Source of the DNA: Tubulanus polymorphus | Lineage: Eukaryota > Animalia > Nemertea | Reading direction: 5' to 3' | DNA length: 64,000 bases | NCBI RefSeq assembly: GCF_964204645.1 | Contig: NC_134027.1 | Span: 14,416,485 to 14,480,484, forward strand | Shown: one piece after another, positions 1 through 64,000 of the stretch | How positions within the stretch are numbered: position 1 is the stretch's first letter | Layout of the letters: each line of letters opens with the position of its first letter | The notes under the pieces: generated by a model | What the model saw: the letters and a program-made list of their open reading frames with translations, nothing else | Told to the model about the DNA's origin: nothing | Databases searched by the model: none | Made by a program: the position numbers and the translations under genes

Positions 1-419
1 TTTGCTAATTTAGCAAATGCAGACCATGAGCTGACGTTCGTCGACGTTTGAAAATTAAAAAAGGGGGTTCATTTTAACTACCGAATCCCCCCTAGCGACG
101 CCCATGATTACTGATACACACACAGGCCCAGTTTTATAGACTGTGGTATTAACTTTAACCCGGGGGCTAACTCAATTAAGAAAAAAATTAATGTTAGAAA
201 TGAAAAGCGTCCAAAAGAAAGAGTCCACAGTTCATCAAATCAATGCATGGTCTGATTTTCAATAACTGACCAATTCACCTAACATTGTCGGATAGAAATC
301 CAAATGTTGCATTTTGTAGTAAACCGTTAAACCGTTTTTTACTTATTTAGTTTTTCTAAATAAAGATCTTCATCACATCAGCATATACATAGTTGTTGCC
401 ATTTACTTTTGAGGATAAG

Positions 420-1230
420 CTTGTAGTCAATTACACAGAAACCCATCATGGAAAGTTTCTTTATGGTTAGAACAATATTAAGATGACAGGTTGGGCCAAT
501 TCAATTATATATCTACTGTTAAATCAATTCTATCAAATTTAGGGTACTCAAATGTTTGGCGCAATTTGGGTCATCATTTAAATAGTATTATTTCGGGTAT
601 TAGAAAGCTTCTGACAGCTATCTTTGTGGATCTCTGGCAAAAGGACACAAGATCAAGTGAGCATTCCAGTTAAAATTTCTATAAAGCAGTTAAAGCTAGT
701 TTTTAGTAAAGAAAAATATGTGTTAGTGTTAAAAGATTTAGCCTCAGAAATGCTGTTGCTAAATTACGGACGTCTACTCACAGCTTACTAATTGAAAAAG
801 GTAGACACGGTGGTATTGAAAAGGAAAAAACGTTTTTGCGATACCTGTAATGTGTTGGACGATGAATGTCACTTTTTTCCATTGAAAAAGGGACGCTAAT
901 CTGAGAAAGGAATTGAATATATCTATCTTGGACGTTAATAGTTTAATCTCCACTTTCGACAACCTTAATTCTACAACCAGTATTGTTCAGCTAGCCAAAT
1001 TTATTAAATACGGTTTGCCATTGTCCTAATATTTCTTCGATTAATGTTTTTTTTATATTTTCAATTATGTTTTTCTTCATATGTAATTAGAGTCAATTAT
1101 GCCTCATTTTATTGCTTGTTCATCTCCTATTATGTATATGCTTGATTTTACCGAAACTGTATCAGTTGCAAACAATGTTTTTTTTCAATGTTTATGCTGA
1201 ATAAAGATTGATTGATGATTGATTGATTGA
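420..1230 (+). mobile_element. 3' fragment of a CR1/L2-group LINE
   Basis: Decayed frame RNAVAKLRTSTHSLLIEKGRH..RFCDTCNVLDDECHFF (ORF2 C-terminal Zn finger), then AATAAA and a (TTGA)n tail at ~1200-1230. Confidence 0.7.
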
Positions 1231-1425
1231 TTTAGATCTGGGTTTGTGTCAGGAATTATATCCTACTTGAATTCTGTTTGCATGACCTATATACTGAAAG
1301 AAACCATCAGTACAGACTCAATAAATCAGTACACTCAATAGTCATCATACTGAACACACGTCTTCCTTTTTCCTCTCTTCGCCCTAAATGTTCCTGGTTC
1401 CATACATTTTCGTGCCGTGACTAGG

Positions 1426-1830
1426 ATGGCAACAAATACAGACAAAAGGATCGCAAATACAATCAAAAGGTTCGGGAAGTCATGAACAGCCTATCAAGGA
1501 CTATTCAACAAAGCTGTTTTCGGGGCTGAAGCAGTACTCGTAAAGCCCACAATTTCCGAAGACAACCTCGACGACTTAGAAAACCAGATCGGAATAATTT
1601 CAACCAAATTGCGACATATACAACAACTAGACAATGGAATAATCGAAAATGATCTGGAACGGACAATCATCGAAGCTGACTACAATGCGGATATCATTAG
1701 CAAAAACTCGAAGCTCAAAAAATTCCTCGAATGGAAACGAATTGAATATTCTCCAGGCGCTGGTACTTCAGTATCCAACGTAATTCAAACTTGCACTCAA
1801 CGAACATCCAAAACTCTGAATCTACCAAAT
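1426..1830 (+). pseudogene. Possible BEL/Pao LTR-retrotransposon gag N-terminal fragment
   Basis: Coiled-coil-like LDNGIIENDLERTIIEADY..TLNLP pattern resembles BEL/Pao gag; in-frame stop; truncated. Confidence 0.4.
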
Positions 1831-1990
1831 AGTCAGGTCTGTCGGGGTGGCATTCGAGGAACCGCATCAAACAAGGAACCGCTAGAGGGTGTCATTTTCA
1901 ACCTTCACGGCGGCGGCCGCTCTAGGTGCGCTGCGCTACGCTGTCACTTCCTGGTTCCGCTGCGGAATTTAAACATTTTACTAAAAGATC

Positions 1991-2105
1991 CACAGACCAC
2001 AGGGACTTGACAAAGGGATTTTGACCCCAGTATCCTAGATACTATATATAAAAAGACAGTACCTAGGATACTGAGATCAAAATCGTTTTGTGTCAAGTCC
2101 CTGTG
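1991..2105. mobile_element. Hairpin MITE with CACAG..CTGTG ends
   Basis: CACAGGGACTTGACA..TGTCAAGTCCCTGTG inverted arms; flanks AAAAGATC/TAAAGATC (7/8 match). Confidence 0.65.
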
Positions 2106-3305
2106 TAAAGATCTGCTCTGTCATGTTTTTCACGTCACTTGTCTTATTCATCCAAAATCATCGATATCATCTCCAAAACCAAAGGGACGTTGAACCAGTC
2201 CAACGTCTTTGAGAAATAGACACAGGCCCAATCCCAATGGTTTTGGTAACTTTTGGAGCCTACCAACTTGCCCCGGTATGGTATGTTAATTACTGGGAGT
2301 TTTTCAGACGGGATTGTCTAACTTGTTTTGAGGGATGCTCAGATCCAGGGTTTGAACCCCTTTTCTGACCAGCCCTTTTGAAAATCACACTACGAAAGAT
2401 TCCACCCTACAAATGATCGCAGCCTATGACAAGGTCTGCAGCTTAGTGGTGTCGCGCCTGCCCCGCTCAATGCGATTGGACACTTTTCACAACGATAAAA
2501 TGCCCTTGTCATATGAAGTGAACCCCCACCCCATTTTGCCCAGCCTGGATCTGCCCCTGGGATGCTTATATAGTCACATGTCACATTGCTTGGTTTTCAC
2601 AAGCATTTCTTACTAACTTGCTGGACGACAGATAGGAGATATTTATTTTTTGCTGGAAACTGCTCGTGAGAGTGTGTACATCTGTTATTGTGAAATATGC
2701 TGTCTGGGTGATCATGCACATTAATTTTTTTCTTAATTGAGTTAGCCCCCGGGTTAAAGTTAATACCACAGTCTATAAAACTGGGCCTGTGTGTGTATCA
2801 GTAATCATGGGCGTCGCTAGGGGGGATTCGGTAGTTAAAACGAACCCCCCTTTTTTAATTTTCAAACGTCGACGAACGTCAGCTCATGGTCTGCATTTGC
2901 TAAATTAGCAAAATAAAATCAATACAAGTAATTGGGAAAGTAGGCTTTCATACCAGAGGGCGAGAGGGCGAGACACCACTCATCACCACAAGTAATAATT
3001 CAATTGAGTATGAGACACCACTCATCACAGCTAGGCTCTAGAGAGAACGGACGATTGCTCTGTGGTACACATATACAGTGAGTGCGCGTAACAACAGCTG
3101 CGCGTGGATAGATCGATACAGTGAGTCTCTACTGAGAACGGTTATTAACGCGTGTGTTATTACTGTAGTACAGTGATTGCGTGTCAACTGTGCCCAGATA
3201 AATAGATGCTGTGAGGCTTGGGTGAGAACGGTTAATAGCGTGTTTGTTATATACAGGGAGAAGTAATCCCCACTCATCACCACAAGTAATTTGTTTTCCT
3301 TATAA

Positions 3306-3632
3306 ATGGGAGATAGAAAAGCATTCTTAGCAACAATAAATAACAGAATAAAACCGGCAAAAAAACAATTTGAAATAAAAAAGTTAGTTGATGTTACAAA
3401 AGAAATTGAACATAAAATATTGAAATTAGAAAAGATAAAAACTAAATATGGAGAGAAAGTATCAGCTAATTTAAGCTACTGTAATTTTAGTACATCGCGA
3501 GAATTTAAAGTATTTTTACCTGATAAATGGGTTTCATTGAGTACAGAGGAATTAAAAGATTTAGAAGGATTTAAAATAATCTATCATGGAAAAAATGAAG
3601 ATGGCCATCATGATTTAGAAATTGTTGATTAA
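3306..3632 (+). CDS. Small conserved element protein (possible OB-fold ssDNA-binding protein)
   Basis: Intact ORF after TAAATG in the TIR; homologous to 46034-46379 and 53424-53777 (YG.K, LPD, Y.GKNE.GHH). Confidence 0.7.
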   Translation: MGDRKAFLATINNRIKPAKKQFEIKKLVDVTKEIEHKILKLEKIKTKYGEKVSANLSYCNFSTSREFKVFLPDKWVSLSTEELKDLEGFKIIYHGKNEDGHHDLEIVD

Positions 3633-3765
3633 ATTTAAAAGAAATAAATTAATAAAAATAATGAATATCTAGAATCCGAAATGACTTATCTGGACAATTT
3701 AATTGCTCCGCATAGATAGACAAAAGTAGTGAGATATTCAATTAATATTCAATTAATTGAAAAAA

Positions 3766-4159
3766 TTATTTTTTTTGCTTTTTTTCTAAAATATAAATCC
3801 ATTTTTTATTATCAATTTTGGAATTTCGGAAGTATTTTCATTTTTGATAGCAGTTGTTTCAGAATTATAAATATCATGAATTTTATTTGATTTCTTATAC
3901 CAATTACACCAAATCAAAATGAATACAATTACAAATCCAACTGTAAAATATAGACATTTATCAAATATTCTATTATTAGAAGGAGTAGAAATAACAATAT
4001 TTTCACTATTTTTATTAACATTTTTATTACTTATATTTTCTTTTACAGCTTTTTATATTCTTGTGATTTAATTCCTAATTGCCGAGACCATTCAATTTGT
4101 TTCTGTGATCTCGGTTTTTTCTTCACAGTTAATTCCTTCAATTCTTCCACCTCGCTCAT
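3766..4159 (-). pseudogene. Basic N-terminus, single-TM protein, frameshifted
   Basis: Homolog of 45542-45925 and 62709-63077. Confidence 0.7.
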
Positions 4160-4182
4160 TTATTATAGAAATATTTTTACTT

Positions 4183-4696
4183 TCAATATTTGAAAATGTT
4201 ATAACCCCAGTTTATAATAATGGCATAAATCCACCTAATCGAAATGATAAATATCCAATCCATTTATTTAATTCTGTCATAACTAAATAATCATTTTTTA
4301 AATCGGAATATAATCTATTTTCATCTTGAATTGGCAGCATATAATTACATAATTTACTATAACCTTTTACTACATTTTCTGATATCGCGTCATTAATTCT
4401 AGCTGTTCTCGCGGTTCATAAATCTTAAATAATCTAATAATTTCATCTGATTTCATTGTATCTAATTCATTATAAGTTAAATTTTTACCGATAAAATTTT
4501 TACATTTTCCAGATGCTATTAATATTTCTAATTGATGTTTACAATAAAGATAATATTCATAATTATTATTTGTTGTAACATTATTTAAAGCACCATCATC
4601 TGGAATTAATTTGTTTTCTGTTATTCCTAAATCATCTAAAGTTTTTTCAATTGGAACATCACCATTTTTAGATTTTATTTTCTTTTCACCTACCAT
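4183..4696 (-). pseudogene. Conserved ~170-200-aa element protein, frameshifted
   Basis: Homolog of 45004-45518 and 63070-63672 (YEYYLYCKH.LE.LIA.GK). Confidence 0.75.
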
Positions 4697-4724
4697 TTAT
4701 ATAACAAAAAAATTATTTGTGATG

Positions 4725-5000
4725 TTGCAACTAGAATTCAACTAGAATGTAACTAGAATTCAACTAGATTAACAAGCTAGTTGAAATATTGTTGTTTTTG
4801 TTTATTTCTTGTTAAATCTAGTTGATTTTTGTCCCAACTACTAACAACTAGAATTCAACTAGAATGTAACTAGAATTAAACTAGATTAACAAGCTAGTTA
4901 AAATATTGTTAAATCTAGTTGATTTTTGTTCCAACTACCAATAACTAGAATTCAACTAGAATGTAACTAGAATTCAACTAGATTAACAAGCTAGTTGAAT
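4725..5000. repeat. CTAG-rich hairpin/iteron array (three ~115-120-bp units)
   Basis: Repeated AACTAGAATTC-type 10-11-mers with TTCAACTAG..CTAGTTGAA stems; also present at 44697-44975. Confidence 0.85.
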
Positions 5001-5609
5001 TTAAATAAATTCATATTTAAATGGGTGTTGTAATCTAAATAGTAATTTTGATCTTTTAATATTTTTCAACTTATCCATATATTCATTATGTAAATCATGT
5101 GGAATAATATCATTTTCCTCAAGCGCATTTTTCATCGATTTTCTATCTTTATTGTAGAATAAAACTAGAAATCTAATGTTTTCTCTAAAGTCTTTAACAA
5201 TTGAATTATATTTTTGATTTAAAACCCAAGTTGTTATCCCAAAATGTCTGCCAGAAAAAGCTAAATAGCATAACTCACTTTCTGTAACTTTTGAATCATG
5301 TAAATTTGCGCAATCATCTATGATAAATAATGTATTTGATCCTTTATGAATATCAATTGCTATTTTTATACAATTATCTAAATTTTCTTTCACTGTTTTA
5401 GGATCTAATATAATAAATTTATTATTTCTAGTAATATTTCTATCATAAGTTTGATTAAATTCATATGTTGGACAAAATAATACTATATTATCAAAATAGT
5501 TTTTATAAATAGTTTCTAATAAATCTAATATAAAATAAGTTTTTCCACAATTTATTACACCAGAAATTAACATATTATGAGGCTCAAATATAAATAATTA
5601 CTTATTCAT
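5001..5609 (-). pseudogene. A32/FtsK-like genome-packaging ATPase
   Basis: Walker A ISGVINCGKT, Walker B FIIDD, SGRH motif; early stop after MNK compared with copy 2. Confidence 0.88.
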
Positions 5610-6738
5610 TTATATATTTTTAATTTTACTTGATAATATCCATTCATTGAATTTATCTGGCCATCCAACCCATTTTACTAAAGAATATTTTTTTCTTTTA
5701 ATAGTTTTTGTTTTTAATACTTTTTCAATTTTATATTCTTGTTCTAGATTTTCAGTAGTTAAACTTAATTCTTCTTCGTAAAAGTAGCCATCAACTTCTT
5801 CACCATCTAAATCTTCTAATTTATAGACATATGGTTTTGTTGTTATTACCTTTTTTATTTTATATATTTCCCTAGTAAAATTTCGATCGTATCCTTTATC
5901 AAATATCTTTTTATACTTAGAAATTCTAACATTTTGACCAACTTTAAATTTAGGTTCACCAAAATCATCTACAAGAAATGCTCCATATAAATTATTCCAA
6001 ACAATTTCAGCATTTTCAGGTTTTCTAGCATCAATAGGTTTCATTCCAATAGAAGAATGATAAGAATTATTATATCCTTCTATCAATTTTGGTAAAACAT
6101 CAATCCATTTAAAAGTATTATTTGCTGTAAAATATTTCCACATTCTTGTTCTTAATGTTCTATTAAATCGTTCAACAACTGCTGCTTTTTTATCCGATTT
6201 TGTTGAAAAAGTATTCAATATTATGATTATCTAAGAGTTCATGAACAAGTGAATTATCAAACTCTTTTCCATCATCAAATTGTATTTTTTCTGGTTTTAG
6301 TTTATCATCCGAAAGAAATTTTCTTAAAACATTTGATGTTTGTGCAGTATCTTTTATATAAAGTGGGAAACTCCATACGTAACGACTAAAAATATCAATT
6401 ATATTCAATATCCACCAATAATCATCATTATCTTTCTTAACATTTTTCATATCAATTAAATCTCCTTGCCACTGTTGAACTACATAACTTACCATAGTTT
6501 TACGTGTTTTATATTTTCTAACAATTTTTTTATGTGTTGTGTATGTTGGTTGTTCTAACATAAATTCATTTATATCTTTATATTTAACTAAATTTTGTGG
6601 GATTATCTTATCTAATTTATCTTGTTTTACTTGACGCCATATATTTTTAGTAGAAGAATAAGCAACCGAACTCTCAGGGTTGTAATATAAATTTCTTAAA
6701 TATTGTTCTTTAGTATTAGGAGTTTTTTTACCACCCAT
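5610..6738 (-). pseudogene. rve DDE integrase with C-terminal chromo-like domain, frameshifted
   Basis: WQGDLID, IDIFSRY, QFDDGKEF, VVERFNRTL, KYSLVKWVGWPDKFNEW. Confidence 0.92.
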
Positions 6739-6768
6739 TTATATATCGTTAATTTTAACTTTATATTT

Positions 6769-8017
6769 CTAATATTGAATACTATCTAATTGTGAATTTA
6801 CAATATTTAATTGTGCGTCAGATATAATATAAATGTGGATTTTAAAATTTTTGTCTCCTCTTTTCTTTGCCATGAATAATTGTATTCCATCTTTTGTGTT
6901 CTGTAGTTTTATCCCAGAACCATGTAATGAATTATCCTCTGTTGTTCTAAAATCTAACTATAATGCATATTTATTGCCGGTATAATAATCAATTTGATTA
7001 ATATTACAATTTTCAAATGATTTTACTTTTTCATTCATGAAATGTTTTCTAATTTCTGGCCACTGATCTATCATTCTCATTCCTTGACAAAATATTTTAT
7101 TTGCTATTCCTTCGATAGTTATTTCTACTTTTGTTATTTCAGGATTATAATAATTATCTACCTTTATTGCACCATTAGAATATGTTGCAATGGTAAAAAA
7201 TATTAATATACCTTTAAATAGATCTTCTTGGGAAGTTAATATTCTCATTAATTATTTCATCATTTGCATTAATAGTTACAGTTTTAAATTTATCAATATA
7301 ATCATATAATAATGAAAATGCTTGATTGTATTGAGTTTGAATTGTGCTAGCAATATTTTCATTAGTTACTGTGTCATATTCTAAACATATATTTGATAAT
7401 TTATAACCCATATCTTTAACAACGCTAGATAATACAATTTCATTTACAGGAGCAAATGTTATTTCGAATATAACGTCTTCTTGAATTGCGTATTTATATA
7501 AAGGTGCATTATTATTTATTAATTCAAAGTCTAATGGAATTTTATATTTGCTTCCATAAATCTTTTTTATCAAATTATCTACAGCATTAGTTACTACTGC
7601 ATTATTGGCTTCAGATCTTAATTTATTATGGTTTTCCGATTGAATACCCTGAAATATCATATTATTTCTATTTTCTTTAGTTAACCATAAATCTTTATAA
7701 TGCATAAATAAATTATAATCATCTAATGAGAAAACTGTTTCTGGACCAATCTTTATAGTTAATTTTTTAATCAAATATCTCCCAACATTATCAACAACAT
7801 AATTATTATCATGACCAATTACTTTTATATCAGCTGATAAATAAATACTATTTGGAACATAAAAAGTATTTTGTGTTAATCTAGGAATTCTAACATATAA
7901 AGTTTCATCGGGATTAATATTTGAAGGATTATGTTTAATTATATGATGTGATCTTTCTGCTTTAATAGCATTAGATATTCTAGAAATCTTAGAAGGACTT
8001 ATATAACTCCCACTCAT
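6769..8017 (-). pseudogene. Major capsid protein (double jelly-roll, hexon-like), frameshifted
   Basis: ~415 codons, beta-rich (NPSNINPDETLYVRIPRL, YKDLWLT, IPLDFEL, NICLEYD); conserved in all three copies. Confidence 0.8.
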
Positions 8018-9498
8018 TTATTTAACAAAAAAATTAATTATTAATTTTTTATTATTTTTTTCTTGATATCTTTTTGATATCATATTCACTAACCCAAAAA
8101 TAATAGCACTTACAACTGTAATTAAAAATAAAATAATATGTTCAGCAGCAAAGTTAAGAATATTCCCAGCAGATTTCAATATCAAACCAACAATTGATGC
8201 AATAACTCCTGGCAATGCTGCAGCAGATTTTTTAGATAGTTCCCATAAATATTTTGCTAATTTCTTTAAACCATCTTTAACTTTATCTTGTATAGAATTA
8301 TTATCATTCGGGGGTTTATCCGGTTTATTTGGAGTAGGAGTAGATTTTAAAGCATTTGATATTGCTAAACCAATTGTTGTAAATAACATAGTTACAGCTG
8401 TTAGAATTGAAAGAATTGTGATACCTTCTAATTTAAATAATAATTTTATTCTATCTTTAAATGATATTTCAGAATTTGGTTTTATCAACAAATCTTTAAA
8501 AATAACTTTTAATCTATTAATATTATAATCATATGATTTTAATAATAATTTAATTTCTTCTTTCTGTACTTCTAAATTATCTTTAAAATTATTAATTTCT
8601 TTTTCTAAACGTAATTCTTTTGCCTATATTCTATTTCATCAATTACTTGATGATCTAAATCAGACTTAAATTGTTCTATTTCTTTATTATTATCAGTTAA
8701 TTCTTTTTCTAAAGTTCTAATTTTAAAATCTCTTATACTTTTATCATGCGCAATTTTATCAAATGCAAGTCTTATACTTTTAATTTTTCTAATTGCTTCA
8801 ACAGAAAATATATTATTTAAATCTTCTAATTGTTGATCTGTTGCATCAATTAATCCATTCGGTAAAAGTTTTTCAATTGGAACTTTATTTGATTTAAATT
8901 TACTAGTTTTGGAAGTTATATTCTGTTCAGAAGTTGTTTCTGTTTCTGATTTCTTTTTGATTATTTCAAATAATTCATTAATTCTTTGTTTAAATACGTC
9001 TATATTATCATCTATTTCTTTTTGTGTAACATCAGTTATTTCATTACTATTAATTATTATTTTAATTCTATCTGGTTTTAATTTTTTTAAAGTTGATTTT
9101 GCTATTATTTTTTTTTCTTTTTTATAAGTGATATCAATATAATAATCATCTTTCAAATGATAATAACATTTACCATTATCTAAAAATTTTAATTGATGTG
9201 CTAAAAGTCCAACGTCTTCATCATTTATATTAAGTTTAGAATTTTCAATTATACGTTCTAATTAAGGTATTTTGTTTAAATTATTAAAATTTAGTTTTAC
9301 TAAATCTGGGTCTAAATTTTCAGGATTTAATTGTGATTCTGCATTTTTAATATAATCAGGCATATTTAAATTATTATTATATTCTGGCTCATTACCGTCA
9401 TTAAAACTTGTTTCACTAAAATCAGGTTGTTGTTCATCAGTTATACCAGGTTCATCTAAAGGATCCATTCCAATATCTTCTCCACCTTCTACATCCAT
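8018..9498 (-). pseudogene. Large protein with acidic N-terminus, variable coiled-coil centre and multi-TM C-terminus (broken into 3 ORFs)
   Basis: Ends match 57419-59047 (MDPLDEPGITDEQQPDFSETS; LFKLEGITILSILTAV..AALPG). Confidence 0.7.
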
Positions 9499-9514
9499 TT
9501 ATATAATAAAAAAA

Positions 9515-10903
9515 TTAAAATTTAAAACATAATATTCCTCCTATAACAATTCCTATACAAGTTAAAGCTAATTTAGTATTTTCATGGAATTTATTATCAT
9601 TATCAGTTTTAATTATATCATGTTGAATATTATCAGTTTTTATATTTTCTGATGTATTGTAATCTTTTATTTTAGAATCATTATGCAATTTAATATTTTT
9701 AGTTTTAGTTTCTGTTGATTGAATATGTTTTTTATTTTTTTCACCTTCCATTAATTTTGGAGCAGTAATAATCTTTTTATTTATATCATTTAATCCAAAT
9801 GAATTATTTATTGTTGCAGTTTTGATTAGATTATTGTAACCAATTATGTTTCCCATCTTTAATACTAAATCATTAGAAATAATAAATAGATTAGGGCCTA
9901 TACAATAATTTAATCTAATATGTGATTTATCTAAATAATTTTGATATCTTACAATGTTTTCTGGAATCGATCTATTTTTATCATTATGAATAGAATCTTC
10001 AAATAATACTTTGAATTGTTTCTGTGTATCAAATCATGTATTTAAATTTCCAATTATTGGGGATCTTGTTTCAACTTGCGCACCTAAAATACATATCAAA
10101 TAAGTTCTAATAGATTGATTTATTCTTTGTATACCTGATTTTGTAAAACCTTCATTATTTTCTAAAATGAAATAAACCCAACCATTATTGTTTTCTTGTT
10201 TTAAATTCTCATAAAATGTCGGTAATGTATTGAAATTTAATGTTTCTAAATCCTTAAATTCTATTTTACCATAACCTAATTTATTACTATAGATATTATA
10301 AAAACTATTAGATTGTATGGGAAGTGCACAATATTCTGCAATCTTTTTAGGGCAAGGAAGTGATCTTATTGTTCCAATTTTTGTTCTAAAATCAGAATTA
10401 TTTATATCTATATTAAATTCATTACAAATTTTATAAAACTTTGATAAATTAATATTATTATCTAATCCTTTAAAATACCTAGATCCTGGTAAAGCGCACT
10501 CTAATTCATTTAATATTATTCTGATTTAAAATTATGTATGAAATCTAAATAAACTTTGAATTAATTTATATTTAGAATTATTCAAATGATCATTCCAACT
10601 AATTCCACAACCTGTTGTTGCACAATAAACAGCAAAATTTAATTGGTTCTGCCAATACTTCATATTAGATTTTAATGACCATTGTTTTTCATCTTTCAAT
10701 TTTTTAAAATTAATTTAATATACATGAAATATATTTTCCATCTTTGCATTAAAATTATTAGTTTCAGTAACATAAATTTCTAAATTGGTTAATGAATCTA
10801 AAACTTCATTTCCATATGTAATATCTTTATTAAAATCTATTGCTGGAATATTATATTTAATTGATTTATTATATTGGAAAGCTTTTGGAAAACTATCTAC
10901 CAT
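9515..10903 (-). pseudogene. ~440-aa element protein with C-terminal TM, disrupted
   Basis: Homolog of intact 56081-57403. Confidence 0.8.
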
Positions 10904-11354
10904 TTATTTAATTAAACAATTAATAATTTATTAATTCTTTTAATTATTTATCTTGTTCTTCAACTGTTATATGACCATTTAAACTTATTATATAATCTAG
11001 TGTATTCTTCAATTTATTAATTTCTTTTATATTAGTTTTAATTTTTTCTTTATTACTTTTTATATTTTATTTTGAACTTATACCAGTTAAATCACTTGAA
11101 CTTAATCCTAATACACCAATTGATATAGCTAAAGGTATTAATGGACTGAATATTGCTAGAAATGTTATTACAGAACTAATTGTAACCGAACCACTGATAA
11201 TAAGATAAAATATAATTTTACTTTTTAAATATTTTTTCTTTTTTATCTTTAAGTCACTTTCAAATTCTAATATTTGTTTTTCTAAATATGTTTTTAATTT
11301 AGTTTTATGTATATCATGAGGAATAATATCAATATTATCAACTTTATCTTCCAT
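10904..11354 (-). pseudogene. Two-TM small protein
   Basis: Homolog of 55631-56080. Confidence 0.7.
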
Positions 11355-11375
11355 TTATTTAGAAAAAAAAAATTA

Positions 11376-11798
11376 CTAATTTGTAAACTTATAAGCAACA
11401 AACATAACAATAACTGTTCCACCTAAAATCCAAATTATTTCATATTTCTGTTGTTCATTACTTGGGGTATAATAATCTGATAATTTAGGTTTGTATAGAT
11501 GTAATTTTTCTTTATTTGTTACTGCGTTATATAAACTTATTGCATCATCAACCGATTCAAAATCTCTATGTGAAATCTTCTGATCATATAATTCTTTATT
11601 GATGTAATCCATATAGTTTTGTCGTTTTTCTCTATATTCTTCCGCTGCTTTATTGTATTTCTCTAATGCTAAGTTATGTCTTCTTTGTTCTCCTAATGAA
11701 CTATTTTTATCAATATGCTTAAATAAATAACCGCCACCAGTAAATGCTAAAGCGTTAACAATTGCCGATCCTATAATAGTTATAATTGCAGAAGCCAT
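11376..11798 (-). CDS. 140-aa protein with N- and C-terminal hydrophobic segments
   Basis: Intact; near-identical to 55188-55610. Confidence 0.8.
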   Translation of the reverse strand: MASAIITIIGSAIVNALAFTGGGYLFKHIDKNSSLGEQRRHNLALEKYNKAAEEYREKRQNYMDYINKELYDQKISHRDFESVDDAISLYNAVTNKEKLHLYKPKLSDYYTPSNEQQKYEIIWILGGTVIVMFVAYKFTN

Positions 11799-11822
11799 TT
11801 ATTTAGCAAAAAAATTATGCAT

Positions 11823-12044
11823 TCATATGGGAGGAATATATTTTTGTTTTTCTAAATAATCAATAGTTAAATTAGATAAAGTAAATTCTAATGTTAATTT
11901 TAAGATATCATTTATATCAAATCTATCAACATTAACACTTCCCATTTTAAATACTTTTTTTAATACCATTGAATAACCAACAGTTCCAACTGATAGTAAT
12001 GCGCCATTATATAATCCAGTTATTATCCACTTATTATCACTCAT
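11823..12044 (-). CDS. 73-aa hydrophobic protein
   Basis: Intact; near-identical to 54942-55163. Confidence 0.8.
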   Translation of the reverse strand: MSDNKWIITGLYNGALLSVGTVGYSMVLKKVFKMGSVNVDRFDINDILKLTLEFTLSNLTIDYLEKQKYIPPI

Positions 12045-12399
12045 TTATTTATCAAAAAAATTACTATCATCAAAATATTTAGTTATCTTAGTGATGATTA
12101 ATTCAACATTTATTTCATTACTAGTTTCATTTGTATATATTTCAATTATTATTTTTTTAATATCATCGATGATAAAATCTTCATCTTATTCATAAAATCT
12201 TAAAGATTCTCTAATTAAATTAGTAATTTTCTACATTAAAAGTTTCTTTATGTATTGTTTTTTCATACTCAAATGTTGTTTCATTAGAAAATGCAATATT
12301 TTTGATATGTGTAATTACATCATTAATGTTAAATTTCATTTCTTTCTCACGTTTGAAATCAAATCCAAAACATATACTCGGTCCAACAGTTATATTCAT
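12045..12399 (-). pseudogene. 118-aa element protein, disrupted
   Basis: DNA homolog of 54585-54941. Confidence 0.7.
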
Positions 12400-12415
12400 T
12401 TATATAATGAAAAAA

Positions 12416-13170
12416 TTACTCTTTACATCTTATAACTAATTCATAAATTACAGGAAAGTTATTCAAATCAATTAAGTATCCATTGTGATTTCTAATTTCT
12501 AATCTAAAATTATTAAAATGTGGAATACAAGGTTTGAAATCACATTCAGTTAAATTATAATTTATTTGAGTTCCAAATTGTTTAACATTTTTAATGGTAA
12601 AATATTTAGTATACTAGAATTGCAAGTTTTATCTTAAGTTGCTTCGAATGTTTTTGTAGGATCAATTAAATTACAATAAATATAGAAGTGCGTAAAAGGT
12701 ATTATATTTGGCGTAGTATCAACATTTGAATAAACTTTATTTGGATTAACTCCTAGCATTTTAGCTAATGGTTTTCTTACTATGAATTTATATTGTTCAT
12801 TAGTTAACTTTATTCTTATTTTATTAGTACTATCAATTTTATTAAATTTAATGTTAAACCCATTAGATTCACCCACTTTTAACCGAGCTCTTCTATTAAT
12901 TTCTTGAGATAATGTTTCTAAATTATATAATCCTGGTCTTAGAAATAGATGATACCATTTACCCATATTTTTATCATGAATCATAAACAATCTATGATCA
13001 AAACTTTTATCCGATATATTGTAAAAAGAATTACATAAACTTATATTAACTAATTTTAAATCAACACAATTCTTAAATTCTCTATCTAATTGTATTAGTA
13101 AATTATGAGATTTATAATTTGTAAGTTTTCTAGAATCAACAAATATTCTGTATTCTTTTAATTCTACCAT
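12416..13170 (-). pseudogene. Minor capsid protein (penton-like single jelly-roll)
   Basis: NSFYNI..PGLY..FYIYCNLI..IDLNNFP motifs; homolog at 53813-54568. Confidence 0.7.
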
Positions 13171-13238
13171 TATTTATAACATAAAAAAATTACCGCTCAT
13201 CACTAAAAATTAATTTTAATAAAATTTTTCCTTAATAA

Positions 13239-14571
13239 ATGGATGAGAAGATAGCATGTGAAATTTGTGGTGAACTTCTAAGAAAAAGTAATATGGCTCG
13301 ACACATGAAAAAACATGATGAAAATTATAAACCCCCTAAACTAAACTGCCCAAATCGTAATAAATTATTCTCAAGAAATTATGTTAAAAAACATTCAGAG
13401 AAGTGTAAAATTAATGGCGCAACGGCTAATGTTGATAGTAATGAAAGTAATAGTAATTCTGTTGAAGTTGAACCTGAAATTATTTGGAAAAGACCTTTCT
13501 TATTCTATGACAAGGATAATATAAAAGATCATTTCTGCGAGCCTTGTCGAATAAAATATAACCCTGAAAATATAGAAGATTGGGAGAATCATCAATTTCG
13601 TAAAGTACATATAGATGAAATTTCTAATAAATTTGAAACTGAATTCAATGAAAGAAAAAATAGTTTATTAGAAAAAATAAAATATGAGAAAACGTTACCA
13701 GATAATAAAGAAACAGTTGAAAAGTTCAAAAAAACAATATAATGAATCAACAAGAAAAACATATTATTGTAAATATTGTAAATTGATTATTACAACAAGT
13801 AATTCAAATCTACATAATAGAACAATAAAACATAAAGAAAACGTAAGAAAATACCAGGAGCTTAATGAAGATCTATTACCAATAAATTATAAACGAAAAT
13901 GTCCACAATGTAGTTATGCGACCTTAAGACAAGAAGGTACTGTGTTATTTTGTGTTGATTGTGGATGGCAAAAGAATTTATGGGGTGAAGAAAAAACTAG
14001 AAATTTTCTCATAGATCCAAAATTAAATTATCTAGATGAAATTTTTAAAATATTTTCTATAGAAGATCATACACCAGAATATATGCAATGGCTTGAAAAA
14101 ATGAAAATAATAGAAAATAAAAATGGTGAAATAACTAAAAAAGATATTATAAAAACAATTATTCCGTCAACATTTAACACAAAACAAAAGAAAATGTATT
14201 TATATTTATTATTTAACGATTATTATGAAAAACCTAAATTAACAGAAGAAGATATGGAAAATATAAAAAAAATATTCAAACAAATATTAATGTATCATTT
14301 GGAAAATAGAATAACAGATTCAATTAATTATGAATTCTTTTTAAATAAGATTGTAAATTATTTAAACATCGATATTATAATTCCATTTGACGAATTAACA
14401 AACAAAAAGAAACAATGAGAGCGAGATGAAATGTGGAACAAGATAGAACTTTATTTAAATGAGAAAAATGAAATGGAAGAAGAACCTAAACAAATTATAC
14501 AAGAACAATTAAATGAAAATGAAGAAGCCAATAGTGATTTCGAGTATGATGATATTGATGTTATGTTTTAA
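13239..14571 (+). pseudogene. Multi-Zn-finger protein fused to a poxvirus VLTF-3 (A2L)-like domain (one frameshift near 13740, one stop at 14416)
   Basis: C2H2-type fingers, then CPQC-x13-CVDC, NF...KL..L and IFKQILMYHLEN..SINYEFFLNKI..W; frame continues past the TGA to a TAA at 14569-14571. Confidence 0.65.
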
Positions 14572-15023
14572 TGGCCATAAGGTAATGTTTTTATACCATC
14601 ATCTGAAATATGTCTTTGATCATCAAATGGATTTAAACTAGTTTTTTTAACTTCATTAATGTACATCTCATGATCTTCTGATCTTAAACAATTCATTTTA
14701 TGTTTCATTACAATTGAGTAATATAAACACTTTATATAATCTTGAAATTCTATGTGTTTATCAGCCACATGTTTTGTTATTCCTTTTACCTTTTTAGCTT
14801 CATGATCTTTTGTTCTATAACTATACATTTTACTTCTTATCCCAACAAATTCAATCATTTCATCACCCCCTAGTTCATCTTTAAATTTACCAGGAATCTT
14901 TTTATTATCATTGCTAAATAGTTCATGATCTTTGGGATAATTGCTAAAATCAAAATGATGTTTTAATGTTTTTAAGTCTTTTGTTATGTCATTTGTCTTG
15001 ATTTTTAGTATGTGGGCGTCAGT

Positions 15024-16083
15024 ATTTTTGGCTATTAATGGAAATCCACAGTTAAATGTATCATCTTCAGTTGATAAATCATAAACATAATCTGTTGGGT
15101 TATATATTTCAAATAAATCTTTAACTTCTTCTGTTAACTCATTTTCTACATGGCTTAAATTAAAGCAATTTGGTTTAGATATAATCAATCCAATATTCAT
15201 ATTAAAACCTAATGAATTGCATAATATATTCAATCCTGATATAGCAACTTTTCCTTTTTGAGCTAAAGATATTGTTTTGCGATTTTTGAAACTTTTAGTA
15301 CCATCTGCTGCGTAGAATCCAATGAAGAACCATTTTCTTAAATTATTTTTTACATTTAATACATAATCTGGAACTATCTTTTCTTTAGTTGAAGTATTAC
15401 TTTTCACTATTGTATGAATATAGAATTCGCCATTATATTTTATAGCAAAATCTTTAGGATTATTCACATGTATTCTATAACATTGCGATAATTTCATAAC
15501 ATCTATGATTTTGAATGTTTTATGTGAATAAACTTCTTCACAGAATTTCTTTATTCTTTCTAATAATTTCAAATCTTGATTGCATAAATACCAGCAATAT
15601 TGAGTGCGATTAACATAATTATACACACCTGCTGAACCATCACCCATGAAAAATCCTTTGATAAATTATTCTTTTTCTTCTAATGTTTCGGGTTCTATAT
15701 TATAAATATTATCAATTATTTCATCAAATGACATAGGATTCATTCTTTGGAAAAATCTTTTATGTAATAATTCATCTCCAATTCTTATATCAGTTGGTTT
15801 TATTTCATCACCATTTCGTTTAATTAAACTATGATCTTCTGTAACATCTACAAATCCTAATTTAGTTCTAACTCTATAGATTTTCTTATTTGTTTTATGT
15901 CTAATAATATTCTCTTTTCCATCCATTTCTTGTCCAAACATCCATTAATCCATTTATTTGTATTAATTCTTTTTCACCATATGAAATATAACATTCATTT
16001 TGTTTTGGAATTATTTCTGAAATTCTTCTTATCAATATTTTATCATTACATTTTAATAATATTGGGGTGTCAGCTGTTACAGA
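15024..16083 (-). mobile_element. Intein with LAGLIDADG homing endonuclease in pPolB motif C
   Basis: YFD|SVTADTPILL (block A), VDVTEDHSL (block B), FIKGFFMGDG and FFIGFYAADG (LAGLIDADG), YVYDLSTE (block F), LIAKN|TD (block G, +1 Thr); 1060 nt with one frameshift and one stop. Confidence 0.93.
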
Positions 16084-16658
16084 ATCAAAATATAATATTT
16101 CAATATGCTTTTCCCCAATAAGTGGTTGTAAAACATTATAATAAAAATCATACATTAATAATTTTGATACTTCTAAAACAGTTGAACCAATAAATATAGG
16201 TTTATTAAATTTCATTGACGTTCTTTTTAATTTAACTGCTGTTAAATAATCTTCAAATCTTTTATTTCCTAAATGTCTAGGACTTGATTGTAAATGTCTT
16301 AATCTTTCAGAATTATTTACTAATTCAATATCATTTCTATTTCTAATATTTTAACATGTTTTACCATAAAAACTGTTATTCATTAATTTGAATAAATCTT
16401 TTTCAAAATCTGTTTTTGATATTGTTCTCTGTTGAGTATTAAAATCTATATATTTTTCTAACCACTTCGATTGATTAAATTCAATATATCTATGTACTTT
16501 CTTTAATTTCATTCCTTGTTTTAGATACAATTTTAACATTCTGTAATGAACAATATAATTGTATTTATTATTTTGAGTAAGTATTAATTTTTCTGTAAAA
16601 ACATGATCTTTCGGTTTTATTTTCTTTTGGTATTCACTTAAATAACTATCATCTACAC

Positions 16659-17706
16659 TTAAATGTTCTGGGCAATAAGGTAAGTTTCTTGTTTTAAACT
16701 TTATATTTTCAGGATATTCTAAATCAACTACAAAGAAATGACCAATTGGTGCTTCATCTTTTAAACTCGCAATTGCGCTTTCCCAATCAGTTTTATCACC
16801 ATTTTCAACTTCTGTTAATATAAAATTTTTATATGGTTGAGGTTGCATCATTGCCTAACCATATAAATTATTGGCGTCAATATATAATAATTTATATTCA
16901 TCATTTGCTTTAAAATACCTTTACTTCTTATCCCAACAAATTCAATCATTTCATCACCCCCTAGTTCATCTTTAAATTTACCAGGAATCTTTTTATTATC
17001 ATTGCTAAATAGTTCATGATCTTTGGGATAATTGCTAAAATCAAAATGATGTTTTAATGTTTTTAAGTCTTTTGTTATGTCATTTGTCTTGATTTTTAGT
17101 ATGTGGGCGTCAGTATTTTTGGCTATTAATGGAAATCCACAGTTAAATGTATCATCTTCAGTTGATAAATCATAAACATAATCTGTTGGGTTATATATTT
17201 CAAATAAATCTTTAACTTCTTCTGTTAACTCATTTTCTACATGGCTTAAATTAAAGCAATTTGGTTTAGATTTAATCAATCCAATATTCATATTAAAACC
17301 TAACGAATTGCATAATATATTCAATCCTGATATAGCAACTTTTCCTTTTTGAGCTAAAGATATTGTTTTGCGATTTTTGAAACTTTTAGTACCATCTGCT
17401 GCGTAGAATCCAATGAAGAACCATTTTCTTAAATTATTTTTTATCTGCAGTTAAATGTTCTGGGCAATAAGGTAAGTTTCTTGTTTTAAACTTTATATTT
17501 TCAGGATATTCTAAATCAACTACAAAGAAATAACCAATTGGTGCTTCATCTTTTAAACTCGCAATTGCGCTTTCCCAATCAGTTTTATCACCATTTTCAA
17601 CTTCTGTTAATATAAAATTTTTATATGGTTGCATCATTGCCCAACCATATAAATTATTGGCGTCAATATATAATAATTTATATTCATCATTTGCTTTAAA
17701 ATACCT
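16659..17706. repeat. Internal segmental duplications in pPolB
   Basis: 16920-17443 duplicates 14829-15352; 17451-17706 duplicates 16659-16920. Confidence 0.85.
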
Positions 17707-17986
17707 ATCTCCCATAACACCACTAATTCCACCTCTAATTGTTTTTTCAAATAATAAAACCATATCTGGTTCTTTTAATAAATCTAATTCTACATTTGTA
17801 TATTTTAAACCACATTGCCAGGTTAAACCAGGACTAGAGTAGCAATAACAAGGATCAACATAATTCCCTTCTTTCTAAGTATATTACTTCATGCCTTGCC
17901 AAACGCTAATTATTTACTCACTCACCAATTTACTCAATTAACCTGTCCTCCTCTGTATATTTACCCCTGTTTTTAGTCTATTTCTC

Positions 17987-18028
17987 ACACCTGACGATGA
18001 TCTCTAGGGTGAGATCGAAACCTCGTGT
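17987..18028 (+). ncRNA. Minimal hammerhead ribozyme (Penelope-like element type)
   Basis: ACAC-CTGACGA-T-GATCTC-TAGGGT-GAGATC-GAAA-CC-TC-GTGT: core, 6-bp stem II and 4-bp stem I; AATAAA downstream. Confidence 0.7.
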
Positions 18029-19961
18029 CTTTTATATATTTTAGATTTAATAAATAAATTCTGGTTTTTAAATTCTTTTAATCTGTAAATAGTGGGATTT
18101 TATCTTATTATCCGTTCACCACGTTTGAGTGTGGTCATCGTTCTATCTAGTTGTGAGTATTCATTATTACATATTTATACAAAATCACATAAAATTTTGA
18201 TAATTGACAGACATTTTTTTATCTACTTGCAGCATACTGACAGAAGACTACAAACAGAGTGGGAACCAATAAGACTTATCACGCTGTTAACTCTTCTTCT
18301 GAACCGTATCTGAACCGTATCGTGTGATTATAAGACCCTAGGGTGGGACTCCCTTTTGATGTGTTGATTCAACTAAACCACGGTTAACTCGACACTTTGG
18401 GGATTGTGATAAAAGTGACGACTTATCCAGATGACTACTTACACTTGGCAGATTTGATTATAAATACATATTAGAAATACAGATTGTGACTTGAGTATTT
18501 ATGTTTCAAACATCACTTTGACTTATCATATGAGCACTTAACCAAATTTGACTTTGGATTGATATCCTTGTACATCTCTGGAGTTATAAACATAATGATT
18601 ATCAAACTGTAATCTTGGTTGATGCTTTATTATTACGTTTATAATTAATAATATGATTAATTTGTGGACTGGTATGATAATGATGAACTTTTAATTAGTA
18701 TCTGGTTAACGTTAAAATATGAGGCTATGTAGCTGGTAGATGTGTATATAGCAGTATACAGCATGTATCATCCAACTGCCTTATGTATAGATTGAATATG
18801 TGATTGAAAAATGAAAATAAAGCTTGAATAATAATAAAGTCTTTGTATGGAAATTTTCGTTTTATCTATCTGATTCCAATGTGGATTTTGTTTCTAAGGA
18901 AATGGAGATTGCAGGTGATCCCAGCCCTTCAAACATTCGATATTTATTACATTTGATCTCGCATAACAATTTTATACGATGGAATATTATCAAAATGAAA
19001 CTACGAAGTTTCGGCTGTTGACTCATCGGCGAAAACTCCAGACCAGACTTGCAGGATATAGAGGCCATTTTGTCCCATACCATATAAATTCGTCTACAGA
19101 CCTACGGTAATCAATGCAGGTACTAGAGCTGCCAGTAGCCGATGCCTGAATGTGGCCCTGCTTTAAAATCATTGAATTTCCCAAAATACTTCCATCTAAC
19201 AATTTTAATAAAAAAATGCACATTTTTATTACATATATTAATAAATATTTGTCAAAAACATATTGTGTAATTTTTATCTAATTATGATTATTGACGTCAG
19301 GGGAATTTTTGTGAACTGAGTTCAGGTTTGAAATTTCGAAAAGATAAAAATTGTAGAGAATTTACTCAACCAAAAAGTTCAAACAGACCTTTGGCTGGCC
19401 CATCAAGTACCGGTGCAATAAAATGCAACGTTTAGCAACACTTACTTGTCGGGATCACTGGGGATAAGGCCATAAGGGTTATCGCTGTAAACATGGCAGA
19501 AAAGATTCATGCGTCTTTTAAATGAATTTGAAAAAAGCGCCTAGATCGTGATAAACCCCACTCGATATAATCGTGATCGACTTGAAGAAATGACAAGTTG
19601 TTTTTGGAGAAATAAAAAGATATTGCATTTGCAGCATATTGAACATAAACAAATTGACAATTTTTATGGTTTTATGAGAGTGTTGGTTATTCAAATAAAA
19701 TGGTCACTTGGAAATACAATGAAAGATCACCAAATTTTTGGAAGAAAGTACCCTTTTCAAAGCGCTCTTTCGAATTGTGCACTGGCAAAACTAGGCGCTG
19801 GGAACCTCGATCCTGGCGACATGGTAGGGAGGTCAAGTAGAATTGTTGCTAAAAGGTGTTTTTTATGATCTTTAGCAATGTGAAGACATTTCTATGGTAT
19901 AAGCAGCAATTTGTTCTTTTTAGTGCACATTCATAAATGAAACGGATCCACCTGTTCTATG

Positions 19962-20135
19962 CACAGGGGCTCGTATCAGAGTTATAGGTAATGAAAAAAC
20001 GATAATCTGTTAATCCAATGTATATAGTATAAATAAAATAATATAATATATAAAGTTATTTTATATATACTATATACATTGCATTAACAGATTATCGTTT
20101 TTACATTACCTACAACTCTGATACGAGCCCCTGTG
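19962..20135. mobile_element. Hairpin MITE with 8-bp TSD (P/hAT-like)
   Basis: ~70-bp inverted arms beginning CACAGGGGCTCGTATCAGAG; TSD GTTCTATG at 19954-19961 and 20136-20143. Confidence 0.9.
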
Positions 20136-20214
20136 GTTCTATGGTTTGAATTAAGCTACTAGCAATTATCTGAATTTCAGATAATCGCTCGTAGATTCGT
20201 AGAAGTACGTGAAT

Positions 20215-21180
20215 AATATGAATAAATTGACCTTAAAATTGTATCTACTTGCACTCCAAATCAAAATGTAGGGGGTTACCTACTTTGAAGAATTGGGGTT
20301 TTTCACCGAGGGGACATTACCTATAGGGGATCTTTAACTAGGTGATTTTTTTACCCCTAACCCTTTTAATTAACTAGTGATTTAAAGAATTGTAGACTGA
20401 GTTTAGATAACCGAATTAAATACATCGATTCGTAATATCAATATATAGTCGCCGAGTAATTATTCGTTATCACCTGGTACGCTTTTCGTGATCATATTGT
20501 GTACGTACGTAATTGAAGGAATTACGGGGTCATCTAGATTTAATAAGGTTCAATGTATAATGGCTTGTAAGCTCTGGTTAGCGGTAAAAATCCCCTAGGT
20601 AAAAATCCCCAATTCTTCAGAGTAGGTAAAAATCCCCCTCCTTTTGAATGAAGTGATACAATTTAAGGTCAATTAATTCGGATATATCCAATTTATTTAT
20701 ATTTTACCGTGGAAAACCATATGGATATCACGAGCGTACAAACTATAGTATACACTAATTGCATTAAAACTTACTACAAATTAACAGTTCATTAATGCCA
20801 AATTAGTACTTAAAGTTATAGCAGTTAATGAAAGGGTTCATCGCGCATTTAAAATTTATCGTACTAGCTTGAATCACAGTTCAAAAATATTCCATTCCAG
20901 TTCGAATTGTACGATATAAAAAAATAATAAGTTCATTATTCTTATTAATTCTAACAATTTATCTTGTTCTAAGAGTTATCTTAAGAATTCACCCCGACGA
21001 AAGGTTTCATTGCGCAGTTCAAACATATTTCGATCTCATTGCAAATGAATAAAATTTCAGAAACATTTTGCTTTGAAATGTTCTTGAACATCATTGAAAA
21101 GTGGGGAATTTTACCTACTTTGAATATTTGGGGATTTTTACCTAGATGATTTTTACAGAGGGGGCTTTTAACTACAACCA
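20215..21180. repeat. Nested degenerate MITE-like inverted repeats (GGTAAAAATCCCC motif family)
   Basis: Related motifs in alternating orientation at ~20260-20360, 20580-20680 and 21100-21180. Confidence 0.5.
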
Positions 21181-21690
21181 TTAGCTCTTTGCCTATGCTT
21201 ACTTTGAATTACGACAAATTTCAATCGAACTGTTTTCCGCTTGCTGCTTTCAAGTTTTTAATTTCTCACCAATATCCTTTGTTTCGTCCTTGTTTAAATA
21301 CATCTCTCTTGCATTCTTTATTCTGTACTCAGTAACTCAGTATGCCTGATGAGAATACAGGTTATAATGTCAGAAAAAATGAGGTAAAAATACCACGGCG
21401 AACGTATGGCGAATGCCTTGGCTATTTTTCTACAGTCAAGTAGTAATGGCTTGCCAATGTTATAAATGACAGTGGTAAAAGTGCCAGAATGACGATACCG
21501 GTATCCGTTTATTCATATTCAAAATTATAACAACAAACACATGATTTTAAGCCAGTGCTTTCAACGAAACATTTGATTCGAATAACTAACAAACTAGTGT
21601 ATCAAATCTCCATGCACTATTCGGTTATATGTTAATTTGATATTTCATGTATAAATTACATAAAGACTAGCTCATTGTGGGTATTCTTTC

Positions 21691-22409
21691 GGGTCCTGCT
21701 AAAGTACGAAACTACGAAATTACGAAATATGGAGCGAAATTACGAAACGAAACGAAATTACGAAATTGCGAAACTACGAAATTAAGAAACGATGTGATGA
21801 TACGACTAATTCGATGACGACTTATGCGGGGTTGAATGTAGCAGAAAGGAAAGGCAAGCGCTTCACGCGACACCGAGCTCGTAACCGCGATAGGATTATC
21901 CCGTTCTTGGACACGGGCCGACATATCTGAACCTGTCTAGTATCGATCATTTTGCTCAAAAAAAGTAATGTACAGGGTAGATTAGCGACCGGTCGGGTCA
22001 ACTTTTGGGCTCCTCAGCAGAGGAGAAACGAGGTATCAATTTTTTAGCCTAAACACTGCAGGATATAAGGCACACTTCGTTCCCTAACCCGTAATTTATT
22101 AATCGCTACCTTCCAGTTGTATATGAGCATGCGCAGATCATTCTCCCTGATGGCATCGCTAAACTCAGTCGCGGCACGGAACCCTGCCACACTAGACCGG
22201 GTGCGCATGTTTAAGCCAGCTCCACGAATCCGCTGCTATAGCGCAAAAAATTACAAAGTTTTCGTTTCGTATTGCATTTTATACTTTGGCAGGACCCGCG
22301 AAAAAATGACCATTTCGTTTCGTAGTTTAGCATTTCGTATAGTATTTCGTTTCGTACTTTAGCATTTCTTAATTTCGTAATTTCGTAGTTTCGTACTTTA
22401 GAAGTACCC
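21691..22409. mobile_element. Non-autonomous MULE/Foldback-like DNA transposon with 9-bp TSD
   Basis: GGGT..CTAAAGTACGAAACTACGAAATTACGAAA TIRs built of tandem TACGAAA units; TSD TATTCTTTC at 21682-21690 and 22410-22418. Confidence 0.88.
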
Positions 22410-24742
22410 TATTCTTTCGAATATACATACAACGTGCATAGATATTTTTTATCTCCTACGCCTATAAGCGTAGCTAGGGCAATCTTTGAAAATTGTGAAA
22501 TTTAAGTTATTCACTTATCCCCAACAAATCGCACAGCTTTTCCTCGAATTTCTAGATGATTATTCCTAGTGGGGATGCTCTTGAAACGATAGTTCTTTTG
22601 GCAGTCTATACACCATGTTCCATTTGCTTATTGCCAAGTTCCAGATCCAGAACGTATTTTTTACAACAAACATGAGAGAACTTAATTGACAGGAATCGTA
22701 TAGAGGAATTGCAACGATCTGTATGCAATCTTTGCTCGTCAGCAACGTACGTAGCCTTGTTACAAAGAATGGCATAAAAACAATTGAAACAAAACTTAAT
22801 TAATACAAAATACCTTTATTTATGTCATTCATAAATGCACTACAAATGATTCGTCTAGAAAATATAAGTAGTGTAATTCAAAAAATAACTAAATTGCTAT
22901 GCATACTGGAAAGACGACCGTGCTTGTGAAACGTAGCATGCATAGTGTGAGCATATTACAAATATTAAGCAACACTTAATTTCACATATATTCTTTATTG
23001 TAAATGCATGTGTCAATCTGATAATATCAGTTTTTCATCGATGCGAAGTTTAGATGGCAGACAGAAAGGCAGACTTTATTTTACTTTGATTATTTATCGG
23101 CAAACACGTTGTTTTGTCTCAATTTTCAGGAAAATCAGTCGAATTTAAACTGTGAATTACTGTGAGCACCTGTGTATCTACCATCTTGCTCAATTGATAT
23201 TTATCAGTATTATCATTAAACAAACTTATCAATTATAACAATCTGGCGGTTTGACGATACACTCAAACAAGGTAGTAATAGCGTGCAGTAATCGACGAGT
23301 AATAGCGATCGATTGCACGAATAGTTTGTATTTAATTAAATATTAGGCCATCTGACACCAGCATAGCCCAAGGGTAGATATATAGTCGCAGTGACTCAGA
23401 AAGTTATTCAGATTTTAAAACTCTCGATACATATACACATGAATTTTATATATCTTACTCTTTCTATTCGCTGATATTTACAGGTAAGTATTTTAAGTAT
23501 TTAATCTATTTCATTCAGCCAAATTTAGTGTAAGCATTTGACTAGGCCCAAGTTTTCATACTACGCATATCAAATATTTTGATTTCATGCATCTAAGCCT
23601 AAATGAATTAGACTTTTTATTGAGTTATATGATATGTAGACTAGTTAATTTCAGATCTATTCGAAAACGGTGCTAGATATGTAGTTATAAGTATGAACTA
23701 ATTTAATATGTTATTGAGCATTTTGACATTTGATAAAAATAGGATAAAAGATATGGCCAGTACATCTATGCATGTGTCTGAATTATGCTCTATTATCATA
23801 TCAAATATATCAGTAAACATACAAATGCATATTACATCTAAACGACCACCAAATTAATATAATAACCATATGTATAATCTCTTTTAAAATGAACATGTCA
23901 ATTTTACAAGATTCTAATTCTACATCCCTCTGTGTTGACATTAAAAAATATATACGCAGGAATATTTTATACATGTACCTCTTTCTATCCACTGATATTT
24001 AGTTCTCTCGAAGCTTATAAAAGACAAAACACAACGGACGTTTGTTTTGTTAAAAATCACATAAACATTTGATAAAATTTTCCTAACCCAATACCTACTC
24101 TACGTACATTATTTGAATGTTTTCGTTTTCACCAAACAATGAAAAAGAATATGAAAAACATCAGTGATATGTGATTGTCAGAACAGTTCAACATACTTAA
24201 TATACCAATACAAAATTACTTTGTTTCAGTATCAATGAATTATAATATACAACGTACATTGCCACGTATACGAAAAATATTTTGCTCTATAGAAGAGACT
24301 GTAAAACACAAAGTCAATTACGAAAAGCATGGATGGAACATACACTTCAATCATGTAACAGTGGAACCTCGTAATAACGACTATAGATATGGCAATTGAT
24401 CAGCTTTCAGTGTCTTCGTCACTTTCACTTCCCAAAAGAGCATCGGCCAAGCGTTCTTCTGCTAGTTCATGTGATGTTTGATGGACCTCCATATATATCT
24501 TTATCAGTGTTTCTGGCGACAAAACTCGAAACACGTAATTAATCCATGTACTGAAAATATAATTCAAAAGTTTGGTGACGTCGGGGCTAACAAAGTGTTA
24601 AGAGACAACACGCACATTCGGTGAAATGCTTGGCAATCAGACAATTTCAATATTCAATGCCCCCTGTGAACAAATTAAGGAATCAATGACATTAAAAATG
24701 CAGTACATACAAAATATAACAATATATGCAGGTACATCTACA

Positions 24743-25040
24743 TCCTCCTACTGCAGGGATTCGAACCCGATGGTATCGCTTCACTCAGCCACACGCCACG
24801 AACCCCTGCCCGACTTGACCGGGTGCGCAGCTTTGCCACGCGAAAACTTACGGCACCAATCAGATTGCTTGTTGTAGAATCGCGGAGGTAAATTTCACGG
24901 AACAACTAAGAATCGGAAAACCCGGTATCTGATTTGCTAATAATGTCATCATCTAAGCTGCGCGTGTAGCTGCGCACTCGGTCTAGTGTGGCAGGGTTTT
25001 GTGCTGATGCCATCGGGTACGAACCCTGCCGGGGGAGGAT
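24743..25040. mobile_element. ~290-bp MITE family member
   Basis: GCAGGG..TTCG..CCCGATGG inverted ends; related to 46851-47146 and a fragment at ~22145-22210. Confidence 0.55.
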
Positions 25041-26733
25041 GGAACATCTACTATTAAACAACCCCTGGTGAACATAGCGAGACAAGCATTGAAGCATATT
25101 TAAAACAACCCAAAATATTTCGTCTACAGAGAAATGGCTCACTTAAGTGGGTTACATACGCAATACTTGATATACTAGGGTAAATTCCTGAAAGCTTTAC
25201 CGGTATATACTAACCTTCGTATCAGTTGGGCAAAACATGTCCATTAATCCCTTTATTATTACATCACATCGCGCATCACTGTACAAAGTGATTGGTACTT
25301 GCAAGGTCAAGTTACCTGAAATACAGTAAGCAAAGCACATAAACACTTGGTTAACAGGGTAATAGTTACTGGTTATTGTACTTAATTTTCAACTACGCCT
25401 GCTCTTTCCGCCATTCTTGTAGTCTTCATGGCGTCGACATTTAGTCTAAAACTATATATAAAATGAGCATTACTGTTTACTACAAGTAATGAATACTGTG
25501 ATACATATCAGTCATGGAAGACTAATATAATACCTTAGAGAGATAGTTTTGTACAACACCTGAACACAAAATTAATCGCTAATGACTGGTATATATGATT
25601 ATTTTAAGTACACTACCTTTCCTCAAATATTCCTCAAATAGCGCTCATTCTGCATAACCAAATAAGTTAATTGCTTATCTTCTAGCTGCGAAACATCTCT
25701 GTAAGTAAAATTGATTCATACTTTAGCATTGACTGCTCTTAGACCATTCGGATTAAATACAATAAAGCTTGAGGCAGCTTGATACCAGTGTCTAATATCA
25801 AAATAATTTTGCTTTACCACTAATGTCAACCCCCGGTATACTACGCCCACATCAGTGCAGAACGATTTTGGCGGTATAGAGAGTACGACGGCATAGAGAG
25901 TATGGCGGTATATCGGAGGTGTTTTGAGATGCACATGGTGAAAACCTGGCGGTAGGCGGGGAGGGCGGGATATCGGGATGGACTGTACATTCATCATGAC
26001 TACTCACTTCACTGTCTTAATAAGAGTCATCATTCCTTCTACGCCGTGCTTGTGAGCGTTGCTGTCACCCTGATCAGAGCTGAAATATTCAGGAATGAGA
26101 TATTGGTATGAATTAACGTGTGGAAATTGCAAACCATTACAGTTATAGTTTATAGTATGGCTTATCTGTTACTAGCTTTAATCTTATCAGATATTTGTTG
26201 CGCACATTGATCAATATGATGAGTGTCTGCATTCAACTGGAATGGTAAAGAAAAACGATACAATTAATGTGATCACACAGGGGTTTTATGGATATTACAT
26301 GATTATTTCACTACATACATAGCGTAAAAGCATAGTGTAGCAGAATTAGAAAAATACACTAAGACTAGGAGGGGTGCAGACCCACTTTGCCCTATTTGGA
26401 GCTGGTGTGAAGTGCTTAACTATCAACTGTCTACCGCAGCATCTGTAAAACTTCCTTAAATAACTGGATTCTGTCTATGGACCGACAAACTGAACCTTCA
26501 TAGCCCGCTGGGACTAGTTGGCTAAAAAGCAATGACACAATACCTAGACCGTAAACTGATCACGGGATAATCAAAGAATATGATATATGATTTGTTAAGA
26601 TATCAATAGTGTACTGGTCCATGTGTCTTCCAGACACACAGACACATACGCTAAAGCACCTGCAGAGATTAAAGTAAATACATGTGTTTCACATTGATAG
26701 CGTGTTATAAAAGGCAGAATATGTGCACATACA

Positions 26734-26939
<206 letters not shown>

Positions 26940-27460
26940 CTTTGACAAATAATACCAATTGTTATTATCGAATTAATTTAAACCACTCACATTAAATTAA
27001 AAGGTGTGAAAATCAAAACAGAAACCATGTGCATGAGTCACTTGTATACACATGATTTGGTGTGAGCCAAAAAATACTTACGAATTAGCAACTATCTAAA
27101 CCGAAAAATTATGGTAAAGTTTAGCCTCCTATTATGTATATTCATTAACACAACAATTCAAGTCCTTAAATAGATCTGGTATTCTAAATGAAGATTTCAA
27201 ATGAAAAGATCAAATAGGATTGATTTGACAGAATTCACAAAAAAATGCTCTATCTCACCAACAACACGATCCACAATGTGCCTGGTTTCAGTAGAAATGG
27301 TTTCATCACCCCTAAAATGGAAAACCATTCTCAATTAAATACACTTTCATAGTTGTATATACCATTAAATCCATCATATAAGCCATCATAAAATCTAACT
27401 ATATTACCGGTATATTGATAACGTGTTATAAAAGACAGAATAAATATATATATAAACACC

Positions 27461-27950
<490 letters not shown>

Positions 27951-29631
27951 GCACTTTGGCCCAGTCTTACTATAGAGTCTTTTTCATTGCTGTTGCCTGA
28001 TAATGATAAACTGATTTAGAACTCATTGCACGTACTAGGGGAAGCAGATTTTTGGAAGTTTGTAAAATATAGGGAGGGGTTGAAAATTGGTAAATTCTTT
28101 AATAATTGTACATAAAATGTAACTAGAGCTACACTAGCAGTACCCCTGAAATATTGAAATATGAAGGCTCTACAAATATAGCTGTGGCGGCTATCTTGGA
28201 TAATCTACACGAATAAAAACAATGTAGCACATCTGGCCCAAGTCGGATATAGCATAGCATAGTGCCTTGGCGTAGAGTTAATAAGTTGTGCGGTTAATGT
28301 ATCAGCGCATTAATACATTGGCGCATGAATACATTGATAATTGGGTATTAATGCGAAACAAAGGAACAGTTCATGTACAGGTTGACCGACGACTAGTGAC
28401 AGTTGACTACTGTTGGTTGTTTGTTGGTTGGCCCATTGAAGAGATGACGGATGACACGATGCAATGTTGTCGCCAATTTATGTGCATAGACCTATATCAT
28501 CCGCTGGTTGACGGTCGACGGACAACACGTTGCAATGTTGTCGCCAATGTAAGTACAGGCATCGTGGGTTGACTGGTTGACGGGTGACCACAAAACACAA
28601 ACAAACAAGAGAAGTAAATCTAAACCGAAACAGTAAACTATAAGCATCAGCTGCGAAAGTTTCATTTTTGATTTTGAAAAAAAAGAGCCGGCACGTATCG
28701 ATGTCGTTCTGTAGCAATGTGAACAATGCCATATTTCACCGTCCCCACGTTTGTTTTTGGGAGGCGCATCTCACGATGACAGGGATGAACATAAATAATG
28801 AATCTCCTGTGAATTTGAATGCTTAACCGTGTTGAAACTAATATCAGAGAACTGGAATTGACTAAAGAAAAATAGAAATGCAATTTGTATTTTAAGTATG
28901 CGGTTTATCATGTGTTTGGTCACGTGGTGTGTTTGGTGTATGAGTTTAATAGATCGTTAATAGTTAATTTGTTGGTTGGTAGATACGTCGACACGTTGAC
29001 ACATGGAATGTTAATGGCTGGCGATGTGAATGTGTCGACATTACAACTTTCTTTGGGATACACATAAACCGAACAACGCAGTAAGCATACCCGAAGGAAC
29101 TATACTATGCAATACCCTACTTGAGCCGCACATCTTCCATCCATTATTCACCTACCATGTAATCAGAAAATTGGTTCAAATCAGAAGTAGACTTTAGAGC
29201 AGGAGCATTCTCTTCCTGACAGATGGCAATACCCTTAAGCCAGCAATGTTTATTGAATACACAATGTGTATAAATGGAAGATAAAAGCATTTCAAGCTTT
29301 ATTTCCACACTGGATGAAAGAATGCAGATTTAACAAGTACTTACATTCACCAAAACACGGTGTCCAGGTTCATACTGGGAACAAGGGTATCTATTCTTAG
29401 TCCCTTGACCATTGCAGCATTATATACAGTTGAAAGTGCTTCAGCTGCTTTTCGCTTTGAAGCGGATTCATTCTCCCAGGCAGTGAGCTTGAAATTTCAA
29501 AGTACAAAAGTTTGATGTGTTATATTACACATCATCAATATGTATTATTACTAGTCATATCTCGACCCGAAAGGGTGTAAGCAGTACAATAAAGAGTTTA
29601 TTGAATTGAATTGAATTGAATATCTGAAGTA

Positions 29632-30105
29632 CAGTAAAACCTCTGTGTAGTGAACGCCAGCAGGACCAAGCAAAGTGTTCACTATGGGGAGGGTTAGGTA
29701 ATGATGTGACATGGGACGACACCAGGTATGTTCCTATGAATCCACAACTACGTACACAGCCAAACACTGAATTGATCTAAATCATGACTGCAATACACTT
29801 TCATTCAAGTAGGATAACTTATCGCATCAATTATCCAAGTAGTTTAGAGAGATAGTTTGGTACAGCACCTGCGCAGAATGTGTGATCGAAGTGACTAAGT
29901 AGCCAGGTTGGCGCATACCATAACGGACCCTCTCTACTAGAAAAAGTGCTCACTGTCCACTATAGGGAGGTCATGATCTTGATGTAATTATGCCTCTATG
30001 ACTGTGTTAACTGATGCATGTATTTTAGGTTTTGGGACCGCACATAGGGTGTTCATTGTAGGAGGTGTTCACCATAGGGAGGTATTCATGCAAGGGGTTT
30101 TACTG
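29632..30105. mobile_element. Tc1/pogo-type MITE
   Basis: TA|CAGTAAAACC..GGTTTTACTG|TA, with internal CACTATAGGGAGG subrepeats. Confidence 0.7.
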
Positions 30106-30109
30106 TATT

Positions 30110-31660
30110 CACATTTGAAGAAGCCACATCTGAAGTATTTTCTTCATCTACGGAGTCTGCTTTCGTCATCTGACCATTTTGAAGGCTTTCACCTTGATTG
30201 TGCTTCCTGGCAAAAAATACTTCGAAAGGAGTCATCTTATCGGCTGAAAAAGATAATTAGTATTTTATTTTCATAGCAGATGAATTGATAGGAAAAGCCT
30301 ATGGTTAAACCAGACATACGTAACGAATACCCTTCGGCCAGTGAGTGAGTCATGTTCAGATCACAAAATTGTAATAGGGTACATATTCCTGACAAGTTTC
30401 ATACACATACAAAAATCACTAAAAAGTGTAGATTGTAGAGCAAGAACGAGGTCCATAATGCCTATTTCACATCACCCTGCCCAGATGGAGACAGGTGATG
30501 ACAATACCACATGAAGCTTATTGCCAAGGGGTATATCTATCTTTGGACCCCTAAAATTTGAAAAGGTACAATACACCCGGTTCCAGCGAGGTAGAAGGTG
30601 TAGTATCTTCTATAATGCAAATTTGCAGTTTAGAAATAACAGAGGAGTAGGGCTATTATTATCATAGCTAGGATAACAATAAGGTTTCTAACAAAGGTAG
30701 GCAGAATACCCTAATTACATACACAATGCTTTATGTGATCGTTGATTCATAATTCTCTGGAGCTCAGGAATATGCGCAACCCAATTTGTCTCATCATCTC
30801 TCCCGAGTAGGTACCGAAGCATCTTCTTCCAGCTCCTATGTGATCTTTCGGACTGTAAAGAACGGTAAAAACATTGTTAAATTTGTAATACAAAAACTAC
30901 TTCCCAATTTTTTCAATCAAAATATAATCATTACTTTTCCTTGTGATTGGGGATGCCTAGGCGAACCAAATATATGCTTTATTTTTGCAGTCTTCAAAAA
31001 TGAATCAAACTCTCCTTTGAATTCCGTTCCATTATCGGTCTGTACGTATTGCGGGTTGCCGAACTCACAGAATATATTTTTTGTCACTTCGGCCACCGTT
31101 TTCGATGTTTTGTTCTGAATTGGGCGTAACCAAAGGAACCTACTAAATACGTCAATCACACTACACACATATCTGTACGTAGATCCTTCGTTCTCAACTT
31201 CTTCCATTAGTACTAAATCTATTTGTACCCGGCTCATCGGAGCAGATGCTGTTATATTCTTAATAAGTGGCTTGTTCGTAAATAATGGATTCCGTATCGT
31301 TTATCTTCGAATTAAGATGATCTTGGATAGTTTGCTTTGATATACCATGGAAACTGCTGCTGATTGCTCCTACTAATTTGGACGAACCTGATCCAGCCAT
31401 GTTCGTGTGGTACTGATCAATAATTGAGGCAATGGCTGAAGATTTTGGAACAATTTTTCTCGTTTTTTCGAATACAATTTCATTTTTGTTGTTTACGTTT
31501 TGACATATGTAAGCTTTTGAAGACAACTTATTCGCTGCATTTTGCGCACAGCATCATATTTTTTGTCACCGGAAGTAACTGGATATGATGAGAGCATCTT
31601 CTTTCCACTTAGGACAGAAAGCATGATCTCATACACATCGTCGCTGAGAGCTGATGGTCC
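30110..31660 (-). pseudogene. Intron-containing DDE integrase/transposase (Ginger-like)
   Basis: RVQIDL, IDVFSRFLWL, QTDNGTEF, PRHPQSQGK|SERSH; GT-AG introns 30853-30934 and 30244-30722 restore ..HKAL|SDKMTPFEVFFARK. Confidence 0.8.
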
Positions 31661-32758
31661 CCGAGATGTATTTATTTAAAATAACAAAATGCATAGCTAA
31701 CATTGATAAACTATAATGGTAGTGTACGAAGTTGTACGAAGTACGAACTATTCATACAGGGAAAACTACCAAAACATAAAATTTCCACAAGAAAATTCTG
31801 TTTATTTGACCACCGATCACACAACTATATGTGAATCTTTGATTTCAAAATCAAAGCCCCTGCTTTGTCTCCAGAAGGTCTGATGAGTTTGTTATACCAA
31901 ATGAAAAAAATATACCAATCAAATAAGTAACAGGGCCAATCCCTACCCAAAATTTCATACACAATAAGTGTGCCACCCAGTTTACTGAACCTTTTATCTT
32001 TTGTTCATTGAATCAATCCAATGAGTCCGAAGTTTGTTTCCTATATTGTATTGTATTTCCTTAAGTAAGATATTATCAACTAGATGAATATTATAATATG
32101 AAATTGTAAATATGCGGCTTGAAACTATGTGAATATGTAGCATATTCTGTTTATACCGACATTCAAGTTGTTAAATCGAATGTTTGATGCTCTACAGTGT
32201 GAATCGTCCTATGATGTATCGCAACATAAGATAAGTAATATAAATCAATCGTGAATTCTTCTTCAAAATATAGTTTGTTCTGTTTTGAGTTGGATAATTC
32301 TGGTAACGTCCTCTCACCCAAAGTGATATACAGTAGAGGTGGCGGTCTTGCCCCAAGTGATATACAGTAGAGTCGGCCTATAACGGTACTAGTCTATTCG
32401 GTAATCCACCCAAACTGGTAGAATAGCAAATGTAGCGTATCTCTCCTGGGTAGCGTGTCTTTATATGTTTACGTATATAATACACATGTAGATGCAATAG
32501 GCGTTTGCTACTAGGGTTCGCCCTGAGAAAATATAATCGGGTTATACGAAAATATTGGGGGAAGTAATTCTTCCTCAGGGAAAAGATATCAGTTCTTGTC
32601 AAAATTATAATCAAATAAAAATATTCAGTCTTCTCATTCCATGATCAGGGCTCAGCGTCCTCGTAGGCGACTACCTGGCCAGGATTTCGCACGGGATCGA
32701 ACCTAGTTCTCCCAACATCTACCGTTCTCTCCGTATGACACTTTGTCATGACTACCCC

Positions 32759-32806
32759 CGGATAAAGGCCGTCAGTCGATAAAAAGATTGAGGGTTCGAA
32801 TCCTCG
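32759..32806 (+). other. Degenerate tRNA-like (SINE-head-like) fragment
   Basis: GGATAAAGGCCGTC..AAGATTGAGGGTTCGAATCC with B-box; no full cloverleaf. Confidence 0.3.
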
Positions 32807-33639
32807 ATTGATGGTCTTCATGTAACTACTGCCGATAAGTCCCTGATCGAACTGGTCCTCTCGTTAAGACGAATAATAATAATTGGCACTGAGACAGAAA
32901 ATAGCGGTGGAACTCCTCTCCTCGTACAGAAAAGACGAAAATGTAAGACTTGTATAAAATTAATCATGTCAAGAGTTGAACTCCTGAATTTAATCATTTC
33001 TCCAGTTCATAAAGTTTACACCTCGGGCGCGTCTCGGTACGGTCTCGCGTCAGGAACGTCATATTATACGAAGTCACGAAATTACGTTAAAGTCACCTTA
33101 TTCGGGCGTACGGTGAGAGATGATTTGAAAATTATAGCGACGATCTCAAATCATTATTCAATCGCGCTCAAATGTAGAAACATATATATCTTGTATACAA
33201 TCGGAGCGAAATCGCTCGACCGAGAGTGGATCAATACAGTCGTAGTTGAAAATTATGTGACGATCAATACGCCCGGCAAATAATTTTACGTATGTACAAG
33301 AGTCGGCCCGACTAAACTAAACAAAATTGATCATGACTGTCCATCGTAGTGACGCTCTCGGTCGGTTTGTTTCGCTGGGATAAGAGACCGGAAAAATCAA
33401 ACCCGGTCGAAATCAAACTGGGCCGGAATCAAACTTGGCCAAAATCAAACTCGGTCAACATCAAACTTGGCCGGACGCTCTAAAAGTGAATATATCTCAT
33501 CCTTCGGGTTGGACAAGATGACCCTATCCAACCCAAAGGCGGGATAGAGAGGGCGCGTCTCTTATCGCTTACGGGGGTACATCTTAATAGTTAAATTCTA
33601 TTAAGAATTTAATTGCTGTAAGTTGTTCGCTTATACTAT

Positions 33640-33722
33640 AAGTACGTGCGTGTGATTCGAAAATCAGAATGACCGTGCTCGAACGACCCGCCTTTTATAG
33701 AAATCGGGGGCGCTCATTGGCC
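33640..33722 (-). promoter_or_regulatory. Pol II promoter-like CCAAT-TATA-Inr arrangement
   Basis: Minus strand CCAATGAG..CTATAAAAGG..GTCATTCT with canonical spacing, within a CpG-rich segment. Confidence 0.4.
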
Positions 33723-36700
33723 AGTAGTGATATCACTACGCACGAAATAGACCAAGAGCGCGCGCCTAATAGAACGCGAATGGAATAGTTAAACAGGAAG
33801 ATTGATACTCCTGGAGATAAAATGTTATCGATATACGCGATAAAAATGCCAAAAGAATAAGTTTGAAAGGTTCAAAGCGGAATTTGAAAATCAAACCCGA
33901 GTTTGATATTCGCGCGCAATAATAGTGAGCCGCCTAGCGGTGCGACAAGGCTCAACTCGCGAGCGAGGAACCGATGAAAACAAATCAAACTACGGAAATA
34001 TGATGAAAGTGGGATTATGACATCACAAAACGGCAGTTCAAAATTGAAAAGCGAATACAAAGTAATAGACTACCGGAAAGTAACCAGAACGTTATAGCGC
34101 GAATTTATGATAAAAGCCGAATAAAAAGATGTGATCGTGCTATTTCCCGACAGAAACCGACCAAAACCCCCAACCCGAACGCGATAGGCCCTACACCGTA
34201 ACGAGATGCCCGAGAAATTGACAGTAGTACACAGATACAAATTTACACAATATAAAACATATTTATATATATGAAATCGCTCCACCTGGAGATATCGGAG
34301 GAAAGGATGAGATGTAACGAAAACGAACCGGAGATGTTAAACACGGTCCATTTTCGCCACACAAACTAGGGGTCCAAAGAATACCCATCACAAATTGCAA
34401 TGAGAAATGGCAAACCAGTAAGAAGCTACAGGACTCAGAATTTGGGCCAAAATTGACATTTTTGGGCACTAAAAAGGTCATAGGACTGCCAACTTGAGTC
34501 CGATCGACCCAATTTTTCTTATGGTGATGGGCCAAACTTTAAACAATGATTAATTGAAAATCTTTTTCTACAAAACTTCTAAAACTCATAGGTTCAAAAC
34601 TTGTTAAACCTCTAAATTTTCCCATACAAATTTCGATATGAAAAGTGTATTAATTCCCCAAATCATCTATTTGAATCTTAACTAAGATCAGCAATTTATC
34701 ATTCCTCCGTTGACATAGGTTGAGTTAACTACCGGTAAATTAGATTTACAGCAAATTATCACAAATATACATAATCACTGTCTGATTCAGACGTTTATAT
34801 ATAGAAATTAAGCTCAGTACCACATACGTCAAAAGTTGGTTCAAAACCCAATGAGGTACAATTCAAGAATAAAAAATAAATTATTTCTACTTACAGTTTG
34901 AGGCATTTCTGATGTATTAACCTGCAATATATGAATTCAAAGACATTTAAAAAAAGGCTGAGCAATACATAAAAAAACTGTAGTCATGTCAACCTGTGCT
35001 CCAAGTTTTGCACAATAATTGCGAATCAAAACCTCTATAATAAATGATATATCTTATAGGCCTAGAAATAATGATAAGAAAATTTCTAACACTTCACAAA
35101 TCAAATGTGGGCTAAAGATAGGCCTATACTATAGGCCTACATGATAATACAAATTTGACAGCCTTGTAGGCAAGGTCTTTTGATTAAACTGATGTGATTG
35201 ATTAAACTGATAGGAATCTTCTGTACGTGCTAAAGTCAAGATAACGTACGGATGGAACTTGTCAATATTAAACTAGGGGTCCAGGGACACCATGGGATGT
35301 GGTTTAAAATGCTCAACAATCAGAATACTCCAATATTCAATGTCCCCTGGTGACCATATACTAAAAACCAATCAAATGTGATGAGGGTTTGGTTAATTGT
35401 TGAGGGGTAAACCCTGCAGGTGCTTGTTAAATTAAGGACTAATCGGACCACAGGTAAAGCCACCAGGAGTTACAATTTTGCAATTGATTGCGGTTATTGA
35501 TACATATATCCGTGTATCAATATGAATAAGCAAATTGTACTTACAGAGTAATTTTTTTTTTTCGTAAAAACAAACATACGGCTCGCCTCCTTGAAAGATT
35601 GGAGCTCTCATACTGGAAACCTGACTAAATATATATCATTATATATCAATATTATATACCATTATATATCAATAGATTTAATTGATGACAGGTTTTGGAA
35701 TACATTTGTACTAACATGAACTGTATTAGAATTCAACGACCAAAATCATACTTTGATCATAAATTAGCTTTCATTTCATTATTGATTTGCTAAACTTACA
35801 TTATCATCATCGGCAAGAGCCCAACCATTAAGAACTTTCAGATACGCAACATAGTGCCCACTGGTTACTTCGACATCTCGATGACAGCATATAACTTATA
35901 AACATACTGAAATCACACATACAAAAAACATGATGACTGATCCTTGACACAAGATTTACTTTGATCAAAGCACTTCAAATGATCATGATAATAAAATACG
36001 CTATTGAGTAATACTGATTATAATGATTAATAGTGTCAGGAGTTAAAACGTAAGGGTTTAAATTGAACTCAATATCGCAGAATTAAAATCAAAATACTAA
36101 CACTGTTCCTTAATAGGCAGTCCTGCTTGGAACAGGATATTAGAACCACAAAGTTTTCTTCAGATTAACATCTTATGGGATGGATCATTCCATGAAAATA
36201 TACCTCACTAGGAAAAAATTTCCCCTAGAGCATGCCACAATGTCATGCAAGCCATTAACATTGTTTTAAACAACTTCCAAGTGAAATAGTAGAAGATTAC
36301 CTGATCATTTCCAACAAGAATATCTAAATTCTTTCCAATGTTTACGTGGTGCATGAGTTTCCCTGCATTGCCGAAACAACGATATCTATATGAAATCCAT
36401 TAGAAGTATTTCAATTAGAAAGTTCATGATATATATTATCATTATATTTCCATTATAGATATTATCAAATCTACGATGTGAAACAGCTAAAAAATACAAA
36501 TAACATGGCTAACCTTTTCAAATCAATGACAATGAAATCAGGTGCATTCACAAGTTCTTGAAAGCGAAAAGCTTGTTCACACGGACACCTGTTGATGGAT
36601 TAAGTGGGGACATCTATTATATCTGATGATATTTACCGGTAGGCTATACATATACGGTGCACACAACCAAACTTATAGTTGTTAATACTATAAGAATAAC

Positions 36701-36989
36701 AAGGTTACATCATTTGTATTAGAAGTGGACTGAAAGAGAGTATACTGGTACTTAATCATTTGATATCTTACTCTGAACACCGAACCGTCACCTCCTCTAG
36801 ACTGAAGAAATTAGTTACGCATTCCTGAATGGTCTGGAATGATTTCCGTTCTTCTGACTACAAAATGAATTCAAAGATGAATCTAATTATAGGTTGTCAT
36901 TGACATAGCACAAGTAATTTGTAAAGCACTATACTGAAAAACTTGCTAACTGTGCTATCTCTTGGTCGAGGAAGGCCCTTTTAAACAGA

Positions 36990-37200
36990 AAATTCTTAAA
37001 TAAGTTTTTATATGTCTCAATGTAACAATTGTTCTCATATCCACAGGAAGTGTATTCCATAAACGAGGTCCATAAGATTTAAAGACATGATCACCAGACC
37101 TAATGAGTGTTCTAGGTACCATAAGCGTATTTGCATTAACAGATCTTGTAGCCCTACCACTATTATAAGTCAAATTGCAGATGAGCTTCCGTATAATTAT
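36990..37200 (-). mobile_element. L2/CR1-type LINE ORF2 3' fragment
   Basis: GDHVFKSYGPRLWNTLPVDMR motif. Confidence 0.65.
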
Positions 37201-38175
37201 TGTTATTTTACTAAAAAAACTTGCAGTGAACCAAACCCGCGATATACCACCTCCTGCCACACCCACTAAAGCCCAATTTTTCACATAATCAGAATATCCG
37301 TATATCTTGGAACTGGTCAAAATTAATTCCAAGTCACCGATATGAGCTGTTTGAATCTATCAGGGGTCGACACGGTTCATCTTCCATGGTTGTATACAAT
37401 CAAACAACGGTGTAGCAATTTCTAATACTAGCATATAATATATTCTTAATATTCACCTCGATGCCACAAGACATATTCAAGACATATTCAAATGTTCCGA
37501 CTGACGTATGCTCTCTTTTCCACATTCCAGGCAAGTGTCTGCAAATGGATAGCTACATCATTACAAAATTGATTAGGAAAATATCAGCAATTTTTTGTAA
37601 AAAGTCACATCGACCTACCTGTTGTTTTCAGCACAAATTCAAAACAAAGCGGCATTCTGCAAATAAATACACAAGTGAAGCTAGAGAGAACAAAAGTGAA
37701 AACTGAAAATATAGTACGCTAGGTGACAGCAAATACAGAATAGATTGATCACAAAATATACCAGTATGAAAAAGTAAAATATGGAAATCATACCCATACC
37801 TCTTAGGGTAAAAAGTTGACTAGGGGTCCATAGGGATACCATGCCCACTTGGAAGGTGGTTTGAAATAATAATAATAATGGGCCAAGAGGTTTACCACAG
37901 CCTTATGAAATGCTTATATCAGATAACGAAACAGGGATGCAATTAAAGGTACGAGTAGATTCGGTCTTGATTAGAAAAATGAACTGAACCACGATACAGT
38001 GCCAGCACCAGTCGGCCATCTTGATTCTGACCAGGCCGGTCTGAGGTCAAAGGACACCGCGCCATCTGAACTGGTCAACAATCTTACAATAGTAATAGGG
38101 AAAGTGGGCTTTCATACCAGATTACGAGAGTACGAGACACCACTCATCACCACAAGTAATTTTTTTTCCTTATAA

Positions 38176-40436
38176 ATGGGGGAGAATGAACAACATACAG
38201 AAAACAATAATGTCAATAAAAATCAATATTATTGCCCGTATTGTAAAAAATACATCGATAAATCTAAACATGAAAAATCTGCAAATCATATAAAAAATGT
38301 AATAGATTTTGAAACTCCAGAAAATTCCAATGAAAGAAAATAACGATTAGATGATATGAATGTGGAAATAAAATGTGAAGTTTGTAATGAATTTATAGTA
38401 AAAAGGAATTATAAAAGACATCTCGAATCACAAAAACATCATCAAAATTTGAGTAATAATGTTTTAGGAATAGATTATTTTGATGATAAACCTCAACAAG
38501 TAAAAAAACCAGCTTCAAAAACTAAATCTATTTCAAATAAACCTTACATGGAAAATGTTAGAAATTATATTGATTCACTAGAAATAAAAGATACAATTGA
38601 AATATTAGAAACATTACGTAGTAAAATTGGTCCTGCAGCTATTATATTTAGATTTTTTAAAGGTACAACAATAGAAGATTATAGTAAATTTAATGAAATA
38701 ATAGAAAAAATACTAGATTTGATAACAGATGTTGAATATCCAAAAATTAGTATCTCTGGGAAAGTAAGTTTCTTAAAGTCAGAAGAGAAAATGGATTATA
38801 ATATTCAAACACTCTCTGAAGAAATAATTTCAAAAACGCAAATAAAAGAGAAGTTAGAAAAAATATTGAATGAATTTAAACGTCATATTGAAGAAAGATA
38901 TTTTGAGGGTTCTGGTTTAACATTGAATGGAATTATATTTTTAGATTTAAATGTTTATAATACAAAAAGGAATAAAACATCAAAAAGTAAAACAATGTTT
39001 AAAAATGACTCAGACTTTACAACAGAAAAGGATATTAAAGCATCAAGTTATATTAAATTACCATTTACAACAAAAGCAGTAATAAATGTTCAAATGAAGA
39101 TAATAAATGTTTTCTATGGTCAATTATTAGTTGTTTACACCCAACAGAAGATATGACGCATAGTTTTAGAATAACAAATTACCGGAAATATGAAACATTA
39201 TATAAAATTGATCAATATCCAGTAACTATAAAAATGATTCCTAAAATAGAAAAAGTTAATAATTTAAAAATAAATGTATTTGAATTAATGCAATTACCAA
39301 AGACAAAAGGCGAAAATATTAAAGATTATACATTGGAAGCTTTATATTTAACAGAATATTATGATGATGAAAATGCTATAGATTTGTTATATTACAAAAA
39401 AGATGAAAATGAACATTATATGTGGTTAAAACAAATTGATTTATTCTTTAGAACAGAAAGTGATCATCATCATAAAATTCATCTATGTAGAAAATGTTTA
39501 TCTAAATTTATGACTGAGAATACATTATTAAAACATAAAGAAAGAATTATGTGATAATAAAGATTTTTGTAAATTAATAATGCCAACAGAAAAAGATTAT
39601 AAATTGAAATTTACTAATCATAAATTCAAGAATATTGTTCCATTTGTAATTTATGGGGATTTTGAATCGTTGAATAAAGAATTAACTGATCAAGATAGAA
39701 AAGAAATATATAACAAAAAGCAATTATTAAAATCAATGGATAAAGGAAATGAATTAAGTGAAGACACAATACAAGACCCACCAATTATAAATACAATTAA
39801 AAAAGTTCATCAAAGAGCTGCTGCTTATGGAATTTATATAAAATCAAATTATCCCGAATTATATGAAAGTCAATATATTTCTTTTAGAGGTGAAAATGTA
39901 GTTAATGATAATGTTATAAAATAATTGAATTAGAAAGTGATTTTGTAGAATTATTAAACAAAAATAAAAGAATAGTTATGACAAAAGAAGATGAAATTGA
40001 TTTTAATTATGCAACTCATTGTTGTTATTGTGAAAAACGTTTTTATTCAATTGATAAAAAAGTTAGAGATCAAGATCATTTAAATTCAGAATATCGTGGG
40101 GCTGCTCATGAAGATTGTAATTTACAAGCTAAGAAAGTAAATTTCGTTCCAATATTATTTCATAATTTATCAGGCTATGATACCCATCTATTTATAAAAC
40201 AATTATCGGGAAAATTGGGCGTAATTAATCAAGAAATAGAATAATATAATGCTATGAATGGTGTAAATGTAAGAAAATATGATTTTAAACTATTAGCTAA
40301 AACATCTGAAAATTATATTTCATTTCAATTTGGTTGCATTAGATTTTTAGATTCTTATAGATTTCTAGCAAGTTCATTAGATAATTTAGCAAAAAGTTTA
40401 GTTGATAATGATTTTGTTATAACTCGATATTATTAT
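38176..40436 (+). pseudogene. pPolB N-terminal half (Zn fingers, terminal-protein/OTU-like region, exonuclease, endonuclease VII motif), truncated
   Basis: IYGDFES, RDQDHLNSEYRGAAHEDCNL, FHNLSGYD, FLDSYRFL; frameshifts. Confidence 0.9.
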
Positions 40437-40797
40437 AGGAATAACAATTCTTTCAATTCTAACAGCTGTAAATATGTTATTTACAACAATTGGTTTAGCA
40501 ATATCAAATGCTTTAAAATCTACTCCTACTCCCAATAAACCGGATAAACCCCCGAATGATAATAATTCTATACAAGATAAAGTTAAAGATGGTTTAAAAA
40601 AATTAGCAAAATATTTATGGGAACTATCTAAAAATTCTGCTGCAGCTTTACCAGGAATTATTGCATCAATTGTTGGTTTTATATTGAAATCTGCTGGGAA
40701 TATTCTTAACTTTGCTGCTGAACATATTATTTTATTTTTAATTACAGTTGTAAGTGCTATTATTTTTGGGTTAGTAAAAATAATCAAAAATAAATAA
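40437..40797 (+). pseudogene. C-terminal remnant of the multi-TM protein
   Basis: Fused to pPolB at the deletion junction; matches 8018-8430. Confidence 0.85.
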
Positions 40798-40817
40798 TTA
40801 ATTTTTTTGTTAAATAA

Positions 40818-42933
40818 ATGAGTGGGAGTTATATCAATCCTTCTAAGAATCATAGAATATCTAATGCTATTAAAGCAGAAAGATCTCATCATATAATTAC
40901 TCATAACCCTTCTAATATTAATCCTGATGAAACTTTATATGTTAGAATTCCTCGATTAACACAAAATACTTTTTATGTTCCAAATAGTATTTATTTATCA
41001 GCCGATATAAAAGTAACTGGTAATAATAATAATTATGTTGTTGATAATGTTGGAAGATATTTGATTAAAAAATTAACTATAAAGATCGGTCCAGAAACAG
41101 TTCTCTCATTAGATGATTATAATTTATTTATGCATTATAAAGATTTATGGTTAACTAAAGAAAATAGAAATAATATGATATTTCAAGGAATCCAATCAGA
41201 AAACCAAAATAAATTAAGATCTGAAGCCAATAATGCAGTAGTAGCTAATGACGTAGATAATTTGATTAAAAAGATTTATGGAAGCAAATATAAAATTCCA
41301 TTAGACTTTGAATTGATAAATAATAATGCACCTTTATATAAATACTAGTCGACTACCCGTCCTGGCGGACGGGTAGATTATAATGAATCACTAAGGTGCG
41401 GATAGAAATAATATAATATATAATATATATTATATAATATATAATAATATGTAATATAATATCATATATATTCATTTACACTATAAGTCTGGCATTAGAA
41501 AAAAAGTATTACAACATTTCGCTGTAAACTGTGTTTTTGGTTTTTTCGGGTGAGTGGGTACCTACTCTGGAAAGGGAAACATAGTGCAAGCCAAACGTGA
41601 ACGGAAGTCCAGTCCGCTAATGTATCTGAATGTTTGGCCGTGTGCTTTGTTAACTGCATGTCTTGGCAAAACAAGGGCGTAACTGGAATTACTCTTTCAT
41701 ACCTTTTTATCCGAAAACAACAATAACAGATCGGGCTTTTAAATCTCGGTGATTCTTAGAAGAATGGATTGGCATGCTTTCCTTTTGGAAGTGGTGAGCT
41801 CGAATACATACAGTCTCCACTATTAGATTCCGGGCAGAGAGAGGAAGTCACCGGCGTCTCTGTAGTCAAAAGCCAAGCAACAGCTGATGCTCACCACATC
41901 TGCAGTAATCTCCACTACATGTATTAGATCCCCAGAATTGAGGTCACCCGCGTCTCTGTAGTCAAGCACACTATACAGAAACCGACGCTCAAATGTTTGT
42001 TTCGATCAGCGCGCGCAGTGACGTCACGCGGAGCGTCCAAACTTAAATGGTCCAAAAGTCTACCTAAACTTTATCGTATCGGCACGAAATCGATACTAAA
42101 ACACAGATCAGACCACCCTCTTTCAATCCATACCACTCAACGCGTAATCGAAGCCACGCGAACGGAGATTACGCGTTACAAAGTTAAGACGCCTAGCCGC
42201 TTATAGTATAGATGTAATTCAAGAAGATATTATATTTGAGATAACATTTGCTCCTGTAAATGAAATTGTATTATCTAGCGTTAATAAAGATATGGGTTAT
42301 AAATTATCGAATATATGTTTAGAATATGATTCAGTAACGAATGAAAATATTGCTAACACAATTCAAACTCAATACAATCAAGGATTTTCATTATTATATG
42401 ATTATATTGATAAATTTAAAACTGTAACTATTAATGCAAATGATGAAATAATTAATGAGAATATTAATTTCCCAAGAAGATCTATTAAAGGTATATTAAT
42501 ATTTTTTACTATTGCAACATATACTAATGGTGCAATAAAGGTAGATAATTATTATAATACTGAAATAACAAAAGTAGAAATAACTATCGAAGGAATAGCA
42601 AATAAAATATTTTGTCAAGGAATGAGAATGATAGATCAATGGCCAGAAATTAGAAAACATTTTATGAATGAAAAAGTAAAATCATCTGAAAATTGTAATA
42701 TTAATCAAATTGATTATTATGCCGGTAATAAATATGCATTATGGGTAGATTTTAGAACAACAGAGGATAATTCATTACATGGTTCTGGGAAAAAACTACA
42801 GAACACTAAAGACGGAATACAATTATTCATGAAAAAGAAAAAAGGAAGCTTAAATTTTAAAATGCACATTTATATTATATCTGACGCACAATTAAATATT
42901 GTAAATTCACAATTAGATAGTATTCAATATTAG
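40818..42933 (+). pseudogene. Major capsid protein interrupted by a Helitron
   Basis: Removing 41345-42212 restores the frame ..PLYKY-VIQEDII.. Confidence 0.85.
41345..42212 (-). mobile_element. Non-autonomous Helitron (868 bp)
   Basis: Minus strand A|TCTATACTATAA..CTACCCGTCC-GCCA-GGACGGGTAG-TCGA-CTAG|T; no TSD; decayed Pif1 helicase C-terminus (NKAHGQTF, VSLSRVG, KTKNTVYSEML*) at ~41509-41695. Confidence 0.92.
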
Positions 42934-42963
42934 AAATATAAAGTTAAAATTAACGATATATAA

Positions 42964-44092
42964 ATGGGCGGTAAAAAAAACTCCTAATACTAAAGAACAA
43001 TATTTAAGAAATTTATATTACAACCCTGAGAGTTCGGTTGCTTATTCTTCTACCAGAAATATATGGCGTCAAGTAAAACAAGATAAATTAGATAAGATAA
43101 TCCCACAAAATTTAGTTAAATATAAAGATATAAATGAATTTATGTTAGAACAACCAACATATAGAACACATAAAAAAATTGTTAGAAAATATAAAACTCG
43201 TAAAACTACGGTAAGTTATGTAGATCAACAATGGCAAGGAGATTTAATTGATATGAAAAATGTTAAGAAAGATAATGATGATTATTGGTGGATATTGAAT
43301 ATAATTGATATTTTTAGTCGTTATGTATGGAGTTTCCCACTTTTTAGAAAAGATGCTGTACAAACATCAAATGTTTTAAGAAAATTTCTTTCGGATGATA
43401 AAATAAAACCAGAAAAAATACAATTTGATGATGGAAAAGAATTTGATAATTCACTTGTTCATGAACTCTTAGACAATCATAATATTAAATATTTTTCAAC
43501 AAAATCGGATAAAAAAGCAGCAGTTGTTGAACGATTTAATAGAACATTAAGAATAAGAATGTGGAAATATTTTACAGCAAATAATACTTATAGATGGATT
43601 GATGTTTTACCAAAATTGATAGAAGGTTATAATAATTCTTATCATTCTTCTATTGGAATGAAACCTATTGATGCTAGAAAACCTGAAAATGCTGAAATTG
43701 CTTGGAATAATTTATATGGAGCATTTCTTGTAGATGATTTTGGTGAACCTAGATTTAAAATAGGACAACACGTTAGAATTTCTAAATATAAAAAGATATT
43801 TGATAAAGGATACGATCGTAATTTTACTAGAGAAATATATCAAATAAAAAAAGTAATAACAACAAAACCATATGTCTATAAATTAGAAGATTTAAATGGT
43901 GAAGAAGTTGATGGGTATTTTTATGAAGAAGAATTGAGTTTAACTACTGAAAATCTAGAACAAGAATATAAAATTGAAAAAGTATTAAAAACAAAAACTG
44001 TTAAAAGAAAAAAATATTCTTTAGTAAAGTGGGTTGGATGGCCAGATAAATTCAATGAATGGATATTATCAAGTAAAATTAAAAATATATAA
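42964..44092 (+). pseudogene. rve integrase with chromo-like domain (5' homopolymer frameshift; core intact)
   Basis: DDE motifs as in copy 1. Confidence 0.92.
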
Positions 44093-44698
44093 ATGAATAA
44101 GGAATTATTTATATTTGAGCCTCATAATATGTTAATTTCTGGCGTAACAAATTGTGGAAAAACTTATTTTATATTAAATTTATTAGAAACTGTTTATAAC
44201 TATTTTGATAATATCGTATTATTTTGTCCAATATATGAATTTAATCAAACTTATGATAGAAATATTACTAGAAATAATAAATTTATTATATTAGATCCTA
44301 AAACAGTAAAAGAAAATTTAGATAATTGTATTAAAATAGCAATTGATATTTATAAAGGATCAAATACATTATTTATCATAGATGATTGTGCAAATCTACA
44401 TGATTCAAAAATTAGAGAGAGTGAGTTATGTTATTTAGCTTTTTCTGGTAGACATTTTGGGATAACAACTTGGGTTTTAAATCAAAAATATAATTCAATT
44501 GTTAAAGATTTTAGAGAAAACATCAGATTTTTAGTTTTATTCTACAATAAAGATAGAAAATCGATGAAAAATGCACTTGAGGAAAATCATATAATTCCAC
44601 ATGATTTACATAATGAATATATGGATAAATTGAAAAATAACAAAAGATCAAAATTACTATTTAGATTACAACACCCATTTAAATGTGAATTTATTTAA
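44093..44698 (+). CDS. Packaging ATPase (A32/FtsK-like)
   Basis: GVTNCGKT, FIIDD, SGRH; open frame. Confidence 0.9.
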   Translation: MNKELFIFEPHNMLISGVTNCGKTYFILNLLETVYNYFDNIVLFCPIYEFNQTYDRNITRNNKFIILDPKTVKENLDNCIKIAIDIYKGSNTLFIIDDCANLHDSKIRESELCYLAFSGRHFGITTWVLNQKYNSIVKDFRENIRFLVLFYNKDRKSMKNALEENHIIPHDLHNEYMDKLKNNKRSKLLFRLQHPFKCEFI

Positions 44699-44975
44699 AT
44701 TCAACTAGCTTGTTAATCTAGTTGAATTCTAGTTACATTCTAGTTGAATTCTAGTTATTGGTATTTGAAACAAAAATCAAATAAAATTCAACAATATTTT
44801 AACTAGCTTGTTAATCTAGTTGATTTTTAGTTACATTCTAGTTAAATTCTACTTATTGGTAGTTGGAACAAAACTTAACTAGATTTAACAAGAAATAAAT
44901 AAAAACAATAATAATTCAACTAGTTTGTTAATCTAGTTGATTTTTAGTTACATTCTAGTTAAATTCTAGTTGCAA
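44697..44975. repeat. CTAG-rich hairpin/iteron array
   Basis: Reverse-complement homolog of 4725-5000. Confidence 0.85.
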
Positions 44976-45003
44976 CATCACAACTAATTTTTTTGTTATA
45001 TAA

Positions 45004-45518
45004 ATGGGAGGTTAAAAAAAATAAAATCTAAAAATGGTGATGTTCCAATTGAAAAAACTTTAGATGATTTAGGTATAACAGAAACAAAATTAACTCCAGA
45101 TGATGGTGCTTTAAATAATGTTACAACAAATAACAATTATGAATATTATCTCTATTGTAAACATCAATTAGAAATATTAATAGCATCTGGAAAATGTAAA
45201 AATTTTATCGGTAAAAATTTAACTTATAATGAATTAGATACAATGAAATCAGATGAAATTATTAGATTATTTAAGATTTATGAAACCGCGAGAACAGCTA
45301 GAATTAATGATGCGATATCAGAAAATGTAGTAAAAGGTTATAGTAAATTATGTAATTATATGCTGCCAATTCAAGATGAAAATAGATTATATGCTGATTT
45401 AAAAAATGATTATTTAGTTATGACTGAATTAAATAAATGGATTGGATATTTATCATTTCAATTAGGTGGATTTATGACATTATTATCAACTGGAGTTATA
45501 ACATTTTCAAAATATTGA
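45004..45518 (+). pseudogene. Conserved ~170-aa element protein
   Basis: Homolog of 4183-4696. Confidence 0.75.
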
Positions 45519-45541
45519 AAGTAAAGATTTTTCTATAATAA

Positions 45542-45925
45542 ATGAGCGAAGTGGAAGAAGTGAAGGAATTAACTTTGAAGAAAAAACCGAGAACTCAGAA
45601 ACAAATTGAATGGTCTCGGCAATTAGGAATTAAATCACAAAAATATAAAAAAGCTGTTAAAGAAAAAATAGGTAATAAAAATGGTGAAAATATTGTTATT
45701 TCTACTCCTTCTAATGATAGAATATTTAATAAATGTCTATATTTTACAGTTGGATTTGTAATTGTATTCATTTTGATTGGGTGTAATTGGTATAAGAAAT
45801 CAAATAAAATTCATGATATTAATAATTCTGAAACAACTGCTATCAAATATGAAAATACTTCTGAAATTCCAAAATTGACAATAAAAAAATGGATTAATAT
45901 TTTAGAAAAAAGCAAAAAAAAATAA
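45542..45925 (+). CDS. Basic N-terminus, single-TM protein
   Basis: RTQKQIEWSRQLG motif shared with 62709-63077; hydrophobic segment. Confidence 0.75.
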   Translation: MSEVEEVKELTLKKKPRTQKQIEWSRQLGIKSQKYKKAVKEKIGNKNGENIVISTPSNDRIFNKCLYFTVGFVIVFILIGCNWYKKSNKIHDINNSETTAIKYENTSEIPKLTIKKWINILEKSKKK

Positions 45926-46033
45926 TTCTTTTTAATTAATTGAATATCTCACTACTTTTGTCTATCTATGTGGAGCAAATAAATTGCCCAGATAAGTCAT
46001 TTCGGATTCTAGATATTCATTATTTTTATTAAT

Positions 46034-46379
46034 TTATTTTGTTTTTTTAATCTAATCAACAATTTCTAAATCATGATGGCAATCTTCATTTTTTCCATGA
46101 TAGATTATTTTAAATCCTTCTAAATCTTTTAATTCCTCTTTACTCAATGAAACCCATTTATCAGGTAAAAATAATTGTAAATTCTCGCGATGTACTAACA
46201 TTGCAGTAGCTTAAATTAGCTGATACTTTCTCTCCATATTTAGTTTTTATCTTTTCTAATTTCAATATTTTATGTTCAATTTCTTTTGTAACATCAACTA
46301 ACTTTTTTATATCAAATTGTTTTTTTGCTGGTTTTATTCTGTTATTTATTGTTGCTAAGAATGCTTTTCTATCTCCCAT
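46034..46379 (-). pseudogene. Small conserved protein (possible OB fold), frameshifted
   Basis: Near-identical to 3306-3632. Confidence 0.75.
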
Positions 46380-46850
46380 TTATAAGGAAAAAAAATTACT
46401 TGTCATGATGAGTGGGGATTACTTCCCCTTGTATATAACAAGCACGCTATTAACCGTTCTCACACAAGCCTCACAGCATCTATCTATCCGAGCACAGCTG
46501 ACACGCAATCACTGTACTACAGTAATAGCACACGCGTTAATAACCGTTCTCAGTAGCGACTCACTGTATCGATCTATCCACGCGCAGTTGTTGTTACGCG
46601 CACTCACTGTATACATATATCACAACGCTGTTGACCGTTCTCGGCCTAGCTGTGATGAGTGGTGTCTCGTACTCTCGTACTCTGGTATGAAAGCCCACTT
46701 TCCCTATTACTGACAATTTCAAAATTCAATGCCCTCTGGTGAACATATATGCACAAACCTATGACTTGGAAATGGTCATAATCAAAGCGTATTGAAAACT
46801 AGATTCTGTCTACAAATGATGAAAGAAGTGGGATGTAAATCCTAAGTTAT

Positions 46851-47146
46851 CCCCCTGGCAGGGATCAGAACTTGATGGCATTGCTAGACTCAGCAGCGGC
46901 ACGAAACTCTGCCACGCTAGATGCAGGTTTGAAAACTTGCGGCACCAATCAGATTGATTGAATAATCACTGAGAATAATTTCACAGATAAACTATCAATG
47001 GAAAAACCTGGGCTTAAATTAATCAGGATTTATGATTGGCTAATAATTGCATCTTCTAAGCTGCATTCTCTGTCTAGAATGGTAAGGTTTCATGAAGTGG
47101 CAAGTCTCAATCAATGCCATCAGATTTCACGCCCTACCAGGGGGGA
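46851..47146. mobile_element. ~295-bp MITE
   Basis: CCCCCTGGCAGGG..GATGGC / GCCATC..CCCTACCAGGGGG ends; related to 24743-25040. Confidence 0.55.
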
Positions 47147-48046
47147 TGGTACCAAGTGGGTACCAAGTTGGCTAAAAAGATGAGAACGAAATAGGCTTAA
47201 TTACTTTCCTTTGACTTTCAAACACACGCCATGAAAAAATTCCATCACATCTTGCTGTTGGTGCTTTTCTGCATCGACCACGAAGTCTGGAAAATGTAAT
47301 TACAAAAGTACATAGGGACTCAGGTCCTTGATGAGTGGTACTAAAATATTCACTAACAACGCTTTCTGATAAAGATCGCAAAATTGCTACATGTACTTCA
47401 ATGCTAGCAAAAAACCCATGTTTCTTTTCATCAAAAATAATCGTATGAACATTATGAGATTTTCTATGCCCGTAGAGACTATGTACGATCTCAGGAACAT
47501 CGAAAGATGCGGCTCTGTAATGTAGTTCCTTCACCTACTGATAATCTTGTGCCCATGGATTCATCTTGTGCTTTTGGAGCCCACGTTGCCTTGACCTTTC
47601 ATTCAGACACAAATTTGATGGTCTGTCTGACAATAAGCATGTACTTATCCACCGTGAATTAAGTAGATATTCTAACTCGACAGTGAAACAACAATTGTCA
47701 AATATCAACGCTGCAAGTTAAAACCATTTCAATCAAAAATTGTTGCTTCATCTATCATACAAGTCTGTCATTTAAAAACTGCAATGAAAATTACACATAC
47801 CTTTTATGTTATCAATAAGTGGCTCAGTGTTGCCAAGTAACGATTGCTGAATGTTACATGCATTGCAGGTAGGCCTACAGGGCTGCGAACATGCTTTCTT
47901 AAAAAAGCGATGTAAAAAGCCTCGGGTGGCCCGAAGACATTGCACGACAGAATTGAGGAAACAGACATTACCAGGGTTTCTAAGACCTGGAGGAAGCACC
48001 TACAATGAAACGATCAATTACACATTAACTACCTCGTATCAGCACA

Positions 48047-49262
48047 ACGATTAACCAAACCCTCATCACATTTGCCCGATGAGTCGGCCCTGGGCCCAGG
48101 GACTCCCCTAACAGGTAAATGGACTCCTGGTGGCTTTACCTGTGGTCCGATTAGTGCTAAATTCAACAAGCACCTGCACGGTGTACCCCTTAACGATTAA
48201 CCAAACCCTCATCACATTTGCCCGATGAGTCTTGGCCCTGGGCCCAGGGACCCCCCTAACAGGTAAATGGACTCTTGGTGGCTTTACCAGTGGTCCGATT
48301 AGTGCTAAATTCAACAGGCACCTGCAGGGTGGCTTTACCTGTGGTCCGATTAGTGCTAAATTCAACAGGCACCTGCAGGGTGTGTCCTTTAAGGATAAAC
48401 CAAACCCTCATCACATTTGCCCGATGAGTCTTGGCCCCGGGCCCAGGGACCCCCCTAACAGGTAAATGGACTCTTGGTGGCTTTACCTGTGGTCCGATTA
48501 GTGCTAAATTCAACAAGCACCTGCAGGGTGTGTCCCTTAACGATTAACCAAACCCTCATCACATTTGCCCGATGAGTCTTGGCCCCGGGCCCCCCTAACA
48601 GGTAAATGGACTCCTGGTGGCTTTACCTGTGGTCCGATTAGTGCTTAATTCAACAAGCACCTGCACGGTGTACCCCTTAACGATTAACAAAACCCTCATC
48701 ACATTTGCCCGATGAGTCTTGGCCCCGGGCCCAGGGACCCCCCTAACAGGTAAATGGACTCTTGGTGGCTTTACCTGTGGTCCGATTAGTGCTAAATTCA
48801 ACAAGCACCTGCACGGTTTACCCCTTAACGATTAACCAAACCCTCATCACATTTTCCCGATGAGTCTTGGCCCCGGGCCCAGGGACCCCCCTAACAGGTA
48901 AATGGACTCTTGGTGGCTTTTTACCTGTGGTCCGATTAGTGCTAAATTCAACAGGCACAGGTAAATGGACTCCTGGTGGCTTTACCTGTGGTCCGATTAG
49001 TGCTAAATTCAACAGGCACCTGCACGGTGTACCCCTTAACGATTAACCAAACCCTCATCACATTTGCCCGATGAGTCTTGGCCCCGGGCCCAGGGACCCC
49101 CTAACAGGTAAATGGACTCCTGGTTGCTTTACCTGTGATCCGATTAGTGCTAAATTCAACAAGCACCTGCAGGGTGTACCCCTTAACGATTAACCAAACC
49201 CTCATCACATTTGCCCGATGAGTCTTGGCCCCGCCCCCCCCCCCTCACAGGTAAATGTACTC
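48047..49262. repeat. GC-rich tandem satellite, ~146-bp monomer, ~8 copies
   Basis: Recurrent ACGATTAACCAAACCCTCATCACATTTGCCCGATGAGTC; inverted partial monomer at ~35374-35470. Confidence 0.95.
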
Positions 49263-49420
49263 AGTAATAGGGGTAATAGGCTTTCAGGCCAAAGGTCGAA
49301 CGGTCGAGCTCATAAAAATGAAAAACATGAAAATAATTACAATTTCTACTTGAATTACTCGCGAAACTCATAAAAATGAAAAATAAACCTTTAACCTGAA
49401 AGCCTATTACCCCTATTACT
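49263..49420. repeat. 26-bp perfect inverted repeat of the element terminus
   Basis: AGTAATAGGGGTAATAGGCTTTCAGG (49263) and CCTGAAAGCCTATTACCCCTATTACT (49395-49420). Confidence 0.9.
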
Positions 49421-49438
49421 CTTAAAATAATCATATAC

Positions 49439-52400
49439 ATGAAAACACATTTAGAGAATAAATTGATACTAGAATATAAAGATGATATATTAGAAACTAA
49501 ATTAGAAGAATTAAAGAATGAAAAAGAAACATATAAATGTGATACATGTAATCAATCATTCAGTGATAAAAGATATTATAAAGAACATTTAAAATCTATA
49601 AGTCATATTAGAAATAAGAATAATGATATTTTAGGTGAAGATTATTTTGATAATGATAACGATAAGAAACAGAAGACAATTAGAAGCATAAAAAATAAAT
49701 TAAACAATAAAAGACCATACATGGAAGATGTAAGAAATTATATTAATTCATTACATAATAAAAAAGATATAGAGATAACCGAAGCATTTAAAAGTGATAT
49801 TGGTCCAGCAGCTATCGAGTTTAAATTTCATAAAGGAAAAACATTAGAAGATAATAAAAAACATTTAGAAAATATGAAAAATATTATAGAAATAATAACT
49901 GATGTTGAATATCCTAAAATTAGTATATCAGTTAAAGTACAGTTTATAAAATCTGAAGATAAACCAATATATAATATAAATTCTCATTCACAACATATTA
50001 TATATGAACAACATATAGATGATAAATTAGATAAATGTTATAATGAAGTAAAAACTAAAATAGAAGAGAAATATTTTGAAGGATTTGGTTTAATATTTGA
50101 TGAAATAATATTTATGACTTTACATGTTTATAACACAAAATATAATAAGTTAACTAAATCGAAACCAATAGATGAAAATAATGTATCATATTATAAAGAA
50201 CCAGATATTGAAGCATCGAGTTATATTAAACTACCATTTAAAACTAATGCTGTTATAAATGTACAAAATGAAGATGATAAATGTTTTCTATGGGCTATAA
50301 TAAGTTGTTTACATCCTGCAACTTATAATATTTGTAGATTAACTCATTATAAACCATTTGAAAATAATTATAAGATAGATAAGTATCCTGTTATAACTAA
50401 AAACATCCCAAAAATAGAAAGAGATAATAATTTAAGAATAAATGTATTTGATTTAATCAAATTACCAAATACAAAAGGTAACAATATAAAACATTATACA
50501 TTAGAACCTTTATATCTATCAAAAGATTATGATTCAAACGATATTATAGATATATTATATTATGAGAATCATTATATGTGGATTAAACAAATAGATTTAT
50601 TCTTTAGAACAGAAAGTGATCACCATAATAAAATATATCTATGTAGAAAATGTTTACATAAATTCAGTAATGAAAGTACATTATTAAATCATAAACAATT
50701 ATGTGAAAATCATGATTATTGTAAATTAGTTTTACCAAATGAAAAAGATAAAATATTAGAATTCAAAAAATATGATTACAAAAATAAAGTACCATTTGTT
50801 ATATATGGAGATTTTGAATCATTAAATAAAGAATTAACTGATCAAGATAGAAAAGAAATATATTATAAAAGAAAGAAATTAAACTCTAATGAAAATGATT
50901 TTTCAGATGAACCACCAAAAACAAATACTATTAAAAAGATTCATCAATCAGCTGCAGCTTTCGGGTTATATATTAAATCTGATTATCCAGAACTAATTGA
51001 AAGTGAATATTATGATTATAGAAATGAAAATGTTATCAATCATTTTTGTGACTTATTAATTGAATATGAAATAAGATTTAGTAAATTATTGAATACAAAT
51101 ACAGAAATTATAATGACAGAAGAAGATAAAGAAGAATTTGCGTTTGCAGATAAATGTTATTATTGTGAAAAGATACTTAATTATAAAGATAAAAAAGTAA
51201 GAGACCATGATCATTTGAATGGAAAGTTTAGAGGCGCTGCACATGAGAATTGTAACTTACAAGCTAAGAAAATTAACTTTGTACCAGTTATATTTCATAA
51301 TCTATCAGGATATGATGCACATTTATTTATCAAACAGTTATGCCATAAAATATAAGAAATTAATAATGAAATAGAAAGATTAAATTCAAATAGATCAAAA
51401 GATAAAATACCAACTTATGAATTTAGAGTGTTAGCTAGAACATCTGAGAATTATATATCATTCCAATTTGGGTGTTTAATATTTATAGATTCATATAGAT
51501 TTTTAAATAGTTCATTAGATAACTTACCAAAATCATTAGTTGATGATGAATTAAGAATATTAAAACAACACTATCCAAATAATGATGATTTTCAATTAAT
51601 GAGATATAAAGGTGCAATTCCATATTCATTTTATAAATCACATAAAGATTTTAACATAACTGAATTATTGAAAGAACAATTCTACGATGAATTAAAAAAT
51701 GAATATGTTAAAGATGAAGTATATAATAGAACATTGAATATTTGGAATCATTTTAGAATGAAAAATCATGGACAATTAGTAGATTTATATCTAAAATCAG
51801 ATGTATTATTATTAACCGATATATTCGAAAGGTTTAGAGATGTAAACCTAAAATATTCTAACATTGATCCTTGTCATTGTTATTCATCACCAGGTTTAAC
51901 ATGGGATTGTGGATTAAAATTTACAGATATAAAAATGGATTTGTTAACAAATATAGATCAATTACTATTATTTGAAAAATCTATAAGAGGAGGAGTTTCA
52001 GGTGTATTAGGGGATATTTCAATGTAAATGATAACCCTGGATATAAGTTATTATATATAGATGCAAATAATTTGTATGGTTGGGCAATGATGGAACCACA
52101 ACCTTATGGAGTATTTGAATTAACTGAAGTTTTACAGAATGAAAATAATGATAAATTTGATTGGAAGAAAAGAATCCTAGATATTGCAGATGATTCAGAT
52201 ACTGGTTACTTCTTTGTTGTAGATTAAGAATATCCTGAACATATTAAATTTAAAACTAGAAATCTAGCATACTGTCCCGAACATAAAACTGTAACTCATG
52301 AAGAATTATCAAATTATCAAAAAAGAATTAAACCCGAAAATCATATTCATACAGAAAAGTTAATGGTAACTCAGTAAGATAAATATAATTATGTAGTACA

Positions 52401-53394
52401 TTATAGAATGTTAAAGTTTTATCTAAAACAAGGAATGGTTCTAAAAAAAGTATATAGATATATTTCATTCAGTCAATCTAAGTGGTTAGAAAAATATATA
52501 GATTTTAACACCAAACAGAGAACTAAAGCTAAAACTGATTTCGAGAAAGATTTCTTTAAGTTAATGAATAATGCATTCTATGGGAAGACTTGTGAAAATA
52601 TTAGAAATAGAAATGATATTGAGTTAATTAGTAATGGCAAAAGGATAAGGCCTTTACAAATATATCCTAAATTTATAGGTAACAGAATATTTGATGAAAA
52701 TTTAGCTGCAGTTAAAATGAGAAGAACATCAATGAAATTTAATAAACCAATCTATGTTGGCGCATCAGTTTTAGAATTATCAAGATTACTAATGTATGAA
52801 TTCTATTATAATGTATTACAACCACTTTTTGGAGAAAAACATATAGAAATATTATATTTTGATACCGATTCTTACATATTAAAGATAAAAACTGATAACA
52901 TAACAGATGATTTAAAAACATTAAAACATCATTTTGATTTTAGTAACTATCCTAAAGATCAATAATGCAATAGCAATGATAATAAAAATGTTCCCGGTAA
53001 ATTCAAAGATGAATTAGGTGGCGAAGAAATGATAGAGTTCATCGGTATTAGATCTAAAATGTATTCATATAAAACTAAAGAACATGAAGCTAAAAAGTTA
53101 AAAGGAATAACCAAAAGTGTAGTAGAAAAGAATATTCATTTCAAAGGTTACATCGATTGTATATTCAATGAAAAAGTTAGAAAACATAAGATGAGATGTT
53201 TAAGATCTGAAGATCATGAAATGTTTATTGAAGAAATTGAAAAGATAAGTCTAAACCCATTTGATGATAAAATATATATTTTAGATGATGGAATTCATAC
53301 AGTTGCTTATGGTTGCAATTTAGATGAATACTTAAACTTTAAAAGAGAAGAAACAAAAGAGAACGAGATAATGAAAAGAATTCTAACGTGTTAA
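49439..53394 (+). pseudogene. Near-full-length protein-primed PolB, intein-free, with several stops and frameshifts
   Basis: DDKCFLW..NHYMW, IYGDFES, RDHDHLNGKFRGAAHENCNL, HNLSGYD, YIDANNLYGWAM, KLMNNAFYGKT, YFDTDS, RSKMYSY. Confidence 0.95.
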
Positions 53395-53423
53395 TCAAAT
53401 TTTAATAAAAATATGTTATTAAA

Positions 53424-53777
53424 ATGGAGAGTAAACAAACACACAGTGAGAACAACAAATTATTTCTAGATAGAATTAAAGATATAACAAATGTAAAATC
53501 TGTAGATTATAAATTCAAAAAGTTAACAGAATTAAAAATTTATAAGAAATATCTAATTACAAATATTGATACGGTTACTAATAACTATGGAGATAAATTA
53601 GTTATACACTTAGAATATGAAGGATTAAAAGGAAATACATATAAATTCAGAACATATTTACCGGATAGATTTCATAGATTATCAAGTGAAGACTTAGAAG
53701 AATTATGTTCTGGAGATTTCTATTTCGTATACAAAGGTAAGAATGAGAAAGGGCACCATGAAATAGATTTCGAATAA
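53424..53777 (+). CDS. Small conserved protein (possible OB-fold SSB)
   Basis: Divergent homolog of 3306-3632. Confidence 0.7.
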   Translation: MESKQTHSENNKLFLDRIKDITNVKSVDYKFKKLTELKIYKKYLITNIDTVTNNYGDKLVIHLEYEGLKGNTYKFRTYLPDRFHRLSSEDLEELCSGDFYFVYKGKNEKGHHEIDFE

Positions 53778-53812
53778 GAAAATATGTAAAATAATATAAT
53801 AAAATAATATAA

Positions 53813-54568
53813 ATGGTAGAATTAAAAGAATATAGAATATTTGTTGATTTTAGAAAACTTACAAATTATAAATCTCATAATTTACTAGTACAATTAGATA
53901 GAGAATTTAAGAATTGTGTTAATTTAAAATTAGTAAATATAAGTTTATGTAATTCTTTTTATAATATATCGGATAAAACTTTTGAACATAGAGGGTTTAT
54001 GATTTATATGAGAAATAAAGATAAATGGTTTCATATATTTTTAAAACCAGGATTATATAATTTAGAATCATTAGCGCAAGAAATTAATAGAAGCGCTCGG
54101 TTGAAAATCGGGGGCACTTCTGTATTTGAAATTTAATTTAATAAAATTGATAGTACTAATAAAATAAGAATAAAGATATCTAATGAACAACATAAATTTA
54201 TGGTAAACAAACCACTGGCTAAAATGTTAGGAATTAAACCGCTTACAGTTACTGGAAACGCAGAAGGCAGCTCAAATATAATACCTTTAAAACACTTTTA
54301 TATTTATTGCAATTTAATCGATCCTACAAAAACTTTCGAAGCAACTAAAGAAACAATTTGTAGTTCTAGTATACTAAATATTTTACCGCTAAAAAATGTT
54401 AAACAATTTGGAACTCAAATAAATTATAATTTAACAGAATGTGATTTTAAACCATGCATTCCTCAATTTAATAATTTTAAATTAGAAGTAAGAAATCATA
54501 ATGGTTATTTAATTGATTTGAATAACTTTCCTGTAATGTATGATTTAATTATAAGATGTAAAGAGTAA
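53813..54568 (+). pseudogene. Minor capsid protein (one in-frame stop)
   Basis: Homolog of 12416-13170. Confidence 0.7.
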
Positions 54569-54584
54569 TTTTTTCACTATATAA

Positions 54585-54941
54585 ATGAATATAACTGTTG
54601 GACCGAGTATATGTTTTGGGTTTGATTTTAAACATGAGAAAGAAATGAAATTTAACATTAATGATGTAATTACACATATTAAAAATATTGCATTTTCTAA
54701 TGAAACAACATTTGAGTATGAACCAACAATAGATAAAGAAACTTTAAATGTAGAAAAGATTACTAATTTAATTAGAGAATCTTTAAGATTTTATGAATTA
54801 GATGAAGATTTTATCATCGATGATATTAAAAAAATAATAATTGAAATATATACAAATGAAACTAGTAATGAAATAAATGTTGATTTAATCATAAATAAGT
54901 TAACTAAATATTTTGAAGATAGTAATTTTTTTGATAAATAA
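54585..54941 (+). CDS. 118-aa hypothetical element protein
   Basis: TAAATG start; homolog in copy 1. Confidence 0.75.
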   Translation: MNITVGPSICFGFDFKHEKEMKFNINDVITHIKNIAFSNETTFEYEPTIDKETLNVEKITNLIRESLRFYELDEDFIIDDIKKIIIEIYTNETSNEINVDLIINKLTKYFEDSNFFDK

Positions 54942-55163
54942 ATGAGTGATAATAAGTGGATAATAACTGGATTATATAATGGCGCATTACTATCAGTTGG
55001 AACTGTTGGTTATTCAATGGTATTAAAAAAAGTATTCAAAATGGGAAGTGTTAATGTTGATAGATTTGATATAAATGATATTTTAAAATTAACATTAGCA
55101 GTTACTTTATCTAATTTAACTATTGATTATTTGGAAAAACAAAAATATATTCCTCCCATATAA
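54942..55163 (+). CDS. 73-aa hydrophobic protein
   Basis: Near-identical to 11823-12044. Confidence 0.8.
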   Translation: MSDNKWIITGLYNGALLSVGTVGYSMVLKKVFKMGSVNVDRFDINDILKLTLAVTLSNLTIDYLEKQKYIPPI

Positions 55164-55187
55164 ATGCGTATTTATTTTACTAAATAA

Positions 55188-55610
55188 ATGGCTTCTGCAG
55201 TTATAACTATTATAGGATCGGCAATTGTTAACGCTTTAGCATTTACTGGTGGCGGTTATTTATATAAGCATATTGATAAAAATGGATCATTAACAGAACA
55301 AAAAAGGCATAACTTAGCATTAGAGAAATATAATAAAGCAGCAGAAGAATACAGAGAAAAGAGGCAAAACTATATGGATTACATCAATAAAGAATTATAT
55401 GATCAGAAGATTTCACATAGAGATTTTCAATCAGTCGATGATGCAATGAGTTTATATAACGCGGTAAAAAATAAAGAAAAATTACATCTATACAAACCTA
55501 AATTATCAGATTATTATACCCCAAGTAAAGAACAACAGAAATATGAAATAATTTGCATTTTAGGTGGAACAGTTATTGTTATATTTGTTGCTTATAAGTT
55601 TACTAATTAG
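55188..55610 (+). CDS. 140-aa protein with terminal hydrophobic segments
   Basis: Near-identical to 11376-11798. Confidence 0.8.
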   Translation: MASAVITIIGSAIVNALAFTGGGYLYKHIDKNGSLTEQKRHNLALEKYNKAAEEYREKRQNYMDYINKELYDQKISHRDFQSVDDAMSLYNAVKNKEKLHLYKPKLSDYYTPSKEQQKYEIICILGGTVIVIFVAYKFTN

Positions 55611-55630
55611 TAATTTTTTTTGCTAAATAA

Positions 55631-56080
55631 ACGGAAGATAAAGTTGATAATATTGATATTATTCCTTATGACATAAATAAAACTAAATTAAAAATATATT
55701 TAGAAAAACAAATATTAGAATTTGAAAGTGACTTAAAGATAAAAAAGAAAAAATATTTAAAAAGTAAAATTATATATTATTTGATTATAAGTGGTTCAGT
55801 TACAATTAGTTCTGTAATAACATTTTTAGCAATATTCAGTCCATTAACACCTTTAGCTATATCAATTGGTGTGTTAGGATTATCATCAAGTGTATTAACT
55901 GGTATAAGTTCAAAATTAAATATAAAAAGTAATAAAGAAAAAATTAAAACTAATATAAAAGAAATTGATAAATTAAAGAACACACTAGATTATATAATAA
56001 GTTTAAATGGTCATGTAACAGTTGAAGAACAAGATAAATTATTAAAAGAATTATTAATTATTAATCTTTTAATTACATAA
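55631..56080 (+). pseudogene. Two-TM small protein (start mutated to ACG)
   Basis: Homolog of 10904-11354. Confidence 0.7.
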
Positions 56081-57403
56081 ATGGCAGATAGTTTTCCAAA
56101 AGCTTTCCAATATAATAAATCAATTAAACATAATATTCCAGCAATAGATTTTAATAAAGATATTACATATAGAAATGAAGTTTTAGATTCATTAATTGAT
56201 TTATATATTTATGTTACTGAAAGTAATAATTTTCATGTAAAGATGGAAAATATATATCATGTGTATACAATTAATTTCAAAAATTTAAATGAGGCAAAAC
56301 AATGGTTATTAAAATCTAATATGAAGTATTGGCAGAACCAATTAAATTTTGCTGTTTATTGCGCAACAACAGGATGTGGAATTAGTTGGAATGATCATGT
56401 AATCAAACCAAGTTTACCATTGATGTTATCACTTCTTAGATTTCATACATATTTTCAAATAAAATTAATATTAGATGAATTAGAATGTCCTTTACCAGGT
56501 TCAAAATATTTTAACGAATTGAATAATAATATTAATTTTTCTAAGTTTTATAAAATATGTAATGAATTTAATATTAATTCAAATAAAGATTTTAGAGCAA
56601 AAATTGGAACAATGGGTGGATTAGGAATATTATATACTAAAGAATTTGGAAAAATAATGACAAATACAGATATTAGAACACTAAATTGGAATGAATTACC
56701 AAAATATTATAATAATATACAACAACAAAACAATAATGGTTGGGTTAATTTCATTTTAGAAAATAGTGAAGGTTTTACTAAAGCTGGTATACAAAGAATA
56801 AATCAATCTATTAGAACTTATTTGATATGTATTTTAGGTGCGCAAGTTGAAACAAGATCCCCAATAATTGGAAATGATAACACTTCATTCGATGCGCAGA
56901 AACAATTCAAAGTATTATTTGACGATTTCATTCATAATGATAAAAATAGATCGATTCCAGAAAACATTGTAAGATATCAAAATTATTTAGATAAATCACA
57001 GATTAGATTAAATTATTGTATAGGCCCTAATCTATTAATTATTTCTAATGATTTAGTATTAAAGATGGGAAACATAATTGGTTATAATAATCTAATTAAA
57101 ACTGCAACAATAAATAATTCATTTGGATTAAATGATATAAATAAAAAGATTATTACTGCTCCAAAATTAATGGAAGGTGAAAAAAATAAAAAACATATTC
57201 AATCAACAGAAACTAAAACTAACGATATTAAATTAAATAATGATTCTAAACCGGATTATAATACATCAGAAAATATTAGAACTGATAATATTCAACATGA
57301 AATAATTAAACTAAATGATGATAATAAATCCCACGAAAATACTAAATTAGCTTTATCTTGTATAGGAATTGTAATCGGAGGAATATTATATTTTAAATTT
57401 TAA
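56081..57403 (+). CDS. 440-aa element protein of unknown function with C-terminal TM
   Basis: Long intact ORF; YWQNQLNFAVYCATTGCGIS conserved with copy 1. Confidence 0.85.
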   Translation: MADSFPKAFQYNKSIKHNIPAIDFNKDITYRNEVLDSLIDLYIYVTESNNFHVKMENIYHVYTINFKNLNEAKQWLLKSNMKYWQNQLNFAVYCATTGCGISWNDHVIKPSLPLMLSLLRFHTYFQIKLILDELECPLPGSKYFNELNNNINFSKFYKICNEFNINSNKDFRAKIGTMGGLGILYTKEFGKIMTNTDIRTLNWNELPKYYNNIQQQNNNGWVNFILENSEGFTKAGIQRINQSIRTYLICILGAQVETRSPIIGNDNTSFDAQKQFKVLFDDFIHNDKNRSIPENIVRYQNYLDKSQIRLNYCIGPNLLIISNDLVLKMGNIIGYNNLIKTATINNSFGLNDINKKIITAPKLMEGEKNKKHIQSTETKTNDIKLNNDSKPDYNTSENIRTDNIQHEIIKLNDDNKSHENTKLALSCIGIVIGGILYFKF

Positions 57404-57418
57404 TCTTTTATTATATAA

Positions 57419-59047
57419 ATGGAAGAAGATATTCCAATGGATCCTTTAGATGAACCTGGCATAACTGATGAACAACAACCTGATTTTAGTGAAACAAGTC
57501 TTAATGACGGTAATGATAATCAAAATAAAATATAATACTAATTTAGGTGAAGATGATGATAATGATGATGATGATTATGATGGAATTAATTCCGAATTAC
57601 GTGAAAAATTAATTAAATATTTAAAAGCTCCTGAAAGTGGTAGGATTTCAACTAGAACAGAAAGAAAAGAATTTATGAAACTATTAGAAAAACAACAAGA
57701 AAAATATCCTGATAAACCTATGGAATTATATAGAATGAAATCTAGAGTAACAGATACAATTGTTAACGAATTATTACCAAAAGTTGTAATAGATGAAATT
57801 GATTCAGAAGGTGTTGTAGAACAAATTTTAAAAGATGATCCATTTTTCATGAATAATTTAGAATTTAAAAATGATTCATGGTATTATAATCTTGAATTAA
57901 ATAGGAATATTGTAACAATTCAATTATCTTGAATGGGTCAAGAAAATATTTTTGAACCTGGAATGCGAGCATTATCTACAATTGAAGGTTCAAAAGGTGG
58001 TAGAGAATTTCTCAGAATTATATGGAATGCACTCGATAGAATAAATAAAGAAGAACCAATTCCTAATATTGATATAAACAAATATTCACCATTTAAAAAT
58101 CCAAATCCAAATCCTACTGATGTTGATCCAGAAACTGATGAAGATTTTGCAAATCGATTAGATAAATTAAGAACTTCAACACCAGAAACATCGAGAAGAG
58201 ACACTCAACCAATTGATAATGATTCAAGTCAATTACAATTAACATAAGAAAAACCAATTGATAGATTAAGAGATTCAGAAGAAGAGATGAATAGTATATC
58301 AGATACATCTGGTTCTGAAACTGGAATAAATCGAATACTATCTTTACTAGAAAAAGGATTACTTGATTTAAATTAAGAACATTTGAACATATTTCCTGAA
58401 AAAGCACGTAGAGAAATTAAAGGTGTACAAATATCAGCTGGTGAAATTGCTAATATTAAGATGAGATTTTCTAAAATAACCATGTTAGAAAAAGAATTAG
58501 CTAATGCAAATGAAGAATTAAAACAATTAGAATTAGATAAAAATCTTCAAGTAATAGAGGAAGCTGATTATGAAAGCAGAAAGTTAGCTTTAGAAAAAGA
58601 AATAGATGATTTAAAATATAACAAAGAATTACAGGAAAAAGAAAGAGATTATTAAAATCATATGATCTTAATCATATTAAAAAATTAAAAGTTATTTTTA
58701 AAGATTTGTTGATAAAACCAGATTCTAAAATATCATTGAAAGATAGAATAAAATTATTATTCAAATTAGAAGGAATAACAATTCTTTCAATTCTAACAGC
58801 TGTAACTATGTTATTTACAACAATTGGTTTAGCAATATCAAATGCTTTGAAATCTACTTCTAATCCCAATAAACCGGATAAACCCCCGAATGATAATAAT
58901 TCTATACAAGATAAAGTTAAGGATGGTTTAAAGAAATTAGCAAAATATTTATGGGAACTATCTAAAAAATCTGCTGCAGCTTTACCAGGAATTATTGTTG
59001 TAAGTGCTATTATTTTTGGATTAGTAAATATGATAAAAAATAAATAA
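57419..59047 (+). pseudogene. Large acidic/coiled-coil/multi-TM protein, disrupted
   Basis: Ends homologous to 8018-9498. Confidence 0.7.
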
Positions 59048-59067
59048 TTAATTTTTTTGTTAAATAA

Positions 59068-60310
59068 ATGAGCGGGAGTTATATCAATCCTTCTAAGAAT
59101 TATAGAATATCTAATGCTATTAAAGCAGAAAGATCACATCATATAATTACTCATAACCCTTCTAATATTAATCCTGAAACTTTATATGTTAGAATTTCTC
59201 GATTAACACAAAATACTTTTTACGTTCCAAATAGTATTTATTTATCAGCCGATATAAAAGTAATCGGTAATAATAATAATTATGTTGTTGATAATGTTGG
59301 AAGATATTTGATTAAAAAATTAACTATAAAGATTGGTCCAGAAACAGTTTTCTCATTAGATGATTATAATTTATTTATGCATTATAAAGATTTATGGTTA
59401 ACTAAAGAAAATAGAAATAATATGATATTTCAAGGAATCCAATCAGAAAACCAAAATAAATTAAGATCAGAAGCACATAATGCAATATTAACTAATTCTA
59501 TAGATAAATTGATAAAAAGTATATATGGAAGCAAATATAAAATTCCATTAGACTTTGAATTGATAAATAATAATGCACCTTTATATAAATACGCAATTCA
59601 AGAAGACGTTATATTCGAAATAACATTTGCTCCTGTAAATGAAATTGTATTATCTAGCGTTAATAAAGATATGAGTTATGAATTATCGAATATATGTTTA
59701 GAATATGATACAGTAACTGATGAAAATATTTCAAGTATAATTCAAACTAAATACAATCAAGGATTTTCATTATTATATGATTATATTGATAAATTTAAAA
59801 CTAACTATTAATGCAAATGATGAAATAATTAATGAGAATATTAACTTCCCAAGAAGATCTATTAAAGGTATATTAATATTTTTTACCATTGCAACATATA
59901 CTAATGGCGCAATAAATGTTGATAATTATCATAATCCTGAAATAACAAAAGTAGAAATAACTATCGAAGGAATAGCAAATAAAATATTTTGTCAAGGAAT
60001 GAGAATGATTGATCAATGGCCAGAAATTAGAAAACATTTTATGAATGAAAAAGTAAAATCATCTGAAAATTGTAATATTAATCAAATCGATTATTATACC
60101 GGTAATAAATATGCATTATGGTTAGATTTTAGAACAACAGAGGATAATTCATTACATGGTTCTGGAAAAAAACTACAGAACACTAAAGATGGAATACATT
60201 TATTTATGACAAAGAAAAAAGGAAGCCTAAATTTCAAAATGCACATTTATATTATATCTGACGCGCAATTAAATATTGTAAATTCTCAATTAAATAGTGT
60301 TATGTATCAA
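59068..60310 (+). pseudogene. Major capsid protein, frameshifted
   Basis: Near-identical to the copy 1 and copy 2 MCP. Confidence 0.85.
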
Positions 60311-60342
60311 AATTTTAACTTTAATAAAAATTTATATAATAA

Positions 60343-61262
60343 ATGGAAGGAGGTAAAGTATATAAACATATTCCATACATCGATACACATGAAAATAATG
60401 ATGGTTTATATTATGTAATACCTTGTAATATAGCTTTGATATTTGATCCTATTTTCAAAATTTATAAAACTAAACTAATAGAAATCGATAATAATAAAAG
60501 TGGTGTTGTTGATAATTTAAGCAATGTAATTGATAATAAAGTAATACCTTCTACATCTAATAATGTAATACCTTCTACATCTAATAATGTAATACCTACT
60601 ACATCTAATAATGTAATACCTACTACATCTAATAATATAATACCTTCTACATCTAATAATGTAATACCTTCTACATATAATAATGCAATAATATTAAATG
60701 TTAGTGAAAATAGAAATTATTGTGATTATTGTAAAGGCGAATTTTCAAACGCTCCATCAAATTGGAATAATCATATGAATACAAATTCACATATTACTAA
60801 TGTTATAAAACGTGTTGGTTTAAAAGAATTTATAGAACACCCATTTAGATATGTTACAAAGTTTGTTTCAAATCAAAAAGTAAATGGTGAAAAAATATAT
60901 GAAGATTTATTATTAGCAACACCTAATAAAGATGAATTAGATTTAACCAATGCTATTAAATTGAATCAAACATTGTAAATGAAATATTAGGAGCAAACAC
61001 TAATACAGATAATAATGAAAATGGCACCGTATGGCACCCACATGGTGATATGGTTACAGATAAGCATATTGATAATAAAGATTCTATGAAACTTAAATCA
61101 GAAAATAAAGATATAGTTGAGATGACTAATAAGTATATCAATAAACCAATTATTTATGAAGATTCGGTAGAGCATTTGAATAAATTGTTAGGGTTTGATG
61201 ATGAATTGGAGAGTGATGATGAAAGTGATTCAGAAAGTGATTATCTAACACTCAAAAAGTAA
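60343..61262 (+). pseudogene. Copy-3-specific protein with NNVIPSTS repeats, a C2H2-like finger and an acidic tail
   Basis: TAAATG start; 24-bp tandem repeat ~60534-60685; CDYC..H..H; probable frameshift near 60970. Confidence 0.6.
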
Positions 61263-61296
61263 TAAACGTTGAAAATTTTATAAAATTATAGTAAAT

Positions 61297-61640
61297 AAAA
61301 AAGGGGGTTTTAAGTATTAAGGTATCTAATACGTATCTAATACGTATCTAATACGTATTTAATACATATCTAATACGTATTATTTGAAAATACCTTAAAT
61401 TATATTTCTTTTTTAAATTTATATTGAAACCTCAGTTATAATAAATAACCTTTATTATTTTCAAACTTATTCATATATTAGTTGAAAAAATAAAAATAAA
61501 TTGGTTGAAAATTGTATAAATAATATTCATTTAAAAAAGGGGGGTTTTAAGTATTAATGTATTTAATAGGGTATCAGGTATTAGGGTATCTAATAGGGTA
61601 TCAGGTATTAGGGTATCAGGTATTAGGGTATCTAATACAT
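61297..61640. repeat. Duplicated intergenic unit with 11-15-bp tandem repeats
   Basis: AAAAAAGGGGG(G)TTTTAAGTATTAA twice (~61297, ~61533), each followed by GTATCTAATAC or GGGTATCAGGTATTA tandems. Confidence 0.75.
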
Positions 61641-61679
61641 AGATATATAAATAGTTATTTTATAAATTTATATTCATAT

Positions 61680-62218
61680 GGAAATTGTAATCTCAGTAAT
61701 AATTTTGAACCTTTATTATTCTTTAATTTATTCATATATTCATCATGTAATTCAGTAGGTATAATTTGATTTTCTTCCAATGATTATTGCATAGGTTTTC
61801 TATCTTTGTTATAAAATAAAACTAGAAATCTTATATTCTCCCTAAAGTCTTTAAAAATTGAATTATATTTTTGATTTAAAACCCATGTTGTTATCCCAAA
61901 ATGTCTCCCAGAGAAAGCTAAGTAACATAACTCACTTTCTTTCACTTTTGAATCATGTAAATTTGCGCAATCATCTACAATGAATAATGTATTTGATCCT
62001 TTATAAGTATCAATTGCTATTTTTATACAATTATCTAAATTTTCTTTTACTGTTTTAGGATTTGATATAATAAACTTTTTTATTTTAACTATATCTCTAT
62101 TATATGTTTTATTCATTTCATAAGTAGTAACAAATCTAATATGAAATGTTTTACCACAATTGGTTACACCAGTAACTAACATATTATGCGGTTCAAATAT
62201 AAATAAATCTTTATTCAT
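61680..62218 (-). pseudogene. Packaging ATPase, decayed
   Basis: GVTNCGKT, FIVDD, SGRH; deletions. Confidence 0.85.
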
Positions 62219-62702
62219 TTATTCTTTTAATTTTACTAGATAAAATCCATTCATTAAATTTATCATCATATCCTTTATATTTCACCAAAGAATACTTTTT
62301 TCCTTTAAGAATTTTTGTTTTCAATACTTTTTCTATTTTGTATTCTATTTCATCTGGGTTTGGTACAAGTGATAATTCTTGTTCATAGAAATAACCTAAT
62401 ATTTATTCATCTTTTAAATCTTCTAATTTATAAACAAATGGTTTAGTTAATATTATCTTTTTAATCTTGAATATTTCTTCTGTAAAAGTTTTATCCATTT
62501 TCTTGTGGATTTGATATGTTGGTTGATTTTGTAACCATGATTTCAATTCACTATATTTTATATCACCGTGTGGGTGCCATACGGCACCATTACCATTTTC
62601 CTTATCAGATTTAATTCTACCCCATAATTCTGTAACGTTAGAATATGATACTTCACTTTCTGGGTTATAATATAAATCTCTTAAATATTGTTCTTTTTTC
62701 AT
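62219..62702 (-). pseudogene. Integrase remnant lacking the DDE core
   Basis: EQYLRDLYYNPES..PTYQIHKK joined directly to FTEEIFKIKKIILTKPFVYKLEDL. Confidence 0.8.
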
Positions 62703-62708
62703 CTTATT

Positions 62709-63077
62709 TTAATCCATTAATAATAATTTAGATTTAGTTTCAATGACTTTATGATTTGACTTATTTTCTGGTATGATAGGTTTATTATCATTGGAATCAT
62801 CTTTATCATCAGATTTGAATTTTGATTTATATATTACACCGGATAATATAATAACTGTTACTAATCCAATTGTAATATATAATTTATAATTACTTCCAGC
62901 ATTAGAAGAATCAGATGGATCATTATTTGAATCAATATCAGATAAAGTCTGTGATTCATTTATATCAGTAAATTTCTTTTTCTTAGCTTTTTTTAATTTT
63001 GAAGATCTTTTACCTAATTCTCTTGCCCATTTAATTTGTTTTTCAGATCTAGCCTTTTTCTTAACGCCATCACTCAT
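62709..63077 (-). CDS. Basic N-terminus, single-TM protein
   Basis: RSEKQIKWARELG; homolog of 45542-45925. Confidence 0.75.
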   Translation of the reverse strand: MSDGVKKKARSEKQIKWARELGKRSSKLKKAKKKKFTDINESQTLSDIDSNNDPSDSSNAGSNYKLYITIGLVTVIILSGVIYKSKFKSDDKDDSNDNKPIIPENKSNHKVIETKSKLLLMD

Positions 63078-63672
63078 TTATTTTAGTTAATTTTTGTTCT
63101 GATTCATTTTCTGTTTCACGGTTTGGTTGTAGTACATCTGTTTCATTCTTACCTGATTTATATTCCATAGGCTTGATGTTCGAAAATGTTATGACGCCAG
63201 TAGAAATTAATGTCATAACCGATCCTAATTGAAATGAAGCATAACCAACCCATTTTTGTAATTCAGTCATAACTAAGTAGTCATTTTTCAAATCACTATA
63301 TAATTTATTTTCATCATCAATTGGTATTAACCGGTTACATAATTTTGAATAACATTTGACAATACCATCTGAAATAGAATCATTTATTCGGGCTAATCTT
63401 GCCTCTTCATAAATCTTAAAATATTTTATTACTTTATCTGGTTTCATAGCATCTAATTCTTGAAAAGTAATAATTCTATTTAAAAACTCTTTAGTTTTTC
63501 CACCGGCAATCAATAGTTCTAGATGATGCTTACAATATAAATAGTATTCATAATCTATATTACAATTAACTTGAGCACAATTAGTTACAACTGTATCTTT
63601 ATTATCACTTATACCCAAATCATCTAATGTTTTTTCAATATCAATACTATTCTTATTAGATTTCTTTGACAT
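63070..63672 (-). CDS. Conserved 200-aa element protein
   Basis: Intact homolog of 4183-4696 and 45004-45518. Confidence 0.8.
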   Translation of the reverse strand: MSKKSNKNSIDIEKTLDDLGISDNKDTVVTNCAQVNCNIDYEYYLYCKHHLELLIAGGKTKEFLNRIITFQELDAMKPDKVIKYFKIYEEARLARINDSISDGIVKCYSKLCNRLIPIDDENKLYSDLKNDYLVMTELQKWVGYASFQLGSVMTLISTGVITFSNIKPMEYKSGKNETDVLQPNRETENESEQKLTKINE

Positions 63673-64000
63673 TTATGTTAGAGAAAAAAAGCAAAAATAA
63701 TATTATAAGTATTCTTCAAATGATACTAGCTAGTTAAAGCTAAAGAATTCTAGTATTGACTACTGATACTAGCTATTTGAATTTAAAGAATTTCTATTTG
63801 AATCTATTCAAAATATAAAGTATTCTCTTTTTGAAAAGAAAATATTAAAAATATAATAGAATTCACTAGCAGTTGAAGTTATTGTTTTTTTATTATATTT
63901 TATTTAAATTAGGATTTAATATCTCACTACTATTGTCTATCTATTAGGAGCAGTAATTATAACTGTCCAGATAAGTCATTTCGGATCCTTGATATCAAAT

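Follow-up and report, generated by a model that had tools for sequence, protein, structure and literature searches.

A broken Polinton at 2927-17860

Within the 64,000-nt stretch of Tubulanus polymorphus DNA analysed here (the window), a sequence-only reading had described 2927-17860 as a Polinton-like, virophage-like parasite expressed in a poxvirus-like viral factory. The Polinton identity stands. The segment is a broken, truncated endogenous Polinton/Maverick with a terminal repeat, an A32 ATPase, an rve integrase, a capsid gene and a Beta-type protein-primed PolB, and a sibling copy supplies paired terminal repeats and a target duplication. The features, with window positions and strands, are as follows.

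2927..3305, unstranded: terminal inverted-repeat region, finishing in a T-block/TAAATG promoter
3306..3632, plus: gene for a 108-aa protein, paralogous to the 117-aa one at 53424 (tblastn 29% identity, E=2e-10)
3760..4696, minus: two broken genes of unassigned function, starts 4696 and 4159, TAAATG at both
4700..5000, minus: imperfect palindromes centred on CTAG, in three repeats of 97-117 nt, right after the ATPase stop (families D16/D17)
5001..5609, minus: A32-like packaging ATPase (PF04665, E=2.5e-10), broken near its 5' end
5610..6738, minus: retroviral-type integrase with chromodomain, in two pieces (PF00665 (rve), E=1.9e-9; PF00385, E=9e-5)
6769..8017, minus: major capsid protein, in pieces (weak Capsid_N match, E=0.002)
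8018..9498, minus: broken long acidic/coiled gene with hydrophobic C-terminus (ORF pieces and sister pieces)
9515..10903, minus: broken copy of a 440-aa gene of unassigned function (76% identity to 56081-57403; no Pfam family)
11067..12399, minus: four small genes, starts 11354, 11798, 12044 and 12399, a T-block/TAAATG promoter ahead of each
12414..13170, minus: probable minor capsid protein (DUF5901 only, E=0.019)
13239..14570, plus: zinc-finger and VLTF3-like gene with one TAAATG start, at 13239, and breaks near 13730 and at 14416
14568..17860, minus: 3' part of a Beta-type protein-primed PolB, 5' part missing (67-79% identity to PolB pieces 51599-53394)
15024..16083, minus: LAGLIDADG intein of 1,060 nt in PolB motif C (YFD/S...KN/TDA), with one frameshift and one stop

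Every Polinton copy in the window is broken. Most genes in the 2927-17860 copy are interrupted by frameshifts or stops, which corrects the earlier description; the copy also carries two internal duplications, at 16920-17443 and 17428-17706 within PolB. Its AGTAAT terminus at 2927 is that of both ends of the sibling element 38091-46711, and the terminal repeat matches the sibling terminus at 38091 at 90% and has a 94% colinear match to 46674-42201. The sibling retains both termini, each with the promoter inside the terminal repeat, and a target-site duplication agreeing at 5/6 positions; the 2927-17860 copy shows one terminus, its left arm being unseen because the element is cut off inside PolB near 17860. 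Several further properties claimed from sequence also hold: GC is 21-29%, gaps are 0-24 nt at the six junctions measured, comparison with sister copies suggests no intron, and no RNA polymerase family was found among the 22 ORFs Pfam-scanned in this truncated copy. Read depth indicates roughly 120-185 related copies, with about 40-46 copies of the VLTF3-like gene versus 124-185 of structural genes; these are rough values from comparing 90% and 95% identity thresholds and from 17 hand-picked low-depth bins out of 30. The read sets (X1 and X2) behave as DNA, their coverage extending to non-coding host sequence. No helper-virus gene was recognised by eye among 26 stop-to-stop frames of at least 90 aa at 18000-38300, and an Rfam search gave 0 matches.

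For the 108-aa gene, the nearest named Atlas cluster is Phi29 SSB (score 0.85, 44% of members), which is only a lead towards a putative single-strand DNA-binding protein. Homologues of the 3760..4696 stretch lie at 45004-45925 and 62709-63672, and the sister ATPase ORF at 44093-44698 is unbroken. The capsid is 72% identical to a 415-aa ORF of locus L002 that has 241 homologues at E<=1e-5; scans of viral contigs with the capsid, the integrase and P0010 returned no locus, and a phage collection held no match to the capsid. The gene at 12414..13170, which we take to be the minor capsid gene, has the only start that reads TAAATAATG, and next to it, at 13171, lies a module-exchange point from which 330 reads depart and whose junction was found at 53813. 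PolB motif C and palm match those of the sibling PolB and of Polinton loci L114 and L116. Pfam scans of PolB gave no PF03175 match, and its assignment as protein-primed follows from the Polinton contexts (the sibling, L114 and L116) in which the matched polymerases sit.

The pieces at 13239..14570 probably form one gene. The VLTF3 homology proposed earlier is confirmed for its C-terminal part, where PF04947 scores 26.3 bits (E=6.9e-6, cut-off 25) when the C-terminal 156 aa are searched with the internal stop read as X; Pfam scans of the 244-aa ORF and of a 295-aa read-through missed it. In the Atlas, the VLTF3 set holds 27/30 hits of the protein at a recognition value under the tool's threshold, and alignment to a giant-virus VLTF3 gives 21% identity over 193 columns (E=0.009). 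Word-based homologue searches and a PDB search found nothing, and a single-sequence structure model was of low confidence (pLDDT 43) and uninformative. The sibling at 49260-61000 lacks the gene. Coral polintoviruses offer a precedent for a Polinton with a VLTF3 homologue, interpreted there as giant-virus exchange; in the accessible text of that paper, "promoter" and "intein" have 0 occurrences and no helper link is made (PMC11131425).

The sequence-only reading had also listed a 3' hairpin array. The array exists, at 4690-5010 (folding z=-5.75 and -8.0), as a feature of one place and not as a general 3' rule: z falls below -2 at 2/16 gene ends, both of them ATPase genes. In Sputnik and Mimivirus, unlike here, hairpins occur at most gene 3' ends.

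A giant-virus-type intein in a protein-primed polymerase

The PolB intein is present with defined junctions and an empty allele nearby, PolB pieces 51599-53394 aligning up to and from the insertion residue. It shows the canonical features of a LAGLIDADG intein, namely Ser/Cys1, TxxH, a terminal Asn, a +1 Thr/Ser/Cys, in-frame placement at a conserved motif and an empty allele, with a penultimate Lys, not His; this copy of it is broken. Matches to PF14890 and PF14528 are weak, and PI-PkoII matches at E=1e-4. The insertion site, presumably the one named Pol-c, and the junction motif are the same in 137 of the best 150 relatives, which mostly reside in RNA-primed giant-virus-type polymerases; PF00136 was found in 28/31 relatives scanned, and many relatives fall in giant-virus bins. 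With the Pol-c-site inteins of RNA-primed giant-virus PolB it shares the YxD/S...N/TD site, the TEDH and VYDL motifs and two LAGLIDADG-type motifs, and its K-N end recurs in 47 of the best 150 relatives. Unlike them, it sits in a protein-primed polymerase in a eukaryotic chromosome, and among the best 150 relatives the Polinton extein is matched only by P0002 (74%). Krupovic et al. described homing-nuclease insertions of other nuclease types in pPolB as possible intein traces (PMC11071308). That protein-primed Polinton PolB and RNA-primed giant-virus polymerases share a canonical homing intein documents its transfer across two virus phyla, and a eukaryotic chromosome is thereby shown to carry many copies of such an intein.

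The relatives are only ~30-43% identical, so the capture is old. For the two host polymerases tested, the Pol delta scores are 358 and 593 bits; vaccinia E9 reaches 76 bits with the first and is absent among the 60 matches listed for the second. The nearest full-length sister intein is P0011 (SH-aLRT 96) in a quick tree of 46 chosen rows, including four fragments, and a different one in a larger quick tree of 108 extractable inteins without fragments, both trees lacking bootstrap. The polymerase that hosts P0011 is strongly Pol delta-like with a C-terminal Cys cluster. Since such a host could be nuclear, the intein shows contact with this kind of DNA and not where the contact took place.

A uniform start-codon motif

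TAAATG gene starts, as noted from sequence, are the rule: the motif stands at 13/14 curated starts versus 29/567 other ATGs, and the longer ATAAATG at 13/14 versus 9/567. Sister copies and the TAAATG list guided the choice of four of the 14 curated starts; a mechanical first-ATG caller finds ATAAATG at 9/22 starts versus 13/559 others (p=1e-8). The full arrangement is TAA, a T-block, about 6 nt, and ATAAATG ending on the start codon. T occupies position -10 of TAAAT at 11/13 starts versus 9/29 non-start TAAATG sites, and starts and non-starts are told apart by a leave-one-out score over the 16 upstream bases (p=2e-7). Only -19..-4 is conserved, with 9/16 columns above the 99% null versus 1/71 further upstream. 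TATAWAW occurs at -60..-25 of 0/13 starts and nowhere in the 85 nt from the sibling terminus to its PolB-side ATG. Scanning the window with a degenerate pattern yielded 2 matches and no useful information.

This spacing is that of the published vaccinia late promoter consensus. According to the accessible portions of the sources, vaccinia late promoters place TAAAT(G) on the start codon, with T at the 10th base upstream and a T-rich core 5-7 bp away (PMC11980589; PMC5294985), and yeast pGKL elements have a comparable TAAAN initiator (PMC6211774). Vaccinia and the pGKL elements encode their own RNA polymerase, whereas none was found among the Polinton ORFs scanned. The motif precedes the capsid, ATPase, integrase and VLTF3-like genes and, in the sibling, the PolB-side gene; as the latter two are included, the starts show no early class. 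TAAATG is missing at the PolB start 49439 and at the gene at 53424.

The arrangement might instead be a compaction device, in which an upstream stop codon, a U-rich element and AATAAA overlap the next ATG, or in which translation is coupled on long mRNAs. Seven of 13 starts do overlap AATAAA, the TAA ahead of the T-block coincides with or lies close to several upstream stops, and the ATPase start directly adjoins the integrase stop. We nevertheless regard this as improbable. Genes that have no co-oriented neighbour upstream (3306, 13239 and 38176) carry the motif at the same spacing, its TAA is the abutting upstream stop at 1/6 junctions measured, and 6/13 starts have TATAAA. Moreover, AATAAA occurs 58 times inside 12.8 kb of coding DNA against 54.7 +/- 4.3, hence without depletion, a nuclear-virus control being absent. 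Locus L116, a distant Polinton of 38% GC with a different gene order, has TAAATG at 7/7 long ORFs (11 TAAATG among 328 ATGs), on both strands and across wide gaps. A-runs are equally depleted, so we discarded the depletion of TTTTTNT (7 vs 13.6) as evidence.

The motif is also kept in L002 and across copies differing by 5-28% in DNA, which argues for selection on it. This persistence speaks against a reading that we consider very improbable, in which the family spread here as a transposon without a helper, having inherited its promoters, intein and VLTF3-like gene from an ancestor that did depend on one. The broken state of all window copies, the age of the intein capture and an upstream block that is weak in the more distant sibling would fit that reading; the block has a negative score at all six starts tested among the siblings at 53-64 kb, and at 6/7 L116 starts. 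Loci L003 and L004 have ATAAATG at 0/6 starts, and among the 20 loci from a strict motif scan of viral contigs only L102 has TAAATG at over half of its starts. A non-pox giant-virus bin (G001) has ATAAATG at 12/30 starts; its RPB2 scores 782 bits to Pol II versus 210 to vaccinia, and the bin gave no PF00136 match. The motif thus does not require a poxvirus.

Possible dependence on a large DNA virus

Dependence on large-DNA-virus transcription is favoured by a single late-type promoter for all gene classes, its vaccinia-late spacing, the lack of a TATA or other conserved element further upstream, and an intein allelic with giant-virus PolB inteins. With no RNA polymerase of its own in the ORFs scanned, and a helper-type late promoter at 13/14 starts and at the sibling PolB-side start, the decayed Polinton appears virophage-like and was, at a probability of about one half, transcribed by the RNA polymerase of a co-infecting member of the Nucleocytoviricota of no specified family. 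The earlier proposal of a poxvirus-like factory therefore survives in its reliance on a large DNA virus and loses its "pox-like" qualifier, which the intein host polymerases do not support and which G001 makes unnecessary. A poxvirus is a candidate helper, though a rather unlikely one, and the antiviral role put forward earlier is hypothetical. Viruses with allelic inteins rarely use the motif (ATAAATG at 57/882 starts), so the intein donor and the promoter need not indicate one helper.

Under helper dependence, the start-codon motif would be read by the polymerase of the co-infecting virus, with transcription starting within the AAA of TAAAT and yielding leaderless or poly(A)-led mRNAs. Protein-primed replication would proceed beside helper DNA, where homing may have brought the intein into an ancestor. 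Only part of the family has the VLTF3-like protein, which may tune or divert the late machinery of the helper without being essential, and the integrase would have inserted copies into the germline. By analogy, entomopoxvirus occlusion bodies that contained PLVs, as reported in the accessible text of PMC11296320, lend support to a helper; the more than 100 insertions, which require repeated nuclear access, count against one.

Those insertions, together with the sibling target duplication (5/6), suit an autonomous nuclear element whose motif is read by host RNA polymerase II under the direction of the VLTF3-like protein or of some other factor not recognised here. Such an element would also agree with the sister intein in a Pol delta-like enzyme and with the mriyaviruses, which, in the available part of their description, encode VLTF2/3, lack an RNA polymerase and are thought to be nuclear (PMC11253617); VLTF3 is for this reason no proof of a cytoplasmic factory. 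We judge this possible but less probable. The VLTF3-like and PolB-side genes bear the same motif as the rest, leaving no early class to start a cascade, and only about one-third of copies by depth have VLTF3. No TATA or other conserved element lies beyond -19, T stands at -3 of the ATG in 13/14 starts, and neither TBP nor cyclin-fold TFIIB was found among the ORFs scanned, from which very divergent ones would escape.

Helper dependence has its closest parallel in virophages. All genes of Mavirus and Sputnik are under a late-type motif, neither has its own RNA polymerase, and Mavirus has PolB and rve. The Polinton is alike in each respect; it differs in its motif and in having most gene ends without a hairpin, and its helper dependence is predicted. 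The CroV late motif is TCTA, as given in the accessible part of PMC5294985. The entomopoxvirus-associated AHEV_PLV1/2 and CBEV_PLV1, proposed hyperparasites of an animal large DNA virus, share the Maverick-related capsid lineage; they came from sequencing that also captured their helper, and they carry a protease gene but no rve. In the accessible text of that report, "transcription", "TAAAT", "VLTF" and "intein" have 0 occurrences (PMC11296320).

A stronger version, in which this animal Polinton lineage comprises true provirophages, with ~100 germline copies that stay silent until late transcription is supplied by a cytoplasmic large DNA virus and that protect the host, is doubtful. If it were true, the TAAATG start would be a signature that distinguishes helper-dependent Polintons from nuclear ones genome-wide, and the intein would be a fossil of giant-virus DNA contact inside an animal lineage. 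How Polintons are transcribed without their own RNA polymerase, and whether animal ones need a helper, become directly testable with a motif of vaccinia-late geometry before every gene class. Our literature search, over main texts that were largely open-access, found no paper describing the start motif or a canonical intein in Polintons.

Among Polintons, the nearest described elements are adintoviruses with Beta-class PolB, which, in the accessible portions of their accounts (PMC8502044; 10.64898/2026.06.19.733378), have the same terminal repeats, ~6-bp target duplication (seen here in the sibling), rve, A32 ATPase, capsid and PolB without PF03175. This copy differs from them in its uniform late-type start motif, its canonical intein and the lack of a recognised adenain-like protease; the last had no Pfam match among the 22 ORFs of the truncated copy, and Pfam also missed the protease-like N-terminus in L116. 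By eye, an adenain-like protease is apparently fused to the integrase of L116.

The focal Polinton and its copies

The region 2927-17860 forms an island of AT-rich sequence (GC 21-29%) set in eukaryotic DNA rich in repeats, whose microsatellites, low gene density and Atlas clusters with many arthropod members point to a probable animal host. It belongs to the Polinton/Maverick group: a Pfam scan identified an A32 ATPase, a capsid gene and an rve integrase with a chromodomain. One element terminus lies at 2927, and the opposite side consists of the 3' part of PolB, which is partly duplicated and ends abruptly near 17860. Most genes of this copy are broken. Three siblings in the window share 71-95% similarity, and the focal PolB carries an intein:

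38091-46711: sibling, both termini present, target duplication 5/6
49260-61000: sibling
61660-64000: sibling
Focal PolB, motif C: intein of 1,060 nt between Asp and Thr, junctions YFD/S...KN/TDA

Rough read depths from one DNA run, set against a median of 5.5 over 17 low-depth host bins of 30, suggest that the structural genes are present in 124-185 copies and the VLTF3/intein arm in about 40. At 13171 and 53813, a single structural module adjoins two or more different replication arms at the probable minor-capsid start, one arm with VLTF3 and the intein and the other without both; 330 reads leave at 13171 for the junction of the VLTF3-less sibling.

The 38091-46711 sibling has an internal deletion and about 850 bp inserted in its capsid gene (41345-42201). 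The left end of the second sibling (49260-49420) is a small hairpin, and its terminal sequence returns inverted about 130 nt on, right before the PolB frame. The window also holds a GC-rich 148-bp tandem array (47981-49262), part of which recurs inverted at 35373-35470, and fragments resembling other transposon proteins, by eye part of a zinc-ribbon transposase and part of an integrase (28492-28770 and 30917-31553). A 195-bp inverted repeat (1-194 and 2718-2912, 99% identity) ends 15 bp short of the element terminus and is probably another DNA transposon.

The motif at gene starts

Nearly all genes of the focal copy open with a T block followed by ATAAATG ending on the start codon. Going beyond the sequence features, we infer at roughly even odds (about 0.5) that the RNA polymerase of a helper virus read this motif, that the Polinton would have replicated beside the helper, and that the VLTF3-like protein would be an accessory rather than a core part of helper-driven transcription. 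The TAAATG starts recognized by the sequence-only reading were borne out, with ATAAATG at 13/14 curated starts versus 9/567 other ATGs; the sole exception, at 13170, reads TAAATAATG. Because four of the 14 had been picked using the TAAATG list and sister copies, the count was redone with a mechanical first-ATG caller, which placed ATAAATG at 9/22 starts versus 13/559 in the focal copy, and at 4/13 and 10/23 starts in siblings.

A rigid block precedes TAAAT (T-A-A at -16 to -14 and T at -13 to -7, relative to TAAAT), and T occupies -10 at 11/13 starts versus 9/29 non-start TAAATG sites. The 16 upstream bases alone discriminate starts from non-starts (leave-one-out matrix, p=2e-7), and past -19 from the ATG, 1/71 columns rises above the 99% null. 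The focal Polinton resembles vaccinia late promoters in its TAAATG on the start codon, T at -10 and upstream T block: PMC11980589 and PMC5294985 describe these promoters as having TAAAT, usually extended by a G that falls on the start codon, T as the 10th base upstream, and a core rich in T lying 5-7 bp away. According to PMC6211774 and PMC7163114, slippage at the TAAAT initiator produces 5' poly(A).

Host Pol II, aided by factors encoded by the element, may instead have read the motif, a less likely alternative; that the motif is a compaction signal is improbable. The sequence-only reading named nuclear Pol II transcription from upstream TATA sites as something that would refute the helper-driven mechanism; no TATA box was found at -60 to -25 (0/13 starts). 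The motif precedes the ZnF-VLTF3 gene (13239) and, lying inside the terminal repeat, also opens a sibling PolB-side frame (38176), so a distinct class of early genes cannot be discerned. Coding DNA shows no depletion of AATAAA (58 versus 54.7, a comparison without a control), which fits the helper-driven mechanism.

The motif recurs in the related element L002, and TAAATG begins 7/7 long ORFs of L116, a distant Polinton (GC 38%, PolB palm identity 40%). The distant siblings and L116 have a weak upstream block. ATAAATG was found at 0/6 starts in contigs L003 and L004 and the motif at 0/12 in L115, and the starts at 49439 (first ATG of a sibling PolB frame) and 53424 have no TAAATG. In L116:1-9034 the integrase appears, by eye, to have a protease-like domain fused to it, and some L116 starts have TAAG a few bases 5', resembling the baculovirus late motif.

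G001, a non-pox giant-virus bin with an RPB2 much closer to Pol II (782 bits) than to vaccinia (210 bits), has ATAAATG at 12/30 starts across three stretches (TT pair in 5), and the motif is therefore not pox-specific. The bin (L102, L113, L106) has its own RNA polymerase and VLTF3, and an exact T-block motif precedes one gene at L102:4981-5002.

The VLTF3-like gene and the PolB intein

The VLTF3-like gene, found once in the window, was upheld: its C-terminal 156 residues (X at the internal stop) exceed the Pfam cut-off, and Atlas protein clusters agree. Direct sequence searches with the protein matched nothing, and its predicted fold was no help either. VLTF3 does not locate transcription, since it is already published in Polintons (available text of PMC11131425 and PMC8502044) and is present in the RNAP-less mriyaviruses (available text of PMC11253617).

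The intein likewise proved real, and a sibling PolB provides the empty allele, aligning up to and from the insertion residue with no insert. Among the best 150 of 1,475 intein matches, 137 share the junction motifs, and only P0002 matched the Polinton extein. Many giant-virus bins are among the loci that carry allelic inteins, and 28/31 intein hosts scanned have PF00136 polymerases. A quick tree clusters the window intein with P0002 and three short fragments (P0016, P0092 and P0137, on contigs of 89-239 kb), with P0011 as sister; the fragments possibly represent further intein-bearing Polintons. The P0011 polymerase has a C-terminal Cys cluster, and polymerases with this feature occur in nucleus-replicating viruses and in cells. 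Homing requires donor and target DNA together, so the intein implies contact between them but does not locate it. In viruses with allelic inteins, ATAAATG stands at just 57/882 starts. Two intein-host polymerases tested were Pol delta-like, unlike pox. The intein therefore does not support the pox-like helper of the sequence-only reading, and the promoter, given the non-pox motif of G001, does not require one. The features observed in that reading were confirmed, and its interpretation held in part.

That the motif, the VLTF3-like gene and the intein are a relic is very improbable. Read depth over the intein is about that over its exteins, so most copies of the intein-type PolB hold it.

Maverick-related PLVs have been proposed as hyperparasites of entomopoxviruses (PMC11296320, whose available text has no promoter analysis). 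PLV hyperparasitism and VLTF3 in Polintons are already in print; we found no description of the TAAATG start motif in Polintons/Mavericks among the 20 listed of 229 matches to the motif query, nor of an intein in Polintons, Mavericks or adintoviruses in main texts, whose supplements could contain intein annotations.

Hairpin arrays

The array 3' of the ATPase stop in the focal copy folds well, as first claimed; hairpins are no genome-wide 3' rule, because they occur at only 2/16 gene ends. The array may serve to terminate a block of genes or as an origin/enhancer. Arrays of different sequence follow the ATPase of the 61660 sibling (61260-61660) and the L002 capsid gene (L002:1511-1625).

Follow-up and report, generated by a model that had tools for sequence, protein, structure and literature searches.

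Whether the Polintons of multicellular hosts need a helper, and how they are expressed, is the question at stake here; the replication strategy of polintoviruses is counted among the key unknowns (PMC11131425). That a Polinton can carry a VLTF3 gene is already known in kind. A homologue was described in coral polintoviruses (PMC11131425, citing Krupovic and Koonin 2016 for an earlier report), VLTF3 appears in figure legends of PMC8502044, bioRxiv 2022.07.28.501842 and bioRxiv 2025.10.09.676808, and about 30% of two PLV clusters possess it (bioRxiv 2026.06.19.733378). The polintoviruses, MELD viruses and PLVs concerned (PMC11131425, PMC8502044, bioRxiv 2026.06.19.733378, bioRxiv 2022.07.28.501842) share with our locus an accessory VLTF3-like gene in a small Preplasmiviricota element. 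Compared by description only, the passages on VLTF3 in these sources mention neither an affinity to poxviruses nor a fusion with Zn fingers and analyse no promoters, and the main text of PMC11131425 does not contain the word ‘promoter’. Together with the gene presented below, these reports contradict the statement, in the relevant passage of PMC11253617, that no homologues are detectable outside Nucleocytoviricota. For the gene itself, first noticed in an initial annotation made from the letters of this DNA, they leave no novelty: alone and in a broken copy, it adds just one more example of a kind already described.

Vaccinia late promoters overlap the start codon with TAAAT, in most cases with a G next, and have a conserved T at the tenth base upstream, and intermediate promoters carry TAAA with an AT-rich stretch 15–19 bases upstream (PMC11980589). 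The gene of vaccinia VLTF-3, A2L, is itself an intermediate gene (PMC11980589; PMC5294985, section 6). Small Polinton-like elements in entomopoxvirus occlusion bodies provide a precedent for proposed poxvirus parasites, but they measure ~12 kb and have no described RVE integrase, whereas our element has RVE and pPolB; the main text of that source mentions neither promoter, transcription, VLTF nor motif (PMC11296320). EMALEs, which need helper-type late promoters, provide a second precedent (bioRxiv 2025.10.09.676808). Mavirus and EMALE virophages, with their CroV-like late promoters, resemble our case as integrated elements whose genes bear a helper-type late signal; their helper is mimivirid and their dependence was shown by experiment, whereas our element has a poxvirus-type signal and its own late factor. 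Gene transfer from poxvirus relatives to parabasalid Polintons has also been described (bioRxiv 2024.03.23.586382), and the accessible parts of PMC12945077, bioRxiv 2026.10.13.758929 and PMC11464507 hold nothing decisive on mechanism. In the literature searched (few subscription papers, no supplements) we found neither the affinity to A2 nor the fusion with fingers nor, most importantly, the poxvirus-type start signal seen here throughout the element; in that same literature no link of Polintons with TAAAT or with poxvirus late promoters, nor of VLTF3 with TFIIB, appeared among the matches listed, as judged by titles and abstract openings. We read the locus as a virophage-like Polinton transcribed by the polymerase of a poxvirus-type helper, with an A2-like factor that likely redirects rather than poisons this machinery, and give this reading a probability of roughly 0.5.

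In the whole stretch analysed, 64 kb of eukaryotic DNA (the window), three decayed Polinton/Maverick copies with 22–25% GC (element GC ~23%) lie in host sequence of 33–40% GC. Their main features are the following.

~2927–17860, minus strand: copy 1, a 5′-truncated Polinton
5001–6741, minus strand: RVE integrase/chromodomain and A32-type ATPase (Pfam rve E 1.9e-9, Pox_A32 E 2.5e-10)
7214–8033, minus strand: major capsid gene, first piece (Pfam Capsid_N E 0.0023), with T7-run and ATAAATG start
9262–12415, minus strand: small-gene block, with starts 9498, 10903, 11354, 11798, 12044 and 12399 all ATAAATG
12634–13170, minus strand: divergent neighbour of the VLTF3-like gene, which from its motif pattern we take to be a minor capsid gene (Pfam DUF5901 E 0.019 only), with T-run and TAAATA start
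14568–17859, minus strand: pPolB of copy 1, 5′-truncated and broken, with an intein at 15024–16083
~38091–46760: copy 2, an internally deleted Polinton
38158–38178, plus strand: T-run and ATAAATG heading a pPolB frame, inside the terminal repeat of copy 2
49263 onward: copy 3, a mosaic Polinton
53401–53777, plus strand: slot gene of copy 3 (ORF 53424–53777, 117 aa), with TTTAATAAAA core and TAAAATG start

The components expected of a Polinton (pPolB, RVE integrase, A32 ATPase, major capsid, terminal repeats) are all present; rve and Pox_A32 pass the Pfam cut-offs, and the matches to Capsid_N and DNA_pol_B_2 are weak (E 0.002). A terminal repeat is common to positions 2927 and 38091 and recurs inverted near 46700. 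Copy 3 (49263–64000) is a mosaic relative to the other copies, with 72–76% identity in the left arm, ~77% in the right arm and ~90% in the centre; it also has an inverted integrase/ATPase block, a different terminal repeat and a PolB start without TAAATG.

Between the putative minor capsid gene and pPolB of copy 1 lies the gene under study, whose parts are as follows.

13239–14571, plus strand: VLTF3-like gene, three pieces of one gene broken by a frameshift and an in-frame stop
13215–13241, plus strand: start region, with the A-rich core TTTAATAAAA (13215–13224), a short T-run and TAAATG over the start codon
13239–13742, plus strand: ORF1, N-terminal piece (Pfam zf-C2H2 E 0.006), aligning with the N-terminus of the relative P0002
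13257–13316, 13347–13406 and 13536–13610, plus strand: fingers of ORF1, respectively C2H2, a degenerate second, and U1/matrin-type
13681–14418, plus strand: ORF2, in a shifted frame, with U1-type finger, C4 ribbon and helical VLTF-3 core, ending at the in-frame stop
13768–13833, plus strand: U1-type finger of ORF2 (Pfam zf-U1 E 2.4e-7)
13900–13962, plus strand: zinc ribbon C-x2-C-x13-C-x2-C, with poxvirus A2 spacing in the alignment, modelled as a beta ribbon
13993–14478, plus strand: predicted helical VLTF-3 core of cyclin/TFIIB-like arrangement, read with X at the stop and including the NY motif and Trp (model pLDDT 81.7)
14419–14571, plus strand: tail after the in-frame stop, with the last helix and an acidic end; its stop overlaps that of pPolB (TTAA, 14568–14571)

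The ribbon and the later motifs of the initial annotation all lie in frame 13681 (+), the ribbon beginning at 13900, so that the earlier figure of ~13891 was three codons early. KTRNFLIDPKLNYL occupies 13993–14034 and the IKKIFKQ...NYEFFLNKI block 14263–14352, both in this frame, and the motifs that had been named for vaccinia A2 are present in fetched poxvirus A2 sequences. The later Trp exists as well (14434–14436), though behind the in-frame stop at 14416–14418. The gene is indeed antisense to both neighbours, and the stop overlap with pPolB is as annotated. Its absence from the corresponding slot of copy 3 was also correctly seen: the 117-aa gene found there is unrelated, falls in unnamed, mostly arthropod ESM Atlas clusters, and gives a weak lead (0.85) to phi29-type SSB.

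Three relatives were recovered by a search of 1.84 billion representatives (E 2e-38, 1e-17 and 2.5e-4). P0002 (697 aa) spans all three pieces and P0003 (446 aa) spans fingers, core and last helix; thus 13239–14571 is one broken gene, with the frame change falling within 13681–13742. ORF2 is 44–47% identical to P0002 and P0005. In L267, the contig of P0002, the intact gene stands tail-to-tail with an intact 1336-aa pPolB, a layout as in copy 1, whose pPolB is 79–84% identical to this intact PolB. Relatives at 28–50% identity retain all four cysteines of the ribbon as well as the NY motif and the Trp. Compact relatives of 281 aa (P0004 and P0007), with ribbon and core and without fingers, were observed on contigs of 6–13 kb. 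In sequencing run X5, which has the same species label, most reads lack the two breaks (148 of 176 and 251 of 262), hence the breaks are particular to this copy or to few copies. The copy 1 gene is a pseudogene, and its relatives are intact. Furthermore, 340 reads of this run depart from the reference at 13171, which shows that a common variant carries other sequence in the slot; by eye, their flank resembles that of copy 3.

Ahead of the ribbon stand four fingers, of which two are classical and two U1/matrin-like. The fourth is 55% identical over 27 aa (E 3e-5) to the N-terminal finger of the L267 pPolB, a resemblance suggesting that the fusion was assembled from the element's own parts. Other searches added little: word-index protein searches gave no new relatives (0 of 379 and 0 of 605 candidates), a profile search returned P0003 and P0004 only among 3618, and IMG/VR scans with the VLTF3-like gene, P0002, the relatives' alignment and the ATPase yielded zero loci. 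Related loci were likewise zero in a first metagenome scan and a GTDB scan, as were PolB matches in phage records, where one weak VLTF3-domain match (E 6e-3) was dismissed. PDB sequence searches returned generic Zn-finger or chance matches only.

We regard the observation as real and the VLTF-3 call as right with near certainty. The initial annotation had named a Pox_VLTF3 search and a structure prediction as checks, and the two diverged. Pfam Pox_VLTF3 (PF04947) matched the last 59 aa of ORF2 only, at 17.1 bits (E 0.0047), below its gathering cut-off of 25 and compared with 67–162 bits for true poxvirus A2; two relatives scanned as domains gave no Pox_VLTF3 match at E 1, and the Pfam A2L ribbon model did not match the VLTF3-like gene. 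A match well beyond the Zn ribbon was nevertheless obtained by other means. Aligned with HHalign, a four-member profile reached 97.7% (E 2.4e-12) against 22 distinct poxvirus A2 over 199 columns covering ribbon and core, compared with 39% over 75 columns against 79 Imitervirales VLTF3. These comparison sequences came from IMG/VR, and for the poxvirus set the search bait was a motif of the VLTF3-like gene itself; with that motif masked the ranking was kept (16.7–28.8 bits for poxvirus A2, −4.8 to 12.1 for Imitervirales). Reciprocally, a poxvirus A2 profile scored 32.4 bits on the domain against 8.3 for the best of 500 shuffles, and it ranked the three VLTF3-like ORFs highest (30.3, 23.2 and 21.8 bits; next 7.8) among 1348 six-frame segments taken from the window and the relatives L267 and L268. 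Among 30 ESM Atlas matches 27 were Pox_VLTF3, the top score being 0.95 with a recognition value below the tool's mark; compact VLTF3 clusters of ~200 aa also occur there in Preplasmiviricota. An AlphaFold2 model (X at the stop, pLDDT 81.7) retrieved from BFVD cowpox VLTF-3 at rank 1 (E 2.5e-6, TM 0.65) and two entomopoxvirus VLTF-3 at ranks 2 and 3 (ranks 1–3 spanning E 2.5e-6 to 4.9e-5 and TM 0.65–0.54), most of the next 27 named rows being VLTF3 as well. The confident model is limited to ribbon and core and excludes the fingers; P0003 modelled without alignment had a pLDDT of 35.6.

Profile, fold and language-model searches thus agree on the VLTF-3-like identity and the Zn-finger fusion, and the marks of the family (C4 ribbon before a helical core, NY motif, terminal Trp) are all found. 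The domain is homologous to poxvirus A2, which by these sequence comparisons is the closest among the groups tested. With poxvirus VLTF-3 (vaccinia A2L; PF04947 and PF08792) it shares the compact layout from ribbon to NY motif to Trp, collinear over the 199 columns, and the best fold match. It differs in four extra N-terminal fingers, an acidic tail, an identity of only ~21–27% and a score under the Pfam cut-off, and also in being Polinton-encoded, in having no A1 homologue or RNA polymerase found beside it, and in being broken in this copy.

Capture from a poxvirus, which the initial annotation had implied, did not find support. In an unrooted tree of 24 rows from three groups, with long branches, the four relatives come together (92/73) outside the 12 poxvirus rows (91/91), so that the family is not nested among them; a Polinton context is shown for two of these four rows, the window and P0002. 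Near-duplicates were dropped from the poxvirus loci (26 of 38) and from the Imitervirales sequences (71 of 79), and the tree has no entomopoxvirus, asfarvirus, egovirus or PLV rows. With this make-up it does not point to any donor.

For A2, a fold resembling that of TFIIB has been proposed. In our protein, the prediction of a zinc ribbon at the N-terminus and of a helical, cyclin-like domain behind it suggests a TFIIB-like layout, with scores that are not decisive: TFIIB was best in the VIA fold search (Z 7.3, rmsd 3.6, 90 residues), tied with cyclins and ORC6/Rb-type folds and within the range that the tool calls common, and first in Foldseek PDB (E 0.18), while the TFIIB ribbon matched by profile at E 1.6. 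Our protein differs from TFIIB in its single cyclin-like repeat and its lack of a significant sequence match. This fold is also the starting point of a helper-free alternative: a nuclear TFIIB-like VLTF-3, made first from an A-rich promoter, would work with host RNA polymerase II as an autonomous late switch, activating genes with T-run and TAAATG, and copies lacking it would be complemented in trans. Phycodnaviruses without RNA polymerase, which use host Pol II, keep VLTF-3 (PMC12085832), and the distinct core before the VLTF3 gene is kept in three relatives, as such a switch would have it. Were this so, a minimal system of VLTF-3 with host Pol II would help to define the role of a core giant-virus factor. 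We consider this alternative rather unlikely.

We picked 20 gene starts by hand after the motif had been seen; since PolB and the putative minor capsid each enter twice, they represent 18 distinct genes. Of these 20 starts, 17 have TAA before ATG, against a background of 7.5% of all ATG. An A directly precedes TAAATG in all 17, and a T stands ten bases before TAAAT in 16 of them against 25 of 72 control sites (p 1.2e-5). Both sequence features of vaccinia late promoters, a start codon overlapped by TAAAT(G) and the T ten bases upstream, are hence found. The integrase start of copy 1 and the ATPase start of copy 2 (44093) are TAAATG with T at −10, and the intact L267 PolB has the same T-run and ATAAATG type of start as pPolB of copy 2. 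Three starts are exceptions: that of PolB in copy 3, that of gene 53424 in the slot, which reads TAAAATG, and that of copy 1's putative minor capsid, which reads TAAATA. Runs of five T before TAAATG number 11, 7 and 5 in the three copies, compared with shuffle means of 1.4, 0.7 and 1.0; in the small-gene block, five of six starts have an upstream run of at least five T. The motif also places a T at −3, a poor Kozak context.

An unbiased count of all ORFs of at least 100 aa, fragments and orthologous copies included, gave TAAATG starts for 18/46 (39%) in the window, a proportion close to that of 38 poxvirus loci (174/434, 40%) and above those of 80 Imitervirales loci (11/209) and 28 other viral loci (11/147), and for 3/3 in L267 and L268. 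T at −10 accompanied 15/18 of these starts in the window and 84/174 in the poxvirus loci, the latter mixing promoter classes. No entomopoxvirus and no other Polinton family is among these comparators, so TAAATG starts may be common to Polintons needing no helper. Inside the genes of L267, the early terminator T5NT and AATAAA occurred about as often as expected, which is uninformative. Separately, 28 single IMG/VR matches to the long start motif were read as chance, since none headed an ORF of at least 60 aa and none was related to the window.

The motif might also be a packing or translation feature of an AT-rich genome, a stop abutting the next start, with the VLTF3-like gene as an unrelated passenger. 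At ~23% GC the element lends itself to this, and 4 of the 17 TAA do end an in-frame stretch of at least 60 codons; the other 13, however, end none. The remaining stops are not used likewise: in the three copies 1 of 24 TGAATG and none of 46 TAGATG sites open an ORF of at least 60 aa (together 1/70), whereas 24 of 114 TAAATG sites do, against none of 12 in host DNA at 18000–38000. The enrichment of T at −10 is equally foreign to packing, and the 30 most AT-rich Imitervirales loci (<28% GC) reach only 5/69 (7%). Packing is therefore highly doubtful in our judgement, and we keep to the poxvirus-type start signal.

A second signal accompanies some of these genes. The TTTAATAAAA core lies 9–11 bases before TAAA in the window's VLTF3 gene and its counterparts in L267 and L268 (11 nt before TAAATG, also in the two relatives) and in genes 53424 and 60343, and by sequence it fits the intermediate promoter class. 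At 53424 and 60343 it could instead be the polyadenylation signal of the upstream gene; at the VLTF3 gene of the window it cannot, because the upstream neighbour points away. Gene 60343–60978 (plus strand), behind the capsid gene of copy 3, was further seen to encode a U1-type finger and seven 24-nt tandem repeats.

For an initiator positioned over the start codon the polymerase matters. Such an initiator suits Pol II poorly: it leaves no 5′ UTR, and were the motif a TATA box instead, the spacing at which Pol II starts would put the RNA start inside the ORF. It suits a poxvirus polymerase, because slippage of the latter supplies a 5′ poly(A) leader (PMC4542343). Moreover, PolB, integrase and VLTF3 genes carry TAAATG themselves, so that no clearly host-read early class is seen; a Pol II switch is poorly served by VLTF3 and PolB genes that bear the late signal, and also by the common slot variant without the VLTF3 gene. 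The window contains no A1 homologue (best E 0.27), and no RNA polymerase subunit occurs among 42 ORFs scanned with Pfam. Taken together, the missing A1 and polymerase, the position of the initiator and the lack of a host-read early class favour a poxvirus-type helper. Late promoters of ASFV also initiate at a TATA-like element (PMC5294985), hence the helper could be any member of Pokkesviricetes.

In the poxvirus-type reading, the TAAATG motif would be the transcription start, read by a Pokkesviricetes polymerase in its cytoplasmic factory, in the way that virophages exploit late promoters of the helper. The VLTF3 gene, which has the distinct A-rich core, would be made first, like A2L as an intermediate gene. 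The predicted ribbon and cyclin-like core may then dock the polymerase in the manner of TFIIB, and the fingers, apparently from the element's own repertoire, may tether the factor to Polinton nucleic acid. The VLTF3 gene would be carried by one subfamily of the Polinton, its product likely redirecting helper machinery to Polinton promoters.

The initial annotation had left it open whether the factor redirects or poisons late transcription of a helper virus. The late-type starts of the element's own genes favour the helper link and redirection. Poisoning would make the fusion a dominant-negative A2 that blocks late transcription and protects the host, a role for which an accessory, antisense gene in an exchangeable slot, with extra fingers and an A2 identity as low as ~21–27%, might seem suited; but the structural genes of the element, with late-type starts, would be silenced too, and the ribbon cysteines, NY motif and Trp are kept as expected of a working factor. 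We hold this version to be improbable, and redirection likelier, as the Polinton genes themselves would rely on the late machinery.

Extended to the lineage, this reading becomes more tentative, slightly short of an even chance: an integrase-bearing Polinton lineage would be a virophage of poxvirus-type viruses, its whole genome written in a poxvirus intermediate/late promoter grammar, and one subfamily would use its own zinc-finger-armed A2 to pull the late polymerase of the helper onto its DNA. If true, this would be an endogenous, inducible poxvirus parasite entering the transcription cascade of its helper with a factor of its own. The genome-wide start signal and the A2-like factor make the question of a helper testable, and the signal is a possible sequence signature from which to predict the helper that a given Polinton depends on.

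Several further observations concern the copies and their surroundings. The intein of copy 1 pPolB (15024–16083, minus strand; LAGLIDADG endonuclease E 3e-6, Intein_splicing E 0.014) interrupts the catalytic YxDTDS motif. It is missing from the PolB of copy 3 and of L267, and reads of run X5 join ~15013 to 16084, thus intein-free copies coexist. In the same gene a 524-nt segment, comprising the intein end and a C-terminal part of PolB, is duplicated (16920–17443 versus 14829–15352, 99.6%). In copies 1 and 2 the interval from the ATPase to the following gene (4683–4993 and 44700–45003) contains three repeats of 97–117 nt with CTAG-rich units, and a tandem array of ~148 nt (47981–49262) adjoins the terminal repeat of copy 3. 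Host DNA holds a decayed integrase fragment at 30917–31553 (minus strand), which we take from its motif pattern to be of retroelement type. Finally, inverted arms at 1–194 and 2718–2912, 99% identical, surround 2.5 kb to the left of copy 1 and probably mark a separate DNA transposon.
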